Source: Thermoplasmata archaeon (GTDB lineage Archaea > Thermoplasmatota > Thermoplasmata > Lutacidiplasmatales > UBA184). From it: 64,000 nucleotides of DNA. Shown one piece after another: positions 1 to 64,000 of the stretch. How positions within the stretch are numbered: position 1 is the stretch's first letter; every line of letters starts with the position of its first letter. The translations under genes and the position numbers were made by a program. Location: positions 21,398 through 85,397 of the forward strand of contig JAJYXQ010000005.1 in NCBI GenBank assembly GCA_021796385.1, given 5' to 3'. The notes below the pieces were generated by a model. That model ran no database searches, was not told where the DNA came from, and saw nothing but the letters and a program-made list of their open reading frames with translations.

Positions 1-471
1 TCGATCAGGATTCAGATCCGAAAGGAGCGTACCTAGGCTGGGCCTCGGATTGTAAGAAAGGAGCAATGCCCCACCGGGAGCCGTGACGCGCAGGAGCTCC
101 TCGATGGCCCGGGCGGGGTCCGAAAGATGGTGGAGCACACGGGAACAGACCACCGCATCGAAGGAGCCATCGGCGAAGGGGAGGTGGTACACGTTCCCTG
201 TGGCCAGCAACAACGGGTCCAAGTTTGACCCCGCTTTATCGATGATATCGAGGCCTTCGGGATTGAGGTCGACCCCCGCTACCTCGGCGAACAGTCCACT
301 GAGGGGAAGGAGCAGGCGACCGAATCCGGCGCCAGCGTCGAGCAACCGTTTCCGTGCTTCTCCTTGGAACGCGTCCTTCCCGATGGCGATCTCCAAACGG
401 ATGGTCTTTTCACGACCCTGCCACATGCGACGGAAGTCGAATCCCTGGTAGCTGGCCAAAGGATCCGTCAT
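1..471 (-). CDS. class I SAM-dependent methyltransferase (N-terminal part; the 3' end lies beyond the window start)
   Basis: Absent from the ORF track because it runs off the window edge. Minus-strand translation from an ATG at ~469-471 gives MTDPLASYQGFDFRRMWQGREKTIRLEIAIGKDAFQGEARKRLLDAGAGFGRLLLPL...LPFADGSFDAVVCSRVLHHL. It carries motif I (GxGxG) and the acidic motif II (DxVV) of Methyltransf_11/25 enzymes. Confidence 0.6.
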   Translation of the reverse strand, partial: MTDPLASYQGFDFRRMWQGREKTIRLEIAIGKDAFQGEARKRLLDAGAGFGRLLLPLSGLFAEVAGVDLNPEGLDIIDKAGSNLDPLLLATGNVYHLPFADGSFDAVVCSRVLHHLSDPARAIEELLRVTAPGGALLLSYNPRPSLGTLLSDLNPDR

Positions 472-604
472 TTGCCCCCGCTCCCCAAACGTTCAGGTAG
501 TGTGTCGAAGCCTGAAGTCCATGGCTCTCTCCTCTCACAGCACCCCCGAGGGAATGCGACCAACGCTGGTGCGTTCTCACGGTTCAGAAGGAATACTGCC
601 CTCA

Positions 605-1666
605 TCAATCCATGGCCCCGAGCGTCCGTATGGAGCGGGAAGCAGCGCGCGAGAGATGGTCTGAGAACAATCGGAGGCCACCGATGGCGAAAGGGGCAGG
701 GCTGTTCACGAGGATCCGGAGACCATTCAAGCGGAGGAGACGAACCAAGCTTTTCGCCATGTGAGCCCGGTGCATCCCCTTGGACCCCATGGCGCTGAAG
801 ATATGGTAGGTGAGCAACGAAGTCTCGAGGAAGGGCTCGGCGAGTCCCGGAGCCTGATCCTGCACGAGGGAGCGTATCAGTCTTAGGTCGGCAAGCCGCG
901 CATCGCTCCCTCGTATCATCCGTTCCCAGCGTCGGATCGGGTTCCCGGTGACATCCGGGGAATTGTTCCCAGGGTATATCCGATATCGAGTGGTCCGAGC
1001 CGGGTCCAAAAGAATGCGGCCCCCCGAAGCATACACTTGAAAGAGAAGGAAGAGAGGAAGGGACATCCGGACGGATGGGAGCAGGTCAGGGCGGTGCGCA
1101 AGGACACGCCTTCGCACGGAGATGGAACTCAGATTGAATCCGGCGCCCAGCTCCATGAGGTCGTTGAACCGAGAGGGACCCATGGTCTTCGGGTCTACCT
1201 GGAAGGGGGCTCGCAATGGTCGGAAAAGTCCGTTCAAGCGATAGAGCACCGGATCGTCGGATGGGATAGGAACCCCCAACCTGTCAACAGGTTCGACCCC
1301 GTTATGGTAGTAATCCAGATCGGGATCGGTCCGAAAGCGGCTTGCCACCTCGGTCACTTTGGTCGGTAGGAAGAGGTCGTCGTCTTCAAGGAGAGCCACG
1401 ACATCGCCTGAAAGTCGAGGGAGCATGGCCTGCACCCGGGCCCCGACATGACCTTGAAGCACATCGTAGACCTGCACCCCCTGCGCTCGCAGTCTTATGT
1501 CAAGTGCCGGGTCAGTGAACCCCTTCACCACCACCACTTCGAAAGAACTCCGGTCCGCTGTTTGGGAGAGTGCGGAGTCTACGGCCGCAGGGAGGAATTC
1601 CCTCCGGTAATGGGCCGAGATTAGGATACTCACGTATGGAGGAGCCATGGATACTGCCAATGGCAC
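605..1666 (-). CDS. family 2 glycosyltransferase (GT2)
   Basis: 353-aa ORF (GTG start in the track). YVSILISAHYRREFLPAAVDSALSQT...EVVVV...LLEDDDLF is the GT-A fold with its DxD-type motif. Confidence 0.8.
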   Translation of the reverse strand: MPLAVSMAPPYVSILISAHYRREFLPAAVDSALSQTADRSSFEVVVVKGFTDPALDIRLRAQGVQVYDVLQGHVGARVQAMLPRLSGDVVALLEDDDLFLPTKVTEVASRFRTDPDLDYYHNGVEPVDRLGVPIPSDDPVLYRLNGLFRPLRAPFQVDPKTMGPSRFNDLMELGAGFNLSSISVRRRVLAHRPDLLPSVRMSLPLFLLFQVYASGGRILLDPARTTRYRIYPGNNSPDVTGNPIRRWERMIRGSDARLADLRLIRSLVQDQAPGLAEPFLETSLLTYHIFSAMGSKGMHRAHMAKSLVRLLRLNGLRILVNSPAPFAIGGLRLFSDHLSRAASRSIRTLGAMD

Positions 1667-1721
1667 GCCGGGATAAGGCCCTTCGTCTGGAACGAAGGAG
1701 CCAAGCCGCGGATGGGATGAA

Positions 1722-3872
1722 CTATTCCATCACACCGATGGAACCGGTGTCACCGGCCGAAGGTTGTCCCGCCGGGGCCTTCGACTTCACAACGTTCCGC
1801 ATTCCGATCATCTTCCGTTGCTTGACCTTGGAGGCGATGCCCATCGAGGCGAACACGCCGACGAACCCGGCGCTGGTGAGGCCCTGCGCGACCGGTGTGG
1901 CAACAATGTTCCCGACCAGGGTCGGTTGGGTAACGCTCGTCACCACGGGATTGCTCAAGGGATTACCCACGGGCACATTGACCCCTAGAGGGTTCTGGAC
2001 ACCGATCGGGTTGATGACCGGCATTGGAGGAGGTGGTGGGGGAGGCGGCGGTGGCGGTGGGGGAGGCGGTGGCGGGGGAGTGATGAGCGAGGGTGCGATC
2101 ACCTTGACGAAGGCAGGAAGGAATGAATCGTTGACCCCACTGAACGCATAATTCGTGTATCGTACCTCCGTGTACGGATTTCCCCCCAGGCACCCGGCCC
2201 GGGTACAGACGTCGATCGGAACGAGGGTGTTCAACTGGGTCGTCGGGAAGGAGGAAGTGACGGACACGTTGAATATGGTGCTCCACTGGTCGCGCAGGTA
2301 CATCGTCGGGTAAGGCCAGCCCCATCCGACACCGTTCGACACCGGAAACTGTGGTGCGTTCTGGCAAAGTACATCGATGTTGGTCCCATTGTGGATGCAG
2401 TTGTAAATCGTCCCACCAGGACCCAAGGCGAATCCAGCCGGCGGGATGTACTGGAACGTATCCTGACGTGCTCCGTATGCCGTGACGTTGGAGGCGAAGC
2501 TGGGGAAGTGGATATTCGTGAGGGCCCAGCCCAGGGTCGGGTTATTGCCCCACGCCCAGCCGGAGCCTCGCGACGTATCAGTCAGGTTTCCGGCACTTGT
2601 ACCGGTCGTCGCTGCAGGGCAAGTGTACCCGACCCCGCTCGAGGAGGGTGTAGGTCCCTCCCAATCACCTCCAGTCTTTTCGGCGAGGTAGCAGCCGGCA
2701 TTCAAAATGGCCTTCACATCTTGGACCGCGCCTGCGCTATTCGGGGGATTGTAATCCTGCGACCCGGCTTCGGTCATTCCGTCGGGAAGGTCTATCGTAT
2801 CGATGATCACTTTTTCCGATTGAGCCAAGGCCACGAGCTGGGCCATCGTTTCGCAATTCGGGGAAGTAAGGCCAGACGAGTATGTGTACGAGGGCTCACA
2901 AGTGGCAGAATTGCCACCGCCATAGTCACTATAGGTCACACCATAGTTTCCAACAAATCCAGGGTCTCGGGGGAGTGTCGATCCAATCCAGACAATCACA
3001 TGGTATGTGCTTGAGTTTGTGGACCACCCAAGCCCTGAGCCCTTCAGGGCGCCATACATCGCGGTGATCATGGAGGAGGAGAGGAAATTGTCGGAGAAGT
3101 CGGAATCACCATAGGTCCATGCACCGGGATTCCAATTGTACCCGAACAAGGCGGGGCTCGCAGCCAAGTTGCCCACGGTGGTACCGAACTGGGCCGCCGG
3201 CTGGAAATTCGACACATCGACGTTGTACTCTGAGCCGTCCCCATCGTCATGGTCCTGACCCTGTGTGGAGAAGTAATCCACCATTGCGAAGGTCACCGCC
3301 GGGGAAGTCGTCACCCCGGCATTCTTCATGGTGATGTCGCTCGCGATCTGGCCTGCATTCTTAACGAAGAAGGGAACTCCGTCGGACTCAAAGCACGGTC
3401 CACCGCACGGGTCCAACCCCGAGTCGCGGACACTGGGATCGTAAACCCCGTCATAGAGAGTCGTTTCCACTACGAACACGACTTGGACATAGGGAGGGTG
3501 AACGACAGAGTTTCCTGTAGCATTGACCCAAAGATGGACCTGCGCCGTGCTCGGGATTCCCGGGCCGCAGGCATTGGCCCCCGGCTCGCACAAGGTGGTG
3601 GGTGAAACGCAGATCGAGGGTACGAGCTGAGGATAGTTCCCTGACGGTGAGGCCTGGCCGCAGGAAACGCCCCCGCTCGAATTGTTCGCCGCAGCCACGG
3701 AATGGGTCGCCATGCCTTGGGTAATCGAGTGTGAAGGTCCCGATACGATTGACGGAGAGCTCAGGGATATCGACGCAAAGCCCGGGGCAATGACAGCAAC
3801 GAAGGCAAGGGCGAGGGCGGGGAGTAAAAGGGCCACCGGACTCGCCGTTCCCGGCTTGCTACACCACCCCAT
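1722..3872 (-). CDS. secreted cell-surface (S-layer-like) glycoprotein with a polyproline linker and a C-terminal membrane anchor
   Basis: The track ORF is 1722..3977. The likely start is the internal M (MGWCSKPGTASPVALLLPALALAFVAVIAPGFA), which gives a classical signal peptide. The Ser/Thr/Gly-rich ectodomain has at least 10 N-x-S/T sequons (NNSSG, NATGNS, NSSTY, NSATC, NLTDT, NVTAY, NGTNI, NVSVT, NDSF). A run of 19 consecutive Pro follows. The C-terminal segment ...TSAGFVGVFASMGIASKVKQRK is a hydrophobic helix followed by basic residues. Confidence 0.6.
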   Translation of the reverse strand: MGWCSKPGTASPVALLLPALALAFVAVIAPGFASISLSSPSIVSGPSHSITQGMATHSVAAANNSSGGVSCGQASPSGNYPQLVPSICVSPTTLCEPGANACGPGIPSTAQVHLWVNATGNSVVHPPYVQVVFVVETTLYDGVYDPSVRDSGLDPCGGPCFESDGVPFFVKNAGQIASDITMKNAGVTTSPAVTFAMVDYFSTQGQDHDDGDGSEYNVDVSNFQPAAQFGTTVGNLAASPALFGYNWNPGAWTYGDSDFSDNFLSSSMITAMYGALKGSGLGWSTNSSTYHVIVWIGSTLPRDPGFVGNYGVTYSDYGGGNSATCEPSYTYSSGLTSPNCETMAQLVALAQSEKVIIDTIDLPDGMTEAGSQDYNPPNSAGAVQDVKAILNAGCYLAEKTGGDWEGPTPSSSGVGYTCPAATTGTSAGNLTDTSRGSGWAWGNNPTLGWALTNIHFPSFASNVTAYGARQDTFQYIPPAGFALGPGGTIYNCIHNGTNIDVLCQNAPQFPVSNGVGWGWPYPTMYLRDQWSTIFNVSVTSSFPTTQLNTLVPIDVCTRAGCLGGNPYTEVRYTNYAFSGVNDSFLPAFVKVIAPSLITPPPPPPPPPPPPPPPPPPMPVINPIGVQNPLGVNVPVGNPLSNPVVTSVTQPTLVGNIVATPVAQGLTSAGFVGVFASMGIASKVKQRKMIGMRNVVKSKAPAGQPSAGDTGSIGVME
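2026..2080. repeat. G-rich homopurine (GGN)n triplet tract encoding the poly-Pro linker of the minus-strand surface glycoprotein
   Basis: Read directly: ggaggaggtggtgggggaggcggcggtggcggtgggggaggcggtggcgggggag, about 55 nt and almost only G, with A/T/C at the third triplet positions. Confidence 0.8.
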
Positions 3873-4054
3873 ATGGTACCAAGGCATAACACGACAGGGT
3901 AAAAACCCTTCGCTTCGTTTCCTGGGCTCTAAACACACCGAGAAAGGCCACTCCTTCATCGAAGCCAGGAGGTTCACGGGTTTTCTCGAAGGCGATGTAG
4001 GGTCCCATCCGGGAAAGGGACCGAATCCCTGACGCGTCCCTGTTCCAGCCAGGG

Positions 4055-4792
4055 TCAGAGTTTGAGATAATCAACGGTCACCGAACCGTAGGGAAGTGTG
4101 AGGTCGGACATGAGGTGCGTCCCGTACAACACTTCGCGGACCGGGAGCTTGGCGAGCGGGGCCATCGCATGAGCATGGAATTCGAGCGCGGCCGGACCTC
4201 GGAAGGCCCAATGAACGGTGATGTCCTCCAACCGGTATCGGATGAGCTGAAGCACGTCAAGGCCCCCGTTGACGGAAGGGATGATCTTCAGGTTGTAATT
4301 GTCGTGCGACATGTCGGCCAGGACGGCGGCCGGGTCGATAGGGTCGTACTTGTAGGCCATCGTGGCCAAGGCCACGGTCTCCTCCTCGTAAGAAAGGGTC
4401 CCGGTGAGGGTCTCTTTCACGATGCGAAGCTCCGGGTGAGCATACTTCTTCGGGAAACCCCAGATCTCCCGCCCGGCCGCGATGGGGGAAAAGTCGTCGA
4501 GGAACATGTATGCGCAGTATGTTCCGGGCTGGCCCTGATATTGTACAGGAATGACGATTCCGGACTCGGTATAATTGCCGAACCCCTGGGAATCGGGCAT
4601 GCGGATGACCTCGAACTTGGCAATCGGGTCTAGGACTTCGAGTGGCTCTGGGACGAGATTCTCCAGTGCGGACATGTCCGTGCGGAATGTCGTGATGAAA
4701 TATTCTCTCGAGAGGAACCGGTACGGTCCCCTTGGGTACGAGGGCATTCCCGGCGGCATGGCGACGAGCTTGCGGACTTCTTCGATCTGCAT
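4055..4792 (-). CDS. adc: acetoacetate decarboxylase
   Basis: 245 aa, collinear with clostridial Adc: YPRGPYRFLSREYF (Arg29 region), GNYTESGIVIP (Glu76) and IWGFPKKYAHP (the Schiff-base Lys pair). ATG start confirmed at 4790-4792. Confidence 0.9.
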   Translation of the reverse strand: MQIEEVRKLVAMPPGMPSYPRGPYRFLSREYFITTFRTDMSALENLVPEPLEVLDPIAKFEVIRMPDSQGFGNYTESGIVIPVQYQGQPGTYCAYMFLDDFSPIAAGREIWGFPKKYAHPELRIVKETLTGTLSYEEETVALATMAYKYDPIDPAAVLADMSHDNYNLKIIPSVNGGLDVLQLIRYRLEDITVHWAFRGPAALEFHAHAMAPLAKLPVREVLYGTHLMSDLTLPYGSVTVDYLKL

Positions 4793-4856
4793 GACGCTTG
4801 GAGCAGGATGGAAACCAAAAATACTTTGCTGCTCTCAAGCCGGCTGAGGGATTGGA

Positions 4857-5795
4857 ATGAAGGCACTCATCACGGGGGGCGGCGGATTCATCGGACAGAT
4901 GTTGGCGAAACGGCTGGTCGAGCGCGGGGACGATGTCACTTTGGTGGACATCGCTTTTCCCAAACCGGGTCCCGGTTCCATCCTGGGCAAGGTGAAGACG
5001 AGGACCGGGAACCTCGCGATATTCACGGATGTGCTTGATGCTGTGCAAGCGACCCGACCCGAGAGCATCTTCCACCTAGGGGCCCTCCTTTCGGCGAGCG
5101 CTGAGGCCAGCCCGATAGCGGCCTACCACGTCAACTTTGACGGCTCGTTCTTCGTGCTCGAAGCGGCCCGGCTATTCGGGGTCAAGCGGGTCGTCTACAC
5201 AAGCTCGATCGCCTCCTTCGGACCCGGTGTCCCGGACCCGGTACCCAACGAGTGGGACCAGAAGCCATCGACGATCTACGGGGTCTCCAAAGTGTTCACG
5301 GAGCGGCTCGGCGAGTACTACCACCGGGAGCTCGGTATAGGATTCCGCGCGGTCCGACTTCCCTCCATCCTCGGTGCGGGCCGGGGTGGTGGGGGAGCGA
5401 GCGCGTACACCACGTTCATCATCGACAAGCCAGCGCACGGCCAACCGGTGGAGGTCTGGTGCGAGGAGCGCAGTCGCATCCCTCTCCTGTACGTCGATGA
5501 TGCGGTGCAGGGTCTTGTCTCGATCCATGATGCGGCAGACTCGAAGCTCAGCCGATGCTCGTACAACCTCCAGGGATTCTCTCCCACGGCCCGGGAAATG
5601 GCGGATGCGGTCCGAGCCAAGATCCCAGGAGCCAAGATCAACTTTGCCCCCGATCCCAAGATGCAGGCGATCGTCGACTCCTGGCCACGGGCCTTGGATG
5701 ACACTCCCGCCCGCAACGATTGGGGGTGGAAGCCCACGATCGACCTCAACGGCACGATCGAACGATACCTTTCCGCCGCCCGCTCCGGGTCCTAG
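4857..5795 (+). CDS. NAD-dependent epimerase/dehydratase (extended SDR; possibly nucleotide-sugar epimerase or L-threonine 3-dehydrogenase-like)
   Basis: MKALITGGGGFIGQMLAKRL is the Rossmann GxxGxxG motif. The catalytic YxxxK lies in STIYGVSKVF. Length is 312 aa. Confidence 0.8.
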   Translation: MKALITGGGGFIGQMLAKRLVERGDDVTLVDIAFPKPGPGSILGKVKTRTGNLAIFTDVLDAVQATRPESIFHLGALLSASAEASPIAAYHVNFDGSFFVLEAARLFGVKRVVYTSSIASFGPGVPDPVPNEWDQKPSTIYGVSKVFTERLGEYYHRELGIGFRAVRLPSILGAGRGGGGASAYTTFIIDKPAHGQPVEVWCEERSRIPLLYVDDAVQGLVSIHDAADSKLSRCSYNLQGFSPTAREMADAVRAKIPGAKINFAPDPKMQAIVDSWPRALDDTPARNDWGWKPTIDLNGTIERYLSAARSGS

Positions 5796-5864
5796 GCGAC
5801 CTACGGAAAGCGAACTACGGAGACCACGACACCCTTCGCTTGATCTAAGTCCGGGTCTGCCGCA

Positions 5865-7097
5865 GTGAAGGTCCTGCGAATCCACAGCTGGGACGGCCCG
5901 GTGGAAGGGGGGGGCGAGGACTATGTGCGAACCGTTTCCCAGATGCTTGAAGCGCAGGGCCATCCCCAGCGCATCGTGGCGATCACCTCCCGACCGACCG
6001 ATTTTTTCGGGTCTCAAGGGGTCAATTTCGTCGTTCCGGGGGCGGGTTTCCGGAGGGGTCTCGGTGATTCGATGGGTACCGCGGGGCTCCTGCCACTGCT
6101 CCGGAGGGCGGCCCAGGATTTCGAGCCGGACATCATCCACCTTCACCACTTCGATGCGGGTTTCTCCTCGATTGCGCACTTCCTGCGCGAGGTCCGCCAG
6201 CCGATCCTCTTCACAGCACACGACGCGGAACTGGTCTGTCCGATATCGACGCTCGTGCTGCCGGATGGCCGGATCTGCGAAGGAGGGGTCCGGATCCGTT
6301 GCGGACTGACCGGGTGCAATGTGGGCCGGGGGCTCCCGCTGAACCTATGGCAGACCCGGGTGTTCGATACGATGGTGGCGCCCAGGGTGCGCGGATACCT
6401 CTGCCCGAGCCGGACCCTGCGGGACTATCTGGATAGCAACGGGTACCGTCCTGCCCTCCATCTGCCGTCCTTTGCCATGATACCCCCCGAGGTCCGCCGA
6501 GCGGGAGTGTCGGGTCCTGAGCTAAATGTGCCGCGCATCGGCTTCCTGGGTCGAATAGAGGAGAACAAGGGTATCCGCTTCCTCTTGGAGGCATTCGCCC
6601 GAGTAAAGCAGGCCGAGCCGAAAGCGCTGCTCGACCTGGCGGGGGAAGGCACTGCAACCGCTCAGTTCCAAGCGATGGCCGAGGCCCTCGACATAGCCGA
6701 CAGCATCACTTGGTCGGGGTGGCGAACGGGGGTCGACAAGGAGGTGTGGTTCCGGAAGCAGCGCCTTGTGGTCTTCCCCTCACTTCCGTTCGAGAACTTC
6801 CCACTGGTCGCGCTCGAAGCCCTGGTGCGGGGCATTCCGGTGGTTGCGACAGATGCCGGTGGGGCGAAGGACATCGTACGCCCCGGAAGCACCGGGTGGC
6901 TGGTCCCGCCCTCCAACCCGTCTGCGCTCTCGGATGCGATCCTGGAGGCACTGCGCCAGCCCAAGGTGGCGGAGGCAAGGGCGCAAGCTGGGCGAAGCAT
7001 GGTGCTTACGGAGTTCACGCCCGAAGTACATGTCGAACGCCTGCGAAAGATCTATGAGAAGGTCTTGGCGGGAGAGCCGTTGGTCCCCAAGGTCTAG
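5865..7097 (+). CDS. family 4 glycosyltransferase (GT4, glycosyl transferase group 1)
   Basis: 410 aa. C-terminal FENFPLVALEALVRGIPVVATDAGGAKDIV is the GT-B EX7E region. The N-terminus MKVLRIHSWDGPVEGGGEDYV is typical of GT4. Confidence 0.85.
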   Translation: MKVLRIHSWDGPVEGGGEDYVRTVSQMLEAQGHPQRIVAITSRPTDFFGSQGVNFVVPGAGFRRGLGDSMGTAGLLPLLRRAAQDFEPDIIHLHHFDAGFSSIAHFLREVRQPILFTAHDAELVCPISTLVLPDGRICEGGVRIRCGLTGCNVGRGLPLNLWQTRVFDTMVAPRVRGYLCPSRTLRDYLDSNGYRPALHLPSFAMIPPEVRRAGVSGPELNVPRIGFLGRIEENKGIRFLLEAFARVKQAEPKALLDLAGEGTATAQFQAMAEALDIADSITWSGWRTGVDKEVWFRKQRLVVFPSLPFENFPLVALEALVRGIPVVATDAGGAKDIVRPGSTGWLVPPSNPSALSDAILEALRQPKVAEARAQAGRSMVLTEFTPEVHVERLRKIYEKVLAGEPLVPKV

Positions 7098-8173
7098 TGG
7101 AGGCAACAGAAGGGGGCCCAGCCGGGTTCCTTCTCCCACCGTGCGATCGCCTCGAGCGTGGCGTGCCGGCCCTCTTCCCTGCGTTTCCGGAGGGAACGGG
7201 GGGAGAAGTCCGCATCCCGCATCCCCTGGTCCTCCGCATGGGCCGAATGGGACACCGTGAACAACTGGACGGCGTGGGCGTAGTGCTCCGCCAACGCGGA
7301 AAACTCCGGTGTGCGAACCAGCCGGTCCCCGATGGGAGCCGCCTTCGAAAGGAAATCCCGGATCTCCTCCGCCTGCTGGTGCCGTTCGTGCGCCAGGTCG
7401 ACCCGGTTCATGTACGAGAGGTCCTTTAGGATGTTCAACACTTCCTCGAGGTTCTTGGGGAGGGGGTGTTCCCTGGGGAACAACTCGACCAAGAGGATCC
7501 GCTTTCGGTCGGTGGCGGAGAGAGAGTCGATGATGTGTCGGATCGGCGAGTTGGTCACGAGCCCCCCGTCCCAGTACCAGCGATCCCCGATCCGGACCGG
7601 GGGGAACGCGGGAGGCAGCGCCCCGCTCGCCATGACATGATCGATCAAGATCGGTTGGCTGCGGCTGTCGAACAGGGTAAGCTTTCCCGTCTGTAAATCC
7701 ACAGCGGAAACGACAAGCTTCCGGGAGCTTTCCTTGAGCGCCCGGAAATCCACCATCTTCTCCACGAGCTTGCGAAGCGGGGCCGGGTCGTACAGACCAA
7801 GCGACCCGTGGGCGTGGAACAATCGCCCCGGTGCGCTCCACCAGACTGGCATGAACATGGCCGGATTGCCGAACATGAGAGATTTGAGAACGGCGTACTG
7901 TTGCTGGAGCGGACGGGACAAGAAAGGAACGTCGGCCAACGGATCGGATACCCCGTCCCAGAACCGGCCCAAGTAGGTGGAGGCCTCCTTCCCACGGGAG
8001 CTGACGATGGCAGCGTTCACGGCCCCGATCGACACCCCGGTGATGAGGGAGAAGTCTAGGCCCCGGGATTCCAGAGCCTCCCAGACGCCCCATTCATAGG
8101 CTCCCAGGGCGCCGCCACCCTCGAGCATCAGGGCGTCCCAGACGGCAATAGACGATTTCTTGCTAGGGGCCAC
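7094..8173 (-). CDS. patatin-like phospholipase
   Basis: IAVWDALMLEGGGALGAYEWGV is the GGGxxG oxyanion motif, GVSIGAVNA the GxSxG nucleophile elbow and DGGLVTNSPI the catalytic Asp. The track ORF extends to 8353, but that would overlap the divergent Trm5 gene. I place the start at an in-frame GTG (~8171-8173) preceded by GGTGGTGGGG, giving M-APSKKSSIAVWDAL. Confidence 0.75.
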   Translation of the reverse strand: MAPSKKSSIAVWDALMLEGGGALGAYEWGVWEALESRGLDFSLITGVSIGAVNAAIVSSRGKEASTYLGRFWDGVSDPLADVPFLSRPLQQQYAVLKSLMFGNPAMFMPVWWSAPGRLFHAHGSLGLYDPAPLRKLVEKMVDFRALKESSRKLVVSAVDLQTGKLTLFDSRSQPILIDHVMASGALPPAFPPVRIGDRWYWDGGLVTNSPIRHIIDSLSATDRKRILLVELFPREHPLPKNLEEVLNILKDLSYMNRVDLAHERHQQAEEIRDFLSKAAPIGDRLVRTPEFSALAEHYAHAVQLFTVSHSAHAEDQGMRDADFSPRSLRKRREEGRHATLEAIARWEKEPGWAPFCCLH

Positions 8174-8265
8174 GGACCCCACCACCGAAGGCGGGTTAAA
8201 TGGGTTTCGAGGGTGGGAGGGTCCCCTCGGAAAGCGCCAAGTAGAACCCCGGCTGAGAACGGTCC

Positions 8266-9126
8266 GTGACCGGGTCTTCCCTTCGGCGGCAGGATTCCCC
8301 GTACCTCCGCGTACGGTCAGCCCTCGCGGAGCAAGCGGGAGAGAGCCTTGCACGTGAACTTCCCCGCGGATACCACAGGATCGGGCAAGCGGCCTTAGTC
8401 CGGATCCCCGAGCGGTTGCTCCCGTGGGAACGTGTGATAGGCGAGTCGTACCGAAAGGTTCTCGGGGTCGATCTTGTCCTCCGTCAGGACCGTATCCAGA
8501 AGGGAGCGTCGAGGGCCCCAGGGGTCTTTGTCATTGCGGGTACGCGCCCGAGCATTGACGTCACGGATGGAGGGATCGTCTGGAGGACCGATCCCACGCG
8601 CCTCATGTTCTCCAAAGGCAACATGGAAGAGCGGCACCGCATGGCCCGGATCGCACAGCCGGGGGAGGTGGTGGCCGATCTGTTCGCCGGCATCGGCTAC
8701 TTTGCCCTACCGCTCGCACGATACTGCCACCCGCGGGCGGTGGTGGCGGTAGAGAAGAACCCGGTCGCTTTTGCGTTCCTTGAAGAGAACATCCGTCTGA
8801 ACCGGTTGGAGAACTGCGTGTCGGCCCGGCTGGGGGACAACCGTGCGATCGATCTTCCAAGGGGAAGCTTTGACCGGGTCCTCATGGGTTATCTCCCGTC
8901 GGCCCTTCCTTTCCTCGACCGGGCCGCGGAACTCCTGCACCCGGGGGGAGGGTGGGTCCACCTCCACACCGTGGTATCGACCCGGTGTGGGGACCGCTTG
9001 GTGCGATCCATCACCGAGCGGGTCCAGCGCGCCGGGCGAGGTCTTCAGGCGATGCGCATCCGCCGGGTGAAATCGTACGGGCCCTCCCGCGACCATGTGG
9101 TTGCGGACCTTTTGCTCGTAGGCTGA
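8266..9126 (+). CDS. Trm5/TYW2-family SAM-dependent tRNA methyltransferase (tRNA m1G37 or wyosine pathway)
   Basis: GEVVADLFAGIGYFALPLARYCHPRAVVAVEKNPVAFAFLEENIRLNRLENCV matches the Met-10+ like domain of Trm5/Taw2. The N-terminus may be shorter than the track ORF. Confidence 0.7.
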   Translation: MTGSSLRRQDSPYLRVRSALAEQAGESLARELPRGYHRIGQAALVRIPERLLPWERVIGESYRKVLGVDLVLRQDRIQKGASRAPGVFVIAGTRPSIDVTDGGIVWRTDPTRLMFSKGNMEERHRMARIAQPGEVVADLFAGIGYFALPLARYCHPRAVVAVEKNPVAFAFLEENIRLNRLENCVSARLGDNRAIDLPRGSFDRVLMGYLPSALPFLDRAAELLHPGGGWVHLHTVVSTRCGDRLVRSITERVQRAGRGLQAMRIRRVKSYGPSRDHVVADLLLVG

Positions 9127-9218
9127 CCGCGCTCTTAGATCCCCGGTGGAGGTACCTTGGGCACTCTCGGAGGCCCCCTCTCATGGGATGTCTTTGAAGC
9201 TCGAATGACAATCGATAT

Positions 9219-9238
9219 CGATATATTAAAATATATCG
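9219..9238. promoter_or_regulatory. AT-rich TATA-like element embedded in a perfect 8-bp inverted repeat (cgatatat-taaa-atatatcg); putative PadR promoter/operator
   Basis: It is the only AT-rich island in about 2 kb. Its centre is ~26 bp upstream of the in-frame ATG at 9256, the geometry of a leaderless archaeal transcript. An adjacent atcgat tandem is also visible. Confidence 0.45.
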
Positions 9239-9255
9239 ACACCTATGTGGATGCC

Positions 9256-9801
9256 ATGCACGCACCCGCTCCTGGAGCCGGCCGGTTCCGATACCGCCTG
9301 GTTGGACTGTACGCCCTCACCCTCATGGAGCGCGAAGGGCCGATCTACGGTTATCGCCTTTCCGAGGCCATCGCGGAGCGCACGCAAGGTGCTTGGCGAC
9401 CCGGGCCCGGGTCTGTCTATCCATCCCTCAAGAAACTGGTTGCGGCGGGCCTGGCGTCCGCCAAGTTCGAGCAACGACGACGGACGTACGCCATCACTCC
9501 CGAAGGGACACGCGTCCTACGGACCATCCGTGACCGGGGCGAGCGATTCCTGCACGGCCGTTGGGACGGTACGGTACTGTGGGCGGAGATCCTCGGGGAG
9601 CGAGATGCCGGCGAGTACCTGCTTCGTCGCCTGCGGCATGTATGGGAGAGCCTGGAGCAAATGATCGAGTCCCTCCCGGGAAGTGCCGAGGAAAGCCGAC
9701 GCCTACGCGACCGGGTGTCCGCCGAGCTGACCCAAGCGCTGGACCATCTCTCTCACATGGACATCCCGGACCGATCGTCCCGAAGGGGGAAGACCGCATG
9801 A
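9256..9801 (+). CDS. PadR-family transcriptional regulator
   Basis: LVGLYALTLMEREGPIYGYRLSEAIAERTQGAWRPGPGSVYPSLKKLVAAGL is the PadR winged helix. The track start (9157) would place the TATA element inside the CDS, so I use the internal ATG at 9256. The stop overlaps the ABC ATPase start (ATGA). Confidence 0.7.
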   Translation: MHAPAPGAGRFRYRLVGLYALTLMEREGPIYGYRLSEAIAERTQGAWRPGPGSVYPSLKKLVAAGLASAKFEQRRRTYAITPEGTRVLRTIRDRGERFLHGRWDGTVLWAEILGERDAGEYLLRRLRHVWESLEQMIESLPGSAEESRRLRDRVSAELTQALDHLSHMDIPDRSSRRGKTA

Positions 9802-10781
9802 CCGATGCCATAGTGGCCCGGGGGCTCACCAAGGTCTACGAGAAGAAGATCACCGCCGTGGACCATGTCGACATGGATATCCCCGCGGGTTCGATCTTCG
9901 GGCTTCTCGGTCCGAACGGTGCCGGAAAGACGACCATAATCAAGATGCTCACCGGACTCAGCGATATCACCGAGGGGGAGGCGCGGGTCGCCGGTTTCGA
10001 TGTGCGCAAGGACCCGATGTCAGTGAAGTCGCGCGTCGGCTGGGTCGCGGCAGAGGTCATCTTGGACGATGATCTCTCGGCATGGGAGAACCTCTGGCTC
10101 CAGGCCCGTCTCCAGCGTCTTGGGGAATGGAAGGACCGGGCGGAGGAGCTCCTTCGGTACTTCGACCTCTCTGAACGGAAGAAGGACAAGGTCGGAGGCT
10201 ATTCGACCGGGATGCGGAAGAAGCTCGAGATCGCGCTGGCCCTCCTTCACCAACCCGAGGTCATCTTCATGGACGAGCCCACCATCGGGCTCGATGCGAA
10301 CGTCCGTCGCATGCTCTGGGACCTGATCACGGGGGTCAACCGGGAGTTCGGTGTCACGGTGCTCCTGACGTCCCATTACATCGAGGAGGCGGACCGGTTG
10401 TGCGACCGGGTTTCGATCATCAACCAGGGCAAGTTCGTGGCGTCCGGTACACCCACCGAGCTCAAATCCCGGGTCAAGGAGGATTTCATCGAGCTCGATA
10501 CGAGTGAGACGGTCACCGCGGAGAAGTTGAGTTCCATCCCAGGGGTCAGCCAAGTGTCGAGCGAAGGCAAGACCTGGAGGCTCCGGGTCGCTTCTGCAGA
10601 GGAGGTCCTCCCCAATCTCTTCCATGCCCTGAAGACCGACGGGATACGCCGGATCAACGTGGAGAAGCCGAGCCTGGAATCGGTCTTCATCGACATCACC
10701 GGGACCCGGATCGATCAAGCCGGCTCGGATGTCCAAGACTTCCGCAAGTTCTACCTCAATGTGCGGAGGGCCCGCCGATGA
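9798..10781 (+). CDS. ABC transporter ATP-binding protein (ABC-2/DrrA-like exporter ATPase)
   Basis: MTDAIVARGLTKVYEKKITAVDHVDMDIPAGSIFGLLGPNGAGKTT is the Walker A. LSGGQ-like YSTGMRKKLEIAL and Walker B VIFMDEPT follow. The track ORF (9561) is an upstream over-extension in the same frame that overlaps padR. Confidence 0.85.
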   Translation: MTDAIVARGLTKVYEKKITAVDHVDMDIPAGSIFGLLGPNGAGKTTIIKMLTGLSDITEGEARVAGFDVRKDPMSVKSRVGWVAAEVILDDDLSAWENLWLQARLQRLGEWKDRAEELLRYFDLSERKKDKVGGYSTGMRKKLEIALALLHQPEVIFMDEPTIGLDANVRRMLWDLITGVNREFGVTVLLTSHYIEEADRLCDRVSIINQGKFVASGTPTELKSRVKEDFIELDTSETVTAEKLSSIPGVSQVSSEGKTWRLRVASAEEVLPNLFHALKTDGIRRINVEKPSLESVFIDITGTRIDQAGSDVQDFRKFYLNVRRARR

Positions 10782-11635
10782 GCGCCCCGGTCAAGACGGC
10801 GGTATTGCCCACGTCGACGACGGTGTCCCGGGACGGATATTTGGGCTGGTTCTCTCAGTTCTGGGGGCTTTTTGCCCGGGAGCTTGTGAAGACCTTCCGG
10901 AACCCCTGGGTGATCGCCATCACCATCATCCAGCCGTTCATGTGGTTGGCTTTCTTCGGAGGGATGCTCTCGGAACTCCCGGCAGACCAGCTGGATCAGT
11001 TCCTGCTGCATGCTCCGGCGGGAACGAGCTACCTCTCCTTTCTCCTGCCGGGGGTGCTCTCGACCGGCATGATGTCGATCGGAATGTTCGGGGCGATGAG
11101 CACGATCCAGGACAAACGGTTCGGCTTCATGAAGCGCATCCTGATCACGCCGACCAGCAAGGCGACCGTGTACCTATCGAAAGCCCTCGGGTCGGCGATG
11201 CGGGGCCTCGTCCAGATCCCCGTGATGGTCGCGGCCGCCCTCGCTTTCGGGGTCCGGCTCCAGGGGACGCCCATAGCCTGGGTTGCGTGGATCCTCGGGC
11301 TCACGTTCCTCGGACTGGGGTTCTCGGCCCTCTTCTTGGCTGTGACGGCGTCCAGCACCGATTGGCAAACGCCGGGAGTGATATCGAACTTCCTCACCAT
11401 GCCGCTCATGTTCGCGAGTGGTGCGATGTTCCCCACGGCGATCTATCCCACCTGGATGCAAGATATCGCCAAGGTGAACCCAGTCGGGTATTCGGCCCTG
11501 CTGGCAAGGGATGTCTTGACCTACGGTCAATTCTCGGCCTCGGATCTACAGTATCTCGGGTACCTCGCCGTGTTCGCGCTGGTGATGCTCGTCCTTGGCA
11601 CCGCACTGGCATCCCGCTATCTCAAGGTCGAGTAG
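10778..11635 (+). CDS. ABC-2 type transporter permease
   Basis: 285 aa with six hydrophobic segments. Its start overlaps the ATPase stop (ATGA), and the ABC-2 permease signature is present. Confidence 0.8.
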   Translation: MSAPVKTAVLPTSTTVSRDGYLGWFSQFWGLFARELVKTFRNPWVIAITIIQPFMWLAFFGGMLSELPADQLDQFLLHAPAGTSYLSFLLPGVLSTGMMSIGMFGAMSTIQDKRFGFMKRILITPTSKATVYLSKALGSAMRGLVQIPVMVAAALAFGVRLQGTPIAWVAWILGLTFLGLGFSALFLAVTASSTDWQTPGVISNFLTMPLMFASGAMFPTAIYPTWMQDIAKVNPVGYSALLARDVLTYGQFSASDLQYLGYLAVFALVMLVLGTALASRYLKVE

Positions 11636-11658
11636 TCCCCGAAAAGCGCTAAGCTTGC

Positions 11659-13269
11659 GTGCGGTTCCTGCTGGCCATGAGTTCGGCGCAGCGCACCCTG
11701 GATGATTTCCGTCCCGAGGGGTCAGCGCTTCCCGAGACTGGGCTCCCCACGATCTCACCCGAGGGGTTTATCCAGCATCCACTGCTCCGTAAGGAAGTCT
11801 TACGGGCTTACCCCTTTCAACTGGACCTTGCGTCCCAAGCGGACAGCGAGGATCTCCTTGTAGTCCTTCCGACGGGCCTGGGAAAGACTGTGATCGCCGC
11901 GTTGCTCGCTGCGCGGCGATTTGCCGCGGGCACCACGAAGTCGCTCCTGCTCGCACCCACCAAGCCCCTCGTCCACCAGCATGCCCGAAGCTTCAGTGCT
12001 TGGTTTGAGTCCCTGCCCCACGCCGTCTTCACCGGGGAAGTGGATCGGCCCGTCCGGGAAGAGCAATGGGCGACCGCCCGGATGGTCTTCGCGACACCAC
12101 AGCTTGTGGTCCAAGACCTCCTTGAAGGGCGGTACTCCTTGCGCGAGGTAGGCCTCGTGATCTACGATGAGGCGCACCACGCCCGGGGCCGATATGCCTA
12201 TTCGAAGATCGCTGCGATCTATCAGACCCAGGGGCCGCCAAGAGCGCGACAGCTGGCGCTCACCGCTTCTCCCGGGAACCCGACCGAGATCCGGGACTCG
12301 CTTCACCTCTCCGGGGTGGTCACCCGGACCCGGGAGGATCCCGAGGTTGCCCCCTACATCCAAACGGTCGACACCTCGCTCCGACGGGTCTCGTTGAGCG
12401 AGGAACAGAAGGATGCCACGCGTCATCTCCGAGAGGCCGCGCGCGAAACGATGCTCAAGCTCCAACGCATCGGGCTCCTGCGGACCCGGAAGTTGACGCA
12501 GGTGGGGGTAAAGGACCTCGTGGATGCACGAAAGCAACTTTTCGCCCTTCCGCTTCCGATGGGTGCGCGGTTCCAGGCGTTGCGTCGCCTAGCGATCGCG
12601 CAGCACCTGCTCCACTCAGTAGGGTTGATCGAGCGCCAGGGGTTGGCCCCCTTCGTATCCTATCTCGACACGGTGGCGGTCCGGACGCCGCTCAAACCGG
12701 CCGACCGAGCGTTCCTGGCCCTCCCCGCCGTGGGCGCGGCTCGTGCGCTGGCCCAAGGACCCGAGGGAGGATCGCCCTCCCACCCGAAACTAGAGGAACT
12801 CCTATCGCTCGTCCGTGCCACGCTCGCTGCCAAGCCGGCAGCGAAGATTCTCGTTTTCACCGAATACCGCGATTCGGTGCGCAGCGTGGCCGATGCCCTG
12901 AGGAAGGCGGGGGTCCCCGCAGAGCGGTTTGTCGGCCAGGCCCACCGAGGTACACGGGACCCCGGAATGAACCAACATACCCAGCTCGCCGTGCTCGGCG
13001 CCTTCCGCTCCGGAGCCTTTCCGGTGTTGGTGGCGAGCCAGGTGGCGGAAGAGGGGCTCGACATTCCCCAAGTGGACCTTGTCGTCGAATATGATATCCT
13101 GTCGAGCGGGGTCCGCACCGCGCAAAGGCGGGGACGCACAGGGCGAACCCAAGCGGGACAAGTGGTCTCGCTCCTCTCGGAGGGGACGAAGGAGGAGCGT
13201 TACCGGGTCAAGGAGCTCGCGCGTTCCGCCCGGCTACGACGGGTCCTGCGCAAGGCGAGCACCCGGTGA
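11659..13269 (+). CDS. hef: Hef/FANCM-type DEAH-box helicase (helicase module only, no XPF nuclease domain)
   Basis: YPFQLDLA...VVLPTGLGKTVIAALLA (motif I), VIYDEAHHARGRYAY (DEAH), LTASPG (motif III), C-terminal QRRGRTGR (motif VI). The ORF ends after the helicase. Confidence 0.75.
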   Translation: MRFLLAMSSAQRTLDDFRPEGSALPETGLPTISPEGFIQHPLLRKEVLRAYPFQLDLASQADSEDLLVVLPTGLGKTVIAALLAARRFAAGTTKSLLLAPTKPLVHQHARSFSAWFESLPHAVFTGEVDRPVREEQWATARMVFATPQLVVQDLLEGRYSLREVGLVIYDEAHHARGRYAYSKIAAIYQTQGPPRARQLALTASPGNPTEIRDSLHLSGVVTRTREDPEVAPYIQTVDTSLRRVSLSEEQKDATRHLREAARETMLKLQRIGLLRTRKLTQVGVKDLVDARKQLFALPLPMGARFQALRRLAIAQHLLHSVGLIERQGLAPFVSYLDTVAVRTPLKPADRAFLALPAVGAARALAQGPEGGSPSHPKLEELLSLVRATLAAKPAAKILVFTEYRDSVRSVADALRKAGVPAERFVGQAHRGTRDPGMNQHTQLAVLGAFRSGAFPVLVASQVAEEGLDIPQVDLVVEYDILSSGVRTAQRRGRTGRTQAGQVVSLLSEGTKEERYRVKELARSARLRRVLRKASTR

Positions 13270-14285
13270 TCGGGGTATCCGAAGTAGAACGCCTTCAGAG
13301 CCAACCGTGCCCGCACCCCTTCGACCGGGTCCTGGGATTCGGTCCGGCGCACGACCTCCTCCAGGCCGTGCTCGTGGAGGAACTGCGCCTGGGTCTCGAG
13401 CCCATCCGAACGGAAGCCTGCTCGTTCGGCCTCCGATGCGACCCGGGAGAAATCCACCCAGGCACTGATATCGCGCTCGCCCGGATGGGACAAGGGATCT
13501 TCCCCCATCACGTGGCCCTCGTACGTCGCAAGACTTCCCTGTGGGAAACGGCGTAAAAGGTTCTCTGTGGAGTCCCCATAGTCGATGAAGTAGACCGAAC
13601 CCGATCGGAGCACGCCCGCGAGCCACCTCAAAAGCTCGGGGAGACCTTCGGCAACCTCAAAGACCGTCCCTTCCCCGACACCCTCGGGGATCGGAAAGGG
13701 AGGGAGAGGAGCGAGCAGCGGGCCTTCCTTCCAGAGGAAGTGTACGGGTTCCGGCCCCCGGGCCACACCGAGCTCTCTCCAGCCCTCTCCGCGACGGATC
13801 AGGCGACGGAAGGGAAGGGCGTCCAGCACCTCGTTCGCCAGTACGATCCCGGGTAGGGGCCCGATGCTTGCGTCCGGCTCGATCCACTCCACGACGCACG
13901 GAGGGGGGGAGTGCCTGGTGTCGATCCGCCGTCGGCCCCGCTCGCACAGGTACAGCTTCCAGCTACCGACGATCTCGGGCCGAAGCTCGGGGGCTCCGAA
14001 TGCGGCGAGGGATACCGAATCCTCCCCCGGGCCGAGTTCGATCACGGCAAAGTCCCGCGGTCTCCCCAAACGCTCCCACTCATCCAGGATGACTCGGGCC
14101 ACGGTCTGCCCAAAGCTCGAATGGACACGTGGGGCGGTCATGAAGTCCCCCTTCTTGCCGAACACGACGTTCTGGGAATAGTATCCCTCCGTTCGCTCAT
14201 AGAGGGCCGTCCGCATGAAGTCCGAGAAGGAGATCCGCCCTCCGGCGCTATCGATCATCCGGTCGAGCCGGTCGGAGAGTCGCAT
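13200..14285 (-). CDS. MidA/NDUFAF7-family SAM-dependent methyltransferase (DUF185)
   Basis: GRISFSDFMRTALYERTEGYYSQNVVFGKKGDFMTAPRVHSSFGQTVA matches the DUF185/MidA N-terminal signature. The 3' end overlaps hef convergently by about 70 nt. Confidence 0.7.
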   Translation of the reverse strand: MRLSDRLDRMIDSAGGRISFSDFMRTALYERTEGYYSQNVVFGKKGDFMTAPRVHSSFGQTVARVILDEWERLGRPRDFAVIELGPGEDSVSLAAFGAPELRPEIVGSWKLYLCERGRRRIDTRHSPPPCVVEWIEPDASIGPLPGIVLANEVLDALPFRRLIRRGEGWRELGVARGPEPVHFLWKEGPLLAPLPPFPIPEGVGEGTVFEVAEGLPELLRWLAGVLRSGSVYFIDYGDSTENLLRRFPQGSLATYEGHVMGEDPLSHPGERDISAWVDFSRVASEAERAGFRSDGLETQAQFLHEHGLEEVVRRTESQDPVEGVRARLALKAFYFGYPDHRVLALRRTRRSRAERASSLTR

Positions 14286-14324
14286 GCTCGCCCCTTTCTT
14301 GGGTGGAGGAAGGGAAGAGCGCGT

Positions 14325-15107
14325 TCAGCCGATATATCCGAGATCTTCCCGGGGCTGGGACGCCTCGGGCTGGGGCGGGGCAAGCTTTGCCTCCGTCTCC
14401 CTCAGGCGCGACGCGATCCGGTCAATCTCGTGGGCCTTGGTCTCGAGGTCGGAAAGGTCGAACACGAGGTTCAAGACGCTCATGAGGATGCGGAGGACCG
14501 CCTCGGCGCTTCGAGGGTCTACAAAGTACCCGGAGGTCTCCCCCATGAGGCACACGCTCTCCATCTGATAGAGCTGACCAATGCCGAGGAAAAGACCGCT
14601 TGCACCAATGAGCCCGCTCCCGGGTTCGTTCTTCGAGAACACCACTCCGAGTTTCTTCATCATCTCCACACGGGCCGGGGAGGTGGCTGCGCCAAGGACC
14701 CGAGGGTTCTCGACCATGTGGCCCTGCGCGAACCCAGCGAGCGTGTACACCTCCTTCACTCCGAGTTGCGATACGACCTGGAGTATCCGGTCTGTGAGCT
14801 CGTATTGTCCTTCCGGACTCAGGCCTTGGTAGTCGCCGACAAGAATGAGGAGATCGCGCTGCTTCGGGGACTTCGCCTTGTAATAGTAGAGGTCGTTCGA
14901 TACCATCCGGATGACCCCGTCATCCCCCACGTACACCTGGGGAGGAAAATACTTCGAGTAGATCGTGGCGTACTTCGTCGCGGAGATGGCATCCTTGAGG
15001 TAGTCCGCAGCCAGCTTCGCCACATTGCCGAGCCCGGGCAGACCCACGATGAGTACCGGCTTGTTCAATTCCACTTTGGTCAGGACATTCACGACAACAT
15101 CGTCCAT
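14325..15107 (-). CDS. PAC2-family proteasome assembly chaperone (PbaA/PbaB-like)
   Basis: NKPVLIVGLPGLGNVAKLAADYL is the N-terminal signature of PF09754-type archaeal PAC2 proteins. 260 aa. Confidence 0.65.
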   Translation of the reverse strand: MDDVVVNVLTKVELNKPVLIVGLPGLGNVAKLAADYLKDAISATKYATIYSKYFPPQVYVGDDGVIRMVSNDLYYYKAKSPKQRDLLILVGDYQGLSPEGQYELTDRILQVVSQLGVKEVYTLAGFAQGHMVENPRVLGAATSPARVEMMKKLGVVFSKNEPGSGLIGASGLFLGIGQLYQMESVCLMGETSGYFVDPRSAEAVLRILMSVLNLVFDLSDLETKAHEIDRIASRLRETEAKLAPPQPEASQPREDLGYIG

Positions 15108-15335
15108 GTTTCTCCCTTCAAGAGTCCGGGCGGCACTGAGCAGATAGCGGAGCGTAGACGAGTTTCCCGGCCCGCGACCTTCCCCCCGGCCTCATGAAGC
15201 CGGTATAGAGGGGGCGCCCTATTTGAGCATTGCCCAGAAGTTGATGAGCGGGGCGGTGGGAGCGATGGATGCGCGGGCCATGCCGGACCCGAAAGCGCCA
15301 ACTGAAAGGGTCGGGTCGATGCAGAAGCTTTACGA

Positions 15336-17579
15336 TCATTGAACGCGGGTCTCGCTTCCTGACACTGAATCCTCCCCGCAAAGCGCCCGCCGAAGCACCC
15401 GATCCGCTTGCAGATACAGGACGCCGCCGAGGACGAAACCGGTGAGCAAGTTGATCAAGGCTATCTTGCGGGACGATACCAGGGCCGACCTTACCTCTCC
15501 CCTCCGGATCTGAGACAATGACCGGGCCCAACTAAGATACAACAAGAGCGCCAAAGTCAACAGGAATCCTTCTCCCGCCAAGATCCATCCGAACCCCACG
15601 GAGGGAGACACCGAGTAGCCCGTGATCCAAAGGTACCGCAGGTCAAGGAGGGTGAACGCGAAGAAGGAGAGGACCTGCACGCCGAACCCAAAGAGCGCCC
15701 AACGCCCCGCGGTCCGTAACGCGCGAACTCGATTCGCTTCTTGCCGATGCCCCGCCTCCCCGGGCGCTCCGGTCTTGCGCCTTCGGAAGCCCCAAGCGGC
15801 CGTAGCGAGAACAGCGATGATCGCCAGGACCGGGAAGCCGAGGGTAAGATATCCGAAGTTGCTCGGGAGCCCAAAAAGAGTGGCCGGAGGGGAAGCGGGA
15901 ACGTACACCAAGAGCAGAGTCCCAGGCCCCCTTACGGAAAGTTGCTCCCCGGAGACCGTCAGGTTCCCTGTGGCCTCAAGCGAGCCGAGGGTCATTCCTG
16001 GGCACCCCCCTGGGACCAGACTGAAATCACCCGACGTAAGTGCGAAAGATCCCCCACCGAGAGCCTTCGAGGATCCCATGGCTACGGCTGTACCTGAGCA
16101 GGAGACGGGGAGGATGACGACTCCGAGCCCCACGAAGGGGGTTTGAGAATACACGGCGGTGACGTTACCCGGTCCGAGCACGATTAGGGAGCTGTTTGGG
16201 TCGGTCGTGGCTGTCACCGAGATGTCCCCTTCGTAGCTCCAGGCTTGGAAGCGGTAACCGGGACATGGGGTGGCAACTATGCTGTAGGAACCTGCGGGGG
16301 CAGTATAGACCAAGGCCGGTCCCCCAGCGGCCGAGGTCACATGAGGGTCTCCACAAGCGTCGGGGACGGATGAAAGTCCCAGGGCGAATCCGAACATCCG
16401 GTTACCCTTCGTCGCATTCTGGAATGCGTAGAATACCGGCGTCCTCCCGGAGTAATACTGGAGCAGAGCTGACGGGTTCCCGGGTGGGGGGGCGGATTGG
16501 GCGAACAGGTCGGTGTAGAACATTCCGACCCCCTGGGCGCCGATGTAGCTCAAGAACGCATAGACCGTCTGGACCCAGGGGACATCGAGGGATATCATGC
16601 TGGGTTCGAAGACCGAACTCCCCGCCGAGCTCCAAGCTTCCGGCACCCAGACCTGCTTGCCTCCCGTCCCTTCCTTCGCTAGGAACGTGAGCGTGTTCTC
16701 GAAGTCGCAGACCCCATAGATATCGAACCCGAGGAAATCAAGACCCGGCATGGACCGGGCCGCCTCGAGGTAGCTCAACTCCGTGCTGGCGCCCCCGGTG
16801 TACAGAGAGGAGGCTGCAACGGCCACACCGACGACGGTCTGTGGGGACACCTCCCGAACGACCGATATCAGTTGCTGCGTGAGGTCGACCCAGTTCGTCA
16901 CGGATTCGACCGAGGGGTTCCATGGGTAGCCCTGGACCATCGGATAGTACCAGCCGGGTTCCTTGACGAGCACATAATAATCGGGATGGTAGAGCTTGGC
17001 CAGGGTCGTTTCCCGTTGGACCGCGGCGGTCACGAAGTCCGACCAGGAAAGCGGGTGGTGCCAATACGTTTCGGAGGCAGAATCTGCGATCATAAGCGCG
17101 AGCCCATCGGACCGGATCTGGGCTACTACCGCATCGAGCTCTGCGATGAGTGATGCGTTCTGTTCCAGCCAAGGCTGAAAGTTGAGATCGATCCGTATCA
17201 CCTGGGCCCCAGATTCCTTCAGCATCGCGAGGTCCGCGAGGATGGCGTTGAGCGAACTCCCGGGGGATTCTGGATTCCCGTAGCTCGCCGCCATGAGGAC
17301 GGCTCCCGAGACCAAGGGCACGGGAGGATGTTGGGACCACTTCTGCTCTTGGCTCGAAAGCCACGAGGCGGTGAGGGGTTCATAGGTACAGTTCCCGGGT
17401 TCGAGTTGCGTGGTGGCCCCCGGTGAAACGATTGCCCCGAGGAGCGAACCCAACGTGAGCAACCCGAGCGCCAACACCGCCCACCCGACCCAGGGCGCCC
17501 GAGGGGGTGCGAACGGGTGCTCGCGAAGACGGGAGACGGATGGAGGGCTCACGAACTTTAGGAGACGACGCCTCCGCAC
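15336..17579 (-). CDS. membrane-anchored TIM-barrel glycoside-hydrolase-like protein (N-terminal signal anchor, GH5-like ectodomain, C-terminal 4-5 TM bundle)
   Basis: 747 aa. The N-terminal hydrophobic anchor is WVGWAVLALGLLTLGSLLGAIV. The central part reads like a cellulase-superfamily barrel (IRIDLNFQPW...YYVLVKEPGWY...FLGFDIYG). The C-terminus has several TM helices (VLAIIAVLATAAWGF..., ALFGFGVQVLSFFAFTLL...). The functional call is weak. Confidence 0.45.
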   Translation of the reverse strand: MRRRRLLKFVSPPSVSRLREHPFAPPRAPWVGWAVLALGLLTLGSLLGAIVSPGATTQLEPGNCTYEPLTASWLSSQEQKWSQHPPVPLVSGAVLMAASYGNPESPGSSLNAILADLAMLKESGAQVIRIDLNFQPWLEQNASLIAELDAVVAQIRSDGLALMIADSASETYWHHPLSWSDFVTAAVQRETTLAKLYHPDYYVLVKEPGWYYPMVQGYPWNPSVESVTNWVDLTQQLISVVREVSPQTVVGVAVAASSLYTGGASTELSYLEAARSMPGLDFLGFDIYGVCDFENTLTFLAKEGTGGKQVWVPEAWSSAGSSVFEPSMISLDVPWVQTVYAFLSYIGAQGVGMFYTDLFAQSAPPPGNPSALLQYYSGRTPVFYAFQNATKGNRMFGFALGLSSVPDACGDPHVTSAAGGPALVYTAPAGSYSIVATPCPGYRFQAWSYEGDISVTATTDPNSSLIVLGPGNVTAVYSQTPFVGLGVVILPVSCSGTAVAMGSSKALGGGSFALTSGDFSLVPGGCPGMTLGSLEATGNLTVSGEQLSVRGPGTLLLVYVPASPPATLFGLPSNFGYLTLGFPVLAIIAVLATAAWGFRRRKTGAPGEAGHRQEANRVRALRTAGRWALFGFGVQVLSFFAFTLLDLRYLWITGYSVSPSVGFGWILAGEGFLLTLALLLYLSWARSLSQIRRGEVRSALVSSRKIALINLLTGFVLGGVLYLQADRVLRRALCGEDSVSGSETRVQ

Positions 17580-17649
17580 TTAAGGCGAAGGTATCGGGAG
17601 CCGTATCCGGTGGGGAGCTTTGGAAAGTTGGGATCCTTCGGCACCAAGG

Positions 17650-18069
17650 CTATCCGCGCGTCGAGGTGGACCGCGTGGGGTGGATCGCCCCACCAACTTC
17701 GTTCGCCTCACCGGCGAGCTCGATGAGGTGGAGGCAAAAGTCCTCATCCTCGAAGGTCTGGCAACGGGCTTCGATCCAGTCGGCCCCGGTCGATTGCCGG
17801 AAACTTATCCGCGGGTCGGTACGGAGGTCCGAATACAGTCGACGAACCAAGGTCCGTGTCAACCGGATGTCGATGCTTCGGTCCTTGTGGAGATGGGCGA
17901 TCTCTCTCCCGTGGAGCCAGAGGGCAGGCTCCGGCCCGAAGCGAGACCGGTGGTGTGTCGAGCCTGGAATGCGTTGGAGGGCCTCCTCGAGGATCGGGGG
18001 CGGGGAGCCGGCGGAGTCCCCCTCTTCCGATATCGGGGCGATGGTCCGTTCAGCTACCGAGCTTCGCAT
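17650..18069 (-). CDS. hypothetical protein
   Basis: 139 aa with balanced composition (WLHGREIAHLHKDRSIDIRLTR motif). It sits in an operon-like tandem with the downstream GATase-II gene. I prefer it to the overlapping Arg-rich + strand ORFs 17507..18250 and 17620..18093. Confidence 0.3.
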   Translation of the reverse strand: MRSSVAERTIAPISEEGDSAGSPPPILEEALQRIPGSTHHRSRFGPEPALWLHGREIAHLHKDRSIDIRLTRTLVRRLYSDLRTDPRISFRQSTGADWIEARCQTFEDEDFCLHLIELAGEANEVGGAIHPTRSTSTRG

Positions 18070-18895
18070 GAATCCCTCCGGTTTCCTTCATGATCTTGGT
18101 GTGCGCGATCCAGGCATGCAAATACGTTCCCGCAGGAAGCGGCATCCACAAACCGGGTTCATCATCCAGGGGTTCGCTCGCCACTGCGAAATTCCCGGCC
18201 CGTTCGCGGAAGCACATCTCATAGTAGGGGCGTTTCCCACCGGCCAGTGATGTCCCGTGGTCCCCTTGGTAGAGGCAAAAAGCCCACAATTCCACCGGCG
18301 AGGTAGCCACGATGAGGTTGAGCCCGCTGTACGGGCCTTTGCCTGGCCTCCCCTGGGCTTCCCAGACGGCGGTCAGCTCCTTGACGGAGCGCTCGTAGGC
18401 CTCCCGGAGGTCGGAAGAACGGCTCCGGTTATGTAGAAGGAGGTAGAAGAGGACCTCGGAATCGTTCAATCCCCGAGGGGATTGGGAATAGGGTCCGAGC
18501 CGGGAACGGGTCTCGGCAGGGAGGGGGATCATCCCGTTATGGATGAAGAGCAATCCGTCTTCCGAGAACGGTTGGCTGTTGGCGCTCCCGTGCAGGCGTT
18601 CGAGCGGGAGGTTCATGGGATTGCTTGCCTTGCGCAGGTGGCCCACCACAAGGGTGCCCGAAGCGTCGTGAGCGGCCGAAAGGAACTGCGAGCGTTCCGC
18701 GGGACGGAACGCACCGTAGCTCCCCTTTCGTATGACCGGGGTGCCGGCGTGGAACCAACCGATCCCCCAGCCGTCATCCTGGAGATGTTCCGGGTTCACA
18801 TCCGAGAGCCGAAGAAGGGAATGGGCAGATTGGGTCAGAAGGTCCTCCGCAGGCGTTTCATTCGGAGACAACCAACCAAACAATCTGCACATGGT
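18050..18895 (-). CDS. class-II (Ntn) glutamine amidotransferase-like protein (YafJ/EgtC type)
   Basis: I place the start at the internal MCRLFGWLS, where Cys2 is the nucleophile after Met removal. GWGIGWF and HLRKASNPMN are typical of GATase_4/6. The track ORF starts 35 codons upstream. Confidence 0.65.
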   Translation of the reverse strand, partial: TMCRLFGWLSPNETPAEDLLTQSAHSLLRLSDVNPEHLQDDGWGIGWFHAGTPVIRKGSYGAFRPAERSQFLSAAHDASGTLVVGHLRKASNPMNLPLERLHGSANSQPFSEDGLLFIHNGMIPLPAETRSRLGPYSQSPRGLNDSEVLFYLLLHNRSRSSDLREAYERSVKELTAVWEAQGRPGKGPYSGLNLIVATSPVELWAFCLYQGDHGTSLAGGKRPYYEMCFRERAGNFAVASEPLDDEPGLWMPLPAGTYLHAWIAHTKIMKETGGIHAKLGS

Positions 18896-19189
18896 ATCAA
18901 CCCGTCGAACTCGGGTCCGCTCCTTTGAGTGAAGCGAGCAGTACCGTTGACAAAGTGGGATGACGGTGGGTGTGTCTCTGACCGACGGATTGTTGCCCAA
19001 CGCCCATAGGCCCGGAGCCCAGTGACCTTAAAGATTCATAAATCTTGCTTTGCCGCCGGGAAGGCTTTCCAGTCGAGCCAAACGATTAAATAGGGATGCC
19101 ATACTTAGACAGGGCAGCAGACAAATGTCGGACGCTTACCATTTGCAGGGCATCGGATTGTCTGACAAGGCCGGTCGGAGGGCGCTAGA

Positions 19190-22100
19190 ATGTATCTGAA
19201 GTGCCTGCGGGTTCGCAACTTCAAGTCGTTCGCCGGGAGTTCAGAGATCCCCTTCTCCCCGGGCTTCACCGGCGTTGCGGGACCGAACGGGATGGGGAAG
19301 TCCAACATCTCTGACGGTATCCTTTTTGTCTTGGGACCGCCGAGCTCCAAGGCCCTCCGGGCTGACCGTCTCACCCGGCTCTTCTTCGATGGGGGAAAGC
19401 AGGGGAAGCCCGCCACGGAGTGCGAGGTCTCCCTCGTCTTTGACAACTCGGACCGTAGCCTCGCCATCGACTCCAATGAGGTCGAGTTCACCCGGTACGT
19501 GAAGCTGGCCCCCGGGAACCCCGAGGGTTATTATTCCTACTTTTATGTGAACGGACGGCGGAGCACCCAAGGCGAGATGGATGCCTTGCTCTCGAAGGCC
19601 CGGCTCTCGGGCGATGGATACAACATTGTCCAGCAAGGGGAGATCAATCGTATCATCGTTATGAGCCCCTTGGAACGGCGGGGACTGCTCGAAAAACTCG
19701 CGGGCATCTCCCAGTACGACGACGACCTTGCGCGGGCCGCCGAGAAGCAAGCAAGCCTCGAAGCCAACATGGCCCAGATCGCCACCCTCCTCACAGAGGT
19801 CGAAAGGCATCTTTCTGAGCTGGACGGGCAGCGTACCCAGGCCCTCCGCTACAAGGACCTGAACGACCAGAAGCATCGCTGTGAGGCGGCGCTTGCCCAC
19901 ATGAACCTCACGCGGCTGAAGGCCGATGTCTCGAGCAACGAAAAGAAGATGGCCGACATCTCCACCGAGGTGGAGAAGCTCAAGGCCCGGCTCGAGGAAC
20001 TCCGGGCCGAGAAGGGGCGTCTCCAAGGGGAGATCAACGCCATCGACTCGGAGATCGCCCGGCGGGGCGGGGAAGAGGCGGTCCGGATCAAGAAGGAGAA
20101 GGACGAGCGGACCCTTGATGTGGGTCGGCTCCAGATGGCCCTCGAGAACGTCCAGCAGAGCGTGTCCACGCTCACGCAAGAGAAAGGAGCGTTCGAGAAG
20201 GAGCTCTCTTCGAAACGGAAGGCCCTCAAGGAACTCGAGCTCAAGGCCAAATCCTTGGACGGGGAAGTCCGGGAGATAGAGAAGAAGGTCAAGGCTCATG
20301 CCGAGACGCTCTCGACCACCAGTGAGACCCGAAGCATATCGCAGAAGGCCGTTGAGCTCAAGAAGTCCATCGTGTCCAATGAACAGGACCAGCGCGAGAA
20401 GCAGACGGCCTGGGAAACGGCCCTCAAGACCGGCGAGGCGCGCAAGGCGGAGATGGCCTCCCTTGAGCGCGAGAAGGCTCTCGCCGAGGAGGACTTCTCC
20501 CACCGCCAAGCGGAGGTCAAGGACCTCGAATTCCGTGTCAAGAATGCCTCGAGTTCCCGGAAGGGGAGTGAGCAATCCGTCGGCACGCTCACACCGGAAC
20601 TCCACCAACTTCGCGCCCGGGAGAAGACCCTGACCGCAAGGGCAGAGAACTTGGCCGCGGAACTGCTTGAGTTGAACCGGGCCTTTTCGGCCCTGGATGC
20701 CCGGCTGAAGGAACGGGGCAACCAAGGGGGTTCCTTGGCCCTGGCCACTGACTTCCTCCTGACCCAGGGAAACCTGGGAAAGATCTCGGGTATCAAGGGA
20801 AAGGTCGAGGATTTGCTCTCCTATGAGCCGGACCTCGCCACGGCAGTGGCAGTCGCGGGGGGGAACCGTCTACAGGCGTTGGTGGTGGACACCGATGCTA
20901 CGGCCCAGGCCTGCATCGAACTCCTGAACAAGGAAAGGAAGGGGCGGGTCACGCTCCTCCCGCTCAACAAGATGCTCCCGGCGCGTCCCAAAGGCAAGTC
21001 ACTGGTGGTCCAGAAGTCTCCCGGATGCCGGGGCTTTGCCCTCGATCTCGTGCACTTCGATGCGAGCCTGGATGCGGTGATGTCATTCGTGTTCGGCGAG
21101 ACACTGATCATGGACTCGTTGGAGAATGCCCGGAAGGTGATGGGGGGCGTTCGCCTGGCCACTCTTCGGGGAGAACTCATCGAAGCTTCGGGTGCCATGA
21201 CGGGAGGTTCGCTCTCCGGATCAGGAAAGGCTCCCAAAGACAACCCGGCCACGCTCCGCGCGATCTCGGAGAACCTGGGACAGAAGACGGAAGAGGAAGC
21301 CCAGGTGAAGGCCGAGCTGAAGACGGTGACCGAACGGCTCCGCGTGGTCTCCGAGGAGCTGGCCCGGCACTCGGTCCGGGCTTCCAGCAGTGCATCGACA
21401 CTGGAGGAGCTCAACAAGGAGCTCGAGAAGGCCCGGGAGGCCCACAAAGCGGCCGACCAGCGGTTGAAGCAGCTGGCGACCCGGTTCGAGACGATCTCCC
21501 GGCAATCCGTTGAGGCCGAAGAGCGGGCCAAAGAGATCAACGAGGCACTTAGCCAGCTCAAGGCCTCCCACGAGCAGCTCGAGAAAGAATACTTGGAGAA
21601 CCTCCCGAACGCCCTATCTTCGCGGGTCAAGAAGCTCCAGGAAGAGGGCGAAGAACTGGGCAATGAACGTCTTCGGTTGCACCGGGAGCTCGAGGGAGCC
21701 CGGACCGCGCTCACCTCGGGCGAAGAGGTGTTGAACGCGCGTCAGAAGGAGTACGAAACCCTGGTTGCGGTACTCGCCGCGAAGACCAAAGAGGCCAAAG
21801 AGACCGAATCCGCCCTCCACGCGGCACAGGAGAAGCTCCAGGCGATCGAGAAGGTCATCGAAGCGCAAAGCACGGCCTCTCGCGCGCTGAACACCAAGAA
21901 GGATGGCTTCACCCAACAGTTCACCCAGGTGTCGACCGAGGAGGGAAAGGTCGCGACGAAGCTGCAGACCCAAGAGGGACTCCTTGCGGACTTCCGGATA
22001 CGCCTTGAGACCGCCCGGAAGGCAGTCGAGGATGCCTTGGCCGCTGCGCAGGATGTCCCTGAGCCCGGGGAGGACCTCAAAGGGAAGACCTTCGAGGAGA

Positions 22101-22816
22101 TCCGGCGGCGGATCGAATCGCTTTCCGGTGAGATCACGGCGCTCGGGGCCGTCAACACATTGGCCTTGGAGCAATACGACGCAGAGAAGAAGCGCATGGA
22201 CGAGTTCGAAGAGCAGGTCCATCGACTCAAGGATGAGCGGCAGGGCCTGCTTTCCCTCGTGGCCCAGCTTGAGGACAAGAAGCGTGCCCGATTGAAGGAT
22301 GTGATCACCGGGGTTGGCGAAGGCTACCGGACGATCTATTCGGAACTTTCCGGTGGGGGAGAAGGGGAGCTTGAGATGGAGGTCCCGGAGGACCCGCTCA
22401 AGGGCGGCCTGCTCATCCGGGCCCGACCCGTGGGGAAGAAGGCCGCCCGGCTCGAACAACTCTCGGGTGGGGAAAAGTCCCTCGCCTCGCTGGCCTTCAT
22501 CTTTGCCCTCCAGCGTTATGATCCTTCCCCGCTCTATGTGCTGGACGAGGTCGACATGAGCCTGGATGGCATCAATGCCGAGAACATCGGCCGGATGCTG
22601 AGGAGGAACTCCACCAAGGCCCAATTCATCGTGATCTCCCTACGGAAGGTCACCCTCAAGTGGGCCGAACACCTCTTCGGGGTCACCCAGCGGGGCGATG
22701 GCATCTCCCACGTAGTCGGATTGCGGTTGGATGACATCGTGGACGTCGACGAGCGGGAACTGTCGAAGGTGGCCGCCCACGAGGCGATGGCGCCCCGGGC
22801 GCCGGAGCTCGCATGA
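19190..22816 (+). CDS. smc: chromosome segregation protein SMC
   Basis: 1208 aa. N-terminal Walker A FTGVAGPNGMGKSNISDGILFVLG, long coiled coils, a central hinge (GKISGIKGKVEDLLSYEPDLATAVAVAGGNRLQALVVD) and a C-terminal signature LSGGEKSLASLAFIFAL plus Walker B LYVLDEVD. A GGAGGG Shine-Dalgarno lies upstream. Confidence 0.95.
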   Translation: MYLKCLRVRNFKSFAGSSEIPFSPGFTGVAGPNGMGKSNISDGILFVLGPPSSKALRADRLTRLFFDGGKQGKPATECEVSLVFDNSDRSLAIDSNEVEFTRYVKLAPGNPEGYYSYFYVNGRRSTQGEMDALLSKARLSGDGYNIVQQGEINRIIVMSPLERRGLLEKLAGISQYDDDLARAAEKQASLEANMAQIATLLTEVERHLSELDGQRTQALRYKDLNDQKHRCEAALAHMNLTRLKADVSSNEKKMADISTEVEKLKARLEELRAEKGRLQGEINAIDSEIARRGGEEAVRIKKEKDERTLDVGRLQMALENVQQSVSTLTQEKGAFEKELSSKRKALKELELKAKSLDGEVREIEKKVKAHAETLSTTSETRSISQKAVELKKSIVSNEQDQREKQTAWETALKTGEARKAEMASLEREKALAEEDFSHRQAEVKDLEFRVKNASSSRKGSEQSVGTLTPELHQLRAREKTLTARAENLAAELLELNRAFSALDARLKERGNQGGSLALATDFLLTQGNLGKISGIKGKVEDLLSYEPDLATAVAVAGGNRLQALVVDTDATAQACIELLNKERKGRVTLLPLNKMLPARPKGKSLVVQKSPGCRGFALDLVHFDASLDAVMSFVFGETLIMDSLENARKVMGGVRLATLRGELIEASGAMTGGSLSGSGKAPKDNPATLRAISENLGQKTEEEAQVKAELKTVTERLRVVSEELARHSVRASSSASTLEELNKELEKAREAHKAADQRLKQLATRFETISRQSVEAEERAKEINEALSQLKASHEQLEKEYLENLPNALSSRVKKLQEEGEELGNERLRLHRELEGARTALTSGEEVLNARQKEYETLVAVLAAKTKEAKETESALHAAQEKLQAIEKVIEAQSTASRALNTKKDGFTQQFTQVSTEEGKVATKLQTQEGLLADFRIRLETARKAVEDALAAAQDVPEPGEDLKGKTFEEIRRRIESLSGEITALGAVNTLALEQYDAEKKRMDEFEEQVHRLKDERQGLLSLVAQLEDKKRARLKDVITGVGEGYRTIYSELSGGGEGELEMEVPEDPLKGGLLIRARPVGKKAARLEQLSGGEKSLASLAFIFALQRYDPSPLYVLDEVDMSLDGINAENIGRMLRRNSTKAQFIVISLRKVTLKWAEHLFGVTQRGDGISHVVGLRLDDIVDVDERELSKVAAHEAMAPRAPELA

Positions 22817-23808
22817 CCGTTTCGGAGCAGGAGGCGAAGGAGATCGCGCTGAACACCATCCCGGTTCCCCGCGAAGCCGCCCAGCACGTGCTCGAGTACC
22901 TTTCCTGGAACAAGGCGCTCATCGGAGAGGACCTCGCCACTACCCAGCGCCTCGACCGGTACCTCGAAATGGTGAAGGGGCTCCGGGAAGGGGTCCACGT
23001 GGTCATCGAGGATCCGTACGAGAAGGCCACGGCCCTTCTCTTTGAACTGGTCCTATCCGAAGAGTTCAATCCCTGGGCGATCGACCTCGTACGGTTCACC
23101 GAGCTCTACCTCGAACGGATCCAGGCGATCGGGATGGATTTCCCAGTTGCGGGCCGGCTCCTCTACATGGCTTGGAACATCCTCTTCCTCCAGTCAAAGG
23201 TGGTGCTTGAGTCCCATCGTGAGCCCGAACCCTCCCCGGAGACCTCCCTGGATGGAGGGGGGATCGATGAAGGATATCTTTCCGACCTGACTACGGCCGA
23301 AGATATTGATGCCACGTCGACCATTTTGACTTCGGAGTCCCCGCCGTTCGAATCCATGGTGCGCCACCTCGAGACGCGACCCGTGAGCCTGATGGAGCTC
23401 GAGCACGCCTTCCGGGACGCCGAAATCGAGGCCCGCCGGGCCTTGGAGCAAGAGGCGGCCCGGGAGAAGCTCCGGGCCGTGCAAGGTGCGCTATCGCACT
23501 CCGTTCTCGTCCATGGGGAGGAAGTACCCATTTGTGACCTGAACACCGTCTGGTCGGTCGTCGAGCGTCACCCCGTGGGAGAGGCCTTTTCGTTCGCAGA
23601 GGTCCTGCAGGGTGTGACCTCTCGGGAGAAGGTGGTCTCGCTCTTCCTCTCGCTCCTTTTCCTCGTGCGCGGGGGCGCTGTGACCCTCCAGCAGAAGTCG
23701 ATCGGGGGAGGGCCGGTGGAGGTCATCCGAGCCCTGGAGCAAATGGACCCGGCCCGGATCCTGATCGGAGCGGACGCAGCGGTGCCTCGATCGGGTATGG
23801 CCAACTGA
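22813..23808 (+). CDS. scpA: segregation and condensation protein A (kleisin ScpA)
   Basis: Start overlaps the smc stop (ATGA). NPWAIDLVRFTELYLERIQAIGMDFPVAGRLLYMAWNILFLQSKVVL is the ScpA N-terminal domain. Confidence 0.85.
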   Translation: MTVSEQEAKEIALNTIPVPREAAQHVLEYLSWNKALIGEDLATTQRLDRYLEMVKGLREGVHVVIEDPYEKATALLFELVLSEEFNPWAIDLVRFTELYLERIQAIGMDFPVAGRLLYMAWNILFLQSKVVLESHREPEPSPETSLDGGGIDEGYLSDLTTAEDIDATSTILTSESPPFESMVRHLETRPVSLMELEHAFRDAEIEARRALEQEAAREKLRAVQGALSHSVLVHGEEVPICDLNTVWSVVERHPVGEAFSFAEVLQGVTSREKVVSLFLSLLFLVRGGAVTLQQKSIGGGPVEVIRALEQMDPARILIGADAAVPRSGMAN

Positions 23809-23812
23809 AGGC

Positions 23813-24424
23813 ATGGCGGACGAAGCGCCCATCCGGGACGAGTTGCCGCTCAAGGTAGAGGCGCTCCTCTTTGCGGTCGGGAAGCCCCTGACCGTCCATG
23901 AGCTTTCGCGTGCCCTCGGCACGGAGGACTGGAAAGCCGTTCAGGTCGCCTTGAAGAAGCTCCATCATGCCTACGCGTCGCGCCTCACCTCGCTCGAGGT
24001 GGCCCGGGCGGGGGACGGATGGATCATCCAGGTCCGCAAGGCCTACCTACCGACCGCCCGCACCGTGGCGGCGCCGGAACTTCCCAAGAAGTTGCTCAAG
24101 ACCTTGGCCCTCATCGCTTATCATCAACCGATCCTCCAAAGTCGCCTGGTGCGGATGCTGGGGGACTCCGCCTACGACGATGTTCCCCGGCTTCGCGATC
24201 TCGGCTTCGTGCGGGCGAGCGAGAAATCCAACACGCTCGAACTGACCACGAGCACCCGGTTCGCCGAGTACTTCGGCTTCGACACGACGGACCGGGCGAA
24301 GCTCAAGAAGCTGCTCGGCCGGAACCTAGGAATCCCCGACGCTCCGGAGACGAGCGAGGTAGAGACCCCGGAGGAGAAGCATGCCGGCCCCGGAGATGTC
24401 ACACCGGGGGAAGGACGCGCTTGA
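23813..24424 (+). CDS. scpB: segregation and condensation protein B (ScpB)
   Basis: LKVEALLFAVGKPLTVHELSRALGTEDWKAVQVALKKLHHAYASRLTSLEVARAGDGWIIQ contains the tandem winged helices of ScpB. Confidence 0.85.
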   Translation: MADEAPIRDELPLKVEALLFAVGKPLTVHELSRALGTEDWKAVQVALKKLHHAYASRLTSLEVARAGDGWIIQVRKAYLPTARTVAAPELPKKLLKTLALIAYHQPILQSRLVRMLGDSAYDDVPRLRDLGFVRASEKSNTLELTTSTRFAEYFGFDTTDRAKLKKLLGRNLGIPDAPETSEVETPEEKHAGPGDVTPGEGRA

Positions 24425-27400
24425 GTTCCTCGAGCCCCGTGCGGAGCCGCTCGAGGGCGGAAGGGTAGTCGCCCCGGTTCTTGAGACCCACCGCCTCGTC
24501 CATGAGGACCGTGATCTGGGTCGTGTCGACACGCTCGGCCTCGGCCTGCTCGATCCGGGAGACGAGGAGGCTTTGGAGGTTGATGAGTTCCGTCTGCCAC
24601 GCCTTGCGCTGGTTGAGCGCCTGTTCGATTCCCATGATCGCCTGGGCGGCCGCCACGAAGTTGTTCTCGGAGAGGAGGGACTCGGCCTCGCTCGTCTTCT
24701 CCTCGAGACCCGCCACCGAGACGTTCAGCTGGTCCCGGGCCCGCTGCAACTTCTTGTGGAACTCTTTGAGCTTCTCGGGCACGGCGGCGCGGATCATCGA
24801 GTCGAGGAGGACGGACGCCTCATGCGTCTTTCCCAGGGCACCGTTCAGGTTCGACTCCTGCAGGGCGTTCTTCGCCTCGGATATCTTCTCGATGATGGGA
24901 GTGAAATCGAGACCGAGCCGTTCGCAAAGCATCCCCAGCTCGGCCAACCGGTCGGACTCTGCGTCGATATACCGGGTATAGAACTGATTGATCTCGGTCT
25001 CTAGGCTCTTCCAGGTCTCGGCAACGGCCAGGAGATGGTTCTCGCGTAGGTTGTCCATCACGACGTCGGCAAGCACTTGGAGCTCTTCCAGCTTGGAATG
25101 TTCGTACGAGGCGGGGATCTTCTGGAGGCGCTCCTGCTGTTCGTGGAGGAATGCGACCGTGGCCCGGTTGACCTCACGGTAGGCCTGATCGATCGCCGTC
25201 GCCATCGCCGGATAATCTTCCCGGGTCTTGGCCTGGTGGGCCTGCTCGAGAGCGGTTGCCAGCCGAGCATGGGCTTCCTCCCCAGAAGGAAGAAGGTCCA
25301 GGAAGCCAGAGGCCTCCGTGAGCATGCGGGTGAAGGCTTCGCTCACGGTCTGGCGCATCGGTTCCCAGGCTTGTTTCGCCAAGGTCTCGGCCTCCCCGTA
25401 CTCACCCCGGGTGATGTCCGCCCGGGCCTTCGAGATCAACGACCGGTCCACATCGACCCCGAGTCCGGCAGCGGTCTCAGCCAGCTCTTCGACCCGGCGG
25501 ATGGACGATTCGGCCCGTCCCTGGAACTTCGCCGCCGACTGGAGATGCTCGCTGACGCGGAGCACCTGCTCCAGGACCTCAGCATAATGCCCCTCTTCAA
25601 AGATCTTCCGCACTTCGGTGATCTCCTCCGCAAGGTTGGGTGCGATCAGACCGGCCTTGATCGCCTCGTTCACCTTCCCTTCAAGGATCCCGAGCGAATT
25701 CTCGGCGATGGAATGCTGGAGCTCGATCCGCTCCAGTTCGCTCTCGGCCTTTCCCACGAGCTGGAGGATGTCCTGGGTGTTGTTCGTGGCCACTTTGTTC
25801 CGAGCCTGGGCCAGGTAGTTCTCGGCGGTCATCGTCAATGTACCCTCCATCTTGGCACGCGTGATGACGTTCTGGAGATTGTTGAGCAGGGTGTTAAGAT
25901 GCTCCTTGACCAAGGCGAGCGCGGAATTTCGGACATCTTGGGAAATGTCGAGGGCGACGGCGAACTGGGTCCCGGCGATCTTGGCGGCGACCTCGTCCAA
26001 CCGGGCTTGGTAGGCGATGACGTTAAGGTTCATCATCTCGGCCTGGGAAACGATTTCCTTGGCCGAAGCGAGTGCACGTTGCGCGGCCTCTTGGAGGGCT
26101 CGGTTCTGGGAAAAGTCCCGATGAACCTGCGCAAGGATCTTTGCGACACCGACCGGAGCGGCAGGGGACTTGAGCTTCTCATCGGCCTCATGCACGAGGC
26201 CTTCCGCGGCACGGATATCGATGCCTTGGTCGCTAGCGATCTTGAGCTCGGACTGCAGGGACTTTATGTTGTCCTGAAGGACGGGCCGTACCCGGTCCAG
26301 CACGCGGTCCATGAGCTCTTCGATGAGGAGCTTGACCTTCGAGGGGTTCGCTCCGGGAAGTTGATCCTGGAGGCTGGCGATCCGCTCTTCCCATTCTACG
26401 GTAGGGACCCCGAGCTGCGAGAGACCCTCCAGCACCCCTCGGAGGACATCCAACAACATCCGGCCATCGGTGCGCACCACAAGGTCATCCATTGACGATT
26501 GGATGTTGGCGAGCTGAGCCTCCGCCTCTTCGAACGCGAGCTTCTGGTAGGACTCCCTGACACCGGCGATGCGAGCGGTGACGGCACGCAGCTCTTCCAC
26601 GGGGGAGCCCTTCTTGCGCAGTGCGGTGATCTGGGCCACAATCTGCCCGATACGTTCCACGATCTTCTGAGAGCGTTGTTGGAGGGCCACGGCCTGTTCC
26701 TTCGCCCGGACCGCCGTCCTGTACGCTTCGAGGTAGCGACCGGCCTGGAACAGGTCGCGGGCCTGGTTCTGGAGTTCCCGGACATCCGGCGGCTCCGAGA
26801 TCATTTTGGATATCTCCACGATCGAGAGCTTGGCCCCGGCGAGGGCGTCTTCCGCCCGGGACATCGACAGCTGGGTGACGCGGCTGGACAAATCCTGCGC
26901 GGAACGCAGGGCCCGGAGCACGTTGCCGGTGTCCATGATCTGCCGGATGTCTCCTATCTCCCGGGTTAGGTCGGCGGTGTCATAGTCCATGGCCCGAAGG
27001 TTCTGCTCCCCGGTACCGAGGTCCTCGATCGCCTTGCCGACCTCGTTGGCGAAGGTGCCCGCGGTCTCCCGCTCCACCCGAACCAGGGCATCCATCGAAG
27101 CGATGAACTGGTCGATAGAGTCGGGCTGGGTCTTGACTTCAGCGATACGCTCGCTGGTCTGTTTGCGGGCCTCCTCGTTCGTCAAGGCCTCCAAGTCCTG
27201 ATTGAGCGTCTCTAACCTTTTGGCAAGCCCCTCCCGGACGGGGCCCTGAAGCTTTACGTTGATGTCGGAGAGGAGCTCGATCACCCCGGGTATGTTCCCG
27301 GAAGAGAGCATCATCTTGAGGTCGTCCAGACGAGAACGGACCTCGTTTGGAACCGCCATCCCGAGGTCAACCATCATGGTCAGACACCGCTCCGCCTGAT

Positions 27401-28805
27401 CGATCTGCCCTCGGAAGAACGAAGTGCTCTGGCGGCCGAGCGTCTTAGCCCCTTCGCGCAAGATGGTCTTCGCTCCCGCGAAGTCCCCGCGGGCACTGGC
27501 TGCCTCGGCTTTCGTCGTGAACTCCTGAAGGTCCACGACCGATAAGCCGGCCACTTCCAACTTGAAGAGAAGGCCTCGGAACTCTTCGACCTCGCTCCGG
27601 GCGATCTCGACGTCCTCCATCAACGTCTTCGCTCGCTCCAGGGCGGCGGATGAGGAATCGAGGGCACGCGCGTACTCCTTCGCATTGAGCAACGCTCGGG
27701 TCTGGTTCATCCCTTCCACGATGCCGTCGATGGGCCGCTTGACAGCGCGAGCCTGCTCGAGATAGGGACGTATCTCTTCCACTTGGCTAAAGATCACCCG
27801 AAGTATGGGGCCTTCCACCATCTCTCCCAAGCGAGAGATGCGGGACACGCACTCTCCGGGGGGCAAGGTCGTGAGGTTCTTCTCCAAGAAATCGAGCTCC
27901 CCGGATACTTCCGTTACGTCCGTCCCGCCCTCACGCATCCGCTCGACGACCGCTCGGAGCTTCTCCAGTCGTCCCGAAAACTTGGGACGGAGCGATTCGG
28001 AGAGTTTGGCAAGGGCGGTGACGAGTTGGTTCCCCCGCTCGTCAATCTCGGTGAAATGGACCTGGTCGATCCCACTCAGGGCGTCATCGATTCCGGCCGT
28101 GTCAATCCCTTCCTCCTTGGCGACCTTTCGGGCTTGGGTGAGCTCCTGGGCCAGGGTGGACAAGCGGTCGGTCACTTTGGGGACCTTGGTCCGGAACTGG
28201 GACTCTAAGCATTCCGAAGCCTCGGTAAGCTTGCTCTGGTCGATAAGGGCAAGGCAGTCGGCCAGGGACCCGAGCGCCGCGGAGACCTCCCCTTCGGGCA
28301 GAGCCCAAGTGATGACGGCGGATACCCTCTCTTTGAGCAGGGACCCCGCCTTCTCCTCCACAGCACTCAGTGTGGTGTCGATGGAGGCGACTTCGCGGAA
28401 GGATTCGGCGAAAGATCCCTCCTTGGCGAGACCTTTCGCCTTTTCGATGTTGTCTCCGATACCCATGCTGTCCGGGATTCCGACCGAAACCAAGGTGGCA
28501 CGACGTTGGGCGAGTTTCGTTGCTCTCTCCTCGAGGGTCTGTGTGAACTTGGCGGTGATCTCACCGGAAAGGGCAACGGCCAGGCGATCCGCCTCCGACC
28601 ACGTTGGGGGGGAGGCGAACTTGTCTATCTCCGCCCGTTTCTCACCGAGACCATCCATCTGGAGGCCGAGGTCCTTGACGAGCGACATTAGCTTGTCCAG
28701 CTTGGCCTTGTCCGCCTCGAACGTGCCCCGTTGCCGGCGCATTTCCTCGGCGCGTGCGACCAGGTTGCGCTGGCGCAAGAACTCGCTACCGCCTAGCCCG
28801 CCCAT
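24399..28805 (-). CDS. giant (1468 aa) coiled-coil protein with about 14 degenerate repeats; no ATPase motifs; function unknown
   Basis: Ala/Glu/Leu/Arg-rich with no Walker A/B, no TM and no Cys. About every 70-110 aa it repeats a TPR-A-helix-like motif of the form G-[RDE]-Y-x-x-A-x(3)-A-x(2)-A (FQAGRYLEAYRTAVRAKEQA, FEEGHYAEVLEQVLRVSE, ITRGEYGEAETLAKQAWE, SARGDFAGAKTILREGAK, KTREDYPAMATAIDQAYRE, KNRGDYPSALERLRTGLEE and others). Its 3' end overlaps scpB convergently by 26 nt. Confidence 0.7.
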   Translation of the reverse strand: MGGLGGSEFLRQRNLVARAEEMRRQRGTFEADKAKLDKLMSLVKDLGLQMDGLGEKRAEIDKFASPPTWSEADRLAVALSGEITAKFTQTLEERATKLAQRRATLVSVGIPDSMGIGDNIEKAKGLAKEGSFAESFREVASIDTTLSAVEEKAGSLLKERVSAVITWALPEGEVSAALGSLADCLALIDQSKLTEASECLESQFRTKVPKVTDRLSTLAQELTQARKVAKEEGIDTAGIDDALSGIDQVHFTEIDERGNQLVTALAKLSESLRPKFSGRLEKLRAVVERMREGGTDVTEVSGELDFLEKNLTTLPPGECVSRISRLGEMVEGPILRVIFSQVEEIRPYLEQARAVKRPIDGIVEGMNQTRALLNAKEYARALDSSSAALERAKTLMEDVEIARSEVEEFRGLLFKLEVAGLSVVDLQEFTTKAEAASARGDFAGAKTILREGAKTLGRQSTSFFRGQIDQAERCLTMMVDLGMAVPNEVRSRLDDLKMMLSSGNIPGVIELLSDINVKLQGPVREGLAKRLETLNQDLEALTNEEARKQTSERIAEVKTQPDSIDQFIASMDALVRVERETAGTFANEVGKAIEDLGTGEQNLRAMDYDTADLTREIGDIRQIMDTGNVLRALRSAQDLSSRVTQLSMSRAEDALAGAKLSIVEISKMISEPPDVRELQNQARDLFQAGRYLEAYRTAVRAKEQAVALQQRSQKIVERIGQIVAQITALRKKGSPVEELRAVTARIAGVRESYQKLAFEEAEAQLANIQSSMDDLVVRTDGRMLLDVLRGVLEGLSQLGVPTVEWEERIASLQDQLPGANPSKVKLLIEELMDRVLDRVRPVLQDNIKSLQSELKIASDQGIDIRAAEGLVHEADEKLKSPAAPVGVAKILAQVHRDFSQNRALQEAAQRALASAKEIVSQAEMMNLNVIAYQARLDEVAAKIAGTQFAVALDISQDVRNSALALVKEHLNTLLNNLQNVITRAKMEGTLTMTAENYLAQARNKVATNNTQDILQLVGKAESELERIELQHSIAENSLGILEGKVNEAIKAGLIAPNLAEEITEVRKIFEEGHYAEVLEQVLRVSEHLQSAAKFQGRAESSIRRVEELAETAAGLGVDVDRSLISKARADITRGEYGEAETLAKQAWEPMRQTVSEAFTRMLTEASGFLDLLPSGEEAHARLATALEQAHQAKTREDYPAMATAIDQAYREVNRATVAFLHEQQERLQKIPASYEHSKLEELQVLADVVMDNLRENHLLAVAETWKSLETEINQFYTRYIDAESDRLAELGMLCERLGLDFTPIIEKISEAKNALQESNLNGALGKTHEASVLLDSMIRAAVPEKLKEFHKKLQRARDQLNVSVAGLEEKTSEAESLLSENNFVAAAQAIMGIEQALNQRKAWQTELINLQSLLVSRIEQAEAERVDTTQITVLMDEAVGLKNRGDYPSALERLRTGLEELKRVLPPV

Positions 28806-28856
28806 GTTGCCGGAAGGAGAATGCCAGAGACCTATTCAAGCTCTGGCACTCGATGG

Positions 28857-29243
28857 TCAATCCACCTGGATCTGCCGCTTCCCCATCGTGGAAATGTACG
28901 GCACTTCCTGTCCGGGCCGCACCTTTTCACGCTGGGACTCGCCCACCTGCATGGTGAACGTTTCGTAGGTTTCCATATCCATGAGCTGCACCTCGCCCTC
29001 CGACATCGACAGCACCTGGGCGGTTCGCTTGTTGATGATGGGCACCTGGACCTTGTGCTTCACCGGGTAAACGACGGACCGCTTCGCCCCATCGAAGATG
29101 CCGACCACGTCGATGCGGGCCTTGGCTTCACCGTGCTTCCCGGGTTTTGACGTCTGGATGGAAAGGATTTTGCAGGGCTCGTTGTCCACCATCACGTATC
29201 GACCTTCTTTGAGTTCCCTAACCTCGGCCTGAGTCCACGCCAT
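28857..29243 (-). CDS. eif5a: translation initiation factor 5A (aIF-5A)
   Basis: 128 aa. [20 protein letters not shown] contains the hypusine-site Lys in the STSKTGKHGHAK-like loop. GGAGGTG lies 8 nt upstream of the ATG on the minus strand. Confidence 0.9.
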
Positions 29244-29458
29244 CCCCTGTGCACCTCCCGGGTGGGGAAGTGCGGGGAGTTAAAAAGCCAACTGTCGGCA
29301 GCGCCGGATCGGCCTTCCGGTGCCGCAAGAACGAACCAACTCCGGCGGAGAAAGGGACCCGGTGGGGATGAACCTAAGACCAACCTGCTTTGCAGGACCC
29401 CGTACGTTCAGGTGGAACATGAGCTGTTAAATACTTGTCTAACATTTGTATAACACCC

Positions 29459-29851
29459 ATGGAACCAAAGACGCTGGTGGGTGTGCGGCTCGCCGACCGG
29501 GACGTAGAGCTCCTCGACAGCCTCGTGACAACCTGGAACCTCGAGACCCGGTCGGACGTCCTCCGAGAACTGATCCGCCTCGCCCCCCGTCTCATGCCTT
29601 CCGGGGAGAAGCCTCCCGAGCTCGCGACGAACCTGCGCACCGCGCTCGAGCGGATGGTGGAGAATGGTTGGGTGCCCGATGTCACGAGCGCCCTAACCCT
29701 CGCCATCATTCGAGGGTTCTCAGCGCTCGATGAGGACTACGCACGGCTCGAACAATCGGGCCGGACGCAAGCCCAGAACATCGCCCGGGAAAGGGAGGCC
29801 CGACGGAAGGCAGCGACGGCCGGCGACCGGATCCTTCGGGGAACGGAGTAA
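29459..29851 (+). CDS. ribbon-helix-helix (CopG/Arc/MetJ-like) DNA-binding protein
   Basis: MEPKTLVGVRLADRDVELLDSLV...RSDVLRELIRL is an RHH fold. The start is moved from the track's 29435 to 29459 because a TTAAATA element at ~29424-29430 sits ~30 bp upstream, the geometry of a leaderless transcript. Confidence 0.55.
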   Translation: MEPKTLVGVRLADRDVELLDSLVTTWNLETRSDVLRELIRLAPRLMPSGEKPPELATNLRTALERMVENGWVPDVTSALTLAIIRGFSALDEDYARLEQSGRTQAQNIAREREARRKAATAGDRILRGTE

Positions 29852-29853
29852 AA

Positions 29854-30093
29854 ATGTACCGAGATGTCAAGGAACGACAGGAGATGCCCGCAATGAACGC
29901 ACTCGCCAAGTCCGAGATCTTGGTCTGCCGCCAGTGCAATCTGGAGGCCGAGCACAACAACGTGCTCCGGTTGAGCTATTGCCCCGTGCACGGACTGGCA
30001 AGTCCCCTCGATTCGAAAGCCAACATTGCGATGTTGTCCGCCAGGACACGAATCAATTCGTTCTCGTTCCACAGTAGCAAGGCGGGTTGGTAG
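29854..30093 (+). CDS. small Cys-containing (zinc-ribbon-like) hypothetical protein
   Basis: 79 aa, starting 3 nt after the RHH stop. ILVCRQCNLEAEHNNVLRLSYCPVHG provides C-x2-C ... C-x2-H ligands. Confidence 0.4.
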   Translation: MYRDVKERQEMPAMNALAKSEILVCRQCNLEAEHNNVLRLSYCPVHGLASPLDSKANIAMLSARTRINSFSFHSSKAGW

Positions 30094-30129
30094 ACCCAAG
30101 TAGGGGGGGGGAGGAAACCTCCCCTCTAC

Positions 30130-30692
30130 CCAGGGAGTCCGAGAGAGAAGTACCCAGAAAACAGAAGGGGAGCCAGAACCGAGAGAAGGCCAAACACCGA
30201 TTGTCCCGACACCATGCCCAAGTGGGTAATGTGCGGAAGGATGCCATCAACCAAGCCACGACGGACCTGGTGAGAACCAAGCCGGTCATGGTCGTTGAGA
30301 CGCTCCGACCGAAGAACATGCTCAAGAATCCCCCCACCAGGCCCGCTCGCTGGGGGACGCTTCGTCCGGGGAGTTCGCCCGTCAGTTGGAGTACAAGTGC
30401 CCGTGGTACGGGTCCCACCTCGTGAAGGCGGACCCGTTCTACCAGAGCACGAAGCTCTGCTCCCGGCGCGAGGCTCTAAGAGATGCCGCTATCGGAGCGG
30501 ACCTACTACGGTCCGTCGTGCGGACTTGGGATGGACCGGGACCTGAAAGCCACTCGCAACATAGCGATGCTCGCCGATAGTCCATCGGAGAGCGAAAACG
30601 CCGGTGGAGGGAGGAGGTCCATGCCAGCGATGGCAGGTGCCTCTCGGGGAATCAGGAACTCAGCATCATCGGTGCTTGTCACCAATGCCTAG
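30130..30692 (+). pseudogene. tnpB: IS200/IS605-family TnpB (OrfB) remnant: C-terminal RuvC-III/zinc-finger region, broken by frameshifts
   Basis: Three consecutive frames carry TnpB-collinear segments: ...RKQKGSQNREKAKHRLSRHHAQVGNVRKDAINQATTDLVRTKPVMVVETLRPKNM / EYKCPWYGSHLVKADPFYQSTKLCS / ERTYYGPSCGLGMDRDLKATRNIAML (compare TnpB ...QRKDFxHKxSRxLV...ViEdLnvKnM...LeYKakwyGk.vvkvdrfypSSk.Cs.CG...C..CGl.mDRD.NAa.NI). No intact N-terminal half and no tnpA. Confidence 0.6.
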
Positions 30693-31001
30693 GCATGGGG
30701 GAATGATTCTTTGGAGTTATCCGGTCGTTGGCAAGGTCGCATGGCGAATATGGGACCTGGGGGCAGAGCCTTGAATACGCGCGATTCGGCCCGAGTTATT
30801 GGTTTTACGAGCAGCTCCCCCGTTAAGTGAAGGTACTGGACGAAGAGCGAGGGGGACCCGGGACCCTTGCCATCGCTTCGGTATTGTATCCTCCCTCAGA
30901 ACCGGACCGAGCGGGGAAGTCAAGACCACCGCCCGGAAGGTGCGGACGGAAGGCACCTGACGAAATCTCCCCGAACCGAGGAGGTTTTCGGTAGTCAGGC
31001 C

Positions 31002-31009
31002 TATATACC
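31002..31009 (+). promoter_or_regulatory. TATA box (cTATATAcc) of the tuf-rps10 operon
   Basis: The only TATATA in the 350-bp leader, ~38 bp upstream of the tuf ATG (31047). This is consistent with an archaeal promoter and a short leader. Confidence 0.45.
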
Positions 31010-31046
31010 GTCCCGCATACAGGCTGGTCGGAAGGCAAAACGAGCC

Positions 31047-32345
31047 ATGGCGGAAAAACCACACATGAATCTGGTCTTCATCGGCCACGTCGACCACGGA
31101 AAGTCCACGACAGTAGGGAGGATCCTCTTGGATGCCGGGATCATTCGGCAGGAAGAGGTGGACAAGTACCGGGCCGAGGCCGAGGCGAAGGGAAAGGCCA
31201 CTTTCGAGTTCGCCTGGGTCATGGATGACCTCAAGGAAGAGCGTGAGCGCGGTGTCACCATCGATATTGCCCACCGCCGTTTCGACACACAGAAGTACTA
31301 TTTCACCATCATCGATGCCCCCGGCCACCGGGACTTCGTGAAGAACATGATCACGGGGACGAGCCAAGCCGATGCCGCCGTTCTCGTTTGCTCTGCTGCA
31401 GAAGGGGTCCAGGAACAGACTCGGGAACACATCTTCCTATCCCGGACACTGGGGATCCGCCAGATGATCGTAGCCATCAACAAGATGGACCGGCAGGAAG
31501 TGGCTTATTCTGAGGCGAAGTTCAACCAGGTCAAGGAGGATGTGACGAAGCTCCTCAAGGGTGTCGGTTTCAAGATCCCCGAAGAGGTCACTTTCATCCC
31601 TATCTCGGCCTTCAAGGACGACAACATCAACAAGAGTTCTCCGAACATGCCTTGGTACAAGGGTCCCTACCTGATGCAGGCCCTTGACGCCCTGAAGCTT
31701 CCTGACAAGAAGGGTATCGAGCAGAAAGCCCTCCGCCTCCCGATCCAAGACGTCTATACCATCACAGGGATTGGGACTGTCCCAGTCGGCAGAATCGAGA
31801 CCGGCACGATGAAGATCGGTGACAAGGTGATCTTCATGCCCTCAGGCAAGGTTGGTGAGGTCAAGAGCGTGGAAATGCATCACGAGCAGATGCAATCCGC
31901 CGGCCCCGGGGACAATGTGGGTTTCAACGTTCGTGGCATCGACAAGAACGATGTCAAACGGGGCGAGGTCGTCGGGCCTGCCTCCAACCCGCCAAGTGTG
32001 GTGGAGAGCTTCACAGCAAGGATCCAAGTGCTGAATCACCCCTCAGTCATCACCGAGGGATACACGCCGATCTTCCACATCAATACCGCGCACGTAGCCT
32101 GCACCTTCACAGAAATCCAGCAAAAGCTGAACCCGAAGACGGGCGCGCCGGCCGAGACCAGGTCACCGGATAAGCTCATCACCCTACAGACCGGTGATGC
32201 GGCTGTCGTCAAGATTACACCGACCCGACCGGTTGTGATCGAGAAGTACGAGGAGTTCCCCCAGATGGGGCGCTTCGCCGTGCGGGACATGGGTCAGACA
32301 GTGGCCGCCGGGATCGTCATCGGAATCACCAAGCGCGGAAGTTAG
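31047..32345 (+). CDS. tuf: translation elongation factor 1-alpha (aEF-1alpha/EF-Tu)
   Basis: [21 protein letters not shown] (G1), DAPGHRDF (G3), NKMD (G4). 432 aa. The track ORF (30867) over-extends upstream. Confidence 0.95.
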
Positions 32346-32660
32346 ATGCCCCAGCAGAAGGCACGCATATCGCTCAGCGGGACCAATCCCAAGCGGATTG
32401 ATTTCGTCTGCACTCAGATTCGGGACATCTCTACCAAAGCGGGGATAGAGATATCGGGTCCGATGCCCCTTCCCACGAAGCGGATGAAGGTGCACCTCCG
32501 GAAGGGTCCGGATGGCGGTGGATCGAGCACGATCGACCACTGGGAGATGAGGGTCCACAAACGGCTCATCGACATCGATGCTGACGAGCGGGCCCTCCGA
32601 CAGATCATGCGGATCCAGGTACCGGACGGCGTAAACATAGAGATCGTCCTCAAGACCTGA
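32346..32660 (+). CDS. rps10: 30S ribosomal protein S10
   Basis: Starts immediately after the tuf stop. [45 protein letters not shown] is canonical S10. The tuf-rps10 order is archaeal. Confidence 0.9.
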
Positions 32661-32672
32661 GCTCCCCTCGGC

Positions 32673-33290
32673 ATGTTCGCCGCTCCCGGGCGGGTCTGGC
32701 TCGCTACCTTCCTGGGAACTGATGTCTTGTTGGCGTTCGGCTACGTCGCATGGCGATTGCCTTGGCTTCTATTACCGTTGACCGTGGTCTCCGCATTTTT
32801 CATCCTTCTCCTCCTATTTTTCCGAGATCCCGAGCGGAATGTCGGTCAGGCCATCGTTGCCGCGGCCGATGGTCGGGTCATGGTCGTGAAGGATGAGGGC
32901 GACACCGTACGCATCGGTACCTTCATGAACGTGACCAATGTGCATGTGAACCGGGTCCCGATATCGGGGTATCTCGTGCGGGTGGACACCCGGGAAGGCC
33001 CGCGCGTCCCGGCATTTTCTCCTGAGGCCACCGGGAACGCTCAGAAGCGCTATATCTTCGGCACACCGATCGGACGAGTCGACGTGGTGCAGATCACCGG
33101 ACTGGTCGCCCGCCGGTGCGTGGCCTATGCCGAGGCGGGTTCACCCTGGACCAAGGGAGGTCGCTTCGGGATTGTCCTCTTCGGTTCGCGGGTGGATGTC
33201 GTACTTCCCCGGCAGAGGGTCAGGACAGTCGTTCCGGTAGGGGCCCGCGTCCAAGCGGGAACCACCACGATCGCGGAGTTGCTCCCGTGA
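32673..33290 (+). CDS. phosphatidylserine decarboxylase-related protein (archaetidylserine decarboxylase proenzyme)
   Basis: FFRDPERNV near the N-terminus and the LFGSRVDVVLP self-cleavage region characterise the short archaeal PSD-related family. 205 aa. Confidence 0.75.
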   Translation: MFAAPGRVWLATFLGTDVLLAFGYVAWRLPWLLLPLTVVSAFFILLLLFFRDPERNVGQAIVAAADGRVMVVKDEGDTVRIGTFMNVTNVHVNRVPISGYLVRVDTREGPRVPAFSPEATGNAQKRYIFGTPIGRVDVVQITGLVARRCVAYAEAGSPWTKGGRFGIVLFGSRVDVVLPRQRVRTVVPVGARVQAGTTTIAELLP

Positions 33291-34069
33291 GCCGTCCCCG
33301 ATTCTGGAGGTGGTTCGCGAACTCGGCCACGATACTCAACGCATTTTCTGGGATCTGGGCCATCATCTACATCGTCTGGGGGAACAAGCTTTTTGCCCTC
33401 GCCCTAATGTTCACAGCCATCGGGTGGGATGGTTTGGATGGGTATGCCGCCCGGCGGGCGGGAGACGGCGACTCGACCTTCGGGCGGGTAGCAGACTCCG
33501 TTTCCGACAGCATCACGTTTTGCCTCGCTCCCGGCGCTCTCGTTGCGATCGACCTCTATCCCCAATCGACTTGGGCCCCGTACGGCTTTGTACCCCTTGC
33601 TCTCGGCATCGCGGTCGCAGGGATTGGGATCGCCCGTCTCGTTCGATACACGCTGTCGGCCCACGCTCTTCCGCATTTCATGGGAGCTTCGACCCCCCAG
33701 AATGCGATGGCCATCATGTTCCTCGTATTGCTCTTTGACGTCCCCGGTTACCTGAACGTTTTACCTCTTCCCTTTCTTATCGTAGTAGCGATCTTAGCCC
33801 CCCTCATGCTCCTCCCGATTCCATACCCCCGAATGCGGGACCGGGCCGTAACCCGGCTCTTCCTCTTCCCGATCATGACAACGGGAGTGTTCGCGATCGC
33901 AATCCCGAACCTGCGCCCAGCCCCCGGCACTTTCCCGTACTTTGTGGGAGATGCATTTGCCCTCGCCGGAATCCTCCTGCTGGGGGGTTTTTATGTAGGG
34001 GGGCCGCTCATGGTCCGCCATGGCATCCGAAAGGCGTCCCAACCCCCGGCAAGAACGTCCCTCGGATAG
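33287..34069 (+). CDS. CDP-alcohol phosphatidyltransferase (archaetidylserine synthase-like)
   Basis: DGLDGYAARRAGDGDSTFGRVADSVSD is the D-G-x2-A-R-x8-G-x3-D-x3-D motif. I chose a GTG start overlapping the psd stop (GTGA) so that the N-terminal ANSATILNAFSGIWAI TM segment is included. The track ORF begins at 33116 inside psd. Confidence 0.7.
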   Translation: MSRPRFWRWFANSATILNAFSGIWAIIYIVWGNKLFALALMFTAIGWDGLDGYAARRAGDGDSTFGRVADSVSDSITFCLAPGALVAIDLYPQSTWAPYGFVPLALGIAVAGIGIARLVRYTLSAHALPHFMGASTPQNAMAIMFLVLLFDVPGYLNVLPLPFLIVVAILAPLMLLPIPYPRMRDRAVTRLFLFPIMTTGVFAIAIPNLRPAPGTFPYFVGDAFALAGILLLGGFYVGGPLMVRHGIRKASQPPARTSLG

Positions 34070-34371
34070 GCTGGAAAGCGACCGCGAGCAGGCTCTTTTC
34101 GAAGCGGGGATCAAGCTGGGTGGCATATTTCACCAATTCATCGGGGTCCCGGTCTCCAAGAAAACGGCCGGGACCCTCGAACGTGCGATCGAAGCCGCGG
34201 TCGGATTGCAACCGTTCATCACTAAGGTCAGCGTGGCGGTCCGACCCCCCCCAACCCACGGTTCGGGCCGCTTTGCGTACCACTATCTTACGGCAGATAT
34301 GCTCCATGCAAGCATCACGGTGCAGGTCGGTGGGGCCACGGTCACGGCCACACTTTCCTTCCGCCAGGACC

Positions 34372-35301
34372 TCAACTATCCCTTGATGAAGGTCGACCGG
34401 ATCGTTTCCGACTGACCCGACGGTCGTTTCGTCGCACGAATTCGAACACCGCCGAGAAATCCTTTTCCCCGAAACCCTGGCGCATGGCACCCTCCATGAG
34501 CTTCCGGGCCGCCGAAGCAATCGTGACGGACCGATCTGATTCCCGCGCCATCGACTCAACAAGACGGAGGTCCTTGAGCGAAAGGGCCAAGCGAAACCGG
34601 GGCTGATAGTCCCGCTGCAGCATGAGGTCCTTCTTGTTCAGCAACATCTGGGACCGTCCCCCACCCTTGAGCAAGACCTCTACTGACCTTTCAAGATCGA
34701 GGCCTAGCCCTTCCGCCAGGGCCAGGGCTTCGGCATCCATGGCCACCGTGGCAATGGTGAGGAAGTTGTTGACCAGCTTCATGGCGGACCCGGACCCAAC
34801 GGGACCTAGGTGGATGATCTCGCGAGACATCCACCCGAGATGCTTGCGTACAGCATCGAGGACCCGCTGATCTGCACCCACATAGAAGAGTACCTCACCT
34901 CTAGCCGCAGCGTCGATGCTTCCCCCGATGGGCGAATCCACGTATCGGACTCCCTGGGACGCGGCGTCGGCCGCCAAGCGGCGGGCCTCTTCGGGAGCGA
35001 TGGTGCTCAAGTTCACAACGGTCCCCCCCCGGGACATGCCCCGGAGCAGCCCCGTCGGCCCACTGGTGACCGCCCGACTGGCCGGATAATCGGAAAGGCA
35101 GAGAAAGGCGATGCCGGAACCGATGGTTTCCCCCACCTCCCGCGGGGTGGCAGCGATCTCGGCTCCCTCCCGCGCCAACGACCGTGCATGGGAGGGGGTA
35201 CGATCGTATACGACCAAACGGACCCCTCTCGATTGTAGCACTTCGGCAAGGGGTCGCCCTATCTGGCCCAGACCCAAAAACCCCACTTGATTTCCGGTCA
35301 C
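34372..35301 (-). CDS. 3-hydroxyisobutyrate dehydrogenase/2-hydroxy-3-oxopropionate reductase family NAD(P)-dependent oxidoreductase
   Basis: VGFLGLGQIGRPLA is the Rossmann motif, and SPIGGSIDAAARGEVLFYVGAD and GSGSAMKLVNNFL the 6-PGDH-like catalytic region. Start placed at a GTG five residues before GFLGLG; the track ORF is 25 codons longer. Confidence 0.7.
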   Translation of the reverse strand: MTGNQVGFLGLGQIGRPLAEVLQSRGVRLVVYDRTPSHARSLAREGAEIAATPREVGETIGSGIAFLCLSDYPASRAVTSGPTGLLRGMSRGGTVVNLSTIAPEEARRLAADAASQGVRYVDSPIGGSIDAAARGEVLFYVGADQRVLDAVRKHLGWMSREIIHLGPVGSGSAMKLVNNFLTIATVAMDAEALALAEGLGLDLERSVEVLLKGGGRSQMLLNKKDLMLQRDYQPRFRLALSLKDLRLVESMARESDRSVTIASAARKLMEGAMRQGFGEKDFSAVFEFVRRNDRRVSRKRSGRPSSRDS

Positions 35302-35447
35302 GCCGCTCCTATTCCACAGAAGTACATGACGCTTTGATTTGGCTCTCGTAGGGATCTTTCCCCAAAGCCATGGCAACGGAGAGGGTCTTACGGGCTACGA
35401 TGTAAGCTGGGGAATAGGCCGCCACTCCGTATTCCCTCCTAACCCGA

Positions 35448-36710
35448 TTAAACGGAAGGTGAACTCTTGCCAGTCCCTTGAAGGGCCAGGTGCCGGAAGT
35501 GCCGATTGGTCCACCAGGTACCAAAACATGCTACCGCTACTATCCCCGAGTAGGCGATGAGGATAAACGGGGGAAAAGCCTCGAAGAGCACTCCGCCAAG
35601 GGCCGGGCCGGCGAGACCCGGTAGACGTGTGGCGACACTGAAGGATCCGATGGTCGTTGCCCTTCGTTCCCGTCCGACGGATGCACCGATGTAGACCGCT
35701 GGGGAGACGGTATCGAACATGCCGATGGCTCCCCAAACCTCGTAGAGCCCTCCCGCCAACAATACGTTGCGCACAAAGACCATCACTGTGACGGCGACCG
35801 CTTCCCCGGCAAAGCTTAGGGTGGCCGTCCGAAGGGCGCCCAACCGGTCCACAAGTTTACCCGAGACAAAAGCAAGGACTCCCATCATCCCGAGCTCGAT
35901 GGAGGCGAGCAGACCGTAGAAATTGACTGGGGCCCCTAAGTACCGGGTGAAGTACAACGGGAGAAAGGGGCCATACATCTGTTGGCCAAAACTGACCAAC
36001 CCGTATACTCCGATGATCGGCAGGATCGGCCCAAGTATGGTCCATCCTCCCGGCCGTTGTTTCTTGTGGCCATCAATCAGAGGCCGCATCGGGCTTTCCG
36101 GCGACGGCTCTCGGAGGTACCACCATTTAATGACCAGTGCTATGCCGAGGAAAAGGGTGGCGATCAAGAAGACCCAAGCCCAACCGTATCCTTGTCCTAT
36201 CAATGAACCGATAAAGGGCATCGGGACCGATACCAGCGAAGGAAGCACGTAGGGGGAAGACATCGCAATCCCTCGTTGCGATTCCGATACTGACTCGAAG
36301 AGTATGGCCCGGGTGGCGCCAGTACCAAAGGTGCCCCCTATGCTGAAGAGGCCAAAACCTAGAAGGATCGAAGGCAGCGTGGGTAGGTTGGCAACCAATC
36401 CAATGAGGATGAGGGCGGTACCACCCAGCATACTTCCTGAGGCAAGGAGGATCACATCCTTGCGCTTGCCTCGATCGGCCAAGATTCCCCCGAGCGGGGC
36501 TCCCACCATACCAAGCCCGAGACCAACGGCAACAACCAGGGCGATGGTGAGGATACCTATCCCCTCGGAGAACAAGAAAATGCTGAAAAGGGGCCACCAG
36601 AGGGAGGTGGCTCCGGTGTGAAATATTCCGGAGAACGCAATGGCCCGAGGGTTCCCAGGCAGGGTGATCGAAACGAACAGCTTCCCGAAACGGGATCTAT
36701 CTTCGCCCAT
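35448..36710 (-). CDS. MFS transporter
   Basis: 420 aa with 12 predicted TM helices. ADRGKRKD-type loop between TM2 and TM3. Confidence 0.75.
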   Translation of the reverse strand: MGEDRSRFGKLFVSITLPGNPRAIAFSGIFHTGATSLWWPLFSIFLFSEGIGILTIALVVAVGLGLGMVGAPLGGILADRGKRKDVILLASGSMLGGTALILIGLVANLPTLPSILLGFGLFSIGGTFGTGATRAILFESVSESQRGIAMSSPYVLPSLVSVPMPFIGSLIGQGYGWAWVFLIATLFLGIALVIKWWYLREPSPESPMRPLIDGHKKQRPGGWTILGPILPIIGVYGLVSFGQQMYGPFLPLYFTRYLGAPVNFYGLLASIELGMMGVLAFVSGKLVDRLGALRTATLSFAGEAVAVTVMVFVRNVLLAGGLYEVWGAIGMFDTVSPAVYIGASVGRERRATTIGSFSVATRLPGLAGPALGGVLFEAFPPFILIAYSGIVAVACFGTWWTNRHFRHLALQGTGKSSPSV

Positions 36711-36781
36711 CTCCCCTAAGTTGGCAAGGAGACGGGCGAGGGGGTTCCGATCTTCTAGATCGCCATCGATCGGGGTTCATT

Positions 36782-37513
36782 TCAGCGCTTCAGATGGACG
36801 ATCTCATACTTCTCGGTCTTCTCCAGCTTACCTAGGATATCGATCGCGAGGTTCTCAGCCTCCTTGGCGGTACCACTTCGGTAGCTCAGGTTGAGGTTGG
36901 CCTGGGCTCGTTGGTACCCCTTTCCTATGGCAATAGCCTTCCCCAAAACATGCGCTCCCGAGGGTTCAAACATCACCAAGGAGGGCTTCCCTTCGAGGAG
37001 GGCAGCGATCAACAGTATCGTCCCGAGCGGTCGGCGGCGCTTATCCGTATTGTTCTCCCAGAAGAACACGGTGAGAGAGTCGATGAGGTCGGCCAACGTC
37101 TTCGGAGGGTTCTTCCGGAGCGTCCGGATGGCCATGTATCCATCCGCTCGCACTCCCGTCGGACAGGCTGTGAGATTGCTCGAGACCCTTTCGATCTTGG
37201 AATACTCCATTAAGGGAGATGGGCACGCGATCTTGCATGCGAGCAGGACCCCACCCTGGTAGGTGATTCCGACCACGGTGGGTCCACGCAGGGCCGACTC
37301 CCGTGCGTAGTCCATCTGGTAAACTCGTCCATCTGGGGAGTAGATATTGTCCTTGTCGAACACCTGCGCCATCGGTCCCGCCATCGAGGTGTAGGCGGCG
37401 AGCGCCGCCCGTACAAGCTCCGCCTTGCTGGAAAACGGCCCAGTACTGACCAACGAGTCCAGGTATCGATCGATCTCTTCCGGTATAGCCGTGCGAAGTT
37501 CTGTCATTGCCAT
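36782..37513 (-). CDS. proteasome alpha-type subunit homologue with an N-terminal ribbon-helix-helix extension
   Basis: Residues 48-243 are collinear with archaeal PsmA ([19 protein letters not shown] matches [29 protein letters not shown] matches AIGSGS). Residues 1-47 ([43 protein letters not shown]) match the CopG/MetJ RHH consensus, and the first ATG sits exactly at the start of the RHH beta-strand. Confidence 0.65.
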   Translation of the reverse strand: [243 protein letters not shown]

Positions 37514-37574
37514 TAATACATCATGACTCCATATAACCGTAGCGTAGATGCATTTCTGACGTATGTCGGATTAG

Positions 37575-37582
37575 TTATATAA
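37575..37582 (+). promoter_or_regulatory. TATA box (TTATATAA) of the small-ORF/radical-SAM operon; may also serve the divergent proteasome-like gene
   Basis: A strong archaeal TATA consensus, ~34 bp upstream of the GTG at 37616. GGAGGTG (37603-37609) lies between them as a Shine-Dalgarno. Confidence 0.5.
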
Positions 37583-37615
37583 GCGATATCCCTGATTCAC
37601 ACGGAGGTGAACAAG

Positions 37616-37747
37616 GTGGACATTCAAAAGGAACTGGAGCTAGAGGTTGCGCGTCTGTTGGAACGGCTCGAAGTCTCTGCGGCCCCCCGGCCGGAGAGCT
37701 TTGAACGCCTGTCAATCCCCGGCAGCCCAGAGATCATGTGGGGGTAG
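37616..37747 (+). CDS. unannotated 43-aa acidic small ORF; candidate RiPP-type precursor peptide (amphipathic N-terminal half, C-terminal ...SIPGSPEIMWG)
   Basis: GTG start 6 nt after GGAGGTG, TAG stop at 37745-37747. Translation is VDIQKELELEVARLLERLEVSAAPRPESFERLSIPGSPEIMWG. It lies directly upstream of a radical-SAM/SPASM gene and is separated from it by a hairpin. Too short to appear in the ORF track. Confidence 0.35.
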   Translation: MDIQKELELEVARLLERLEVSAAPRPESFERLSIPGSPEIMWG

Positions 37748-37757
37748 ACCCCACCGC

Positions 37758-37791
37758 CAGGGACAGGGCTTCCTCTGAGGTTCTGTCCCTG
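37758..37791 (+). terminator. perfect 9-bp inverted repeat (cagggacag-N16-ctgtccctg) between the small ORF and the radical SAM gene; putative attenuator or partial terminator
   Basis: Read directly from the sequence. It is followed by a short T-containing stretch (ccattctt). Such a hairpin in RiPP operons typically raises the precursor:enzyme transcript ratio. Confidence 0.4.
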
Positions 37792-37811
37792 AACCATTCT
37801 TGTAGGACCCT

Positions 37812-38966
37812 ATGGAGGAAATAAGTATAGATCGGTGGGGTCCAGTCCTCGAGAACCGGAAACTCATCAAACTCATCTGGCATGTCACCAACCGGTGCAA
37901 CTTCGCTTGCTCTTACTGTTACGTTGTGGTGAACCGGTACAAGACAGATCTTCCAACCGAGCAGATGTTCGACATTGTCGATCAGATCAACCGGTCGGGG
38001 ATCCAAGCGCTGAACTTGACTGGCGGCGAGGTCTTCACCCGGGAAGACATCCTGCCCATCCTTGAGCGCATTCGCCCCGAGATCCGAGTAGGCATAGCCA
38101 CCAATGGATCGCGGATCACCCCCGAGATCGCCCGGGCGATGGCGGAGCGGGACGCCTTTGCCTCCATCACGATCGACAGCCTGGACGATGCCGTGAACCA
38201 ATCAACCCGCGTCGGGAGCGACACCCCTCGACTCTTGGCGAACGTGAAGCTTCTCATCGACTCTGGGGTACGGACCGGGCTCAGCGTCGTAGCGACTCGG
38301 ACCAACGCAGGTCATATCGCCCAGATGGCGGAGCACTTCTACCGCATGGGTGCGGTCAGTTGGAAGGTGGGTGCCTTGCGCAACACCGGAGAGGCACTGG
38401 AGTCTCACTCTTTCTCCTCATTGGCGCTCAGTTACGAGGAGGAAGAGCGGCTGTTGAACACTCTCTACGATTTGCGACTGAAATATCGTCCCTTGGGTTT
38501 CGAAGTGCGAGCGAGTTTCACCCCCCACCCAGTGTACTTCGAGAAGTTTGCATCAGAGATAGGAGGCAAGAGCCCATGCCTTTGCGGGTACGCCCGGGCG
38601 GTCCTGAAGCACGATGGGGGACTCGTGCCTTGTGACGCCATCAAGTACCCCGATGACTACGTCAAAGCGGGGTTTGCCATCCCCAACATTCTCCAGGGAC
38701 CCGAGCTTCAAGAGGCTTTCTACGGCTCCTCTCTTTTCCGGCTCTGGACGATGGCCACGTCGGGAGCGGTCCCCGTCGGATGCAACAACTGCTCCTATTT
38801 CGATGCCTGTCGGGGCTTCTGCCGCGGCCAAAGCATGGTACGCACGGGCACAGTCACCGGTCTTCTTGGCCGCTCGACGAGCTGTGCCAGGAACGACAAG
38901 ATCCGCGCCACGGGTGTCCGACCCATTCGAGTGTCCACAGGTACGAAGGTGTCGTCCATAGCATGA
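37812..38966 (+). CDS. radical SAM enzyme with C-terminal SPASM domain (peptide/protein-modifying maturase family)
   Basis: WHVTNRCNFACSYCY is CxxxCxxC. The C-terminal CLCGYARAVLKHDGGLVPCD...GCNNCSYFDACRGFCRG is the 7-Cys SPASM auxiliary-cluster pattern. No N-terminal RRE/PqqD domain is evident. Confidence 0.85.
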   Translation: MEEISIDRWGPVLENRKLIKLIWHVTNRCNFACSYCYVVVNRYKTDLPTEQMFDIVDQINRSGIQALNLTGGEVFTREDILPILERIRPEIRVGIATNGSRITPEIARAMAERDAFASITIDSLDDAVNQSTRVGSDTPRLLANVKLLIDSGVRTGLSVVATRTNAGHIAQMAEHFYRMGAVSWKVGALRNTGEALESHSFSSLALSYEEEERLLNTLYDLRLKYRPLGFEVRASFTPHPVYFEKFASEIGGKSPCLCGYARAVLKHDGGLVPCDAIKYPDDYVKAGFAIPNILQGPELQEAFYGSSLFRLWTMATSGAVPVGCNNCSYFDACRGFCRGQSMVRTGTVTGLLGRSTSCARNDKIRATGVRPIRVSTGTKVSSIA

Positions 38967-39643
38967 GCACTGCAGCCACCGTAAACGCCGGGCACGTCAT
39001 CTGCAAGTTGAGCGTGCCATTGCCGGCAGGAGTGTCGTACCTCCAAACGGTATCTGTTGCCCATCCGTTGGCGATCTTCGAGATGCAGGCCATCATTCCG
39101 ACGCAAGATGGGCGGATCTGGACCAGCTTACGGATCAGCTCTCCGACCGATGTCGAGAGATTGCTGCAGGACATCGAGAGCTCCCCCGATGTTCAAGGAG
39201 TCGATGTGATCAGCCGGGACTTGGAAGGCGCCGCATTGCATGTCGTTTCGGAACTATGCCAACCCAACGTATTCCTAAAAGCGATTGGGCTCGGGCTGAT
39301 CCCGGAGTTCCCAATTTTCGTCAAGGCAGGTCACTTCACACCGATCGTGGCGGCCAAGGAAGAGAGCGTGATGAAACTCTATGATCAATTCCGGAGCGAC
39401 TTCCCGGGAACGACCATCCTTTCGATCCGGAAGGAGACCACGGAAGGAATGAAGCATCTCCTGACCCCACACCAGTTGGAGATCTATCGCACGGCTCTAG
39501 CCTCGGGATACTGGGATGTACCGCGCCGTATCTCTATCACGATGCTTGCGAGCGTGCTCGGGGTCTCGAAATCCACGCTGTCAAAGACCTTGGCCATTGT
39601 GGAAAGCAAGCTCATGCACAATGTTCCTTCAACCGGATTCTGA
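38963..39643 (+). CDS. HTH_10 (Bat/DmsR-type) transcriptional regulator
   Basis: Start overlaps the rSAM stop (ATGA). The C-terminal LTPHQLEIYRTALASGYWDVPRRISITMLASVLGVSKSTLSKTLAIVESKL is the PF04967-type HTH. The track ORF (38780) over-extends into the rSAM gene. Confidence 0.6.
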   Translation: MSTAATVNAGHVICKLSVPLPAGVSYLQTVSVAHPLAIFEMQAIIPTQDGRIWTSLRISSPTDVERLLQDIESSPDVQGVDVISRDLEGAALHVVSELCQPNVFLKAIGLGLIPEFPIFVKAGHFTPIVAAKEESVMKLYDQFRSDFPGTTILSIRKETTEGMKHLLTPHQLEIYRTALASGYWDVPRRISITMLASVLGVSKSTLSKTLAIVESKLMHNVPSTGF

Positions 39644-39679
39644 GCTTTTTCCGAAGGGTTTTGCAGCGGAAAGGGAACT

Positions 39680-40807
39680 TCAGGACCGTTGCGTGATTGG
39701 AACATATGTCCGAAAGTCTGGACCGGAGTACCTTCCAATAGGACTCACCAGCTTGCGTTGGGAGTACTCCTCCTGAATGTGGGCTACCCAGCCAGGCATC
39801 CGGCCAATGGCGAAGACGGGTGTGAAAAGGTCCGGGGGAATGTCGAGCAGCATGAACACGCATGCGGAGTAGAGGTCCAGATTCACGGGAAGGGCTTTGC
39901 GCTTCTTCACGGCCACTTCCAGAGCTCGCAGGGTTGCGAACGGCTCGGGTCGCCGCTTGCGCTCGGAGAGTTCTCGAGCAATCCCCCGGAGGACGGTGGC
40001 CCTAGGGTCCTCTTGACGATATACCCGGTGGCCGAACCCGGTGATCCTCTCACCCGCTGCGAACTTCCGGGCCACGAAATCCTCGGCTCGGTCGGGGGAT
40101 CCGATCTCCCGGACCTGCCGGGCGACGGCGACACTGGCCCCGCCATGCAAAGGTCCTTTGAGCGTACAGAGCGCCGAGGTCACGGCACTGACCATGTCGG
40201 CCCCCGTGCTCGCCGCAACACGGGCGGCGAACGTGGCGGTGTTGAGCTCATTGTCTGCGTGGAGGAGAAAGGTCTGGTCCATCGCCCGTGCCTCCTCGGG
40301 TGATGGGACCTGTCCTCGCAAGAGGTAGAGAAAGCTGGCTCCGGAGTCTAGGTCGTTCCGGGGTTCGAGGTATCCTTGCCCGTTCCGCAGTCGCTCAAAA
40401 TTCGCCGCGATCGTGGGTGTCTCAGAAAGGAGGCGCCCCGCCAGGCCACCATCGTCCCAAGCGCACAGGGGGGGGCCTGAATCTTTCCCCTCAGGAAAGG
40501 CGAGCATCGCCACCATGGCGTCCACGGGGCGCATTTCCCGTGGGAGATGCCGGAGCAGATCGACCCGGGCTTCCGGGATCTTTCGATGTCGACGGACCCT
40601 TTTGGAGAACTCCTCGAGTTCGCCGGAGGTGGGTAGATGTCCCTCGAGCACAAGGAACGAGACCTCCTCGTAGTTTGAAAGGTGCGCAAGTTCTTGGACG
40701 GCGTATCCTCGATAAAGGAGCCGGTCCGGACCCCCTTCGATCAGGGAGATGGAAGTGGACGCAACGACCACATTCTCCAACCCGCCGGGGACTTCGATCT
40801 TGGCCAT
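39680..40807 (-). CDS. citrate synthase
   Basis: GHRVYRQEDPRA (catalytic His), LHADNELNTATFAARV and GPLHGGA motifs. 375 aa. Confidence 0.9.
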   Translation of the reverse strand: MAKIEVPGGLENVVVASTSISLIEGGPDRLLYRGYAVQELAHLSNYEEVSFLVLEGHLPTSGELEEFSKRVRRHRKIPEARVDLLRHLPREMRPVDAMVAMLAFPEGKDSGPPLCAWDDGGLAGRLLSETPTIAANFERLRNGQGYLEPRNDLDSGASFLYLLRGQVPSPEEARAMDQTFLLHADNELNTATFAARVAASTGADMVSAVTSALCTLKGPLHGGASVAVARQVREIGSPDRAEDFVARKFAAGERITGFGHRVYRQEDPRATVLRGIARELSERKRRPEPFATLRALEVAVKKRKALPVNLDLYSACVFMLLDIPPDLFTPVFAIGRMPGWVAHIQEEYSQRKLVSPIGRYSGPDFRTYVPITQRS

Positions 40808-40871
40808 CGGAAACCTCCAAGGACCCCCGAGGATAAGAAGGGTACTGCGGGGCGAGACGATCTCCCCTCGA

Positions 40872-41693
40872 TCAGAGCACCTTGAGACTCCGCTTCTTCG
40901 TGTCGGAGATGCTGGCGAGTAGGGCCCGGGTCACCTGCTCGAGGGAACCGCTCGTGTACTCACCGATCTGGCCGGAGTCTCCCAACTCACTCAGCTTCGG
41001 GTCGACCGGGAGTCGCCCGAGGAGGGGCACGTCGTGGTGGCCAAGGATGGCCTCCGAGTGACTCTTCCCGTATGGGTTGAACACCTCACCACAGTGCGGG
41101 CATTTCACCTCGCCCATGTTCTCCACGAGACCGAGGAGAGGTACATGCAACTCTTCCGCCATCACGATGGCCTTGCGCACGATCAGCGCGCTCAGTTCCT
41201 GCGGTGTGGTGACGAACACCATGCCATCGATAGGGATGGTCTGGAAGACGGTGAGCGGGACATCGGAAGTTCCGGGAGGCATGTCCAGCAGGAGATACTC
41301 GAGCGGTCCCCAGTTCACTTGTCCAAAGAACTGCGTGATGAGCCGGGTCACCATGGGGCCCCGCCATATCACCGGGGTATCTTCGGACTCGACCAGGAAC
41401 TGGCTGGATACCAAACGGATCCCGTGGGGGGTAATGGAGGGTTCGATCCCATGCCCGCGGTCCTTGAGCGGTCCCTTCTGGCCGAAAAGGAGAGGGATCG
41501 AGGGGCCAGTAATGTCGGCGTCCAAGATCCCCACCGTATGGCCTTCCCTGGCCAACTGGGAGGCGAGGAGAGAGGTTACCGATGATTTTCCGACGCCCCC
41601 CTTTCCGCTGCCGACCGCAATGATCTGCTGGAGATCCCCTTTCGGGAGGCGGGCCAAAACCCCGCCGCGAGCTGCGCTCATGTGCTGACCCAC
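40872..41693 (-). CDS. Mrp/NBP35/ApbC-family iron-sulfur cluster carrier ATPase
   Basis: IIAVGSGKGGVGKSSVTSLLA is the deviant Walker A. The CPHCGE CxxC motif is present. 273 aa. Confidence 0.85.
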   Translation of the reverse strand: MGQHMSAARGGVLARLPKGDLQQIIAVGSGKGGVGKSSVTSLLASQLAREGHTVGILDADITGPSIPLLFGQKGPLKDRGHGIEPSITPHGIRLVSSQFLVESEDTPVIWRGPMVTRLITQFFGQVNWGPLEYLLLDMPPGTSDVPLTVFQTIPIDGMVFVTTPQELSALIVRKAIVMAEELHVPLLGLVENMGEVKCPHCGEVFNPYGKSHSEAILGHHDVPLLGRLPVDPKLSELGDSGQIGEYTSGSLEQVTRALLASISDTKKRSLKVL

Positions 41694-41707
41694 CGTTCGA
41701 AACCTGC

Positions 41708-43864
41708 GTGGGTATAAATGCTCGGATGTTTCCGTTTCACGACAACATGACCCAGGCCTCCTCGTCTATGGACCCCATCTTCCGCCCAAGTTCCGTGGCG
41801 GTGATCGGCGCGTCCCGTAAAGCAGGGACCGTCGGTCACACCCTCTTTCGGAACCTTTTAGCGGCCGAGTTCAGCGGTATCGTCTATCCAGTGAACCCCC
41901 ACTGGGGTAGTGTGGGAGGGGTGAAATCCTACCCTTCCATTGCAACCCTTCCGGGAGTCCCAGACCTCGCCGTGGTGATCGTGCCAGCTCCCGATGTCCC
42001 TCCAGTATTGGACGAACTGGGAAAGAAGGGTGTCCGGGGAGCCATCATCGTCTCGGCGGGGTTCCGGGAGATCGGGGGCCAAGGGATCCGAAGGGAGGCC
42101 GACCTCGTCCGGATCGCTACCAAGCACAACATCCGGGTGGTGGGCCCGAACTGTTTCGGTGTGATCAACACGGATCCGGATGTACGACTCAATGCCACCT
42201 TCTCCGAAACCTTACCCTCACGGGGTAACCTTGCCTTCATTTCGCAAAGCGGAGCATTGGGCCAGGGGATCCTCTTGTACGCACGACACCAGGGGATCGG
42301 ACTAACAAAGTTCGTCTCGGTAGGGAACCGGGCAGGGGTCAATGAGTGTGACATCATTGCGGATCTGACCGCGGATGACGCCACTAAGGTCATCCTTCTT
42401 TACTTAGAATCGCTGGCCGACGGCCGGCGATTCCTGTCCGAGGTCAAGTCGGTGGCTGCCCGTAAGCCGGTCATCATTATCAAATCGGGTCGGACCCCCT
42501 TGGGGGAAGAGGCCAGTCGCAGCCACACGGGCAGCCTGGCCCACGCCCTGTCAGATTCCCTTTACGATGCCGTCTTCGATGAGATGGGAGTGTTGCGTGC
42601 GGATAGCATTGCGGATCTTTTCCGTATGGCTCGGACCTTCGCTTCGTGCGAGATACCGGCGGGTCCCCGATTGGCAATCCTCACTAATTCCGGTGGGCCG
42701 GGTATCTTGGCGGCTGATGTGGCGGCTCGGGGAGGACTCCAGTTGCCACCGCTCCCCGAGACCGCCCGGAAAAAGATCGAACGGGTGGCATCACCCAACG
42801 CCTCGAGCCGCAACCCGGTCGACCTTACCGCGGATGCCACATCGGACACGTACCGAAGCGCACTCCGGGTCCTGGTCGGGCAGAGGGGGATCGACTCGGT
42901 CCTGGTCATAGGTACTCCCACCGGCCAGACCACTGGACACGAGATCGCTCGAAGCATCATCGAACAGAAACGGTCAGGACAACCGATCGTGGCCTGTTTG
43001 TTCGGTGTGAACGACCTCTCTGACGAAGCGGCCCTATTGGAGCGACATGGAGTACCGAACTTCACATTCCCGGAGGAAGCGGCGAAGGTGGTCTGCGAAC
43101 TTGCGCGGTACTCTTCGCTGCGCTCCCGGGGGAACCCCCCGACCCCGCGGTTCAAGGTGGGCCGGGACGAGGTAAACCGTCGCCTGACCAACTTCCGATC
43201 GAGCGGTGTCAAATCCATCCCAGATCACCAGGCGCGGGACTTGCTTCGCCTCTACGGATTGAAGTTCCCTGCCAGTCGGTTGACCCATGATGGGGATTCT
43301 GCCGTGGAAGTGGCGCACGACATAGGATATCCGGTAGCCCTCAAGGTGGCCTCCTCAGATATCCTCCATAAGACCGATGTGGGAGGGGTGGTCCTGCACA
43401 TTGATTCCGACGCAGAACTCGTTCAGGCGATGGGGGACATGCAACGGAACGTCAGCCGAAATGCCCCGAAAGCCCGAGTCGAAGGGTACGTCGTGGAGAA
43501 GCTCGAGACCGACGGATTCGAAGTGATCGTGGGTATCCGGCGGGACCCCGATTTTGGACCGGTCTTGCTGTTCGGGATGGGCGGCATCTATGCCGAGACC
43601 TTGAAGGACGTATCCTTCCGCCCTGCCCCCCTCACCTCAGATTCGGCATGGCGATTGATCGATGGGGTCCGGGCATCCAAGGTGTTGCGGGGGGTTCGTG
43701 GGGAAGGCCCACGTGATATCGATGCGCTTCACGAAGCCCTGCTGAGGATATCCCAGTTCGCCACGGAACAACCGCTGGTCGAGGAACTGGACATCAATCC
43801 GTTGATGGTGCTTCCGAATGGCTCGGGAGTTGTCGCCGTGGACTGCCGATTGATCCTCGCGTGA
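41708..43864 (+). CDS. acetate--CoA ligase (ADP-forming), fused alpha/beta subunits
   Basis: N-terminal CoA-binding domain (FRPSSVAVIGASRKAGTVGHTLFRNL...YPVNP), succinyl-CoA-synthetase-like ligase domain and C-terminal ATP-grasp (...VALKVASSDILHKTDVGGVVL). The true start may be the internal MDPIF. Confidence 0.85.
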   Translation: MGINARMFPFHDNMTQASSSMDPIFRPSSVAVIGASRKAGTVGHTLFRNLLAAEFSGIVYPVNPHWGSVGGVKSYPSIATLPGVPDLAVVIVPAPDVPPVLDELGKKGVRGAIIVSAGFREIGGQGIRREADLVRIATKHNIRVVGPNCFGVINTDPDVRLNATFSETLPSRGNLAFISQSGALGQGILLYARHQGIGLTKFVSVGNRAGVNECDIIADLTADDATKVILLYLESLADGRRFLSEVKSVAARKPVIIIKSGRTPLGEEASRSHTGSLAHALSDSLYDAVFDEMGVLRADSIADLFRMARTFASCEIPAGPRLAILTNSGGPGILAADVAARGGLQLPPLPETARKKIERVASPNASSRNPVDLTADATSDTYRSALRVLVGQRGIDSVLVIGTPTGQTTGHEIARSIIEQKRSGQPIVACLFGVNDLSDEAALLERHGVPNFTFPEEAAKVVCELARYSSLRSRGNPPTPRFKVGRDEVNRRLTNFRSSGVKSIPDHQARDLLRLYGLKFPASRLTHDGDSAVEVAHDIGYPVALKVASSDILHKTDVGGVVLHIDSDAELVQAMGDMQRNVSRNAPKARVEGYVVEKLETDGFEVIVGIRRDPDFGPVLLFGMGGIYAETLKDVSFRPAPLTSDSAWRLIDGVRASKVLRGVRGEGPRDIDALHEALLRISQFATEQPLVEELDINPLMVLPNGSGVVAVDCRLILA

Positions 43865-43937
43865 TTCGGGTCCATCCTCCCCGAACATGTGAGGGTCCGG
43901 TCGCGCAAAGTGCAGGACATCTTGCCACAAGGGAATG

Positions 43938-43945
43938 ATTTATAC
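43938..43945 (+). promoter_or_regulatory. TATA-like element (aTTTATAC) upstream of the OFOR operon
   Basis: Centred ~27 bp upstream of the ATG at 43969. This is consistent with a leaderless transcript. Confidence 0.35.
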
Positions 43946-43968
43946 GGGATATCGCTCATCGGTAAGTC

Positions 43969-45741
43969 ATGGAGCGTTCCCCGGATCTTAGCATTCGAGT
44001 CGGCGGCGCGGCAGGGGATGGGATTGCAACCCTCGGGGAGAGCTTCGCCCGGCTCTTCACCCGGAACGGGTACCATGCCTATGGGCACACAGCCTACCAA
44101 TCGGTGATCCGGGGGGGTCACGTCTGGTTCCACGCCCGGGGTAGCCCTGATCGGGTCTGGTCCCAGGGCGATGGGATCGACATCCTGTACGCATACAACG
44201 AGCAGACAGCCGAGATTCATGCCCCCTACCTGAGGAAAGGAGGGGTCATGGTCCATGACCCGGAGAAGTTCCAGTTCCCGGCGGACCGGCTGCCGGCAGG
44301 GACACGGGCGATCGCGGTACCGACATTGCAAATGAGCCGGAAGTACACGAGCGACCCGATCCTCTCGGGGTCCGCTGCGATGGGAGCGTGCACCTTCCTT
44401 GCGGGGTTCCCGTTCGACACGTTGGCCGCCATTTTACAGGACAACTTTGGCTCGAAGAAGAAGGATGTCCTGGAGCAGAACTTGGGCACGGCGGAGGCCG
44501 GCTATCGCTTCGTTCAGGAAAGGGAGCGCCCCATCGAGCGGGCGTTCGCTCCAAATCACGGGGCAGCAAAACTGCTCATCACCGGGAATCAAGCCATTGC
44601 GATGGGAGCGGTGGCAGGGGGTTGCAAATTCTTGGCGCAGTATCCCATGACCCCGGCGAGCACCATCATGCATTGGATGGCAGCCCACGCCGCAGACCTG
44701 GGCATCGTGGTGAAGCAGGCCGAGGACGAGCTGGCCGCTATCAACATGGCCATTGGCGCTTCGCATGCTGGGGTTCGGGCGATGACCGCAACCAGCGGAG
44801 GGGGGTTCTCGCTCATGGTGGAAGCTTTGGGGATGGCGGGGATGACCGAGACGCCGCTTGTGGTGGTGAACTCTCAGCGCTCCGGACCATCGACGGGGCT
44901 TCCGACCAAGACCGAGCAGGGAGATCTCGACCTGATGCTCGGGGCCGGTCAAGGGGACTTCCCGAGGGCCATTCTCGCACCCGGGAACGTGGTCGAAGCC
45001 TACCGGCAGACCATCGAGGCCTTCAGATTGGCCGAGGATTGGCAGACGCCCATCCTCCTCGCCAGCGATTTCGGACTCTCGGAGAACCTCCAATCCGCTG
45101 ACCGAGAGGATTTCCCGATGGATCTCACCCCATCCAACCTCTTCTCAAGCCTTCCCCGTTCCGAAAACGGTGGGTTCCGAAGGTACGCGTACACACCCTC
45201 CGGCGTTTCTCCCCGCTCGATACCAGGCCAGAAGGGCCTCAACTTTGTGGCGGGAAGCGACGAGCATGATGAACGGGGACACCTCATCTCGGATGTGCTG
45301 GTCGGCACCCCCGCTGCGGTTGTGGAACGCCGGCACATGATGGAGAAGCGTATGCGGAAACTGGAAGGTCTCCGGTCCGAAGTTCCGATGCCGGTGATCG
45401 AAGGACCCGAAAGTGCCCAACTCACCATCGTAGCCTGGGGTTCGGTGGCAGGCCCCGTGCGAGATGCCCTAGCCGAACTGAATTCGGATGGGATCCGGGT
45501 CAACTTCCTGCCGCTGAACTGCGTGTTCCCGCTCCGGGTGGCCGAGCTCGGCAAGGCGCTCGTGCATGCCCAGAAGACGCTCCTGGTGGAGGCCAACTAT
45601 ACGGCCAAACTCGGTGGCTTGATCCGCAAGGAGACTGGCATCGAGCTCTCCCACCGCCTCCTCAAATATGATGGCGAACCGTTCTATCCAGCGGAGATCG
45701 TGGCGAAAGTGCAACGGATCCTCAAAGGAGAAGTGAACTGA
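43969..45741 (+). CDS. 2-oxoacid:ferredoxin oxidoreductase subunit alpha (two-subunit Sulfolobus/Thermoplasma type)
   Basis: RVGGAAGDGIATLGESFARLFTRNGYHAYGHTAYQSVIRGGHVWF is the gamma-like N-terminal domain. 590 aa. Confidence 0.85.
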   Translation: MERSPDLSIRVGGAAGDGIATLGESFARLFTRNGYHAYGHTAYQSVIRGGHVWFHARGSPDRVWSQGDGIDILYAYNEQTAEIHAPYLRKGGVMVHDPEKFQFPADRLPAGTRAIAVPTLQMSRKYTSDPILSGSAAMGACTFLAGFPFDTLAAILQDNFGSKKKDVLEQNLGTAEAGYRFVQERERPIERAFAPNHGAAKLLITGNQAIAMGAVAGGCKFLAQYPMTPASTIMHWMAAHAADLGIVVKQAEDELAAINMAIGASHAGVRAMTATSGGGFSLMVEALGMAGMTETPLVVVNSQRSGPSTGLPTKTEQGDLDLMLGAGQGDFPRAILAPGNVVEAYRQTIEAFRLAEDWQTPILLASDFGLSENLQSADREDFPMDLTPSNLFSSLPRSENGGFRRYAYTPSGVSPRSIPGQKGLNFVAGSDEHDERGHLISDVLVGTPAAVVERRHMMEKRMRKLEGLRSEVPMPVIEGPESAQLTIVAWGSVAGPVRDALAELNSDGIRVNFLPLNCVFPLRVAELGKALVHAQKTLLVEANYTAKLGGLIRKETGIELSHRLLKYDGEPFYPAEIVAKVQRILKGEVN

Positions 45742-45742
45742 T

Positions 45743-46642
45743 ATGACTACAGCACAGTCGAGCATGGAAGGCGTCGCAAGTAAAGTGGTATCCCCTGTGG
45801 TTGGCAAATCCGACACGAAACCCACCTGGTGCCCAGGCTGTGGAGACTACGGTGTGGTTGCGGCGGTTGAGCGGGCCCTGAAGACGCTCGCGATCCCTTC
45901 CCACGAAGTCTTGATCGTGAGCGGCATCGGATGCTCCTCGAATCTGCCGCATTTCCTTTCGAGCTATGGGTTCCACGCCATTCACGGACGGGCGATCCCG
46001 GTGGCCTCGGGCGCCAAACTGGCGAACCATGCCCTGACCGTGATCGCGACTGGGGGAGATGGGGACGGTTACGGCATCGGTGGGGGTCATTTCATTCATG
46101 CCATGCGCCGGAATCTCGACATCACCTACATCGTGATGAACAACGAGATCTATGGGCTTACGACAGGGCAAGCCTCACCCACCAGCGAGATGGGGCACAA
46201 GACCAAGAGCACCCCCCTTGGCGTGATCGAACACCCGATCAACCCGATAGCCCTTGCACTTGCCTCGGGAGCCACATACGTTTCCCGGGGCTTCTCAGGG
46301 GATCCCAAGCATCTCGGAGACCTGATTGCGAACGGCATCAAGCACCGCGGATTCTCGCTGGTCGACGTGTTTTCTCCGTGTGTGACGTACAACAAGCTCA
46401 ACACCTTCGATTTTTTCCGCCAACGCCTGTACAAACTGGAAGGATCGGCCCACGACCCATCGAATCTGGTGGCAGCGTTCGAGAAATCCCAAGAATGGGG
46501 AGCGAAGATCCCCATCGGCCTGTTCTACAGTGCGGATCGTCCCACCTACGAAGAGCTGGAACCCGCCCTCAAGGCGGGGCCTCTCGTCCATCAGCCCGCC
46601 GGGCTTCAGGGGCGGGAACGGCTCCTCGACGAGTTCATTTAG
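45743..46642 (+). CDS. 2-oxoacid:ferredoxin oxidoreductase subunit beta (TPP-binding)
   Basis: PTWCPGCGDYGVVAAV and the GGDGDGYGIGG TPP motif. Starts 1 nt after the alpha-subunit stop. Confidence 0.85.
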   Translation: MTTAQSSMEGVASKVVSPVVGKSDTKPTWCPGCGDYGVVAAVERALKTLAIPSHEVLIVSGIGCSSNLPHFLSSYGFHAIHGRAIPVASGAKLANHALTVIATGGDGDGYGIGGGHFIHAMRRNLDITYIVMNNEIYGLTTGQASPTSEMGHKTKSTPLGVIEHPINPIALALASGATYVSRGFSGDPKHLGDLIANGIKHRGFSLVDVFSPCVTYNKLNTFDFFRQRLYKLEGSAHDPSNLVAAFEKSQEWGAKIPIGLFYSADRPTYEELEPALKAGPLVHQPAGLQGRERLLDEFI

Positions 46643-46943
46643 ACTCGTTGGGTGCAGCGGTCTCGGACAGGTCGGAAGTCCCTTCGGGTTCGGCGGTCGG
46701 GTGGGAACGGGCCTCCCGGGCGTGGTCCACGAGCAGCAGAAGAACACCGGCCGAGAGGAGGAAGAAAACGTAGATGGCCAAGGTGTTGGCCAGGTTGGTG
46801 TCCCCCCCGGCGTCCACGATGGCATCGATCACGAGCAAGACAAGCGCAGCGGCCACAGGATACCGGGAATCGAGGTGGACCCACTGCGAATAGACCATGT
46901 AAGCGAGGAGGACCGCGAGGAATCCGTATTCCGGGTCGAACAT
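46635..46943 (-). CDS. small hypothetical membrane protein
   Basis: The hydrophobic 122-aa track ORF 46635..47003 would overlap tRNA-Leu, so I shorten it to the internal MFDPEYGF start. The two alternative-frame ORFs here are Arg-rich junk. Confidence 0.3.
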   Translation of the reverse strand: MFDPEYGFLAVLLAYMVYSQWVHLDSRYPVAAALVLLVIDAIVDAGGDTNLANTLAIYVFFLLSAGVLLLLVDHAREARSHPTAEPEGTSDLSETAAPNESK

Positions 46944-46989
46944 GGCAAGGCTTATGGCGGCAGAGCCTGTCTTCCCTAATAACGTCAAT

Positions 46990-47074
46990 GCTGGCGTAGC
47001 CAAGTCCGGCCAACGGCAACGGACTCAAGATCCGTTCTCGCAGGAGTTCCCAGGTTCAAATCCTGGCGCCAGCA
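46990..47074 (+). tRNA. tRNA-Leu (anticodon CAA), class II with a 14-nt variable arm
   Basis: Hand-folded. Acceptor GCTGGCG/CGCCAGC, anticodon arm ACGGA-CTCAAGA-TCCGT (U33, anticodon CAA), variable arm TCTCGCAGGAGTTC, T-arm CCAGG-TTCAAAT-CCTGG, discriminator A. No CCA is encoded. The anticodon arm is identical to haloarchaeal tRNA-Leu(CAA). Confidence 0.8.
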
Positions 47075-47118
47075 TACAGCCGGCGAAATGCCTTTGAACT
47101 CACCCCGATACCGGTGGC

Positions 47119-47472
47119 ATGGTCGGATCCCCAACAGATCACTTAGCGAACGAAAGGACCTTCCTCGCCTGGATCCGGACCGCCCTGACCATCATCGGTC
47201 TTGGGTTCGTCGTGGCCAAGTTCGGCCTTTTCCTCCGGGAACTCGCCACGCGCAGCCCCGGGCCTTCTTCCTCCACGAGCGAGTATGTAGGGGTCTTCCT
47301 GATCTTGGCAGGTAGTGCGCTCGTGGGGATAGCCTACAACCGCTTCCGATTGACGCACGATGACCTGCAATCGGGCACCTACACACCCCGCACCGGGATG
47401 GAATTGCTAATGACTGGAACCCTTGTCGCCGTGGGTATCACGCTCGCCGCATACCTCATCGTGACCGGCTGA
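47119..47472 (+). CDS. DUF202 (YidH-like) membrane protein
   Basis: HLANERTFLAWIRTALTIIGLGFVVAKF is the DUF202 signature. Three TM segments. Confidence 0.65.
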   Translation: MVGSPTDHLANERTFLAWIRTALTIIGLGFVVAKFGLFLRELATRSPGPSSSTSEYVGVFLILAGSALVGIAYNRFRLTHDDLQSGTYTPRTGMELLMTGTLVAVGITLAAYLIVTG

Positions 47473-47509
47473 AGCGCGCGGCGGGCCGCCAAGACAACCC
47501 ACGGTACCC

Positions 47510-47935
47510 TCAACCGAGCTCAGTGTACACTTTCACGAGGGCGCTCTTCAGGTGGCCCCAGCTCCGTCCCTCGGGAAGTGCACGCCCTTTCCATGCACGA
47601 TACGCCACCCGGGAAATGTACTCCGCCTTGGCTATCGCCTTCGCATCCATGAGGCGGCGGCCCTTGAGATCGGGTCGGCTTCGGGAAAGGTGCCGCATCT
47701 CTGACCAAGCCTCTTTCCAGGCATAGGCGGAAAGGGGGGCTCGTTGGAGCAATTCCATCCTCCGCGCCACCCGCTCTTCGACGGCGCTGGAAGCCCGGAA
47801 TGGATGATGGGTCGCTTGGACCTTCAAGAGTCCACGCCCTATGCTTGGTCTGCGAGCCATGGCAGGGTTGAGAGAGCAAGGTTTGTAACCTTGTCCTGAC
47901 CTCACTGACTGACAGTCCTGAGAAAGCAGCATCAC
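47510..47935 (-). CDS. hypothetical protein
   Basis: A 141-aa basic protein with no recognisable domain. The start is uncertain (internal MARRPS or MELLQ). Confidence 0.3.
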   Translation of the reverse strand: MMLLSQDCQSVRSGQGYKPCSLNPAMARRPSIGRGLLKVQATHHPFRASSAVEERVARRMELLQRAPLSAYAWKEAWSEMRHLSRSRPDLKGRRLMDAKAIAKAEYISRVAYRAWKGRALPEGRSWGHLKSALVKVYTELG

Positions 47936-48103
47936 GGAACTACGACGTTGCGTCCCCTAGCCTCCTTAAGAGGAAACCGAACATCCCGTGGAGCCCACCG
48001 AAGACTGGGTCACCTCGACCTTTGAATGAGGGACATGTCGCTTTGCACACCCCACAGTGTTCAAATACCCCCTAAGAAGTTCTCGGGTTGAGGTGAGAAA
48101 CAA

Positions 48104-48493
48104 ATGGAGCGAAAGCTGGTACCGACCCTCCTCGGAGCCTTCGGCGGGCTGCTCATCCTACTGGGCGCGCTCGTCGCATTCCTTTTGGGGATGGTAAACG
48201 GTATAGCGACTAGCCACCCCGGTCCTCTGCTGACCGGAATGGCTACAGGCGCGATCGCCGGGGCAGTGGGTTTCATTGCCTTGGTCCTGACCTACTACTC
48301 CCGTGGGTCGGAATGGGAACGCCTGGCGGGAGGCATCGGGCTCTTGGTCCTGGGAGTAGTGTCCTGGGCCTTCCTGATGTCGTCGGCGCTGGCCATCGCA
48401 GGGTCCATACTGGTCTTCTTCGGAGGACTAGTATTTACCGTCGAAGGGCTGATCCCGACCGTCCGGGGAACCACCTACCCTCGCCCCGGGTAA
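48104..48493 (+). CDS. hypothetical membrane protein (4 TM)
   Basis: Gly/Ala/Leu-rich with four hydrophobic helices. Followed by a GC-rich hairpin. Confidence 0.5.
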   Translation: MERKLVPTLLGAFGGLLILLGALVAFLLGMVNGIATSHPGPLLTGMATGAIAGAVGFIALVLTYYSRGSEWERLAGGIGLLVLGVVSWAFLMSSALAIAGSILVFFGGLVFTVEGLIPTVRGTTYPRPG

Positions 48494-48504
48494 ACCCTTT
48501 CCCA

Positions 48505-48526
48505 GCGGGAGGGGAAACCCTCCCGC
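48505..48526 (+). terminator. GC-rich hairpin with a GNRA loop (gcgggaggg-gaaa-ccctcccgc) after the membrane-protein stop
   Basis: A perfect 9-bp stem 12 nt downstream of the TAA, followed within 20 nt by a T/A-rich promoter element. Confidence 0.4.
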
Positions 48527-48542
48527 CACCGTGCGGGGTATA

Positions 48543-48550
48543 TTTTATAT
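48543..48550 (+). promoter_or_regulatory. TATA box (TTTTATAT) for the downstream DUF2203-like gene
   Basis: A near-consensus archaeal TATA 35 bp upstream of the ATG at 48586, with GGTGGGGGTGG (SD-like) in between. Confidence 0.5.
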
Positions 48551-48585
48551 CCCCAGCCTCTCTTTTACGGTGGGGGTGGAAACCG

Positions 48586-49023
48586 ATGCTGAATTATGGA
48601 CCCGACACCGACGATGAGGACGTCGGGGCTCAAATCCGTCGGCTATGGCAAGTGAAGGAGGCCGAGGCAGAGCTTCCTTTTGTTCAACGTATCCTTTCCG
48701 AGATACGATACCTCGTGAAGCAATCCAACGAGATGCAGATGCATATCGGTCTGGACGAGAGGATCAGCCAGCGAGTGACCGCCCTACGGAACCGGGGGAT
48801 CGAAATCAAGGACCTCGCCACGGGACTGGTGGACTTCTATGCCGTGCGCAAGGGAGAACTCGTGTACCTCTGCTGGAAGGAGGGGGAATCGGGGATCCAC
48901 TGGTGGCACCCCGTGACCGGAGGTTTCGGCACGCGCCAGAAATTGACCGTTGAGGAGCGTTCGGGGGCTCTGAACCAAGCGCTTGGGCGCAAGGGCCTTG
49001 ACCAGCTTCCTGGGTATAGTTAG
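48586..49023 (+). CDS. DUF2203-like conserved hypothetical protein
   Basis: IEIKDLATGLVDFYAVRKGELVYLCWKEGESGIHWWHPVTGGFGTRQKL resembles the DUF2203 family. Start moved from the track's 48313, which overlaps the preceding gene, to the ATG downstream of the TATA/SD. Confidence 0.5.
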   Translation: MLNYGPDTDDEDVGAQIRRLWQVKEAEAELPFVQRILSEIRYLVKQSNEMQMHIGLDERISQRVTALRNRGIEIKDLATGLVDFYAVRKGELVYLCWKEGESGIHWWHPVTGGFGTRQKLTVEERSGALNQALGRKGLDQLPGYS

Positions 49024-49125
49024 CTCACCTTTCGCGCAAACGTCAGGAGAACGAGATCACCTTGGCGGATGGTGACCTTTGTCTGCCCGAGCGATTCTTG
49101 GCAGGCACGCTGAGTGGTGGCCTAG

Positions 49126-49198
49126 AGCCGAGGGAGGGAGTTGAACCCCCGGAAAGCAGATCTGCAGTCTGCCGCATTAGCCGTTCTGCCACCTCGGC
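49126..49198 (-). tRNA. tRNA-Cys (anticodon GCA)
   Basis: Hand-folded from the reverse complement. Acceptor GCCGAGG/CCTCGGC (7/7 bp), D-arm GCAG-AACGGCTA-ATGC, anticodon arm GCAGA-CTGCAGA-TCTGC (U33, GCA at 34-36), 5-nt variable loop, T-arm GGGGG-TTCAACT-CCCTC, discriminator U. 73 nt with canonical numbering throughout. Confidence 0.85.
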
Positions 49199-49235
49199 AA
49201 CCGTCCGCCCGAGAGTCATTCACGATAAATAGACT

Positions 49236-50165
49236 GTGGCGCTCAAAGAAGTCGGAACCATGACGCTGTCGGAGGAGGTGCTCCGCCTCAAGAAGGAGCG
49301 CGATGCGGTCATCCTTTCCCATAATTATCAGATCGGGGAGATCCAGGACATTGCCGATTTCGTCGGGGACTCCCTCTACCTCTCCCGAAAGGCCAAGGAA
49401 TCGAAGGCGAAGGTCATTGTCTTTTCCGGTGTGAAATTCATGGCGGAGACGGCCAAGATCCTGTCCCCGGAGAAGACGGTACTCCTTCCGGACCTCGAAG
49501 CGGGATGCTCGCTCTCGGACTCGATCACCGGAGAACAACTCCGCTCATGGAAGTCCGAGCATCCCGGCGCAGCCGTGGTGAGCTACGTGAATACCTCTGC
49601 CGAGGTGAAGGCCGAGTCCGACTTCTGCTGCACTTCCTCGAACGCTGTGGAGATCGTCCGTCGCATTCCGACGGAACGGGAGATCCTCTTTTTGCCCGAC
49701 ATGTTCTTGGGGGATTACGTGCGCCGGACCACCGGTCGGCAGAACATGCATTTGTGGACCGGAGATTGCTTTGTCCACACGCGGATGCGACCCGAGACGG
49801 TACGTCGTCAGCGAGCCTTGCATCCCGGGGCGGAGCTCATCGCACACCCCGAATGCGGTTGCACGACAGAGGCCCTTTCTGAAGTGGATCGGATCCTTTC
49901 CACGGACGGGATGATCCGCTTTGCCCAAGAGACCCGTGACCCTCAGGTCATGGTGGCGACGGAGATCGGGATCCTCCATCGCATCCGGAAACTCAATGCA
50001 TCGACCGAGTTCATTCCCCTAGCACCGGATGCGATCTGCCCGTTCATGAAGCGGAACACGCTCGAAAAGATCCGGGACTCCCTCCGGGACCTGAAGTTCG
50101 AGATCCAGCTCACCCCCGAAGTGATGGACCGGGCCCGGAAAGCACTTGAGCGGATGATCGCTTGA
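49236..50165 (+). CDS. nadA: quinolinate synthase NadA
   Basis: LKKERDAVILSHNYQIGEIQDIADFVGDSLYLS, and Cys ligands in FCCTSSN, HPECGC and the C-terminal region. 309 aa (GTG start in the track; MTLSEE is an internal alternative). Confidence 0.9.
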   Translation: MALKEVGTMTLSEEVLRLKKERDAVILSHNYQIGEIQDIADFVGDSLYLSRKAKESKAKVIVFSGVKFMAETAKILSPEKTVLLPDLEAGCSLSDSITGEQLRSWKSEHPGAAVVSYVNTSAEVKAESDFCCTSSNAVEIVRRIPTEREILFLPDMFLGDYVRRTTGRQNMHLWTGDCFVHTRMRPETVRRQRALHPGAELIAHPECGCTTEALSEVDRILSTDGMIRFAQETRDPQVMVATEIGILHRIRKLNASTEFIPLAPDAICPFMKRNTLEKIRDSLRDLKFEIQLTPEVMDRARKALERMIA

Positions 50166-50198
50166 GGTCCACCCCGCGTCGGGCCTGAGTCCCGTAAG

Positions 50199-51128
50199 AT
50201 GCGGATATCCCCCGATCTGGGCGAGCATTTGGATCGCCTCGCTTCGAACTTCCACTACGACTCTTCGTTGACGGTCGACCCCGTGGCATTCGTCCAGCGA
50301 CTCCGGAGGGACCCCCGGGCGGCCGAGATCGTAGGGGTGCTATCGTCCACGGTCGCGGTGGGGAATGTACTATCGATACGGCGGAACCTGACGGGGCTCT
50401 TGCAGCGGCTCGGCGAAGACCCCCGGGGTTTTGTGGAAGCTTTCCCGAAGAACCGTTGGCGCACGGTCCTCGCCCCGTGGAAACATCGGTGGATCCGGGC
50501 GGATCAGATGGGATTCCTTCTCCTGCGATTGCGAGAGATCTATGAGAACTATTCTATAGGGCTCGAGGAGGTCTTTTTGGAAAAGAGCGGGGGGCTCCCG
50601 CTTGAGCCAGCCTATTTTGGCCAAGGGCTGGACGCGCTGTCTAGAGCGCTCCGGTGGGGATCCACGAACCGCCAGCATACCTTCTACGAACCTCCGCCAG
50701 GCTACCTCCAGCTTTTCCCGACCCCGATCGGTCCTGGGAGCCGACCGGTGTGCAAAAGGCTGGCCCTTTTTACCCGGTGGATGGTCCGTCAACACACCCC
50801 TGACCTTGGCCTTTGGAGACGGGTCCCTCCTTCCATCCTGCATGTGCCCCTCGATACGCACGTCTATTGGATATCCTACCACATGGGATTGACCCGACGC
50901 AAGACCCGGACCTGGAAGACGGTCGAAGAGATCACCGGCCATTTGCGCGGATTCGATCCCGAGGACCCGATCCGGTTCGATTTTGCGCTAGCCCACACCG
51001 GGATCTCCGGGGACTGCCCGAAACAGCCCGTTCTCACGGTTTGCGGGAAGTGCGCTCTCCGCCCGGATTGCGACCTATGGGTGCGACGAGGCCCCCGAAG
51101 AGCGAGCCGAACCCGGCCAACCAAGTAG
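50199..51128 (+). CDS. DUF2400/TIGR02757-like conserved hypothetical protein
   Basis: KRLALFTRWMVRQHTPDLGLW...LHVPLDTHVYWIS and the C-terminal CPKQPVLTVCGKCALRPDC cluster. The family assignment is from memory. The 3' 95 nt overlap the convergent S53 gene. Confidence 0.5.
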   Translation: MRISPDLGEHLDRLASNFHYDSSLTVDPVAFVQRLRRDPRAAEIVGVLSSTVAVGNVLSIRRNLTGLLQRLGEDPRGFVEAFPKNRWRTVLAPWKHRWIRADQMGFLLLRLREIYENYSIGLEEVFLEKSGGLPLEPAYFGQGLDALSRALRWGSTNRQHTFYEPPPGYLQLFPTPIGPGSRPVCKRLALFTRWMVRQHTPDLGLWRRVPPSILHVPLDTHVYWISYHMGLTRRKTRTWKTVEEITGHLRGFDPEDPIRFDFALAHTGISGDCPKQPVLTVCGKCALRPDCDLWVRRGPRRASRTRPTK

Positions 51129-54100
51129 GAGCAGATTGCGTCGGGGAAGACGAAACACCAGTGGAGGATGGGGCGGCGGCGGGCAGAGTGGCAGAACATG
51201 CTGGGGCATTACCCGTTGCGCTGTTCGAGAGCTGAACCTCAAAGCAGAATCCTCCCGAACTGCCGGTCGATGCCTGGATAAGGAACTCATAGGTTCCCCA
51301 GCCACCAAACTGTCCGCTCGCTTGAGTGTAGAGGTCTATCTGCATGATCGCATTCGGTCCGGCCTGAGATTGGGCAGCATTGGACACCGTGACAGTGGGA
51401 GGAGCGACTCCGGTGTACACGGTGAAGGCAGGTTGAGGTCCGGTGACCGCTCCGTCAGATTCGTAGGCATTGATGTAGTAGTAGTTGTTCCACTGGGATT
51501 GGGAGATTGCCACCGAAAGTAACATGCAGCCTCCCGAGGCAAGCGACCCGGACACCTGTTGCCCGAAGGCAATAGCGGTTCCGATGGTACATCCTCCTCC
51601 ACCGGATGCCGGGCTCACAGTGATCGTCACCGAATTCGTCGCGGAGGCTCCGGAAGAATCTTTCACGGTCAGTGTGGAAGTGTAGGTTCCCGATGCGCTG
51701 TAGGTGTGGGAGGGGTTCGAGCCGGTACCGGAGGCGCCATCACCGAAGGACCAAGAAAAGCTGTAGGGAGACGAACCGCCGGTGGCCGAACCAGTGAACG
51801 TTACGGTGAGGGGAGCCGTACCCGACGTGGGTGTGGCACTTGCGGACGCCGTTAAGGGTGAGGGGCCTCCTCCGGAATTGCAAGCGGGAGAGGCTCCGGC
51901 CTGTGAGTTAGAGAACTGGAGCTCAAAGCAGAAACTTCCCGATGAACCGGAGGACGCCTGGATGAGGAATTCGTACGTTCCCCAGCCTCCGAATTGGCCC
52001 GAGGATTGGACGGAAAGGGAGATGGTCATGGCGGCATTGGGCCCAGCCTGGGACTGGGCGGCGTTCGTGGGGGTGACGGTTGGGGGGGAGATCCCGGTGT
52101 ACACCGTAAACACCGGCTGGTTACCGCTCACTGTGCCATCGGTCTCGTAGGCATTCAGATAATAGTAGTTGTTCCAGTTGGTCTGGCTCACCACGGCGGA
52201 TAGGAGCATGCATCCACCGCCTGTGACGCTTCCGGAGACCTGGGTCCCGATGGAGACCGAGGTTGCGGAGGTGCACCCGCCCGACGAAGGAGGAGAACTC
52301 ACCGTTATCTGAACGGAGCTTGAGGCCGTAGTTCCCGCTGCGTCGGTGACGGAAAGTACCGAAGTAAAGGTGCCCGCCGTCGAGTAGGTGTGCGATGGGT
52401 TCTGGGCCGAACTAGTGCCCCCATCTCCGAAGGTCCACGAGTAGGTGTACGGGGCAGTGCCGCCCGTGGCGGTACCGGTGTACGTTACGGCCAAGGGAGC
52501 CGTGCCCTGTGTTGGAGAGGCCCCGGCTGTCGCCGTGAGGGGAGCCACGGCTGCGGAGACGGCAATCGCAACGGAGCTTGTGGCAGTCGCCCCCGAAGCA
52601 TCGGTCACGGTGAGCGTGGCAGTATAGCTCCCCGCTGAGGAATAGGTATGCGATGGGTTCTGGGAAGCGGAGGTCCCCCCGTCTCCAAAGCTCCAAGCGT
52701 AGGAGTAGGGAGAAGTGCCCCCACTCGCTGATCCGGTGAAGGAAACCGTGACAGGAGCTGTCCCGCTCGTCGGCGAACCCGATGCCGAGGCCGAGAGCGG
52801 AGTTCCCCCACCCCCAGAGCCAGCGTTCCAGTGGGCCGCCAGAGCCCCAATGTTCGGAGTTCCGACACCTGTGGCCGCGTCCCAGCCGGGGCCGGCGGAG
52901 TACCCGTTACTTCCCGTCGTGACATCGTGGAAGACGGAGTGGTAGAGCGACCCCTCGGCCAGGCTGTATACCCTTGGGCCAGCGAACCCGGTGGCCCCTG
53001 CCGCTTGATAAATGACATTGAGGGCAGCGGCCCACATCGGGCATGCAAGGGAGGTCCCGCCCACCTGCTGGGATTGCCCGTTCGTGATGACATTGACCCC
53101 GGAATTCGGGTCGGCATCCATCGCCACGTCAGGGACACCCCGCTCTGTCGTTCCGCCACAAGTGCTGGAGAGGCCTGGCATGTTCACTTGGTACGAGGGA
53201 GGAGAGTCGTTGACATCGCATCCGCCTCCCGTCCCGCTCCACGCGCTCTCGCTCCCATAGGAACTTCCCGAAGGAGTGATGGTGGTTCCACCGACCCCGA
53301 GCCCGTCGGGTTCGGCCGCCGGGTAGTCCACGGCCGCCCCATTGTCCCCTGCCGAAGCCAGCAGGGTTATGCCCGCCGCTTCCGCGCTTTGCCATATCGA
53401 GTGATAGGGCCCGCCACCACCCCAACTGTTCGAGCCGAAGGGGATACCCTGGGAAACGAAGGTCTGGTCACATACTGAAGGGTCCGAAGAGTCCAAGCAC
53501 ACAAGGATGGTGGCTCCGGGAGCGATCACGTGCGCCCACTGAATGTCCAAGTCGGTCTCTGTATCCCAACCCGATTGCCCCCCACTGCACGTACTGGACC
53601 CGCTACCTGTGAACTGAAGGGTCGTGGACGGGAGGCCATACTGCGTATCGAACTGGTTCAGATCATTCTGGTACCCCTGGTCCGTCTCGCCTGGATCGCA
53701 CACCTCGGCAAGACCTATGGTGCCCGACCCGGTATCGCCAGCATTGAGCAGAGGGGTATCGTTGTAGAATCCCTGCATCACGGAGGGAGTGGTCGCGGCC
53801 AAGGGGTGGATGGAGATGGAAGGGAACGAGAGCATGACGTGGGGAACGTCGAACCCGTTGAGCCCGGTGAACGACTCGACCGCAGAGGCGATGGAGGAGG
53901 GAAGTTCCGGAACTCCGCGGGGAGCGATACCCGATTGCGAACCCAAGGAGAACTGATAGAGTTCGATATGGAACGCCTGGTCGATGGCGTTGGCAGGGCC
54001 GCTAACCCGGTACACGAGCGGACCGGAGGTCGGGGAGACGGTGAGACCGTTCCCGGAAAGGTAGTTCACAAGGTTCGTCACCGTCGCCGAGGAGGGACCG

Positions 54101-54588
54101 AATCTCTGGTAGAACTGGGAAAGTGAGAGGTAGTGTTGGTAATCTGGCGAGCCAGGTGTATTGACCCCTTGGAGGAAGGCGGACAGACTGGAGGTCTGGG
54201 GAATGGCCAAGTCGAGGTCGAAGTGTACGGTCGTACTACCCGCGACCTTGCCTGAGGGTATCGCCTTTATGGGAAGGCTTCCCACACTGCCAACGATCGG
54301 GACCAGGGGACCGATCCCTCCAGTTGTTGAAACCGCAGTCGTCGGCACACCGGTGACCGGGGCGAGACCCGTAAGCCACGCGGAACTACCGGCCAAGGCC
54401 GAGACCGCTAAGACGGCAGCGACCACAATAGAGAGGATGATAGCCCCGTCCAATACGGGGGTCGAGGGCCGCGCCCTCTCGCTCCCTACCGGGCTGATTC
54501 CCTCGGGAAGCACAACGGGCACAACGCGTGTGAATATATAACATTGCCCACGGTACGATATATCAAGGCAGTACGCCGCCCCATCCAC
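51034..54588 (-). CDS. secreted S53 (sedolisin/kumamolisin-type) serine peptidase with three PKD domains, two beta-rich accessory domains and a C-terminal hydrophobic anchor
   Basis: Pro-kumamolisin activation region (HYLSLSQFYQRFGPSSATVTNLVNYL). Catalytic core SWGGGGP...LASAGDNGA and GGTSLACPMWAA (the GGTS Ser nucleophile). PKD repeats (TAPVTVSFTGSASGGTSPYSYAWSFGDGGTSASQNPSHTYSSAGSYTATLTVTDASG). C-terminus ...WLAGFGSLFGGLVAPIGRNPGGERTSRKP. The real start may be an internal GTG at the signal anchor. Confidence 0.8.
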   Translation of the reverse strand: MDGAAYCLDISYRGQCYIFTRVVPVVLPEGISPVGSERARPSTPVLDGAIILSIVVAAVLAVSALAGSSAWLTGLAPVTGVPTTAVSTTGGIGPLVPIVGSVGSLPIKAIPSGKVAGSTTVHFDLDLAIPQTSSLSAFLQGVNTPGSPDYQHYLSLSQFYQRFGPSSATVTNLVNYLSGNGLTVSPTSGPLVYRVSGPANAIDQAFHIELYQFSLGSQSGIAPRGVPELPSSIASAVESFTGLNGFDVPHVMLSFPSISIHPLAATTPSVMQGFYNDTPLLNAGDTGSGTIGLAEVCDPGETDQGYQNDLNQFDTQYGLPSTTLQFTGSGSSTCSGGQSGWDTETDLDIQWAHVIAPGATILVCLDSSDPSVCDQTFVSQGIPFGSNSWGGGGPYHSIWQSAEAAGITLLASAGDNGAAVDYPAAEPDGLGVGGTTITPSGSSYGSESAWSGTGGGCDVNDSPPSYQVNMPGLSSTCGGTTERGVPDVAMDADPNSGVNVITNGQSQQVGGTSLACPMWAAALNVIYQAAGATGFAGPRVYSLAEGSLYHSVFHDVTTGSNGYSAGPGWDAATGVGTPNIGALAAHWNAGSGGGGTPLSASASGSPTSGTAPVTVSFTGSASGGTSPYSYAWSFGDGGTSASQNPSHTYSSAGSYTATLTVTDASGATATSSVAIAVSAAVAPLTATAGASPTQGTAPLAVTYTGTATGGTAPYTYSWTFGDGGTSSAQNPSHTYSTAGTFTSVLSVTDAAGTTASSSVQITVSSPPSSGGCTSATSVSIGTQVSGSVTGGGCMLLSAVVSQTNWNNYYYLNAYETDGTVSGNQPVFTVYTGISPPTVTPTNAAQSQAGPNAAMTISLSVQSSGQFGGWGTYEFLIQASSGSSGSFCFELQFSNSQAGASPACNSGGGPSPLTASASATPTSGTAPLTVTFTGSATGGSSPYSFSWSFGDGASGTGSNPSHTYSASGTYTSTLTVKDSSGASATNSVTITVSPASGGGGCTIGTAIAFGQQVSGSLASGGCMLLSVAISQSQWNNYYYINAYESDGAVTGPQPAFTVYTGVAPPTVTVSNAAQSQAGPNAIMQIDLYTQASGQFGGWGTYEFLIQASTGSSGGFCFEVQLSNSATGNAPACSATLPAAAPSSTGVSSSPTQSAPTWLAGFGSLFGGLVAPIGRNPGGERTSRKP
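51078..52518. repeat. intragenic tandem duplication (~720 bp x 2), each copy encoding a PKD domain plus a ~150-aa Cys-containing beta domain (~75% aa identity between copies)
   Basis: The two protein segments ...CMLLSAVVSQTNWNNYYYLNAYETDG...GQFGGWGTYEFLIQASSGSSGSFCFE and ...CMLLSVAISQSQWNNYYYINAYESDG...GQFGGWGTYEFLIQASTGSSGGFCFE are near-identical. Antisense ORFs echo the repeat. Confidence 0.7.
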
Positions 54589-54597
54589 CTAAGAATG

Positions 54598-57390
54598 TCA
54601 GTCCCAGAACTCCCGGGTCCGAGCGTAGTTCTTCTCTGCGCGGAGGATCTCCGTGAGGAGGTCGTCCGTGTCGGAATACCCCCGGCCCAGGATTCGTCGC
54701 GCTGTCTCCGGACCGATCCCACGCCCGGCGAGAACCAACAGGGCCTGCGCCCCGTAAGTGGCGAGCAGTTCCGCCGAGGCATGGGCGCTCGCAAGTACTT
54801 TCCGCTCGCGGTCCTTGGGTTTCAGGAACGTTCCTTCCTCCTTGAGGTTCTTCTTGCGGGATACATACTTGCGTATGATCTCGATCTCCTTCTTTTGCCG
54901 GGGCGACACGACGGCCGTGAGCACGGCGTGGCACGCGATGCATGGGGAGGGCCCTCCGGCCCCATAGCCGCGGGGGGTGACCGTGCGCAGGTTCCCGCAG
55001 CGAAGGCAGACGGTCACGAGCTCCTCCTTTTCCAGTCGCTCCCGGATCGTACGCAGCAGCGTGGGGGGTGGGCGGGTCGGGAGCTCGCTCCACCGCAATC
55101 TTTCGAGGACCTCGGATCCAGGAGTCCCGCTCGTTCCCCGGAAGGTCGACAGGTGGAGAGAACCATCGGCCAAGGCAGCGAGTATCCGCTGCGTGTTCTC
55201 AAGGTCGAACTTATCGTGAACCACCTTGGCAAAGGCCTCCCGACCCACCACAGACCCCTCGTGAATCGCCATGAGGGGTTCGAGCCTACGTCCATCCTTG
55301 ATCTCGTAGTTTAAGGGAAGCAAACCCAGCTTGCGCGCCACCACGACGAACGTCCATCGATAGTCCTCGGTCCGGGAAATCCCTTGGCGGAGGAGGCGGG
55401 TCACGGCGTCGGGGGGGATCTGGAATATGCGCTCGGCGTCCGCGGTCGAAGCCGGAAGGGGCATCCGGAGAACGATCCAGACGGGGGTGACAAGCAGCGT
55501 CTCCACGGACATCCCGACCTGGGCAGTGGCGCCTTCGGTTAGGAGGACGGCCAAGGTGTTGTTGACGTTGGACCCATGACACGAACCCACAATCAACAAC
55601 CGATCATTGACCTCCACGGTGATCTGGGTGTCATCAGCGACCTGCTCCGGGGAAAACTGATGAAACCGAGCCTCCAGCATTCGACGGGAGGCCGCAGACA
55701 ACGGGTAGCGGGTCGTGTCCTTGTTCCGTCGCAATTCGCCGATCTCCCGTGCCACTTCAATGGGTACGGGAATGTCATCCCCCTCCCAGTATGGAGGGGT
55801 CCCCATTTCTTGGACCGCTTCGACCGTGAGTTCGCTCCCGGACAAGCTCACCATCTTCCAGGTCGTTCCGCGGAGAAGGAAGATGTGGTCCGGAGTTGAA
55901 AGCACACGGGTGACCACAAACCGCTCGTCCAAGGTACCGATGATCCTGCGCGTGGCGATATCGCGCAGCGTGAACGAACGCTCATCCGGTATCATCGATA
56001 GGTTGGCATAGAAATGGGTGAGGAGCCCACGGCCGGGCCAGAGACGGTTTCCCTCGGCATGGACGAGCCCCTGCATCTCGAGGGCTTGAACGAGGTCCTC
56101 CACTTCGGTTCGGGTGATCTGCGAGGTCGCCAACGTATGGGATGCGATATCCATCACGGCATCGATCGTCGACTCCGGTCTTTCCCGGAGCAATGCGACC
56201 AGTTGTTGGCCGAGGGCGAGGAAATTCTCCCGTCGCACGGTCACTTCCTCGACCTGTCCGGTGAGCGCACGACGCGATATCACGGCCGCCTCCTCGAGAT
56301 CCCCCGCATCGAGGGTGACGAGAGTGCCGGTGGAGATTCGGTCCGATGCATGGCCTGCCCGTCCGATCCGTTGGACTAGCCGTGCCACCCGATGCGGCGA
56401 GCCGATCTGGACCACATGATCGATCCCGCCGATATCGATCCCGAGCTCAAGCGAGCTAGTGGCCACGAGGGCCCGGGTGGCTCCCTCCCGGAACTCGGTT
56501 TCCGCTTCCTCCCGAATCTGCCGCGAAAGGGAACCATGGTGGACCGAGACGGTCATCTCCGGAGCAAGCCGACGGAGCATGGCCGTGAGGGATTCGGCTC
56601 CGGGCCGGGTGTTCGTGAAGATCAAAGTGGATGTATGAGACCGCACTACCTCGAGGGTCGTGGAGGCCGCAGCGAAGAGTTTGCCTTCGGTCGTAACGGC
56701 GGTTCGTGCCTCGGGGGAAATCGCCTCAGGTGCCACCGGAGTTCGGACTTCCAACTCGAAGCGTTTTCCAGCTCGGGAGACCACGGTACGGACCGGCTTG
56801 GCGAAAGAGATGAAGCGGGCCATCTCCTCTGGATTGGACACCGTGGCGGACAAACCGATGCGGCGAAGCGGATGACCCACCAATCGTTCCAGCCGCTCGA
56901 TCGAAAGCGCAAGCTGGGCCCCGCGGTCCGATGAGGCCATCTCGTGCACCTCGTCGATGACGACCGACCGGGTGTGTTCAAGCCCCTTACGAAGGTTCCG
57001 GCCGATAAGCAAGAGTTGGAGGGTCTCCGGGGTGGTGATCAGGAGGTGTGGAGGATTCCGAGACTGACGGTTCCTTTCCACTTGGGGGGTATCCCCGTGG
57101 CGGGCCCGAGCGGTGATCCCCGCTGCGTCCGCCATGGCGATGAGCCGGGTCTCAAGGTCACGGTTGAGCGCTCGTAACGGGGTCACATACACGATCGCGA
57201 CCGGGGTGGGGCCCTCCTTCAAGCAGGATTCAATGAGCGGCACCATCGCCGCCTCGGTCTTTCCTGTCCCCGTAGGTGCGACCAGCAGTGCGTTTCCTCC
57301 TTCACGGAGCACGGGCCACGCGGCCGCCTGGATGTCCGTAGGCCTTGAGAGGTTCCTCTGGACCCACTGTGCGAAGGCCTCCTGCGACAT
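54598..57390 (-). CDS. lhr: Lhr-family large ATP-dependent helicase
   Basis: PTDIQAAAWPVLREGGNALLVAPTGTGKTEAA (motif I), VVIDEVHEMAS (DEVH), SATVSNP and the C-terminal Lhr-specific domain. Start placed at the internal MSQEAF (the track's 57630 would overlap the divergent larE-like gene by 188 nt). Confidence 0.85.
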   Translation of the reverse strand: MSQEAFAQWVQRNLSRPTDIQAAAWPVLREGGNALLVAPTGTGKTEAAMVPLIESCLKEGPTPVAIVYVTPLRALNRDLETRLIAMADAAGITARARHGDTPQVERNRQSRNPPHLLITTPETLQLLLIGRNLRKGLEHTRSVVIDEVHEMASSDRGAQLALSIERLERLVGHPLRRIGLSATVSNPEEMARFISFAKPVRTVVSRAGKRFELEVRTPVAPEAISPEARTAVTTEGKLFAAASTTLEVVRSHTSTLIFTNTRPGAESLTAMLRRLAPEMTVSVHHGSLSRQIREEAETEFREGATRALVATSSLELGIDIGGIDHVVQIGSPHRVARLVQRIGRAGHASDRISTGTLVTLDAGDLEEAAVISRRALTGQVEEVTVRRENFLALGQQLVALLRERPESTIDAVMDIASHTLATSQITRTEVEDLVQALEMQGLVHAEGNRLWPGRGLLTHFYANLSMIPDERSFTLRDIATRRIIGTLDERFVVTRVLSTPDHIFLLRGTTWKMVSLSGSELTVEAVQEMGTPPYWEGDDIPVPIEVAREIGELRRNKDTTRYPLSAASRRMLEARFHQFSPEQVADDTQITVEVNDRLLIVGSCHGSNVNNTLAVLLTEGATAQVGMSVETLLVTPVWIVLRMPLPASTADAERIFQIPPDAVTRLLRQGISRTEDYRWTFVVVARKLGLLPLNYEIKDGRRLEPLMAIHEGSVVGREAFAKVVHDKFDLENTQRILAALADGSLHLSTFRGTSGTPGSEVLERLRWSELPTRPPPTLLRTIRERLEKEELVTVCLRCGNLRTVTPRGYGAGGPSPCIACHAVLTAVVSPRQKKEIEIIRKYVSRKKNLKEEGTFLKPKDRERKVLASAHASAELLATYGAQALLVLAGRGIGPETARRILGRGYSDTDDLLTEILRAEKNYARTREFWD

Positions 57391-57442
57391 CCCCTTTGAC
57401 TGCACCCGCAGAGATAAGTAGGTTTCTTGCATCCAACAATTC

Positions 57443-58243
57443 ATGGACGGCGTCGAAAGGGACCTCGCCCGACTGGAAGCGGTCTTGGAAGGCCATGCCA
57501 AGGTCTTGGTAGCCCTCTCGGGTGGGATCGACTCTTCCGTAGTGGCCGCGGCCGCGTACCGCGCCCGGCGGGAAGATTCGTTGGCCGTTACGCTGACGGG
57601 ACCGTCCCATCCCGCACGTGACTTGGCCATGGCCCGGAAAGTGGCCGATATTATCGGGATCCCTTACCAGGTTCATACCATCGACCCTATGACAGATGTC
57701 GATTACGTGCGGAACGATGCGGACCGATGCTATTTCTGTCGACGGCTAGAATCCGCACAATTATGGGGCATCGCACGGCAGCACGATATCCCGATCATCG
57801 TGGACGGTGTGCACCGGGACGACCTACAAGACGTTCGGCCCGGGCTCCGTGCCTTGGCACAGGCGGACATCCGTCATCCCCTCCTCGAAGCGAACCTGGG
57901 AAAGCGGGAGGTGAGGGCGATCGGGAAACTGCTCGGACTCCCGAATCATGATGCCCCGGCGAACGCATGTCTCGCCTCTCGTGTCACCCGCGGGGTCCGG
58001 ATCCGTAGGGAGGACTTGGCCCGGGTCAACGATGCCGAGGAGTTCTTGGTATCGCTCGGCTTCAACCAGGTCCGGGTGCGGACGTCGGGCTTATCCACCC
58101 GGATCGAGGTCCCGCCGGAGGACGTCCCAAGGCTTTCCCAATCCGAAATTTGGTCGAAGGTGAAGGTGTGCCTCCATTCCTTGGGATTCGAGGGGATCGA
58201 ACCTCTCCCCGTACCCTATGTGCCCGCCGGGAGGGTGACATGA
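57443..58243 (+). CDS. PP-loop ATP pyrophosphatase of the LarE/TIGR00268 family (ATP-dependent sulfur transferase-like)
   Basis: AKVLVALSGGIDSSVVAAAAY is the SGGxDS PP-loop. CYFCRR and C-terminal Cys/His residues fit the TIGR00268 layout. 266 aa. Confidence 0.7.
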   Translation: MDGVERDLARLEAVLEGHAKVLVALSGGIDSSVVAAAAYRARREDSLAVTLTGPSHPARDLAMARKVADIIGIPYQVHTIDPMTDVDYVRNDADRCYFCRRLESAQLWGIARQHDIPIIVDGVHRDDLQDVRPGLRALAQADIRHPLLEANLGKREVRAIGKLLGLPNHDAPANACLASRVTRGVRIRREDLARVNDAEEFLVSLGFNQVRVRTSGLSTRIEVPPEDVPRLSQSEIWSKVKVCLHSLGFEGIEPLPVPYVPAGRVT

Positions 58244-58500
58244 GCGAGAGCCGGGGGAAAACTTCCTGGATCGTCCCGCCCGCGGAGGTCTGCATCCTTT
58301 GTCACAAACCGATCGGGTCCAAAGAGGAGAAGAGCTCTTGGAACGATCATCCCGCCCATGCCGAGTGCGTGCGGATCCACACGCTACAACGTCACCCGGT
58401 GTTCCGAGACTGGAGTGCCGAGGGTGAGGAAGGGGGCGAAGAACCCGAGGAAGGACCTCCCCACAGTGACGATGACGAGGACGAAGGGTGGCCCGGGTGA
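58240..58500 (+). CDS. small zinc-finger protein with an acidic C-terminal tail
   Basis: Start overlaps the larE-like stop (ATGA). VCILCHKPIGSKEE...HPAHAECVRIH gives Cys2-His/Cys ligands. The tail is EGEEGGEEPEEGPPHSDDDEDEGWPG. The track ORF begins 30 codons upstream inside larE. Confidence 0.4.
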   Translation: MSESRGKTSWIVPPAEVCILCHKPIGSKEEKSSWNDHPAHAECVRIHTLQRHPVFRDWSAEGEEGGEEPEEGPPHSDDDEDEGWPG

Positions 58501-58509
58501 GTGGGCTCG

Positions 58510-59220
58510 TTACCGGGGTTCGTAGGTCACCAAGAGGCCTCCTTCGAGGATTGTTGCCCGAACTACCCGGAGGCGAACCAGTTCCGATGGGCTTCGGTAC
58601 CCCCGACCTCCGATAAGGCCAGGCGCATCCTTCCCGCCGATCAGCACAGGAGCCACGTACAAGGTGAGTCGGTCCACACATCCTGCCCCGAGGAACGAAG
58701 CGATGGTCTCGGATCCGCCTTCGACCATGAGCCGATGGATACCGTTTGTCAAAAGCCACCGAAGAGCCACCCGTAGGTTCACACGCGGGTGGTTCGTGGA
58801 CACCCATGTCACCCCGGGCCGTGGACGATTCCCTCGCGGAGGCCCGAACACGACGGTGGGGATCGATCCGTCCAGGACGCGCGCTCTTGCCGGCAACCCG
58901 CGGGAGGAACCCAGAACGACCCGGATAGGGGGGTCACCCTTGCGCCGCTCGATAGCGGGAGAAAGCGACATCCCCCGCAACCGCTCCCAATGGACCCGCA
59001 AGGACGGGTCATCGTTGCGAACGGTCCCCGCCCCAACAAGGATCGCATCGGCGCTTGCCCGGAGAAGGTCGACCCGCTGAAAGTCGGCTGGGCTCGAGAG
59101 GATCGCTCGCTTCCCTCCGGGAAAGGCCAGCTTGCCGTCTAGGCTGATCGCAGCATTGATCCAAACGAACGGGCGGTCCCGAGGGACAGGTCTCTTCGGC
59201 CAAGAGATCCGGAGGGACAT
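58510..59220 (-). CDS. RibD C-terminal-domain reductase (2,5-diamino-6-ribosylamino-pyrimidinone 5'-phosphate reductase, archaeal riboflavin/F420 pathway type)
   Basis: RPFVWINAAISLDGKLA...LVGAGTV...LMVEGGSETIASFL is a DHFR-like RibD_C fold. 236 aa. Confidence 0.7.
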   Translation of the reverse strand: MSLRISWPKRPVPRDRPFVWINAAISLDGKLAFPGGKRAILSSPADFQRVDLLRASADAILVGAGTVRNDDPSLRVHWERLRGMSLSPAIERRKGDPPIRVVLGSSRGLPARARVLDGSIPTVVFGPPRGNRPRPGVTWVSTNHPRVNLRVALRWLLTNGIHRLMVEGGSETIASFLGAGCVDRLTLYVAPVLIGGKDAPGLIGGRGYRSPSELVRLRVVRATILEGGLLVTYEPR

Positions 59221-59234
59221 GGGTCGGGCGGGGC

Positions 59235-60707
59235 TCAGGGGAGCTCGAGGGCGCGGAGGGCTTCCTCGAGTGGCCCGGTGGCCATGCTCTCTTCTTTCAT
59301 CGTCACAATGTTGATGCGCACGTTCTCCACGGCACCCGCGATGGAGGCCCGCAAGAAGCCAAGGGCCGCATCATAATCGCTGCGCATGATCGCCTTGACC
59401 GACCCCTCCCGCTGCTTGAGGAGGGAATACGCCGAAAACGAATGCTGGGCGATAGACAGGGGTACCTCGGCGGCGTGCTGGAGAGCGCTCCGATAGGTGA
59501 TCTGTGCCCCTTCGTCCTGCGGAAGGCTCTTTCGAAGACGGAACGCCTGCCGGACCCCATCGTAGGCTTTGGAATCCTCCTCGACACCTTGCTGGAGCTT
59601 GGACCGGAGGTCTGCGAGCTTCGCGAGCGGTTCCACCGCTTCCGGAGGGAGGTTGTTGGCCGGGCCCGCGAACCGGGTGACCATCTCCCCAAGAGCCACG
59701 CCCAAGGCGCCCACGAGGGCCGAAGCACTGCCTCCTCCCGGAGTTGGTGTGCGGGCCGCCAATGCATTGAGGTACGTTGCAAGGGACGTGGATTCAAGAA
59801 AGTTCGAAGGAACACCTTGGAGTTTCCGCTCTAGGATGGTCTGCCGATCGAAATGGTTGAGCCGCAAGTAGTGTTCAGCAGCATCCAGAAGAGCATCTTC
59901 GGGAACGAGCCCGACGACCTCACTTTCCCCGAGCGAGACCCCGAAGCGATCGGCCTCCGACCGCACCATTTCGAACACCCGATGAAGCGGGGTACGGCGA
60001 TAATCCGTCATGTTGATCGAGACCTGGGCTTGGTGTCGTTCCGTGATTTCGAACCCGAGGGCCTTCACCTCGGCAAGGCCCCCGTCCCGAGCCCGGATGG
60101 CCCGGGCGATGGCCTTCGCCACCCCGACGTCCGGGGTATTGAGATAGATGTTGTAGGCGATGAGCACCGGACGGGCCCCGATGGCGACGGCACCGGCGGT
60201 GGGGTGTACCCGTGCCTCGCCAAGGTCCGGTTTTCGGGTGGCGTCCTGTCCGATCGAACTTCGGATCCCTTCGAACTCCCCACGACGCACGTACGCTAGG
60301 TCCATCCGCTCTGGGATGCGGGCCGCCTTCCCATACAGGTAGACCGGGATGGAAAGTTGCGATGCCACCCTCTCCCCCAATGCCGTGGCGAGCGAAACGG
60401 CCTCCTCCATGGTGGCCTCCCCCATGGGAATGAAGGGGATCACGTCCATAGCGCCCATCCGAGGATGTTCCCCTTTGTGCTTGGTGAGGTCGATGAGCTC
60501 GGCGGCCTTACGCGTGGCTTGAAAGGCCGCCTCCTTGAGCGCCTCGCCTTCCCCGACGAGGCTGAGGACGGACCGGTTGTGGTCGGCGTTCGACTCGACA
60601 TCGAGCACCCGGACCCCGGGCACCGCCCGTGCGGCGTCGACCACGGCGGCGATCACCTTAGGGTCCCGACCTTCGGAGAAGTTGGGGACGCACTCGAAAA
60701 ACCTCAT
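59235..60707 (-). CDS. ftcD: bifunctional glutamate formimidoyltransferase / formimidoyl-tetrahydrofolate cyclodeaminase (FtcD-like)
   Basis: MRFFECVPNFSEGRDPKVIAAVVDA is the formiminotransferase N-terminal signature. The C-terminal ~190 aa (TPGGGSASALVGALGVALGEMV) is the cyclodeaminase domain. Confidence 0.8.
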   Translation of the reverse strand: MRFFECVPNFSEGRDPKVIAAVVDAARAVPGVRVLDVESNADHNRSVLSLVGEGEALKEAAFQATRKAAELIDLTKHKGEHPRMGAMDVIPFIPMGEATMEEAVSLATALGERVASQLSIPVYLYGKAARIPERMDLAYVRRGEFEGIRSSIGQDATRKPDLGEARVHPTAGAVAIGARPVLIAYNIYLNTPDVGVAKAIARAIRARDGGLAEVKALGFEITERHQAQVSINMTDYRRTPLHRVFEMVRSEADRFGVSLGESEVVGLVPEDALLDAAEHYLRLNHFDRQTILERKLQGVPSNFLESTSLATYLNALAARTPTPGGGSASALVGALGVALGEMVTRFAGPANNLPPEAVEPLAKLADLRSKLQQGVEEDSKAYDGVRQAFRLRKSLPQDEGAQITYRSALQHAAEVPLSIAQHSFSAYSLLKQREGSVKAIMRSDYDAALGFLRASIAGAVENVRINIVTMKEESMATGPLEEALRALELP

Positions 60708-61726
60708 GTTCTTCCCTCAAAGTCATCCAACGCAGTTTGAAGAGGTTTCGGTGGGGTCGAGAGGTCCACGTCCCCTAGCTTTTCGACGGTACGGGCGATT
60801 CGGGCCTCTTCGAAACCGTGCCGATCGACCAAGAGACGCATGACCTTCTCGGGGGTTGGACGGGTCCAAACGAGTCGGTACTCCGGGGTGAACGGAGGAT
60901 TTCCGAAGAGGTCGGCCACTTCTTTCAGCGTAGCAGGGTCCCCGCCGACCCTACGGATGGTCTCTTCGAAACCGAGATGCTCCTGGGCGAGTTTGAGGGC
61001 CCTCTTCGGCCCGATACCCTGGAAGCCCTCGTTGAAGTCCGTGCCGATGAGCAGACACATGACGATGAATTCCGGAAGGGAGAGTGAGAGTTGAGAGAGG
61101 ACCTCTTCAGCCGAGAGGACCCGGACCGAACCAGTATCCCTCAGGGAGTGCTTGAGCGCGGCTAGCCCGCGCACGAGGCGAGGAGTACCGAAGAGCAGCG
61201 TATCATAATCCTCGCTCGCCGCAGCCCATACATCGCCGCGGCGGGCCATCTGCGCTGCCTGAGCCTCCCCTTCGGAAGGGGCCTGGACCCAGGGGACGCC
61301 CAAGGCATCGAGGAGCTCCTTGGCGTCGGCGACCATCGGCTCCGTGAGGCGGCTGGTCTGGGCGGCCTTTTTCTTAGCTAGAGGCAGGTCCCCCGCTTGG
61401 AGGGCTGCCTCCCACTCTTGCGTGGCCCTTTCCTTCACGCGGGCCCTCGCCTTGAGGGTGTTCAACTTGAGCGGAGAGGGTTTGCCGTCGAAGGAATATA
61501 TGGGTCGTATCCCGTTCACAAGTAGGCTCGTGGTCCGGTAAAGGAGTCCTACCAAGTGGCTCGTGACCTCCCCGCCGTCCCCAGTGAACGGGGTTCCATC
61601 CGCCTGCCGGATCGTGGCAAGGAACTGGTAGAGCATGTTGTAGGCGTCGAGGGCGAGTTTCTTGCCCTTGAGAGAATCGAGCGGCACTTCCGTAGGAGAT
61701 ACGATCTGCCCGAGCTGAACGCCCAT
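60704..61726 (-). CDS. fen: flap endonuclease 1 (FEN-1)
   Basis: MGVQLGQIVSPTEVPLDSLKGKKLALDAYNMLYQFL (XPG-N), XPG-I region and the C-terminal PIP-like tail. Start at the internal MGVQ rather than the track's 61762. The stop overlaps the ftcD start. Confidence 0.9.
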   Translation of the reverse strand: MGVQLGQIVSPTEVPLDSLKGKKLALDAYNMLYQFLATIRQADGTPFTGDGGEVTSHLVGLLYRTTSLLVNGIRPIYSFDGKPSPLKLNTLKARARVKERATQEWEAALQAGDLPLAKKKAAQTSRLTEPMVADAKELLDALGVPWVQAPSEGEAQAAQMARRGDVWAAASEDYDTLLFGTPRLVRGLAALKHSLRDTGSVRVLSAEEVLSQLSLSLPEFIVMCLLIGTDFNEGFQGIGPKRALKLAQEHLGFEETIRRVGGDPATLKEVADLFGNPPFTPEYRLVWTRPTPEKVMRLLVDRHGFEEARIARTVEKLGDVDLSTPPKPLQTALDDFEGRT

Positions 61727-61802
61727 CTGCCACCCTCCTTCCGATGGGAGAGACGAGCGCATATAACCTACGGGCCGACCTCTTTATACGTTCGGCCGAC
61801 TT

Positions 61803-62585
61803 GTGCCGGACATGGTGGAAAGCGGGCCGGTCTCGGTACGAATGGAGGGCAAAACCCCGTGGCATGGGGACGAACTTCCGATGCTCGTCTGCTTCCCCAG
61901 CGTTGGGTTGGCCAGCACGGTAGTGGGGCACTACCTGATCCGATCCAAGAACCTAGTGCGGATCGCCTCAGTGCACTCCGAGTTCCTTCCCCCAGCCACG
62001 ATCGTGATCGATTCGTTTCCCAACCCCTCGGTCCGCATCCATGCGGATGCAACCATGGCCACACTGGTATCCGAGTTCCCCGCGCCTCTCGAACTGATTA
62101 CCCCGCTCGCCTCGACCATTCTGGATTGGGCCGTGAGCCAGCACTCGGGGCTTGTGGTAGCCATTGAGGGAATCCTCGGTAAGAAGGAGCAGGATAAGGA
62201 TTCTGAGAACCAGGAAGTGGTCTTGGGGATCCCTTCGAACGCTTTGGCGAAGTCGCGGCTTGAGAAGGCCGGCATCCAGATACTCGAAGAGGGGATCGTG
62301 GGAGGGATCACAGCGGCCCTGTTGAACGAGGCTGCGTACCGTGACATGCCTTTGGTCGTACTGTTTGCGATGGCGGCCGATGAGGAGCTTCCGGATCACG
62401 GCGCCGCCGCCCGACTCCTCGAAAGCATCAACCGACTCCTCCCGGACCTTAAGATCGATCCCCAACCGCTCTTCGCGCAGGCGCGGATGATCGAGCAGAC
62501 GCTCCGGACCGGAATGAAGCTCCACCGGACGACAGAACCCGCGCCCAAGACTGCCAAGGGACCGGAACCCTCGATATACGGTTAG
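61803..62585 (+). CDS. second PAC2-family proteasome assembly chaperone (PbaB-like) with a C-terminal HbYX-type tail (...SIYG)
   Basis: LPMLVCFPSVGLASTVVGHYL is a PAC2 N-terminal signature. The C-terminal Ile-Tyr-Gly matches the Hb-Y-X motif that docks into proteasome alpha-ring pockets. Confidence 0.55.
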   Translation: MPDMVESGPVSVRMEGKTPWHGDELPMLVCFPSVGLASTVVGHYLIRSKNLVRIASVHSEFLPPATIVIDSFPNPSVRIHADATMATLVSEFPAPLELITPLASTILDWAVSQHSGLVVAIEGILGKKEQDKDSENQEVVLGIPSNALAKSRLEKAGIQILEEGIVGGITAALLNEAAYRDMPLVVLFAMAADEELPDHGAAARLLESINRLLPDLKIDPQPLFAQARMIEQTLRTGMKLHRTTEPAPKTAKGPEPSIYG

Positions 62586-62636
62586 AAAGACGGGACCCGG
62601 CGGAGGGGTGGGCTTTTATCCTTTCTCGCCCATTTT

Positions 62637-63308
62637 ATGGGTGTGACCGGGATTATTCTGGTCTGGGCAAACCTTTGGGTGGTGGCACTCCCGTTCCTCA
62701 CGAGTGCCTGCGTGGCGGGCGTTTTCACCGTCCTCCTCTCTCGGGTCTCCCGCACGCTGACCCACCACCGTCTGGTCTGCACCCGGTGTGCGTTCGAAGG
62801 GACCCTGATCACGAAAGGAGAGTGCCATCAGAACTGTGCGGTGAACAGTATTCCCTCGCTGCCGCTCCTCCTCTTCTTTTTCTGTATCGAGTTCGCGCTG
62901 CTTTCTCTTTTCTACCCGTCTATCGCAGGCACGTACATCCTTCCGGGGTCGGTCTCACCGTTGTGGAACGCCTTGCTTCAGGGCCTGATGCTTGCCACAA
63001 CGGTCGCGTCCTCGGTCATGCTCGGGGTCTACTTGATACAGCATGAGGCTCGAGCCCGCACATGGATGCTCCGGGGTGCCCTCGTCGGAACCTTAGGCGC
63101 CATCCTTGTCGCTTCCTTGTATGTCGCAGCTGCGGTCTTGGTGCCGATCGGTCTCTTTGCCCTTTTGCTATCGTTGGGGGTCGAACTTCGAGCCCGGCAT
63201 GGCTTGCCGTTGCTGGGGCTCCGGGCGATCGGGTTGGCCACTCTTCCACTCTTCCTCGTGGTGTTGATCGGCATGGTCCGGATCTACGAGATCTTTCGGC
63301 TGGCCTGA
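62637..63308 (+). CDS. hypothetical polytopic membrane protein
   Basis: 223 aa with six hydrophobic helices. CTRC...C...C in the first loop. Confidence 0.5.
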   Translation: MGVTGIILVWANLWVVALPFLTSACVAGVFTVLLSRVSRTLTHHRLVCTRCAFEGTLITKGECHQNCAVNSIPSLPLLLFFFCIEFALLSLFYPSIAGTYILPGSVSPLWNALLQGLMLATTVASSVMLGVYLIQHEARARTWMLRGALVGTLGAILVASLYVAAAVLVPIGLFALLLSLGVELRARHGLPLLGLRAIGLATLPLFLVVLIGMVRIYEIFRLA

Positions 63309-63482
63309 CCCCTCCGACCGCGGCATGTACCACTCTGTAACGAGGTAAAGGAGAGTGGCTGCAACGAGAGCGAAGGCCACGTCCGCTGTCAACCCGTGTT
63401 GTATGAACGTCAGTCCGGCAACGGCGAGGGTGCACAACGACAACGCCACGAAGACCCCGCGTAAAAGGCTGTACCCGCTCAC
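63168..63482 (-). CDS. small hypothetical membrane protein
   Basis: 104 aa with one or two TM helices and an acidic tail. The C-terminal part overlaps the preceding gene by about 140 nt, so its reality is uncertain. Confidence 0.2.
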   Translation of the reverse strand: MSGYSLLRGVFVALSLCTLAVAGLTFIQHGLTADVAFALVAATLLYLVTEWYMPRSEGSGQPKDLVDPDHADQHHEEEWKSGQPDRPEPQQRQAMPGSKFDPQR

Positions 63483-63925
63483 TTGAACCCGGTCTCCACC
63501 AAGGTCGCCACGAAACGATCGAGCTCAGCGGCTATCCCCGCCAGCTCCTCCGGGGACCGAGATCGGCGCTTGGCGAGAAGGATCGCGTTCCGGAGCAGAC
63601 GGGCATGTACCAGCAGCTCCCCTTCGTCCCCCTTGGGGTTCGGGCTCGGAGTGGAGCTTTCACTGGTCAGCGCCTGACGTGCGATTGCGTCTATCTCATC
63701 CGAAGTAAAATAGCTCTTGAGAAATCCCTGAAACAGAGCGAGGGACCAGCCCAACGATCGCCGGGTATCTTCCTCACCGGAAGATGACGGGAAGGATAAG
63801 CCCGGAATGGGCGATAACGGAGCTACGCGGACTTCGGGCTTTCTTGTTGGGTTACTGGGATCCACAGTGACTTCAGATTTGATCGATGGGGGAAAGGGAA
63901 TGGGAGGGTAACTACCCTTGGGCAA
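63479..63925 (-). CDS. hypothetical protein
   Basis: 148 aa, Pro/Ser-rich N-terminus and alpha-helical C-terminus. No recognisable domain. Confidence 0.3.
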   Translation of the reverse strand: MPKGSYPPIPFPPSIKSEVTVDPSNPTRKPEVRVAPLSPIPGLSFPSSSGEEDTRRSLGWSLALFQGFLKSYFTSDEIDAIARQALTSESSTPSPNPKGDEGELLVHARLLRNAILLAKRRSRSPEELAGIAAELDRFVATLVETGFK

Positions 63926-64000
63926 TGAGGGTTCAGGGTGAAGGATTCTGGAATGAGGATCGGCCCGTCGGGAAAACTGGTAAAGCCGGGAAGCATAGTC

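Follow-up and report, generated by a model that had tools for sequence, protein, structure and literature searches.

The window, i.e., the whole 64-kb stretch of DNA that was analyzed, contains a single 4.4-kb gene whose neighbors include those for aIF5A, EF-1alpha, S10, Smc, and ScpAB. An earlier note on this DNA had described such a gene, and the single open reading frame, the richness of its product in Ala, Glu, Leu, and Arg (A 11.9%, E 10.9%, L 11.9%, R 7.4%), and the 26-nt overlap with the tail-to-tail scpB gene (23813-24424, plus strand; Pfam SMC_ScpB, 96.8 bits) were all confirmed. The encoded protein has a mass of 161.8 kDa (~162 kDa), a pI of 5.07, and a net charge of -50. The features of the locus are listed in Table 1.

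Table 1. Features of the giant gene and its borders (window coordinates; aa, residues of the giant protein).
Feature	Coordinates	Strand	Basis and remarks
Giant gene, complete	24399..28805	-	ORF and translation; 1468 aa, ATG start, single ORF
N-terminal cap, aa 1-46	28668..28805	-	AF2: predicted single long helix (model H6-46); family consensus M...YL....L.K.LEEKA.E
Tandem array, aa 47-1468, ~23 units	24402..28667	-	Unit alignment; 22 HMM domains; cross-validated HMM; AF2 helix boundaries
Second conserved patch, aa 333-381	27663..27809	-	I338, R346, A352, P358, R370, L373, A381 at >=70% over the family
Five-unit segment, aa 861-1172	25290..26225	-	AF2 with 22-orthologue alignment: mean pLDDT 90.3, pTM 0.61
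Most conserved unit of the family (16th), aa 988-1051	25653..25844	-	Family alignments; mean conservation 0.495 vs ~0.33 elsewhere
Convergent 3'-end overlap of giant gene and scpB, 26 nt	24399..24424	.	Coordinates; same overlap in L001, L005, L007, L009
Palindrome TGCCAGAG-N11-CTCTGGCA in the 51-nt aIF5A/giant-gene spacer	28822..28848	-	Identical arms in three species, flanks divergent

Sequence conservation shows that the giant ORF is a genuine gene under purifying selection. Two orthologues, 73% and 62% identical to the giant protein, have lengths of 1468 and 1467 aa, respectively, and are practically indel-free, such that a length of 1467-1468 aa is kept in three species; the two orthologue comparisons gave dN/dS values of 0.16 and 0.26. 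No frameshift interrupts the ORF in close relatives. Long chance ORFs are typical of high-GC genomes, and the opposite strand holds several shadow ORFs overlapping this one, as a spurious or decaying frame in a GC-rich genome would have it. However, that reading is refuted by the conserved frame, by the GC content at codon positions 1, 2, and 3 (0.665, 0.398, and 0.798; i.e., GC3 0.80 vs GC2 0.40), and by the 111 homologous clusters described below, and we consider its probability negligible.

The giant protein had no match in Pfam, NCBIfam, PADLOC, or PDB sequences, in agreement with the earlier statement that nothing assigns it to a known family; searches of PDB sequences with profiles of 3 and 22 sequences gave a best E value of 0.027. 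Likewise, neither an ATPase nor a metal-binding domain was found with Pfam and NCBIfam, and a transmembrane segment is absent (highest Kyte-Doolittle 19-aa window, 1.03), as had been noted before. Profile matches to tape-measure, SMC/Sph-like, or S-layer proteins were sought in Pfam, NCBIfam, PHROG, and BFVD, and there were none. With its charge, low pI, lack of membrane segments, and lack of database matches, the protein is neither DNA-binding nor enzymatic in character.

The protein consists almost entirely of a repeat that exceeds chance and is periodic at 62-64 aa. There are ~23 head-to-tail units of ~63 aa, equivalent to nine heptads. AF2 predicts that each contains a G-h-x-h loop, a short helix (~11-16 aa), a G-x-[YF]-type turn of 2-3 residues, and a long helix (~36-41 aa). 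Pairwise hhalign comparisons of single units, based on three-sequence profiles, proved insensitive (probability <1%), and we therefore adopted a cross-validated unit HMM. Trained on one half of the protein, this HMM scored 21.3 bits on the other half (shuffles 1.0 ± 2.0, maximum 7.6), and the reverse test gave 12.5 bits (shuffles 0.9 ± 1.9, maximum 10.0), with the matches in correct register. In relatives with 14-30% identity, its matches were spaced by 62 or 64 aa or by exact multiples thereof. BLOSUM autocorrelation of the giant protein likewise peaked at lag 7 (4.1 sd) and lag 62 (2.9 sd). The repeat first reported from the sequence is thus real, but its supposed ~14 copies at 70-110-aa spacing give way to the shorter, more numerous units; the lower count matches the 13/22 units in which F/Y is retained where the two helices meet. 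The TPR-helix-A-like signature survives in the form G-x-Y-x-x-A after a G-h-D loop, whereas only two sites (aa 689 and 1134) satisfy the strict motif G-[RDE]-[YF]-x2-A-x3-A-x2-A.

Structure prediction suggests helical hairpins rather than the coiled-coil or fibrous arrangement that had been proposed. An AF2 model of aa 1-1200 was all-helical, with a short and a long helix in each unit (pTM 0.32), and the five-unit segment was modeled with confidence as intramolecular short-helix/long-helix hairpins (Table 1). The heptad signal at lag 7 would suit an intermolecular fiber, yet the helices do not exceed 41 aa and the five-unit model, run as a monomer, is confident as hairpins. Foldseek searches of PDB and BFVD with the five-unit model returned nothing at E<0.1, and those with the 1200-aa model returned only meaningless long-helix matches (e.g., dynein, nucleoporins). 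PRC1 and a spectrin-like domain of BB0323 were among the non-significant top matches.

The giant protein is the RING-less form of an undescribed repeat family found almost only in Thermoplasmata archaea. Word-seeded homology searches recovered only the three closest clusters, with candidates swamped by low-complexity helical proteins, and an 11-sequence profile brought no gain. An exhaustive HMMER search of 1.84 billion representatives identified 111 related clusters (50% identity) at E<=1e-3. All but two of the 33 genome loci retrieved, from metagenome-assembled genomes, are labelled Thermoplasmata/Thermoplasmatota; the exceptions carry the doubtful labels 'Aenigmatarchaeota' and 'bacterium'. 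Profile matches had E values between 1e-283 and 1e-10, their query and target coordinates advanced in parallel, and full-length relatives are colinear over >1100 residues (e.g., query 12-1196 vs target 10-1189). Among the full-length members (n = 62), the median length is 1494.5 aa (IQR 1461-1515). The window protein shares the hallmarks of the family, namely colinear homology and about 20-23 units of 62-64 aa in a total of ~1400-1630 aa, and its gene is single-copy and conserved across the archaeal class. The order and length of the units, and likewise the overall length (~1450-1500 aa), are preserved down to 14% identity, although the constant length could stem from shared ancestry with few indels rather than from selection on length. 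Proteins that combine a zinc ribbon with a helical repeat near some RING-type loci ('c14') were not counted in the family because their unit HMM match was not significant. A literature search found no description of the family.

Conservation within the family is unit-specific and peaks in the 16th unit, which carries the signature G-x-x-T-x-x-A-E-N...S-E-x-E-L-E-R-[VI]-E-L-Q at aa 988-1030. Across 64 sequences, Q1030 is invariant and E1021, E1023, E1025, and A994 are conserved at >=90%. The family form, A-E-N...S-E-x-E-L-E-[RK]-[VI]-E-L-Q, appears in the window protein as AENYLAQARNK...AESELERIELQ (aa 994-1030). Unit 16 is a candidate partner-binding patch.

In a sister branch of the family, a prokaryotic RING finger is attached to this rod. 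A C-terminal Cys cluster occurs in 39/64 aligned full-length members, and most of the distant relatives have a CARDB-like domain (weak CARDB score) together with a Prok-RING finger at their C-terminus, with Prok-RING_1 scoring 40.1 and 41.6 bits vs a cut-off of 29.1. Prok-RING_1 (PF14446) comprises prokaryotic RING fingers linked to ubiquitin-like systems. At 10 of the RING loci, the divergent neighbor encodes a ubiquitin/Rad60-SLD domain joined to a UQ_con domain; the E2-like part lacks the catalytic Cys, with R/K/Y/H/S at the aligned position. RING-type loci also adjoin a gene for a small CDC48_N protein. Nothing of this kind marks the window branch. The window protein and its 18 closest clusters, a clade of 19, contain no CxxC in the last 130 aa, and where the RING subgroup has its CARDB-like domain and C4HC3-type zinc finger, the window protein ends in helical units. 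The fusion gene adjoins none of the RING-less loci, and when two such Ubl-E2-like proteins were used in tblastn, neither the window nor the sequence within 8 kb of each RING-less locus contained a homologue. C-terminal tails also differ, with KKRVALKI in many RING-type members vs FWPF[KR]RP in seven RING-less ones; the tail of the window protein, …LKRVLPPV, is a poor version of both. Prokaryotic RING fingers are reportedly the subject of a 2011 paper by Burroughs, Iyer and Aravind, and our literature search turned up no account of a ~1270-aa helical array joined to a Prok-RING. The pairing of this rod with a RING and a Ubl fused to a Cys-less E2-like domain would mark an unusual relative of the ubiquitin machinery outside Asgard and Aigarchaeota, one that is possibly non-catalytic.

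Gene order around the giant gene changes with divergence. The scpB-scpA-smc adjacency is confined to relatives with >=33% identity (L001-L010) and is missing from the 24-30% clade and the RING-bearing clade; in L010, a 16-nt gap already replaces the overlap with scpB. In L011-L022, where the giant protein is <=30% identical, the convergent neighbor is instead a 151-aa protein ('c7', A2 clade) with no match in Pfam, NCBIfam, or PDB. Adjacency to aIF5A extends deeper: wherever the flank of a RING-less locus is available (L001-L007, L009-L013, L016-L018, L021, and L022), aIF5A directly precedes the giant gene in the same orientation, even where the giant protein is 24-30% identical. At RING-type loci, an aIF2alpha-S27e-L44e operon is found ~0.5 kb away in convergent orientation. 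The palindrome in the aIF5A spacer is unique in the window, carries TTGAATA in its loop at -34..-28 from the ATG, and has a predicted RNA fold of -20.3 kcal/mol (z -2.7); the more distant A2-clade loci have a canonical TTTATAA box in its place. The palindrome may represent a TATA box combined with an operator, serving a near-leaderless mRNA; alternatively, it may form an RNA hairpin or terminator after aIF5A.

The giant protein is cytoplasmic, acidic, and wholly alpha-helical, with ~23 tandem 63-residue units. We tentatively favor, at close to an even chance, the reading that it is a fixed-length scaffold rod with position-specific binding patches and that its overlap with scpB is not functional. 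The predicted hairpins would stack in a staggered manner to give one long rod, roughly 60-70 nm judging from helix and loop lengths. Such a rod would act as a fixed-length scaffold or spacer rather than an enzyme and would bind partners through its unit-specific conserved patches, chiefly unit 16 (aa 988-1034, ExELERxELQ). On this reading, the rod of the sister branch would bear at its C-terminus a Prok-RING finger together with an Ig-like (CARDB-like) domain and a tail of basic-hydrophobic character, and it would be paired with the neighbor-encoded ubiquitin-like domain fused to an E2-like (UEV-like) domain. The window branch appears to have two or three extra helical units in place of this end module, which fits both RING loss here and RING gain there; with the module replaced, only the scaffold function would remain.

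Several alternatives ascribe a more specific role to the rod. Given the architecture of its distant colinear homologues, it might serve a giant RING E3-like machine as the arm that recruits substrates, with the RING supplied in trans in the window branch. The Prok-RING_1 ends of those homologues and the adjacent Ubl-E2-like and CDC48_N genes are in keeping with this, but the whole window clade lacks the Cys cluster, no Ubl-E2-like homologue accompanies the RING-less loci, and conjugation chemistry is doubtful even in the sister clade because the E2-like domain has lost its catalytic Cys. An E3-type role is therefore improbable. The rods could instead form a peripheral membrane skeleton, spectrin-like in function, anchored under the membrane by their C-terminal tails. 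The predicted short helix, followed by a long helix running into the next unit, might assemble into spectrin-like consecutive three-helix bundles, and the KKRVALKI and FWPF[KR]RP tails are MinD-like in their basic-hydrophobic character. However, the tail of the window protein fits either motif poorly and spectrin was matched by neither Pfam nor Foldseek; we regard this reading as unlikely. Also rather unlikely is that the family provides a cytoskeletal 'ruler' peculiar to Thermoplasmata, in which ~20-23 mini three-helix-bundle units would build a spectrin-like rod whose length is fixed. In the ancestral form, one end of this rod would dock to membrane or partners through the Ig-like domain, RING, and basic tail. 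The RING and non-catalytic Ubl/UEV would then serve structural docking rather than conjugation, and the window protein would represent a derived form of the skeleton that lacks the RING.

The remaining alternatives rest on gene order. From the position beside the condensin operon, the earlier note had raised a link to chromosome or cell organization, and the protein might accordingly be a condensin accessory or chromosome-organizing fiber working with Smc-ScpA-ScpB, its expression coupled through the overlap. The synteny check beside scpB upheld the tail-to-tail layout in the window, L001-L007, L009 (with identical 26-nt overlap), and L010, but only there. Loss of the adjacency in all loci with a giant protein <=30% identical and in all RING-type loci, loss of the overlap already in L010, the strong acidity of the protein, and the lack of any DNA-binding or SMC-interacting domain in Pfam make this very improbable. 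The convergent overlap is better seen as lineage-specific gene order and looks like a local accident rather than a function. A translation-linked factor, e.g., a scaffold organizing ribosomes or polysomes, would account for the persistent aIF5A neighborhood and for the aIF2alpha-S27e-L44e operon in the other clade. Against this, the aIF2alpha operon runs convergently rather than co-directionally, the giant gene has its own promoter-like element (TATA-like in the window clade, TTTATAA in the A2 clade), housekeeping neighborhoods are often mere stable genome backbone, and no RNA- or ribosome-binding domain was found with Pfam; we hold such a role to be quite improbable. Both adjacencies nevertheless hint at something translation-related that the scaffold model leaves unexplained.

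To our knowledge, very few archaeal structural or scaffold proteins are known, and none of this size class in Thermoplasmata. That unit order, the 63-aa unit, and the ~1500-aa length are kept from ~70% to 14% identity points to a conserved architectural role, one that no database names at present. For annotation, the analysis yields a definable new repeat family with a signature motif and removes the tempting label 'condensin-associated', since a condensin role is without support.

Several known systems resemble the giant protein in part. Smc, Sph1/2, and Rad50 are similar in size and helical content, and smc is a neighbor. In contrast to the Smc protein encoded there (Pfam SMC_N, 205 bits; hinge, 97 bits), the giant protein has neither Walker A/B heads nor a hinge by Pfam; its helices are interrupted by loops every 63 aa, and it therefore lacks long uninterrupted antiparallel coiled-coil arms. 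Phage tail tape-measure proteins are likewise very long, helical, and repeat-containing, with a fixed and length-determining character, whereas the giant gene lies amid chromosomal housekeeping genes with no phage genes and is a conserved single-copy gene across an archaeal class. PHROG gave no tape-measure match (its sole match was phrog_3590, function unknown, at 25 bits), and BFVD tape measures matched the five-unit model at E 0.38-0.84 with TM<0.3.

Closer likenesses are found among helical repeat proteins. As in TPR proteins, an A/B-turn signature (L..G.Y..A...A..A) spans the short helix, the turn, and the beginning of the long helix, and the character is that of a non-enzymatic binding scaffold; in relatives, individual units score up to 35 bits for TPR_2 and 43.7 bits for ANAPC3. 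The period, however, is 62-64 aa rather than 34, the second helix is ~40 aa rather than ~14, and the window protein stays below every TPR cut-off (TPR_4, 23.1 bits vs 27); no stretch of it passes a TPR profile alone, and a TPR solenoid is missing among the Foldseek matches. With spectrin, alpha-actinin, and the PRC1 rod, it shares an acidic rod that has a heptad pattern and a fixed number of units, built as a long tandem helical array in which a long helix apparently bridges successive units. Its unit, unlike that of spectrin-repeat rods, has 63 aa and two helices instead of 106 aa and three, and it carries no actin-binding, EF-hand, or other terminal domains; no spectrin repeat was matched in Pfam or, at E<0.1, by Foldseek. 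The window protein also differs from Prok-RING_1 proteins in lacking a RING, a CARDB-like domain, and a Cys cluster, but it is through its own homologues, colinear over >1100 aa, that the family extends to proteins that end in Prok-RING_1 and adjoin the Ubl-E2-like gene.

The giant gene is a real gene under purifying selection: a single ORF of 1468 codons with an ATG start, whose orthologues of 73% and 62% protein identity are 1468 and 1467 aa long, with essentially no indels (dN/dS = 0.16 and 0.26, respectively). GC content at codon positions 1/2/3 is 0.665/0.398/0.798. The product (161.8 kDa, pI 5.07, net charge -50) is rich in L (11.9%), A (11.9%), E (10.9%), and R (7.4%). Since its top 19-aa hydrophobicity window reaches only 1.03, it contains no transmembrane segment. 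The neighbouring genes, aIF5A among them, mark the organism as an archaeon.

Following one capping helix (aa 1-46), the protein consists to its C-terminus of approximately 23 head-to-tail copies of a 62-64-residue unit, in which a loop, often G-[IVL]-x-[IVT], leads into a short helix, a turn, and a long helix. The turn reads G-x-[FY] in the best-preserved copies. The earlier note had described a TPR-like signature repeated about 14 times. A genuine repeat does exist, but with a different period and copy number, and the strict motif occurs only twice; the count of about 14 arose because 13 of the 22 units retain the F/Y of the turn. When a unit HMM was trained on either half of the protein and applied to the other, it scored 21.3 bits in one direction (shuffles 1.0 ± 2.0, max 7.6) and 12.5 bits in the reverse (shuffles 0.9 ± 1.9, max 10.0), with the matches in correct register. 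In relatives of 14-30% identity, its matches were spaced 62, 63, or 64 aa apart, or exact multiples of these. BLOSUM autocorrelation peaked at lags 7 (4.1 sd) and 62 (2.9 sd), and 63 residues equal nine heptads. The repeat is thus more than a chance pattern and the 63-aa two-helix architecture is real.

Structure prediction gave the same layout. The AF2 model of aa 1-1200 from three sequences (mean pLDDT 74, pTM 0.32) is all-helical, nearly every unit comprising a short (11-16 aa) and a long (36-42 aa) helix; with a 22-orthologue alignment, aa 861-1172 showed this pattern five times (mean pLDDT 90.3, pTM 0.61). The short helix is followed by a 3-residue turn and the long helix by a 5-7-residue loop. 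Based on these connector lengths, each short helix would pack against two long helices, at the end of the one before it and at the beginning of the one after it, and such packing would produce a staggered elongated rod of ~3 nm per unit and ~60-70 nm in total. Foldseek searches with the models found nothing significant in the PDB (best E 0.14, TM ≤0.25; top matches to designed helical repeats, ABC-transporter TM helices, CdvB2, and the BB0323 N-domain) or in BFVD (best E 0.17). Likeness to tape-measure proteins in BFVD was likewise not significant (E 0.38-0.84, TM <0.3).

We searched 1.84 billion representatives exhaustively with HMMER, using a profile of aa 1-1200, and recovered 111 clusters at E ≤1e-3, 63 at ≤1e-10, and 27 at ≤1e-30. 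Full-length members are colinear with the giant protein over >1100 residues, their coordinates staying in step even at E ~1e-10, so that the match is one of unit-for-unit orthology rather than generic repeat similarity. The length is also conserved (median 1494.5 aa, IQR 1461-1515, in 62 full-length members); one outlier, cluster P0108, has 2055 aa and ~32 units. Conservation is position-specific: unit 16 (aa 988-1051) has a mean top-residue frequency of 0.495, compared to ~0.33 elsewhere, and carries the signature A-E-N...S-E-x-E-L-E-[RK]-[VI]-E-L-Q with an invariant Q1030. A second conserved patch spans aa 333-381. Scanning one genome per GTDB species with the unit-16 peptide pattern yielded 33 loci, all in Thermoplasmata/Thermoplasmatota MAGs (including Lutacidiplasmatales, Saliniplasma, and Haladaptatiplasma) save two exceptions, and the few source names on members read "hypothetical protein, Candidatus Thermoplasmatota archaeon"; labelled members are thus almost only from this lineage. 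Locus L008 (JAKBKR010000033.1), 99% identical to the window, is titled "MAG: bacterium", and L032 (JBKHKA010000002.1), which carries a RING-type member with neighbours as in Thermoplasmatota loci L037 and L039, is titled Aenigmatarchaeota. Mislabelling or mis-binning is the likely explanation for these labels, gene transfer a less likely one.

Coordinates of the features discussed
Feature	Location	Coordinates	Strand	Remark
Giant gene	window	24399-28805	-
scpB	window	23813-24424	+	Pfam SMC_ScpB; tail-to-tail with giant gene, 26-nt overlap
smc-scpA-scpB operon	window	19190-24424	+	smc and scpA upstream of scpB
aIF5A	window	28857-29243	-	51 nt upstream of giant gene
Inverted repeat	window	28822-28848		8-bp perfect arms, aIF5A-giant gene spacer
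747-aa ORF	window	15336-17579	-	adjoins PAC2 gene
PAC2 gene	window	14325-15107		proteasome assembly chaperone-like
Convergent ~131-170-aa protein	L012	11838-12293	-	at position of scpB
Upstream neighbour genes, RING-type locus	L027	1552-2238; 1210-1506	-

We infer that the giant protein serves as a fixed-length scaffold or spacer, which would bind partners at patches specific to individual units, unit 16 above all. Four other readings, less probable and each lacking support or partly contradicted, draw on its neighbours and termini. The first is that of a condensin accessory; the earlier note had suggested that the protein could relate to chromosome or cell organization. In the window and loci L001-L007 and L009 (giant protein 62-73% identical), the order is aIF5A -> giant <- scpB-scpA-smc, and the overlap is the same 26 nt in the loci measured (L001, L005, L007, and L009); L008, whose contig starts inside the gene, displays the scpB-scpA-smc side alone, and L010 (33%) has the same order with a 16-nt gap instead. 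However, scp/smc are absent from L011-L022 (24-30%), which encode a convergent 151-aa protein of unassigned family, and neither scp/smc nor aIF5A lies close by in the RING-type loci (18-22%). The adjacency to the condensin genes thus has little depth and is specific to one lineage, not kept beyond close relatives, and because the protein is also acidic and domain-less, a chromosome role has no support. A translation-linked factor could draw on the deeper adjacency of aIF5A, which lies directly upstream in L011-L022 wherever the flank exists, yet despite this neighbour the giant gene seems to be driven by a promoter of its own. The spacer contains TGCCAGAG-N11-CTCTGGCA, a palindrome unique in the window (-20.3 kcal/mol, z -2.7 as folded RNA), whose arms are kept in three species of the window clade as the flanking spacer diverges. 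Its loop holds TTGAATA at -34..-28 from the ATG, and the next clade has a canonical TTTATAA box in its place. The element could be a TATA box with an operator (implying near-leaderless mRNA), or an RNA hairpin/terminator following aIF5A.

The remaining readings, a membrane skeleton and an E3-type system in which the giant protein would be an arm and the RING would come in trans, relate to the C-terminus. In a sister branch, the protein carries a RING and is accompanied by a ubiquitin-like/E2-like neighbour. A C-terminal Cys cluster occurs in 39 of 64 aligned full-length members, and Prok-RING_1 (PF14446) matched four of five scanned RING-type members (26.3, 28.2, 40.1, and 41.6 bits; cut-off 29.1), one of the five having a weak, below-cut-off CARDB-like beta domain before the finger (17.8 bits). 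Ten RING-type loci (among L024-L038) share neighbours: 140-340 nt upstream, a divergent ubiquitin-like and E2-like fusion (UQ_con 45 bits, Rad60-SLD 29.5, ubiquitin 26.4), followed by a gene for a small protein with a CDC48_N domain and by trkA/trkH; on the downstream side lie queH (seven of the clustered loci) and the aIF2alpha-S27e-L44e operon, which is convergent. In the E2-like domain the HPN motif is retained, but the position aligned with the catalytic Cys of human UBE2D2 is occupied by R, K, Y, H, or S, which makes the domain UEV-like; a conserved Cys lies further C-terminal in 10/10 copies. This neighbour set may represent a ubiquitin-related module of Thermoplasmata that has so far gone undescribed. 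Neither the window protein nor the 18 clusters closest to it have a Cys cluster, and the ubiquitin-like/E2-like gene was found neither in the window nor up to 8 kb away from any of the RING-less loci. Across P0016-P0125, total length hardly differs between RING-bearing members (median 1505 aa), which combine ~20 units with an end module of ~175 aa, and RING-less members (median 1468 aa), which have ~23 units. The window protein has two or three additional helical units where the sister branch has the RING module; the end module and about three units of similar length seem to have been exchanged for one another. As for the membrane, a basic-hydrophobic tail, K-K-[RK]-[VL]-A-L-K-[IL] (e.g., KKRVALKI), follows the RING in many members, F-W-P-F-[KR]-R-P closes seven RING-less ones (tails catalogued from P0042, P0054, P0062, P0063, P0025-P0027, and P0029-P0031), and the window protein ends in a weak version, …LKRVLPPV (aa 1461-1468). 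Both kinds of tail resemble membrane-targeting or docking peptides.

Three neighbouring genes deserve separate mention. Loci L011-L023, i.e., the RING-less 24-30% clade and one RING-type locus (L023), encode the conserved ~131-170-aa convergent protein, which starts …KARSGHILL… and contains PAGFN…FIFP…EFYF; it lacks Pfam, NCBIfam, or PDB matches and has no copy in the window. The 747-aa ORF, with relatives 56-97% identical, has no Pfam match on record for the related locus and no NCBIfam match. The window's condensin operon is tight (smc/scpA overlap 4 nt, scpA/scpB gap 4 nt) and encodes a clear ScpB (96.8 bits), in contrast to the argument, in PMC7055376, that the ScpB kite subunit is missing from the Smc complexes of archaea.

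The earlier note's view that the giant protein belongs to no known family is borne out, with no Pfam, NCBIfam, or PDB counterpart. The sole Pfam entry was TPR_4 (23.1 bits, under the 27-bit cut-off); NCBIfam, PADLOC, and PHROGs gave nothing usable; PDB sequence-profile searches gave no match; and full-text literature searches found no description of the family. The protein has no SMC head or hinge, spectrin repeat, or tape-measure profile. Its turn-plus-helix signature resembles that of TPRs, and TPR_2 and ANAPC3 match single units of relatives, but the 63-aa period and 40-aa second helix rule out membership of the TPR family. We class it among helical-repeat scaffold proteins, in which the TPR-like hairpin and heptad helices are familiar elements, whereas the 63-aa unit and the unusually rigid overall plan are not.

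What the first reader, a model, noticed from the sequence alone, without database searches (positions are those of the whole stretch)
36782..37513. Proteasome alpha-type subunit with an in-frame N-terminal ribbon-helix-helix domain
The ORF's first 47 residues ([43 protein letters not shown]) match the RHH consensus (strand; lpeel..ld; g.sRSelIreAl..yl). Residues 48-243 are a short but complete alpha-type proteasome subunit, with the gate motif FDK for YDR, [13 protein letters not shown], and AIAIGKGYQ. The first ATG coincides with the start of the RHH beta-strand, which argues against a chance upstream extension. A DNA-binding domain fused to a 20S-type subunit is, to my knowledge, not a described architecture. 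The RHH sits exactly where the alpha-ring gating N-terminus normally is, so it could be a regulatory paralogue. Two PAC2 assembly chaperones are encoded in the same window, but no canonical psmA or psmB.
Basis: partly seen in the sequence, partly recalled or inferred. Interest (0 to 1): 0.6.

Follow-up and report, generated by a model that had tools for sequence, protein, structure and literature searches.

The report
Proteasome alpha paralogue with DNA-binding domain
An uncultured archaeon, like about a hundred relatives, encodes a protein in which a small DNA-binding (ribbon-helix-helix) domain is fused to the front of a proteasome alpha-type subunit, and a matching triple DNA repeat sits in the gene's own promoter; this points to a link between the protein-degradation machine and gene regulation that I could not find described.

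Summary
The ORF is real: 36782-37513, minus strand, 243 aa. The fusion is real too. Residues 52-243 are a divergent alpha-type proteasome domain. It scores 63 bits against Pfam Proteasome, gives Foldseek E of about 1e-18 against 20S alpha chains, and scores only 87-93 bits against the archaeal PsmA models (cut-offs 219 and 287).

[quoted passage not shown] Direct Pfam hits are weak. The call rests on profile-profile comparison (90-98.6%), on transitive hits to proteins that pass the RHH_1 cut-off, and on an AlphaFold model whose Foldseek matches are almost all RHH proteins.

I collected 95 unique family members, all from uncultured archaea and mostly Thermoplasmatota. All keep the domain, which is more conserved than the alpha part. 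They also keep the alpha-ring gate cluster (F/Y-D...P...Y) and the HbYX-pocket lysine.

New here: nearly every member has a TATA-like box, three 11-bp repeats with an ATACG core, and a Shine-Dalgarno site just upstream. In the window the repeats lie at 37532-37564.

Best reading: an autoregulated, probably ring-forming alpha paralogue. I could not test whether it joins the 20S particle, or whether a canonical psmA coexists in the same genome. I found no paper describing the architecture.

The parts
36782..37513 (-). ORF of the RHH-alpha fusion protein: 243 aa from ATG 37513-37511, stop codon 36784-36782
   Evidence: an identical protein (P0001) is called on 24+ public contigs
37505..37507 (-). 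Second in-frame ATG (Met3). This is the start used by all orthologues (MTELR...) and by 241-aa members of the same 90% cluster
37376..37507 (-). Ribbon-helix-helix domain, residues 3-46: strand 4-10, helix A 12-24, G25 turn, helix B 30-44. E5, R7, G25, K30, A31, E32 and R35 are invariant in 94-95 of 95 family members
37337..37375 (-). Linker plus retained gate tail, residues 47-59 ([13 protein letters not shown]). It holds F52-D53, which correspond to T. acidophilum alpha Y8-D9. Low AlphaFold confidence
36785..37360 (-). Alpha-type proteasome domain, residues 52-243. It carries the [12 protein letters not shown] signature (P60, G62, R63, Q66 and Y69 invariant) and K106, which corresponds to the HbYX-pocket K66 (88/95). 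It lacks the end of H1 and the C-terminal helix
37532..37564 (-). Putative operator: three 11-bp units, ATACGTCAGAA / ATGCATCTACG / CTACGGTTATA. The middle unit is degenerate. This is the family-wide triple ATACG repeat
37575..37582 (-). TATA-like box TTATATAA, just upstream of the repeats; position conserved across the family
   Evidence: sequence inspection; no transcription start site data
37527..37530 (-). Shine-Dalgarno-like GGAG. Family consensus is GGAGG, 8 nt before the ATG; in the window it is 13 nt before Met1 and 19 nt before Met3

Best explanation
The gene encodes a paralogue of the 20S proteasome alpha subunit that also acts as a transcription factor.

Its N-terminal ribbon-helix-helix domain pairs with the same domain of a second subunit. 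It binds three in-phase 11-bp ATACG repeats that lie between the TATA box and the ribosome-binding site of its own gene, and so it most likely represses its own transcription.

The alpha-type body still has the residues that only make sense in an assembled alpha ring: the Y8-D9-P17-Y26 gate cluster and the lysine that receives HbYX tails of activators. It therefore most likely forms heptameric rings, alone or mixed with the normal alpha subunit. That would place up to three RHH dimers over the pore, which matches the three operator units.

Shown here: the fusion, its conservation, the RHH and alpha folds, and the conserved cis-element.

Inferred: DNA binding, autorepression and ring formation.

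Open: whether it sits on beta rings, and what signal it senses.
For: 1. The fusion is real and under selection. There are 95 unique proteins with E5, R7, G25, K30, A31, E32 and R35 in 94-95 of 95. The N-terminus is more conserved than the body.

2. The N-terminus is an RHH.
- 19 of 26 members hit RHH_1.
- The N-terminal profile finds P0080, P0083 and P0109 at library-wide E of 5.5e-8 to 9.5e-4. These pass the RHH_1 cut-off at 46.7, 24.3 and 23.3 bits.
- hhalign gives 98.6% and 90.2%.
- The AlphaFold model has pLDDT 84 with strand-helix-helix topology. 22 of 23 Foldseek matches are ParD, NikR, PrpA or Reg576, with TM 0.60-0.73.
- In the hhalign register, E5, R7 and A9 fall on CopG R4, T6 and T8, which are the base-contacting positions (my knowledge of the CopG-DNA structure).

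3. The cis-element.
- The consensus of 49 non-redundant upstream regions, anchored on the Shine-Dalgarno site, is cttatttga..g.acTACGctATgaATACgccaagactACg.ca.gAcGGAGG.
- 28 of 51 have at least one TAC[GA] pair at exactly 11 nt, against 0.04% of random windows from the same loci. Spacings peak at 11 (42 cases) and 22 (17 cases).
- ATACG-N6-ATACG occurs 9 times in about 760 kb of held loci, and 8 of these lie directly upstream of family genes.
- In the window, ATACG-N18-TACG matches only at 37538-37564 (0.04 expected by chance).
- The element travels with the gene through unrelated neighbourhoods.

4. Ring features: F/Y52 94/95, D53 94/95, P60, G62 and Y69 95/95, K106 88/95. The alpha fold has TM about 0.7 to 20S alpha chains.

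5. Paralogue status. Scores are far below the PsmA equivalog cut-offs. The gene is never in the psmA-SBDS-Rrp4-Rrp41-Rrp42 context that a canonical Thermoplasmata psmA occupies. It falls outside the canonical alpha clade in a neighbour-joining tree.
Against: - There is no experimental or multimer-model evidence for DNA binding, dimerisation or ring formation.
- Seven subunits cannot all pair into RHH dimers.
- Direct Pfam and PDB sequence hits for the N-terminus are below threshold. All Foldseek E-values for the small domain are non-significant (0.55-9.6).
- The window's own operator is one of the more degenerate copies, with a poor middle unit.
- Short forms have lost part of H1 and the C-terminal helix, which may weaken or abolish contact with beta rings.
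- The coexistence of a canonical psmA in the same genome was not shown.
- No second operator was found in the 64-kb window, so the regulon beyond self-regulation is unknown.
Confidence: 0.6

Rival explanations
1. It is a plain transcription factor. The alpha-like body has been recruited only as an oligomerisation or ligand-sensing module, as the C-terminal domain is in NikR, and has no physical link to the proteasome.
For: Short forms lost part of H1 and the C-terminal helix. Scores against PsmA models are low. No proteasome gene is a conserved neighbour. The autoregulatory operator is typical of free-standing RHH repressors.
Against: The gate cluster (F/Y52, D53, P60, Y69) and the HbYX-pocket lysine K106 are kept in 88-95 of 95 members over deep divergence. 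As far as I know, these residues matter only in an alpha ring that is opened by activators. Long forms keep a nearly full alpha subunit at 120-190 bits.
Confidence: 0.25
2. It is the organism's only alpha subunit: the working 20S cap in these lineages simply carries an RHH.
For: No canonical psmA lies in the 64-kb window. I could not show one elsewhere in any genome that carries the fusion.
Against: It scores 87-93 bits against cut-offs of 219 and 287. Structural elements are lost. It sits on a long branch outside the canonical clade, which includes Thermoplasmata alphas. Distribution is patchy, with no cultured relative carrying it, while cultured Methanomassiliicoccus has a canonical alpha (P0204). 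It is absent from the conserved exosome-superoperon position.
Confidence: 0.08
3. The N-terminal domain does not bind DNA. It acts as a protein-protein dimeriser or a lid over the alpha-ring pore, and the upstream repeats are bound by some other factor.
For: RHH-like folds are small and their E-values here are modest. The domain sits directly on the gate tail.
Against: The invariant residues fall on the base-contacting strand positions and on the helix-B N-cap. The repeat array follows the gene into unrelated genomic contexts and keeps its register to the Shine-Dalgarno site, which is best explained by self-recognition.
Confidence: 0.06
4. It is an annotation artefact: a chance in-frame upstream extension, or a mis-assembled fusion of two genes.
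For: None found.
Against: The same architecture occurs in 95 unique sequences from independent assemblies and sources. There are no stop codons, and the extension is the best-conserved segment.
Confidence: 0.01

Closest known systems
Archaeal 20S proteasome alpha subunit (PsmA; TIGR03633 / PF00227 + PF10584)
   Same: Same fold (Foldseek E about 1e-18, TM about 0.7). It has the alpha-specific H0 signature SPDGRxYQxEYA, the gate cluster Y8/D9/P17/Y26 and the HbYX-pocket K66. It aligns better to alpha than to beta models.
   Different: It has a 48-residue RHH in front of the gate tail. Scores are far below the family cut-offs (87 against 287 bits). Short forms lack the end of H1 and the C-terminal helix. 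It is not in the psmA-SBDS-exosome operon. It has its own operator-bearing promoter.
Alternative alpha subunits of archaea (e.g. a second alpha in haloarchaea; reviewed in PMC13022661)
   Same: It would be an extra alpha-type gene beside the main one, possibly giving rings of altered composition.
   Different: Known alternative alphas are full-length, score as PsmA and carry no extra domain. None is reported to bind DNA (my knowledge).
NikR (RHH + C-terminal oligomerising sensor domain)
   Same: The N-terminal RHH is followed by a larger domain that sets the oligomeric state and could sense a signal. NikR is among the structural matches of the N-terminal model.
   Different: NikR's C-terminal domain is an ACT-like nickel-binding tetramerisation domain, giving two RHH dimers. 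Here the partner is a proteasome-fold domain that normally forms heptamers, and the operator has three direct 11-bp units.
CopG / Arc / ParD-type autorepressors (Pfam RHH_1, ParD_antitoxin)
   Same: Best sequence and fold matches for residues 3-46. There are repeated sites in helical phase overlapping the protein's own promoter.
   Different: Those are 45-90 aa stand-alone proteins or antitoxins with an adjacent toxin gene. No toxin gene is found here, and the domain is covalently joined to a 190-aa proteasome-fold body.

Membership tests
Proteasome alpha-type subunit (PF00227 + PF10584) | Proteasome (Ntn-hydrolase-like) fold | tested here: met
   PF00227 63.1 bits against cut-off 22.4. AlphaFold model with pLDDT >90 over the body. 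Foldseek E about 1e-18 to 20S alpha chains.
Proteasome alpha-type subunit (PF00227 + PF10584) | Alpha-specific N-terminal signature / H0 helix (YDR...FSPxGRLxQvEYA) | tested here: met
   PF10584 27.0 bits, a hair under its cut-off of 27.7, for the window protein; it is recorded for many orthologues. P60, G62, R63, Q66 and Y69 are invariant in 95/95. Alpha models beat beta models, 93 against 18 bits.
Archaeal PsmA equivalog (TIGR03633 / NF003075) | Score above the curated equivalog/subfamily cut-off | tested here: not met
   87 bits against 287.35, and 93 bits against 219. Long-form relatives reach 115-190 bits, still below.
Archaeal PsmA equivalog (TIGR03633 / NF003075) | Full-length alpha architecture including the H1-H2 region and the C-terminal helix | tested here: not met
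   Alignment with four canonical Thermoplasmata and Methanomassiliicoccus alphas shows a 9-12 aa deletion at the end of H1 and loss of about 25 C-terminal residues.
Archaeal PsmA equivalog (TIGR03633 / NF003075) | Assembles as an alpha7 ring on a beta7 ring of the 20S particle | not testable with these tools
   No multimer prediction or biochemistry was available. There is only indirect support from the conserved gate cluster and K66 equivalent.
Ribbon-helix-helix superfamily (Pfam RHH_1 and clan) | Strand-helix-helix topology of about 45 residues | tested here: met
   AlphaFold on the domain alone: extended 1-9, helices 10-22 and 28-42, pLDDT 84. The same is seen in the full-length model. 22 of 23 Foldseek matches are RHH proteins with rmsd 1.1-4.5 A, though all at non-significant E-values.
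Ribbon-helix-helix superfamily (Pfam RHH_1 and clan) | Significant sequence-profile match to RHH families | tested here: met
   The direct hit is below cut-off (15.3 against 20.5 bits) and the PDB profile search is not significant. However, 19/26 members hit RHH_1, hhalign gives 90.2% against five classical RHH proteins, and there are transitive links through P0080, P0083 and P0109, which pass the RHH_1 cut-off.
Ribbon-helix-helix superfamily (Pfam RHH_1 and clan) | Dimerises through an antiparallel beta-ribbon and binds repeated DNA sites | not testable with these tools
   Binding was not tested. Supporting observation: a conserved triple 11-bp repeat in the gene's own promoter.
ParD-type type II antitoxin | Adjacent ParE-type toxin gene and a C-terminal toxin-binding tail | tested here: not met
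   Neighbours are radical SAM, HTH_10, MFS, FEN1, RidA, Suf and others. No toxin gene occurs in any context. The C-terminal part is a proteasome-fold domain.

The most novel reading that the evidence does not exclude
The protein forms a heptameric alpha-type ring whose N-termini converge over the pore. There they make three RHH dimers that read the three 11-bp operator units laid across the ring face. Docking of HbYX-tailed partners (PAN/Cdc48, PAC2-type chaperones) or of a beta ring moves the gate tails through the conserved Y8-D9-P17-Y26 cluster and pulls the RHH dimers off the DNA. The cell would thus get a direct transcriptional read-out of proteasome assembly or activator occupancy, possibly controlling more genes than its own.
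Probability: 0.15. Interest if true: 0.9.

Novelty: new variant of a known kind. Interest (0 to 1): 0.7.

Why it matters
Proteasome core subunits are not known to carry DNA-binding domains. In archaea it is also poorly understood how proteasome production and assembly are regulated.

This family is conserved and self-contained, and it joins a sequence-specific DNA-binding module to the gate tail of an alpha-type subunit. It keeps the gate-opening residues and the activator-docking residues. It therefore offers a concrete, testable candidate for coupling ring assembly or gating to transcription. It also poses a structural puzzle: seven subunits against dimeric RHH units and a three-site operator.

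The predicted operator makes EMSA, footprinting and reporter tests possible straight away, without culturing the organisms.

Tried and rejected
1. Canonical psmA in the same genome: not achieved.
- A search with a canonical Thermoplasmata alpha listed 120 of 7906 hits, none traceable to a fusion-bearing assembly.
- One candidate chosen by contig count (P0211) came from other samples.

2. Two look-ups of large window ORFs to get neighbourhood annotation failed. The mechanical ORF starts did not match the called genes.

3. Gene neighbourhood as a clue to function: rejected. The radical SAM / HTH_10 / MFS context holds only for close relatives. Other members sit next to FEN1, RidA, Suf or ribosomal genes.

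4. PAC2 linkage: rejected. The genes are 22-24 kb away and are absent from other members' loci.

5. Search for further operators (a regulon) in the window: none besides the gene's own promoter. None was found upstream of canonical psmA in other Thermoplasmata loci, though those genomes may lack the fusion.

6. A known RNA element in the 298-nt intergenic region: none in Rfam.

8. Simple covariation between strand residue 9 and the operator core (ATACG against ATCC): no clean pattern by eye.

9. The sigma-70 promoter scan does not apply to archaea and found nothing.

Full report
**Observation**

- Pfam places a Proteasome domain on residues 76-237 (63.1 bits). The alpha-specific N-terminal signature falls on 56-72 (27.0 bits, cut-off 27.7).
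- NCBIfam's archaeal alpha models score 93 and 87 bits, and the beta model 18 bits. All are far below the equivalog cut-offs of 219 and 287.
- The best matches among solved structures are all 20S alpha chains, by sequence (E down to 1e-20) and by fold (Foldseek E about 1e-18, TM about 0.7). The fold search used an AlphaFold model with mean pLDDT 84.6.
- A tblastn of a canonical alpha and a beta subunit against the window finds nothing else.

**Is the N-terminal extension real?**

A search of 5.8 billion proteins returned 48 clusters of 235-269 aa that cover 93-100% of the query. All come from metagenomes or Thermoplasmatota MAGs.

In the alignment every member begins M-x-E-[LIV]-R and keeps the whole N-terminal segment. 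Mean column identity is 79% for the first 48 residues against 53% for the full length. A metagenome scan seeded only with the N-terminal peptide gave 49 loci, and 47 are the same fusion.

In 95 unique proteins, E5, R7, G25, K30, A31, E32 and R35 are present in 94-95. All orthologues start at the position of Met3, and some gene callers give 241 aa for the same cluster. The real start is therefore probably ATG 37507-37505. This does not affect the domain.

**Is it a ribbon-helix-helix?**

Direct evidence is weak.
- RHH_1 gives E=0.02 and 15.3 bits, against a cut-off of 20.5.
- A ParD model gives E=0.002.
- A profile search of PDB sequences is not significant.

Four independent lines close the gap.
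1. 19 of 26 orthologue N-termini hit RHH_1 (best E 1.4e-4) and 10 hit ParD. No competing family recurs.
2. An exhaustive HMMER search of 1.84 billion representatives with the N-terminal profile found 59 proteins. They include stand-alone 48-83-aa proteins and P0080, P0083 and P0109 (E 5.5e-8, 3e-7 and 9.5e-4). These three pass the RHH_1 cut-off at 46.7, 24.3 and 23.3 bits.
3. hhalign gives 98.6% against a mixed RHH alignment. It gives 90.2%, E=1.6e-6, against CopG, NikR, ParD1, Arc and Mnt only. The strand and both helices align in register.
4. The domain modelled alone has pLDDT 84, with an extended 1-9 and helices 10-22 and 28-42. 22 of its 23 Foldseek matches are RHH proteins (ParD, NikR, PrpA, Reg576), with TM 0.60-0.73. 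All of these matches have non-significant E-values (0.55-9.6), so it is the pattern of matches that carries weight, not any single hit.

In the hhalign register, E5, R7 and A9 fall on CopG R4, T6 and T8, the base-contacting positions. That assignment is from my knowledge of the CopG-DNA structure and was not tested here.

**A conserved cis-element (new)**

Directly upstream of the gene, in divergent orthologues with unrelated neighbours, I found tandem 11-bp repeats with an ATACG core.
- There are five copies in a Methanomassiliicoccales MAG (L014), four in L007, and two or three elsewhere.
- Anchored on the Shine-Dalgarno site, 49 non-redundant upstream regions give the consensus cttatttga..g.acTACGctATgaATACgccaagactACg.ca.gAcGGAGG. 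This reads as a TATA-like box, three 11-bp units, then the ribosome-binding site.
- 28 of 51 regions have at least one TAC[GA] pair at exactly 11 nt, and 12 have two or more. Only 0.04% of random windows from the same loci do. Core spacings peak at 11 (42 cases) and 22 (17 cases).
- ATACG-N6-ATACG occurs nine times in all held loci (about 760 kb), and eight of these lie upstream of family genes.
- Long-form and DHVE2 members carry a related core (TATCC / ATCCRT) at the same spacing.

In the window the units are ATACGTCAGAA (37564-37554), ATGCATCTACG (37553-37543) and CTACGGTTATA (37542-37532). A TTATATAA box lies at 37582-37575 and GGAG at 37530-37527. ATACG-N18-TACG matches nowhere else in the 64 kb (0.04 expected by chance). 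Rfam finds no RNA family in the region.

Direct repeats in helical phase that overlap a gene's own core promoter are the usual signature of an autorepressing RHH protein. This inference is from general knowledge of Arc, CopG and omega.

**What kind of alpha subunit is it?**

I aligned it with canonical alphas from three Thermoplasmata MAGs and from Methanomassiliicoccus luminyensis. Three things stand out.
- The RHH is added in front of an intact gate tail ([10 protein letters not shown] against AGQMAYDR).
- The end of helix H1 is shorter by 9-12 residues.
- The last 25 or so residues, the C-terminal helix, are missing.

The representative search also found long forms of 262-301 aa that keep these elements. 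They score 115-190 bits against the archaeal alpha models, except the 262-aa P0077, which scores only 56-63 bits.

A rough neighbour-joining tree of the alpha domains puts all canonical alphas, including those of Thermoplasmata, in one clade. All RHH-alphas fall outside it, with the long forms nearest. Long-branch effects are possible.

A canonical Thermoplasmata psmA sits in the classic psmA-SBDS-Rrp4-Rrp41-Rrp42 array. The fusion never does.

Across the family, the residues matching T. acidophilum Y8, D9, P17, G19 and Y26 are kept in 94-95 of 95, and K66 in 88 of 95. From published work on PA26 and PAN complexes (my knowledge), these residues stabilise the open gate between neighbouring subunits and receive the HbYX C-termini of activators. 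Their retention argues that the protein still forms an alpha-type ring that activators can address.

**Context**

In the window and in 55%-identical relatives, the gene is flanked by a divergent radical-SAM / HTH_10 pair and followed 71 nt later by an MFS transporter. Other members have quite different neighbours: FEN1, DUF92, RidA, Suf genes, ribosomal proteins and AsnC. The gene with its promoter is therefore the conserved unit.

Two PAC2-family genes are in the window (177.6 and 100.9 bits) but lie 22-24 kb away. Their C-termini are ...GYIG and ...SIYG. The second fits an HbYX motif.

**Distribution**

Named sources are Thermoplasmata, Methanomassiliicoccales and DHVE2 MAGs. One contig is labelled Nitrospirae; its relatives have archaeal-type neighbours and promoters, so mis-binning is likely. 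No cultured organism appears among the hits.

**Mechanism, with levels of support**
- Shown: a conserved fusion of an RHH fold to an alpha-type proteasome fold, and a conserved triple 11-bp repeat between the TATA-like box and the ribosome-binding site of the same gene.
- Inferred with good support: the RHH binds these repeats and represses its own transcription.
- Inferred with moderate support: the body forms heptameric rings. The N-termini would then cluster over the pore and could form at most three RHH dimers, which matches the three operator units.
- Speculative: activator or beta-ring docking alters DNA binding.

Rival readings are listed with their probabilities in the Rival explanations section: a pure transcription factor, the sole alpha subunit, a non-DNA-binding lid, and an artefact.

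**Novelty**

Four full-text searches found no description of an RHH or any other DNA-binding domain fused to a proteasome subunit. Neither did a reading of the 2021 survey of proteasome homologues (PMC8665760) or of a 2026 review of proteasome plasticity (PMC13022661). Public annotations call the protein 'hypothetical', 'peptidase' or '20S proteasome alpha/beta subunit'. Both domains are known, but the architecture and its operator are not. I rate it a new variant of a known kind.

**Main gap**

I could not show that a canonical psmA coexists in the same genomes. That check is simple with whole MAGs and is listed first among the next steps.

Noticed in passing
family-wide; window 37514-37526: The 8 nt between the Shine-Dalgarno site and the ATG are conserved at the DNA level (GGAGG-nATGaCGT-ATG) across proteins only about 30% identical. 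CGT directly before the ATG reaches the 70% conservation threshold across the 52 upstream regions. CGTAT(G) is the reverse complement of the operator core ATACG, and it lies about 22 nt (two helical turns) from the third unit. It may be a fourth, inverted site over the start codon. The window copy is altered (ATGATGTATTAATG).
   Followed up: partly
P0075, P0084, P0085, P0092, P0097, P0077; L098 2885-3748; L145, L146: Long-form RHH-alpha proteins (262-301 aa) from lower-GC organisms keep the H1 segment and C-terminal helix. All but P0077 (56-63 bits) score 115-190 bits against archaeal PsmA models. They have TATCC-type 11-bp repeats upstream. They may be closer to the ancestral fusion, and more likely to sit on beta rings.
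   Followed up: partly
P0082, P0089, P0091, P0095, P0087: Stand-alone 55-75-aa RHH proteins share the M-x-E-L-R-V strand and the SKAEL(V/M)R helix of the fused domain (library-wide E 1e-7 to 1e-4). They are either the source of the domain or products of fission. Their genomic origin was not examined.
   Followed up: no
window 37812-39643 (+): A radical-SAM protein (384 aa) overlaps by 4 nt with an HTH_10 regulator (226 aa). The pair is divergent from the RHH-alpha gene across a 298-nt spacer. The arrangement is conserved in the 55%-identical relative (L004). In one strain variant (L002) a DDE transposase is inserted next to a shortened HTH_10 gene.
   Followed up: partly
window 35448-36710 (-): An MFS transporter gene starts 71 nt after the RHH-alpha stop on the same strand, with no terminator-like site between them on that strand. 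The same order occurs in L004, and an MFS gene is the divergent neighbour in L008. Co-transcription in this sub-clade is possible.
   Followed up: no
window 14325-15107 (-) and 61803-62585 (+): Two PAC2-family proteins of 260 aa each. Their C-termini are ...DLGYIG and ...EPSIYG. The second fits an HbYX motif that could dock into alpha-ring pockets. The second gene lies next to FEN1 (60704-61762), and FEN1 is the convergent neighbour of the RHH-alpha gene in another sub-clade (L006, L007, L012).
   Followed up: partly
window 24399-28805 (-), 1722-3977 (-), 15336-17579 (-): Three very long ORFs (1468, 751 and 747 aa) have no Pfam match at E<=1e-5. The 1468-aa one is a called gene on public contigs, also without a Pfam hit.
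   Followed up: no
window 51034-54588 (-): A 1184-aa protein with a pro-kumamolisin (sedolisin) activation domain and several PKD domains. It is probably a secreted acid protease, consistent with an acidophilic lifestyle.
   Followed up: no
L013 (VBOD01000062.1): One family member sits on a 4-kb contig binned as 'Nitrospirae bacterium NS_1'. Its many soil relatives have archaeal-type short MetE, Suf genes and TATA-plus-SD promoters. The label is probably a binning error, but bacterial carriage was not excluded.
   Followed up: partly
P0043 (152 aa, on a 301-kb contig): A truncated member, 62% identical over the first 59% of the protein. It may be a pseudogene or a frameshifted copy.
   Followed up: no

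Follow-up and report, generated by a model that had tools for sequence, protein, structure and literature searches.

A predicted radical SAM-modified RiPP gene cluster in uncultured Thermoplasmata archaea

Organization of the locus

The window analyzed here is a stretch of 64,000 nucleotides from the metagenomic contig JAJYXQ010000005.1 of a Thermoplasmata archaeon. Within it, a small open reading frame (ORF) encoding a 43-residue peptide lies directly ahead of the gene for a candidate radical SAM/SPASM peptide maturase (Table 1). The peptide gene is preceded by a TATA box and a Shine-Dalgarno sequence and is separated from the maturase gene by an RNA hairpin, and the start of an HTH_10 gene overlaps the maturase stop codon in an ATGA sequence, making the two translationally coupled. 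A proteasome-like gene and a gene for a major facilitator superfamily (MFS) transporter are transcribed divergently from the peptide. An earlier note, made by reading this DNA, had described the elements from the TATA box to the HTH_10 gene as a RiPP-like cassette, and each of them, including the ATGA overlap and the 6-nt Shine-Dalgarno spacing, was recovered where the note had placed it; the MFS gene was absent from that cassette.

Table 1. Coordinates of the peptide gene, its control elements and the adjoining genes within the window
Feature	Position	Strand	Basis or remark
MFS transporter, 420 aa, putative exporter, conserved core	35448..36710	-	Pfam MFS_1, E 7e-32
Ribbon-helix-helix N-terminus with divergent proteasome alpha-subunit-like domain, 243 aa	36782..37513	-	Pfam Proteasome, E 3.5e-17; Proteasome_A_N
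TATA box of peptide operon, TTATATAA	37575-37582	+	Read in sequence
Shine-Dalgarno sequence GGAGGTG	37603-37609	+	6 nt before GTG 37616
Precursor peptide gene, 43 aa + TAG	37616..37747	+	Homologous intact ORF in 18/18 distinct loci
RNA hairpin between peptide and radical SAM genes, 15 bp, 4-nt loop	37758-37791	+	RNAfold
Pyrimidine-rich motif GAACCATTCTT after hairpin, then in-frame TAG (37803-37805) before radical SAM ATG	37791..37805	+	
Radical SAM/SPASM candidate peptide maturase, 384 aa	37812..38966	+	Pfam Radical_SAM
HTH_10 transcription-factor-like protein, 226 aa	38963..39643	+	Pfam HTH_10, E 1.4e-15; sub-threshold BAT match

Distribution of the peptide and maturase genes

The maturase belongs to a very small family of 9 clusters, beyond which the matches fall from E 1e-56 to 1e-17. 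Among named genomes the family is confined to Thermoplasmata MAGs, and all of its loci come from metagenomic assemblies. In this family, here called clade 1, an intact, co-oriented ORF of 40-50 codons lies directly upstream of the radical SAM gene at all 12 distinct loci. In a second, distant clade (clade 2, 3 distinct loci) the maturase is only 33-35% identical, and still the peptide ORF is found directly upstream, its stop codon abutting the radical SAM gene. Across the two clades a short, co-oriented precursor gene adjoins the maturase gene in 18 of 18 distinct loci, and at every locus the two genes are 16-92 nt apart or overlap. No similar upstream peptide was found beside the next-nearest bacterial radical SAM relatives (L024-L041).

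The earlier note had proposed looking for a short ORF with a conserved C-terminal motif upstream of orthologous SPASM genes. An ORF ending in ...SPxxxW(G) was intact in the 12 clade-1 and 3 clade-2 distinct loci, and the retention of a short ORF upstream of every orthologous SPASM gene found supports the interpretation of the locus as a RiPP-like cassette. The composition of that cassette, however, needs revision. Peptide and radical SAM genes do form part of the conserved core, whereas the HTH_10 gene falls outside it, because full-length orthologues lie downstream in 7 of the 10 clade-1 loci checked (they are absent from L009, L012 and L020) and clade 2 lacks the gene. The third member of the core is the MFS gene, which is orthologous in both clades and occupies the same position at every family locus whose contig extends that far; the window protein and the MFS protein encoded divergently adjacent to the clade-2 peptide share 40% identity (E 9e-73). 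Genes outside the interval from MFS to radical SAM (or HTH_10) vary among loci.

The precursor peptide

The product of the small ORF reads (M)DIQKELELEVARLLERLEVSAAPRPESFERLSIPGSPEIMWG from the GTG at 37616. The ORF listing opens this frame at an earlier GTG (37607); the start at 37616 is backed by ATG-initiated homologues at loci L007 and L009. A leader containing ELELEVARLLERLEVSAAPRP precedes a core ending in IPGSPEIMWG. P26, P38 and W42 do not vary among the 18 distinct peptides, and Ser or Thr occupies position 37, so that the C-terminal region follows an invariant [S/T]-P-x-x-x-W pattern, after which come 1-3 residues and the stop codon. The helical LLxRL...PxP leader precedes this core in the same 18 peptides, and its PxP element is likewise invariant. 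The residues after Trp vary (G, Q, GP, A, V, T, GIT, GI, KQ), and in most members there is only one. Each locus carries a single peptide copy, with a core that is strictly conserved rather than hypervariable.

A single small ORF of this kind is not significant by itself, because a six-frame scan of this window yields 10 instances of the bare motif [ST]PxxxW-x(0-3)-stop. Its significance derives instead from its positional conservation across all 18 distinct related loci together with a dN/dS ratio of 0.06-0.48, and on these sequence comparisons the peptide ORF is under purifying selection. Among 5.8 billion proteins the peptide matched only 11 unnamed clusters. A search of curated precursor families returned nothing at E<=10 apart from one chance-level match of one member to the NCBIfam 'putative leader peptide' family (E 0.16). 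Neither the peptide, in Pfam or NCBIfam, nor the enzyme could be assigned to a curated family, and no paper describing them was found in the literature. The earlier note likewise knew of no described archaeal RiPP with such a precursor.

The radical SAM/SPASM enzyme

The enzyme matches Pfam Radical_SAM (PF04055) with an E-value of 1.3e-23, and its C29xxxC33xxC36 sequence constitutes the SAM-cluster motif, all three Cys of which are invariant in the family. The SPASM pattern is complete (C256xC258-x10-G269-x4-C274 ... C324xxC327x5C333x3C337 ... C358). The earlier description of a CxxxCxxC motif and a full SPASM pattern was thus accurate except in its count of seven Cys: eight C-terminal Cys are invariant in 8 family members, and also in a set of 17 sequences extended to outgroups. 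The Pfam SPASM model (PF13186) gave no match at E<=0.01 for the window protein and none is recorded for the family proteins P0001-P0009, while two clade-2 homologues scored 22.8 and 21.3 bits around its cut-off of 21.5. The radical SAM core begins at about residue 20 and some 25 residues follow the last SPASM Cys, with no N-terminal RRE domain. No PqqD-like or RRE gene was present in any locus examined, nor was such a domain fused to the enzyme. RRE domains are frequent in RiPP clusters, but they are not obligatory.

Comparison of an AF2 model of the enzyme (pLDDT 82.9) by Foldseek retrieved SuiB, SkfB, anSME, PqqE and CteB at probability 1.00 with TM-scores of 0.6-0.7. SuiB was the best match at only 15-16% identity, and its margin over anSME and PqqE was marginal (E 4e-15 vs 1e-13). 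Scores against NCBIfam were uniformly remote: 85 bits for MftC (TIGR03962, cut-off 265), 84 for NirJ2 and 81 for AhbD (cut-off 500 for both), 53.7 for PqqE (TIGR02109, cut-off 381) and 43 for the dynobactin maturase DynA (cut-off 450). As to a possible grouping with SPASM enzymes acting on substrates other than peptides, the enzyme is by score equidistant from MftC, NirJ2 and AhbD and far below the cut-offs of all three. None of the nearest outgroup proteins (P0080 and others) belongs to a curated family, and phylogeny therefore favors no particular substrate class.

Promoter, ribosome-binding site and hairpin

The control elements of the peptide gene are conserved as well. A TTAAATA/TTATATA-type box lies 20-22 nt upstream of GGAGGTG at the same place in 9 of 11 clade-1 loci, and GGAGGTG itself (GGGGGTG in L011) precedes the start codon by 6-8 nt in each of the 11 aligned loci.

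RNAfold lengthens the 9-bp stem first noticed in the hairpin to 15 bp, with an energy of -25.9 kcal/mol (z = -2.24). Pairing extends to 92.9% of cells in an alignment of six loci, with compensatory changes in 10 of 14 pairs; none of 500 shuffles reaches the observed pairing, and slid controls attain at most 57%. The hairpin begins 10-11 nt past the peptide stop codon in 5 of these 6 loci and encloses an ATG in L001, L004 and L006; in the first two of these, the radical SAM ORF starts with that ATG. About half of the loci lack the hairpin or have it elsewhere, and in L009, L011, L012, L013 and L020-23 the peptide is conserved with no hairpin at that place. Rfam recorded no match at the hairpin and only two tRNAs in the window. 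The hairpin proposed in the earlier note is thus supported by covariation, and it is compatible with the attenuator role suggested for it.

All clade-1 loci have the sequence AACC(C/A)TT(T/C)C after the hairpin or ahead of the radical SAM core, and in most of them it encodes the enzyme's xPF(P) N-terminus. In the window a TAG cuts the corresponding GAACCATTCTT motif off from the radical SAM gene, and L004 has the motif in a different frame. A terminator scan classed the GAACCATTCTT stretch as a weak terminator tail. The possibility that translation continues past the peptide stop codon into the radical SAM gene was considered and rejected, since the frames differ (37616 in frame 2, 37812 in frame 0) and an in-frame TAG intervenes at 37803.

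Relationship to known systems

The peptide, the radical SAM/SPASM enzyme and the MFS transporter probably constitute a small radical SAM-modified RiPP gene cluster of uncultured Thermoplasmata archaea, and this cluster is a new family inside an already known kind of system. Accessory methyltransferase and kinase genes that overlap or adjoin the radical SAM gene in some lineages count in favor of this interpretation, being typical of RiPP clusters. The cluster context encodes no leader peptidase and no recognizable protease.

A close parallel may be drawn with streptide and suicyclin (StrA-StrB, SuiA-SuiB; KxxxW), in which a short precursor with a near-C-terminal Trp is likewise encoded directly upstream of a radical SAM/SPASM enzyme. 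The i to i+4 spacing to Trp is the same, from P38 to W42 here and from Lys to Trp there, and SuiB, the Lys-Trp crosslinker, is the best structural match. The two systems differ in several respects: the position four residues before Trp is an invariant Pro instead of Lys, StrB and SuiB carry an N-terminal RRE domain of ~100 aa that the present enzyme lacks, and the host is an archaeon with an MFS exporter in place of an ABC transporter/protease. The KxxxW family TIGR04080 is not in the top 25 NCBIfam matches of the enzyme. Mycofactocin biosynthesis (MftA/MftB/MftC) offers the best-scoring curated family, an RRE-less enzyme of similar size and a short acidic precursor with an essential aromatic residue at its C-terminal end, but the ...GVY C-terminus is absent here, as are mftB, D, E and F genes near the loci. 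The PQQ system (PqqA/PqqD/PqqE) also has a small precursor immediately upstream, with PqqE among both the sequence and the structure matches; it differs in that pqqB, C and D genes are absent here and conservation does not extend to the Glu three positions ahead of the aromatic residue. The maturases of triceptides (three-residue cyclophanes), darobactin and dynobactin, also of the radical SAM/SPASM type, link an aromatic ring to the sp3 carbon of a residue close by, yet their precursor motif is unrelated. The anSME enzymes, which act on Ser or Cys beside a Pro, share a SPASM domain whose eight C-terminal Cys can ligate both auxiliary clusters fully; their (C/S)-x-(P/A)-x-R target, however, is absent, TIGR03942 is outside the top matches and no sulfatase gene lies nearby.

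Alternative explanations

The peptide might instead serve as the scaffold of an intracellular cofactor or signal like PQQ or mycofactocin, in which case the radical SAM enzyme would crosslink the Trp first and housekeeping peptidases would trim the product, with no export. Such a role would suit the full-length alignment to MftC, the best NCBIfam match, the size of the enzyme (~380 aa) without a fused RRE as in MftC and PqqE, the MftA-like placement of the key aromatic residue at the very C-terminal end of a short, acidic precursor, and the single, strictly conserved peptide copy. We consider it unlikely, given the wide shortfall from the MftC and PqqE cut-offs, the lack of MftB/PqqD chaperone, peptidase or redox partner genes in the cluster, and the 1-3 variable residues after Trp, which speak against C-terminal carboxylate chemistry; the dedicated, co-conserved MFS transporter is also better suited to export. 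A reading in which the small ORF encodes a cis-acting arrest or leader peptide (TnaC- or SecM-like) is less probable again. Stalling at its stop codon would remodel the hairpin and control translation of the radical SAM gene, the true substrate lying elsewhere. That the peptide is conserved in hairpin-less loci and in clade 2 argues against this, as do its own promoter and consensus Shine-Dalgarno sequence, which are suited to high-level expression, and a co-conserved MFS transporter and tailoring enzymes that have no place in a purely regulatory model; in addition, we know of no arrest peptide in archaea. The points that arrest would explain are the conserved stretch of ~25 residues up to ...SPxxxW-x-stop, which approximates the length of the exit tunnel and contains the Trp and Pro typical of arrest peptides, the location of the hairpin just past the stop codon around an ATG, and the very weak 'putative leader peptide' match of one member.

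The least probable of the alternatives is that adjacency does not reflect a substrate-enzyme relationship at all, the enzyme acting on a protein or small molecule (a tetrapyrrole as in AhbD/NirJ, or the proteasome-alpha-like neighbor) beside an unrelated small protein. NirJ2 and AhbD do score level with MftC, but far under their family cut-offs and with no other heme-pathway genes in the cluster, the neighbors being MFS, proteasome-like, HTH_10 and citrate synthase genes. Similarly, the top structural matches include anSME, an enzyme with protein substrates, and a proteasome-like gene adjoins in all clade-1 loci, whereas clade 2 keeps peptide and enzyme without that gene and the proteasome-like family also occurs without the enzyme. 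The co-orientation and close spacing of peptide and enzyme genes at every locus also weigh against an accidental association.

Proposed biosynthesis and significance

For the RiPP cluster favored here, the modification chemistry is something we infer, the crosslink partners being guessed from residue invariance. With no RRE domain or RRE protein present, the helical LLxRL...PxP leader would dock straight onto the enzyme. The 5'-deoxyadenosyl radical may then remove a hydrogen at one of the sp3 carbons in the invariant Ser/Thr-Pro segment, and the resulting radical could attack the indole of the invariant Trp 4-5 residues downstream, closing a small macrocycle (-2 Da), with the two fully Cys-ligated auxiliary clusters accepting the electron. 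The hairpin and its weak T-rich tail would reduce expression of the enzyme and the HTH_10 protein relative to the precursor. Lineage-specific tailoring enzymes, a methyltransferase in L004 and an APH-type kinase in clade 2, may decorate the product, which the MFS pump would export, and the HTH_10 protein would regulate the operon.

A Trp-centered crosslink to the Ser-Pro segment is the best guess that the peptide alignment allows, and several other chemistries were set aside. The PqqA-like Glu-aromatic pair (E39/W42) offered in the earlier note fails, since position 39 is E, D or G across members. A thioether, which the note thought less likely in a Cys-free peptide and which is found in sactipeptides and ranthipeptides, was rejected as well: Cys is not conserved across the family and appears only sporadically, in L009 and L021. 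MftC-like C-terminal chemistry was judged unlikely in view of the variable residues past Trp. A triceptide-type aromatic-X-X motif with Trp first was rejected because it is impossible in most members, where only one residue follows Trp, and an anSME-type S-x-P-x-R target does not fit a conserved S/T-P unit that lacks an Arg.

Thousands of archaeal RiPP clusters have been predicted, but those characterized are haloarchaeal lanthipeptides only according to a 2025 survey, and archaeal radical SAM RiPPs so far consist only of bulk software predictions (PMC12144867). It is conceivable, though we would not expect it, that the present system forms a new radical SAM crosslink type, joining an invariant Trp to a carbon of an invariant Ser/Thr-Pro unit with RRE-free recognition, and would thereby represent the first characterized archaea-native radical SAM RiPP class. 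Should the crosslink prove new, the peptide-engineering toolbox would gain both an enzyme and a kind of macrocycle, and the peptide chemistry of acid-mine and soil Thermoplasmata would come into view for the first time; an ordinary -2 Da Trp cyclophane would instead extend a well-known class by one family. As a minimal cluster with a single peptide, enzyme and transporter, the system provides an unusually clean test case, with an [S/T]-P-x3-W core motif sharply defined by 18 natural variants and two diverged clades usable as natural controls. The RRE-less enzyme could also show how leader recognition works without an RRE.

Variable genes around the conserved core

The lineage-specific genes comprise, besides the methyltransferase and kinase genes, those for the HTH_10 protein and the protein with a ribbon-helix-helix (RHH) N-terminus and proteasome-alpha-like domain. 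The latter protein is of the non-catalytic alpha type, scoring 93 bits against the NCBIfam archaeal alpha-subunit model (cut-off 219), with a weak ParD/RHH match at residues 10-38, and its family comprises at least 48 clusters. It was rejected as an obligatory cluster member, as clade 2 lacks the gene and a distant member (P0048) has no radical SAM, peptide or adjacent MFS neighbors. Docking of an HbYX-like peptide tail (penultimate aromatic and variable last residue) on this protein was likewise dismissed: the L001 peptide ends in WGP and the clade-2 peptides in WGIT, WGI or WKQ, in a clade without the proteasome-like gene. The structure of the HTH_10 protein, predicted from its single sequence, reached a pLDDT of 35; an exported peptide sensed by this co-translated protein might act as an archaeal peptide signal. 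A citrate synthase gene is also among the neighbors of the radical SAM gene.

Conservation of the candidate precursor peptide

The locus is probably a radical-SAM-modified peptide (RiPP) gene cluster. The TATA box, Shine-Dalgarno sequence, small ORF, hairpin, radical SAM ORF and coupled HTH_10 ORF that an earlier note had read from the sequence were each found in place (see table), and its main claim, that a short peptide and a radical SAM/SPASM enzyme form a RiPP-like cassette, is supported, with corrections in detail given below, among them that the divergent MFS transporter gene is also a core member.

Features of the candidate RiPP locus in the window
Feature	Position	Strand	Basis
TATA box TTATATAA	37575-37582	+	read in sequence
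Shine-Dalgarno GGAGGTG	37603-37609	+	6 bases ahead of GTG 37616
Small ORF, product (M)DIQKELELEVARLLERLEVSAAPRPESFERLSIPGSPEIMWG	37616-37747	+	read in sequence
Inverted repeat/hairpin	37758-37791	+	read in sequence and RNAfold
Enzyme ORF, 384 aa	37812-38966	+	Pfam Radical_SAM E 1.3e-23
HTH_10 ORF, 226 aa	38963-39643	+	Pfam HTH_10 E 1.4e-15; ATGA overlap with preceding stop

Translated in six frames, the window contains the pattern [ST]PxxxW-x(0-3)-stop ten times, and the small ORF by itself is therefore little proof. The contigs of every enzyme family member were fetched and the DNA 5' of the enzyme gene was translated. Among the loci with close orthologues of the window enzyme (clade 1), an intact, co-oriented ORF of 43-50 codons lies upstream of the enzyme gene in 12 of 12 distinct cases, ending 16-92 nt before it. 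The conserved C-terminus that the earlier note proposed to look for is present in all of these ORFs (for example ..FERFMIPSSPEIDWG, ..MSRMAVPSSPEFSWQ, ..LGNLSIPSSPEYMWG and ..LDHVNVPSSPDYTWGP, and further ..LEHLGMPSSPDRGWG, ..LGHLAGKSSPGWGWA and ..LEHLAGKCSPGIGWV) and in more distant loci (clade 2). For the last 32 codons, dN/dS between pairs of peptides is 0.06-0.48, so purifying selection acts on the protein that the frame encodes. A profile search of 5.8 billion proteins with the peptide returned only 11 clusters (43-66 aa), labelled 'hypothetical protein' at most, and no precursor family in NCBIfam or Pfam matches the peptide. On contig_26482 of a long-read MAG (L013/L022) the peptide ORF is intact, the radical SAM gene is split and called as 283 aa, and the neighbouring RHH-proteasome-like gene is also split (152 + 77 aa); the cluster may be decaying there, or the long-read assembly may contain indel errors.

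At the level of sequence, the strongest test of the pairing of peptide and enzyme is offered by clade 2 (L080, L081-85 and L086, obtained from a scan of JGI metagenomes). The enzymes of these loci are only 33-35% identical to that of the window (E ~1e-58), and an ORF of about 40 aa abuts the enzyme gene, with peptide endings ..PHRLSPGPMWGIT, ..PSKLSPGPMWGI and ..PSKLSPGPMWKQ. Over 18 distinct peptides P26, P38 and W42 (window numbering) are invariant, and position 37 is Ser or Thr in all 18. The leader comprises a helical, acidic stretch (clade 1 LLxRL, clade 2 ELEGLERE) plus a PxP element; the core is [S/T]-P-x-x-x-W followed by 1-3 variable residues.

Enzyme family and predicted structure

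The enzyme falls into no curated NCBIfam family, its best scores all being far under the cut-offs: MftC 85 bits (cut-off 265), NirJ2 84 (500), AhbD 81 (500), PqqE 54 (381) and DynA 43 (450). Its nearest outgroup proteins belong to no curated family either. Searching 5.8 billion proteins gave nine related clusters at E <= 1e-56, past which the matches jump to generic SPASM proteins at E ~1e-17; when 1.84 billion representatives were searched exhaustively by HMM, one full-length representative and one 283-aa fragment came up, and below these the scores of unclassified SPASM proteins fall off gradually from 242 bits. Across one-genome-per-species GTDB contigs the family is found in seven MAGs, six of them labelled Thermoplasmata archaeon; the seventh (JAKBKR01), 98% identical to the window, is labelled only 'bacterium'. 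Contig JAKBKR010000037.1 (L017), titled 'MAG: bacterium isolate DX1.bin10', has the gene content and relatives of an archaeon (Thermoplasmata), and its title appears to be mislabelled. The next-nearest bacterial SPASM relatives (Verrucomicrobiota, Opitutus and a deltaproteobacterium) are preceded by ORFs with runs of Val, Gly, Ala and Glu, such as AVEVGVVAVVGAVEVVEE (L024 ~5767-6063, L025 5851-6063, L026 5772-5960), which may be a different type of precursor or a mere effect of composition.

The SPASM cysteine pattern is complete, as the earlier note had it, with eight conserved residues rather than the seven counted there (C256, C258, C274, C324, C327, C333, C337 and C358). By analogy with anSME, these eight could ligate the two auxiliary clusters entirely through Cys. 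The Pfam SPASM model does not reach E 0.01 against the window enzyme. The radical SAM core starts near residue 20 and the chain runs on for only about 25 residues past the last SPASM cysteine, which leaves no room for a fused RiPP recognition element (RRE); no locus contains a PqqD-like gene. An AlphaFold2 model built from 17 sequences (mean pLDDT 82.9, pTM 0.83) has as its best Foldseek match in the PDB SuiB, a Lys-Trp crosslinking streptide-type maturase (E 4e-15, TM 0.65-0.68), followed at small differences by SkfB, anSME, PqqE and CteB; a sequence search of the PDB returned SkfB, anSME and PqqE, in agreement with this. The predicted fold is that of a SPASM enzyme modifying peptides or proteins, and it does not indicate a specific chemistry.

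Gene neighbourhood

In clade 1 the block has the MFS and RHH-proteasome-like genes on the minus strand, followed by the peptide, the radical SAM gene and usually HTH_10. The flanking genes vary by locus, with a TPR protein, dUTPase, 2-hydroxyacid dehydrogenase or SIR2 on one side and citrate synthase, ChrB, signal-peptide peptidase or ferredoxin on the other. In clade 2 the MFS gene is likewise divergent and adjoins the peptide, and at 40% identity to the window protein (E 9e-73) it is more highly conserved than the enzyme. The conserved core is thus what both clades share, namely MFS, peptide and radical SAM/SPASM enzyme, and the regulator and tailoring-type enzymes are lineage-specific additions. 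RiPP clusters are usually built in this way.

The HTH_10 regulator, which the earlier note placed in the cassette, is indeed coupled to the enzyme gene in the window and has full-length orthologues in seven clade-1 loci; it is nevertheless accessory, being missing downstream of the radical SAM gene in three clade-1 loci (L009, L012 and L020) and in clade 2. A methyltransferase insertion is confined to one clade-1 lineage (L004/L005), where a class I SAM methyltransferase (L004 7178-8143) lies between the radical SAM and HTH_10 genes and overlaps the HTH_10 start. In two distinct clade-2 members an APH-family phosphotransferase overlaps the 3' end of the radical SAM gene (L080 3217-4314, L081 5100-5882); its product might phosphorylate the invariant Ser/Thr as a tailoring kinase, or else serve in self-protection.

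The RHH-proteasome-like gene is absent from clade 2. Its family comprises at least 48 clusters in Thermoplasmata and Thermoplasmatota, a distant member sitting among unrelated neighbour genes. The window protein (36782-37513, minus strand) joins an N-terminal ribbon-helix-helix segment (ParD/CopG-like) to a divergent proteasome alpha-subunit domain that retains the YSPDGR alpha signature. Its score against the archaeal alpha-subunit model, 93 bits against a cut-off of 219, marks it as a paralogue and not the housekeeping alpha subunit.

Promoter region and hairpin

The clade-1 intergenic regions are collinear, with a TATA-like box of the divergent gene first and the peptide TATA box about 35 nt further on (TTATATAA, TTAAATA or TATTATAA; weak in L001 and L004), then 20-22 nt, GGAGGTG, 6-8 nt and the start codon. 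Given the archaeal spacing of about 25 nt from TATA box to transcription start, the transcript is predicted to begin at or just before the Shine-Dalgarno sequence, which would agree with the earlier estimate of ~37605. Two TATA boxes stand back to back in 37514-37615 and in the corresponding aligned stretches of 10 other loci; between them TACGT-containing elements recur (for example GCGTAGATGCATTTCTGACGTATG in the window), to which the RHH or the HTH_10 protein might bind as operators.

The hairpin reported earlier is present, and in RNAfold its stem grows to 15 bp with a 4-nt loop (-25.9 kcal/mol, z = -2.24). It occurs in six of 12 clade-1 loci; in the others it is missing or a different stem lies further downstream. 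In the alignment of the six sequences, picked for showing the hairpin, 92.9% of cells pair and 10 of 14 pairs carry compensatory changes, values reached in 0 of 500 shuffles, and sliding the partner by 1-3 columns lowers pairing to 40-57%. The 98% identical relative L016 differs from the window by one compensatory change (C-G to T-A) at the stem base. The stem begins 10-11 nt past the peptide stop in five of the six loci, and the start codon (ATG) of the radical SAM ORF lies within it in L001 and L004. The window is 61% G+C, and its only Rfam matches at the gathering threshold over 64 kb are tRNA genes at 46990-47074 (+) and 49126-49198 (-).

After the hairpin, or just past the peptide stop, all clade-1 loci carry AACC(C/A)TT(T/C)C (window 37791-37805, L001, L004, L006, L007, L009, L011, L012 and L020-23, the last with 2-3 repeats). 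In most loci it translates as xPF(P) at the enzyme N-terminus. That it is kept in a different reading frame in L004, and in the window where an in-frame TAG at 37803 separates it from the enzyme ATG, suggests some constraint at the nucleotide level; the constraint may be on protein, RNA or both. A pattern scan flags the stretch as a weak terminator tail, and it could be a weak, T-rich tail for termination.

Proposed function and chemistry

Read from its sequence, the locus is a selected peptide gene co-conserved with a radical SAM/SPASM enzyme and an MFS transporter, with a conserved promoter and Shine-Dalgarno sequence and a covarying hairpin. Other explanations have to be set against a modified, exported peptide. 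The peptide could be the scaffold of an intracellular cofactor of the PQQ or mycofactocin type, which would suit an enzyme lacking an RRE and a single, strictly conserved peptide; as the partner genes are absent and the transporter would go unexplained, this is unlikely. The small ORF could instead encode a TnaC/SecM-like arrest peptide acting on enzyme expression through the hairpin, as the fixed stop-to-hairpin spacing and the conserved Trp/Pro-rich C-terminus might suggest. The peptide is, however, conserved also where the hairpin is absent, and the MFS and tailoring genes find no place in such a scheme, making it very unlikely. Least probable is that the small ORF lies there by chance and the enzyme acts on something other than a peptide. 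That NirJ2 and AhbD score equally would allow this, but the adjacency is kept across 33% enzyme identity.

No described archaeal RiPP with such a precursor was known to the earlier note. Full-text searches of the literature on archaeal or Thermoplasmata radical SAM RiPPs yielded no description of peptide or enzyme, and no curated family matches. To our knowledge no archaeal radical-SAM RiPP has been characterised. The system adds a new family to the radical SAM/SPASM-modified peptides, a well-known class. The general design is familiar and uncharacterised pairs of radical SAM enzyme and peptide are numerous; this archaeal case is clean and minimal, its motif is sharply defined, and natural variants are at hand. 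In a 2025 survey covering 11,644 archaeal genomes, radical-SAM-dependent RiPP clusters appear only as antiSMASH categories, and haloarchaeal lanthipeptides are given as the only characterised ones (PMC12144867). The subtilosin-like clusters of Thermococcales in a 2026 preprint are a different family.

In the modified-peptide reading the enzyme would bind the leader directly. The SuiB leader was reportedly bound in the catalytic barrel and not on its RRE in a 2017 structure paper. Because S/T37, P38 and W42 are the sole invariant core residues, any sequence-specific chemistry must involve them; the enzyme would take hydrogen from the Ser/Thr-Pro unit, a carbon of which would couple to the Trp to give a macrocycle of five or six residues. 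This specific Trp-to-Ser/Pro crosslink is tentative and somewhat doubtful, far less certain than the modified-peptide reading itself. From context, the MFS protein would export the product, the HTH_10 protein would act as regulator and the hairpin would lower the ratio of enzyme to precursor.

Other bonds fit the alignment less well. The PqqA-like Glu-aromatic bond (E39/W42) once suggested fails, since E, D and G all occur at position 39. A thioether, disfavoured from the outset, is excluded by the lack of any conserved Cys in the peptides, and a triceptide-type Trp-X-X ring by the single residue that follows Trp in most members. MftC-like chemistry on the C-terminal carboxylate is unlikely given the variable residues after Trp.
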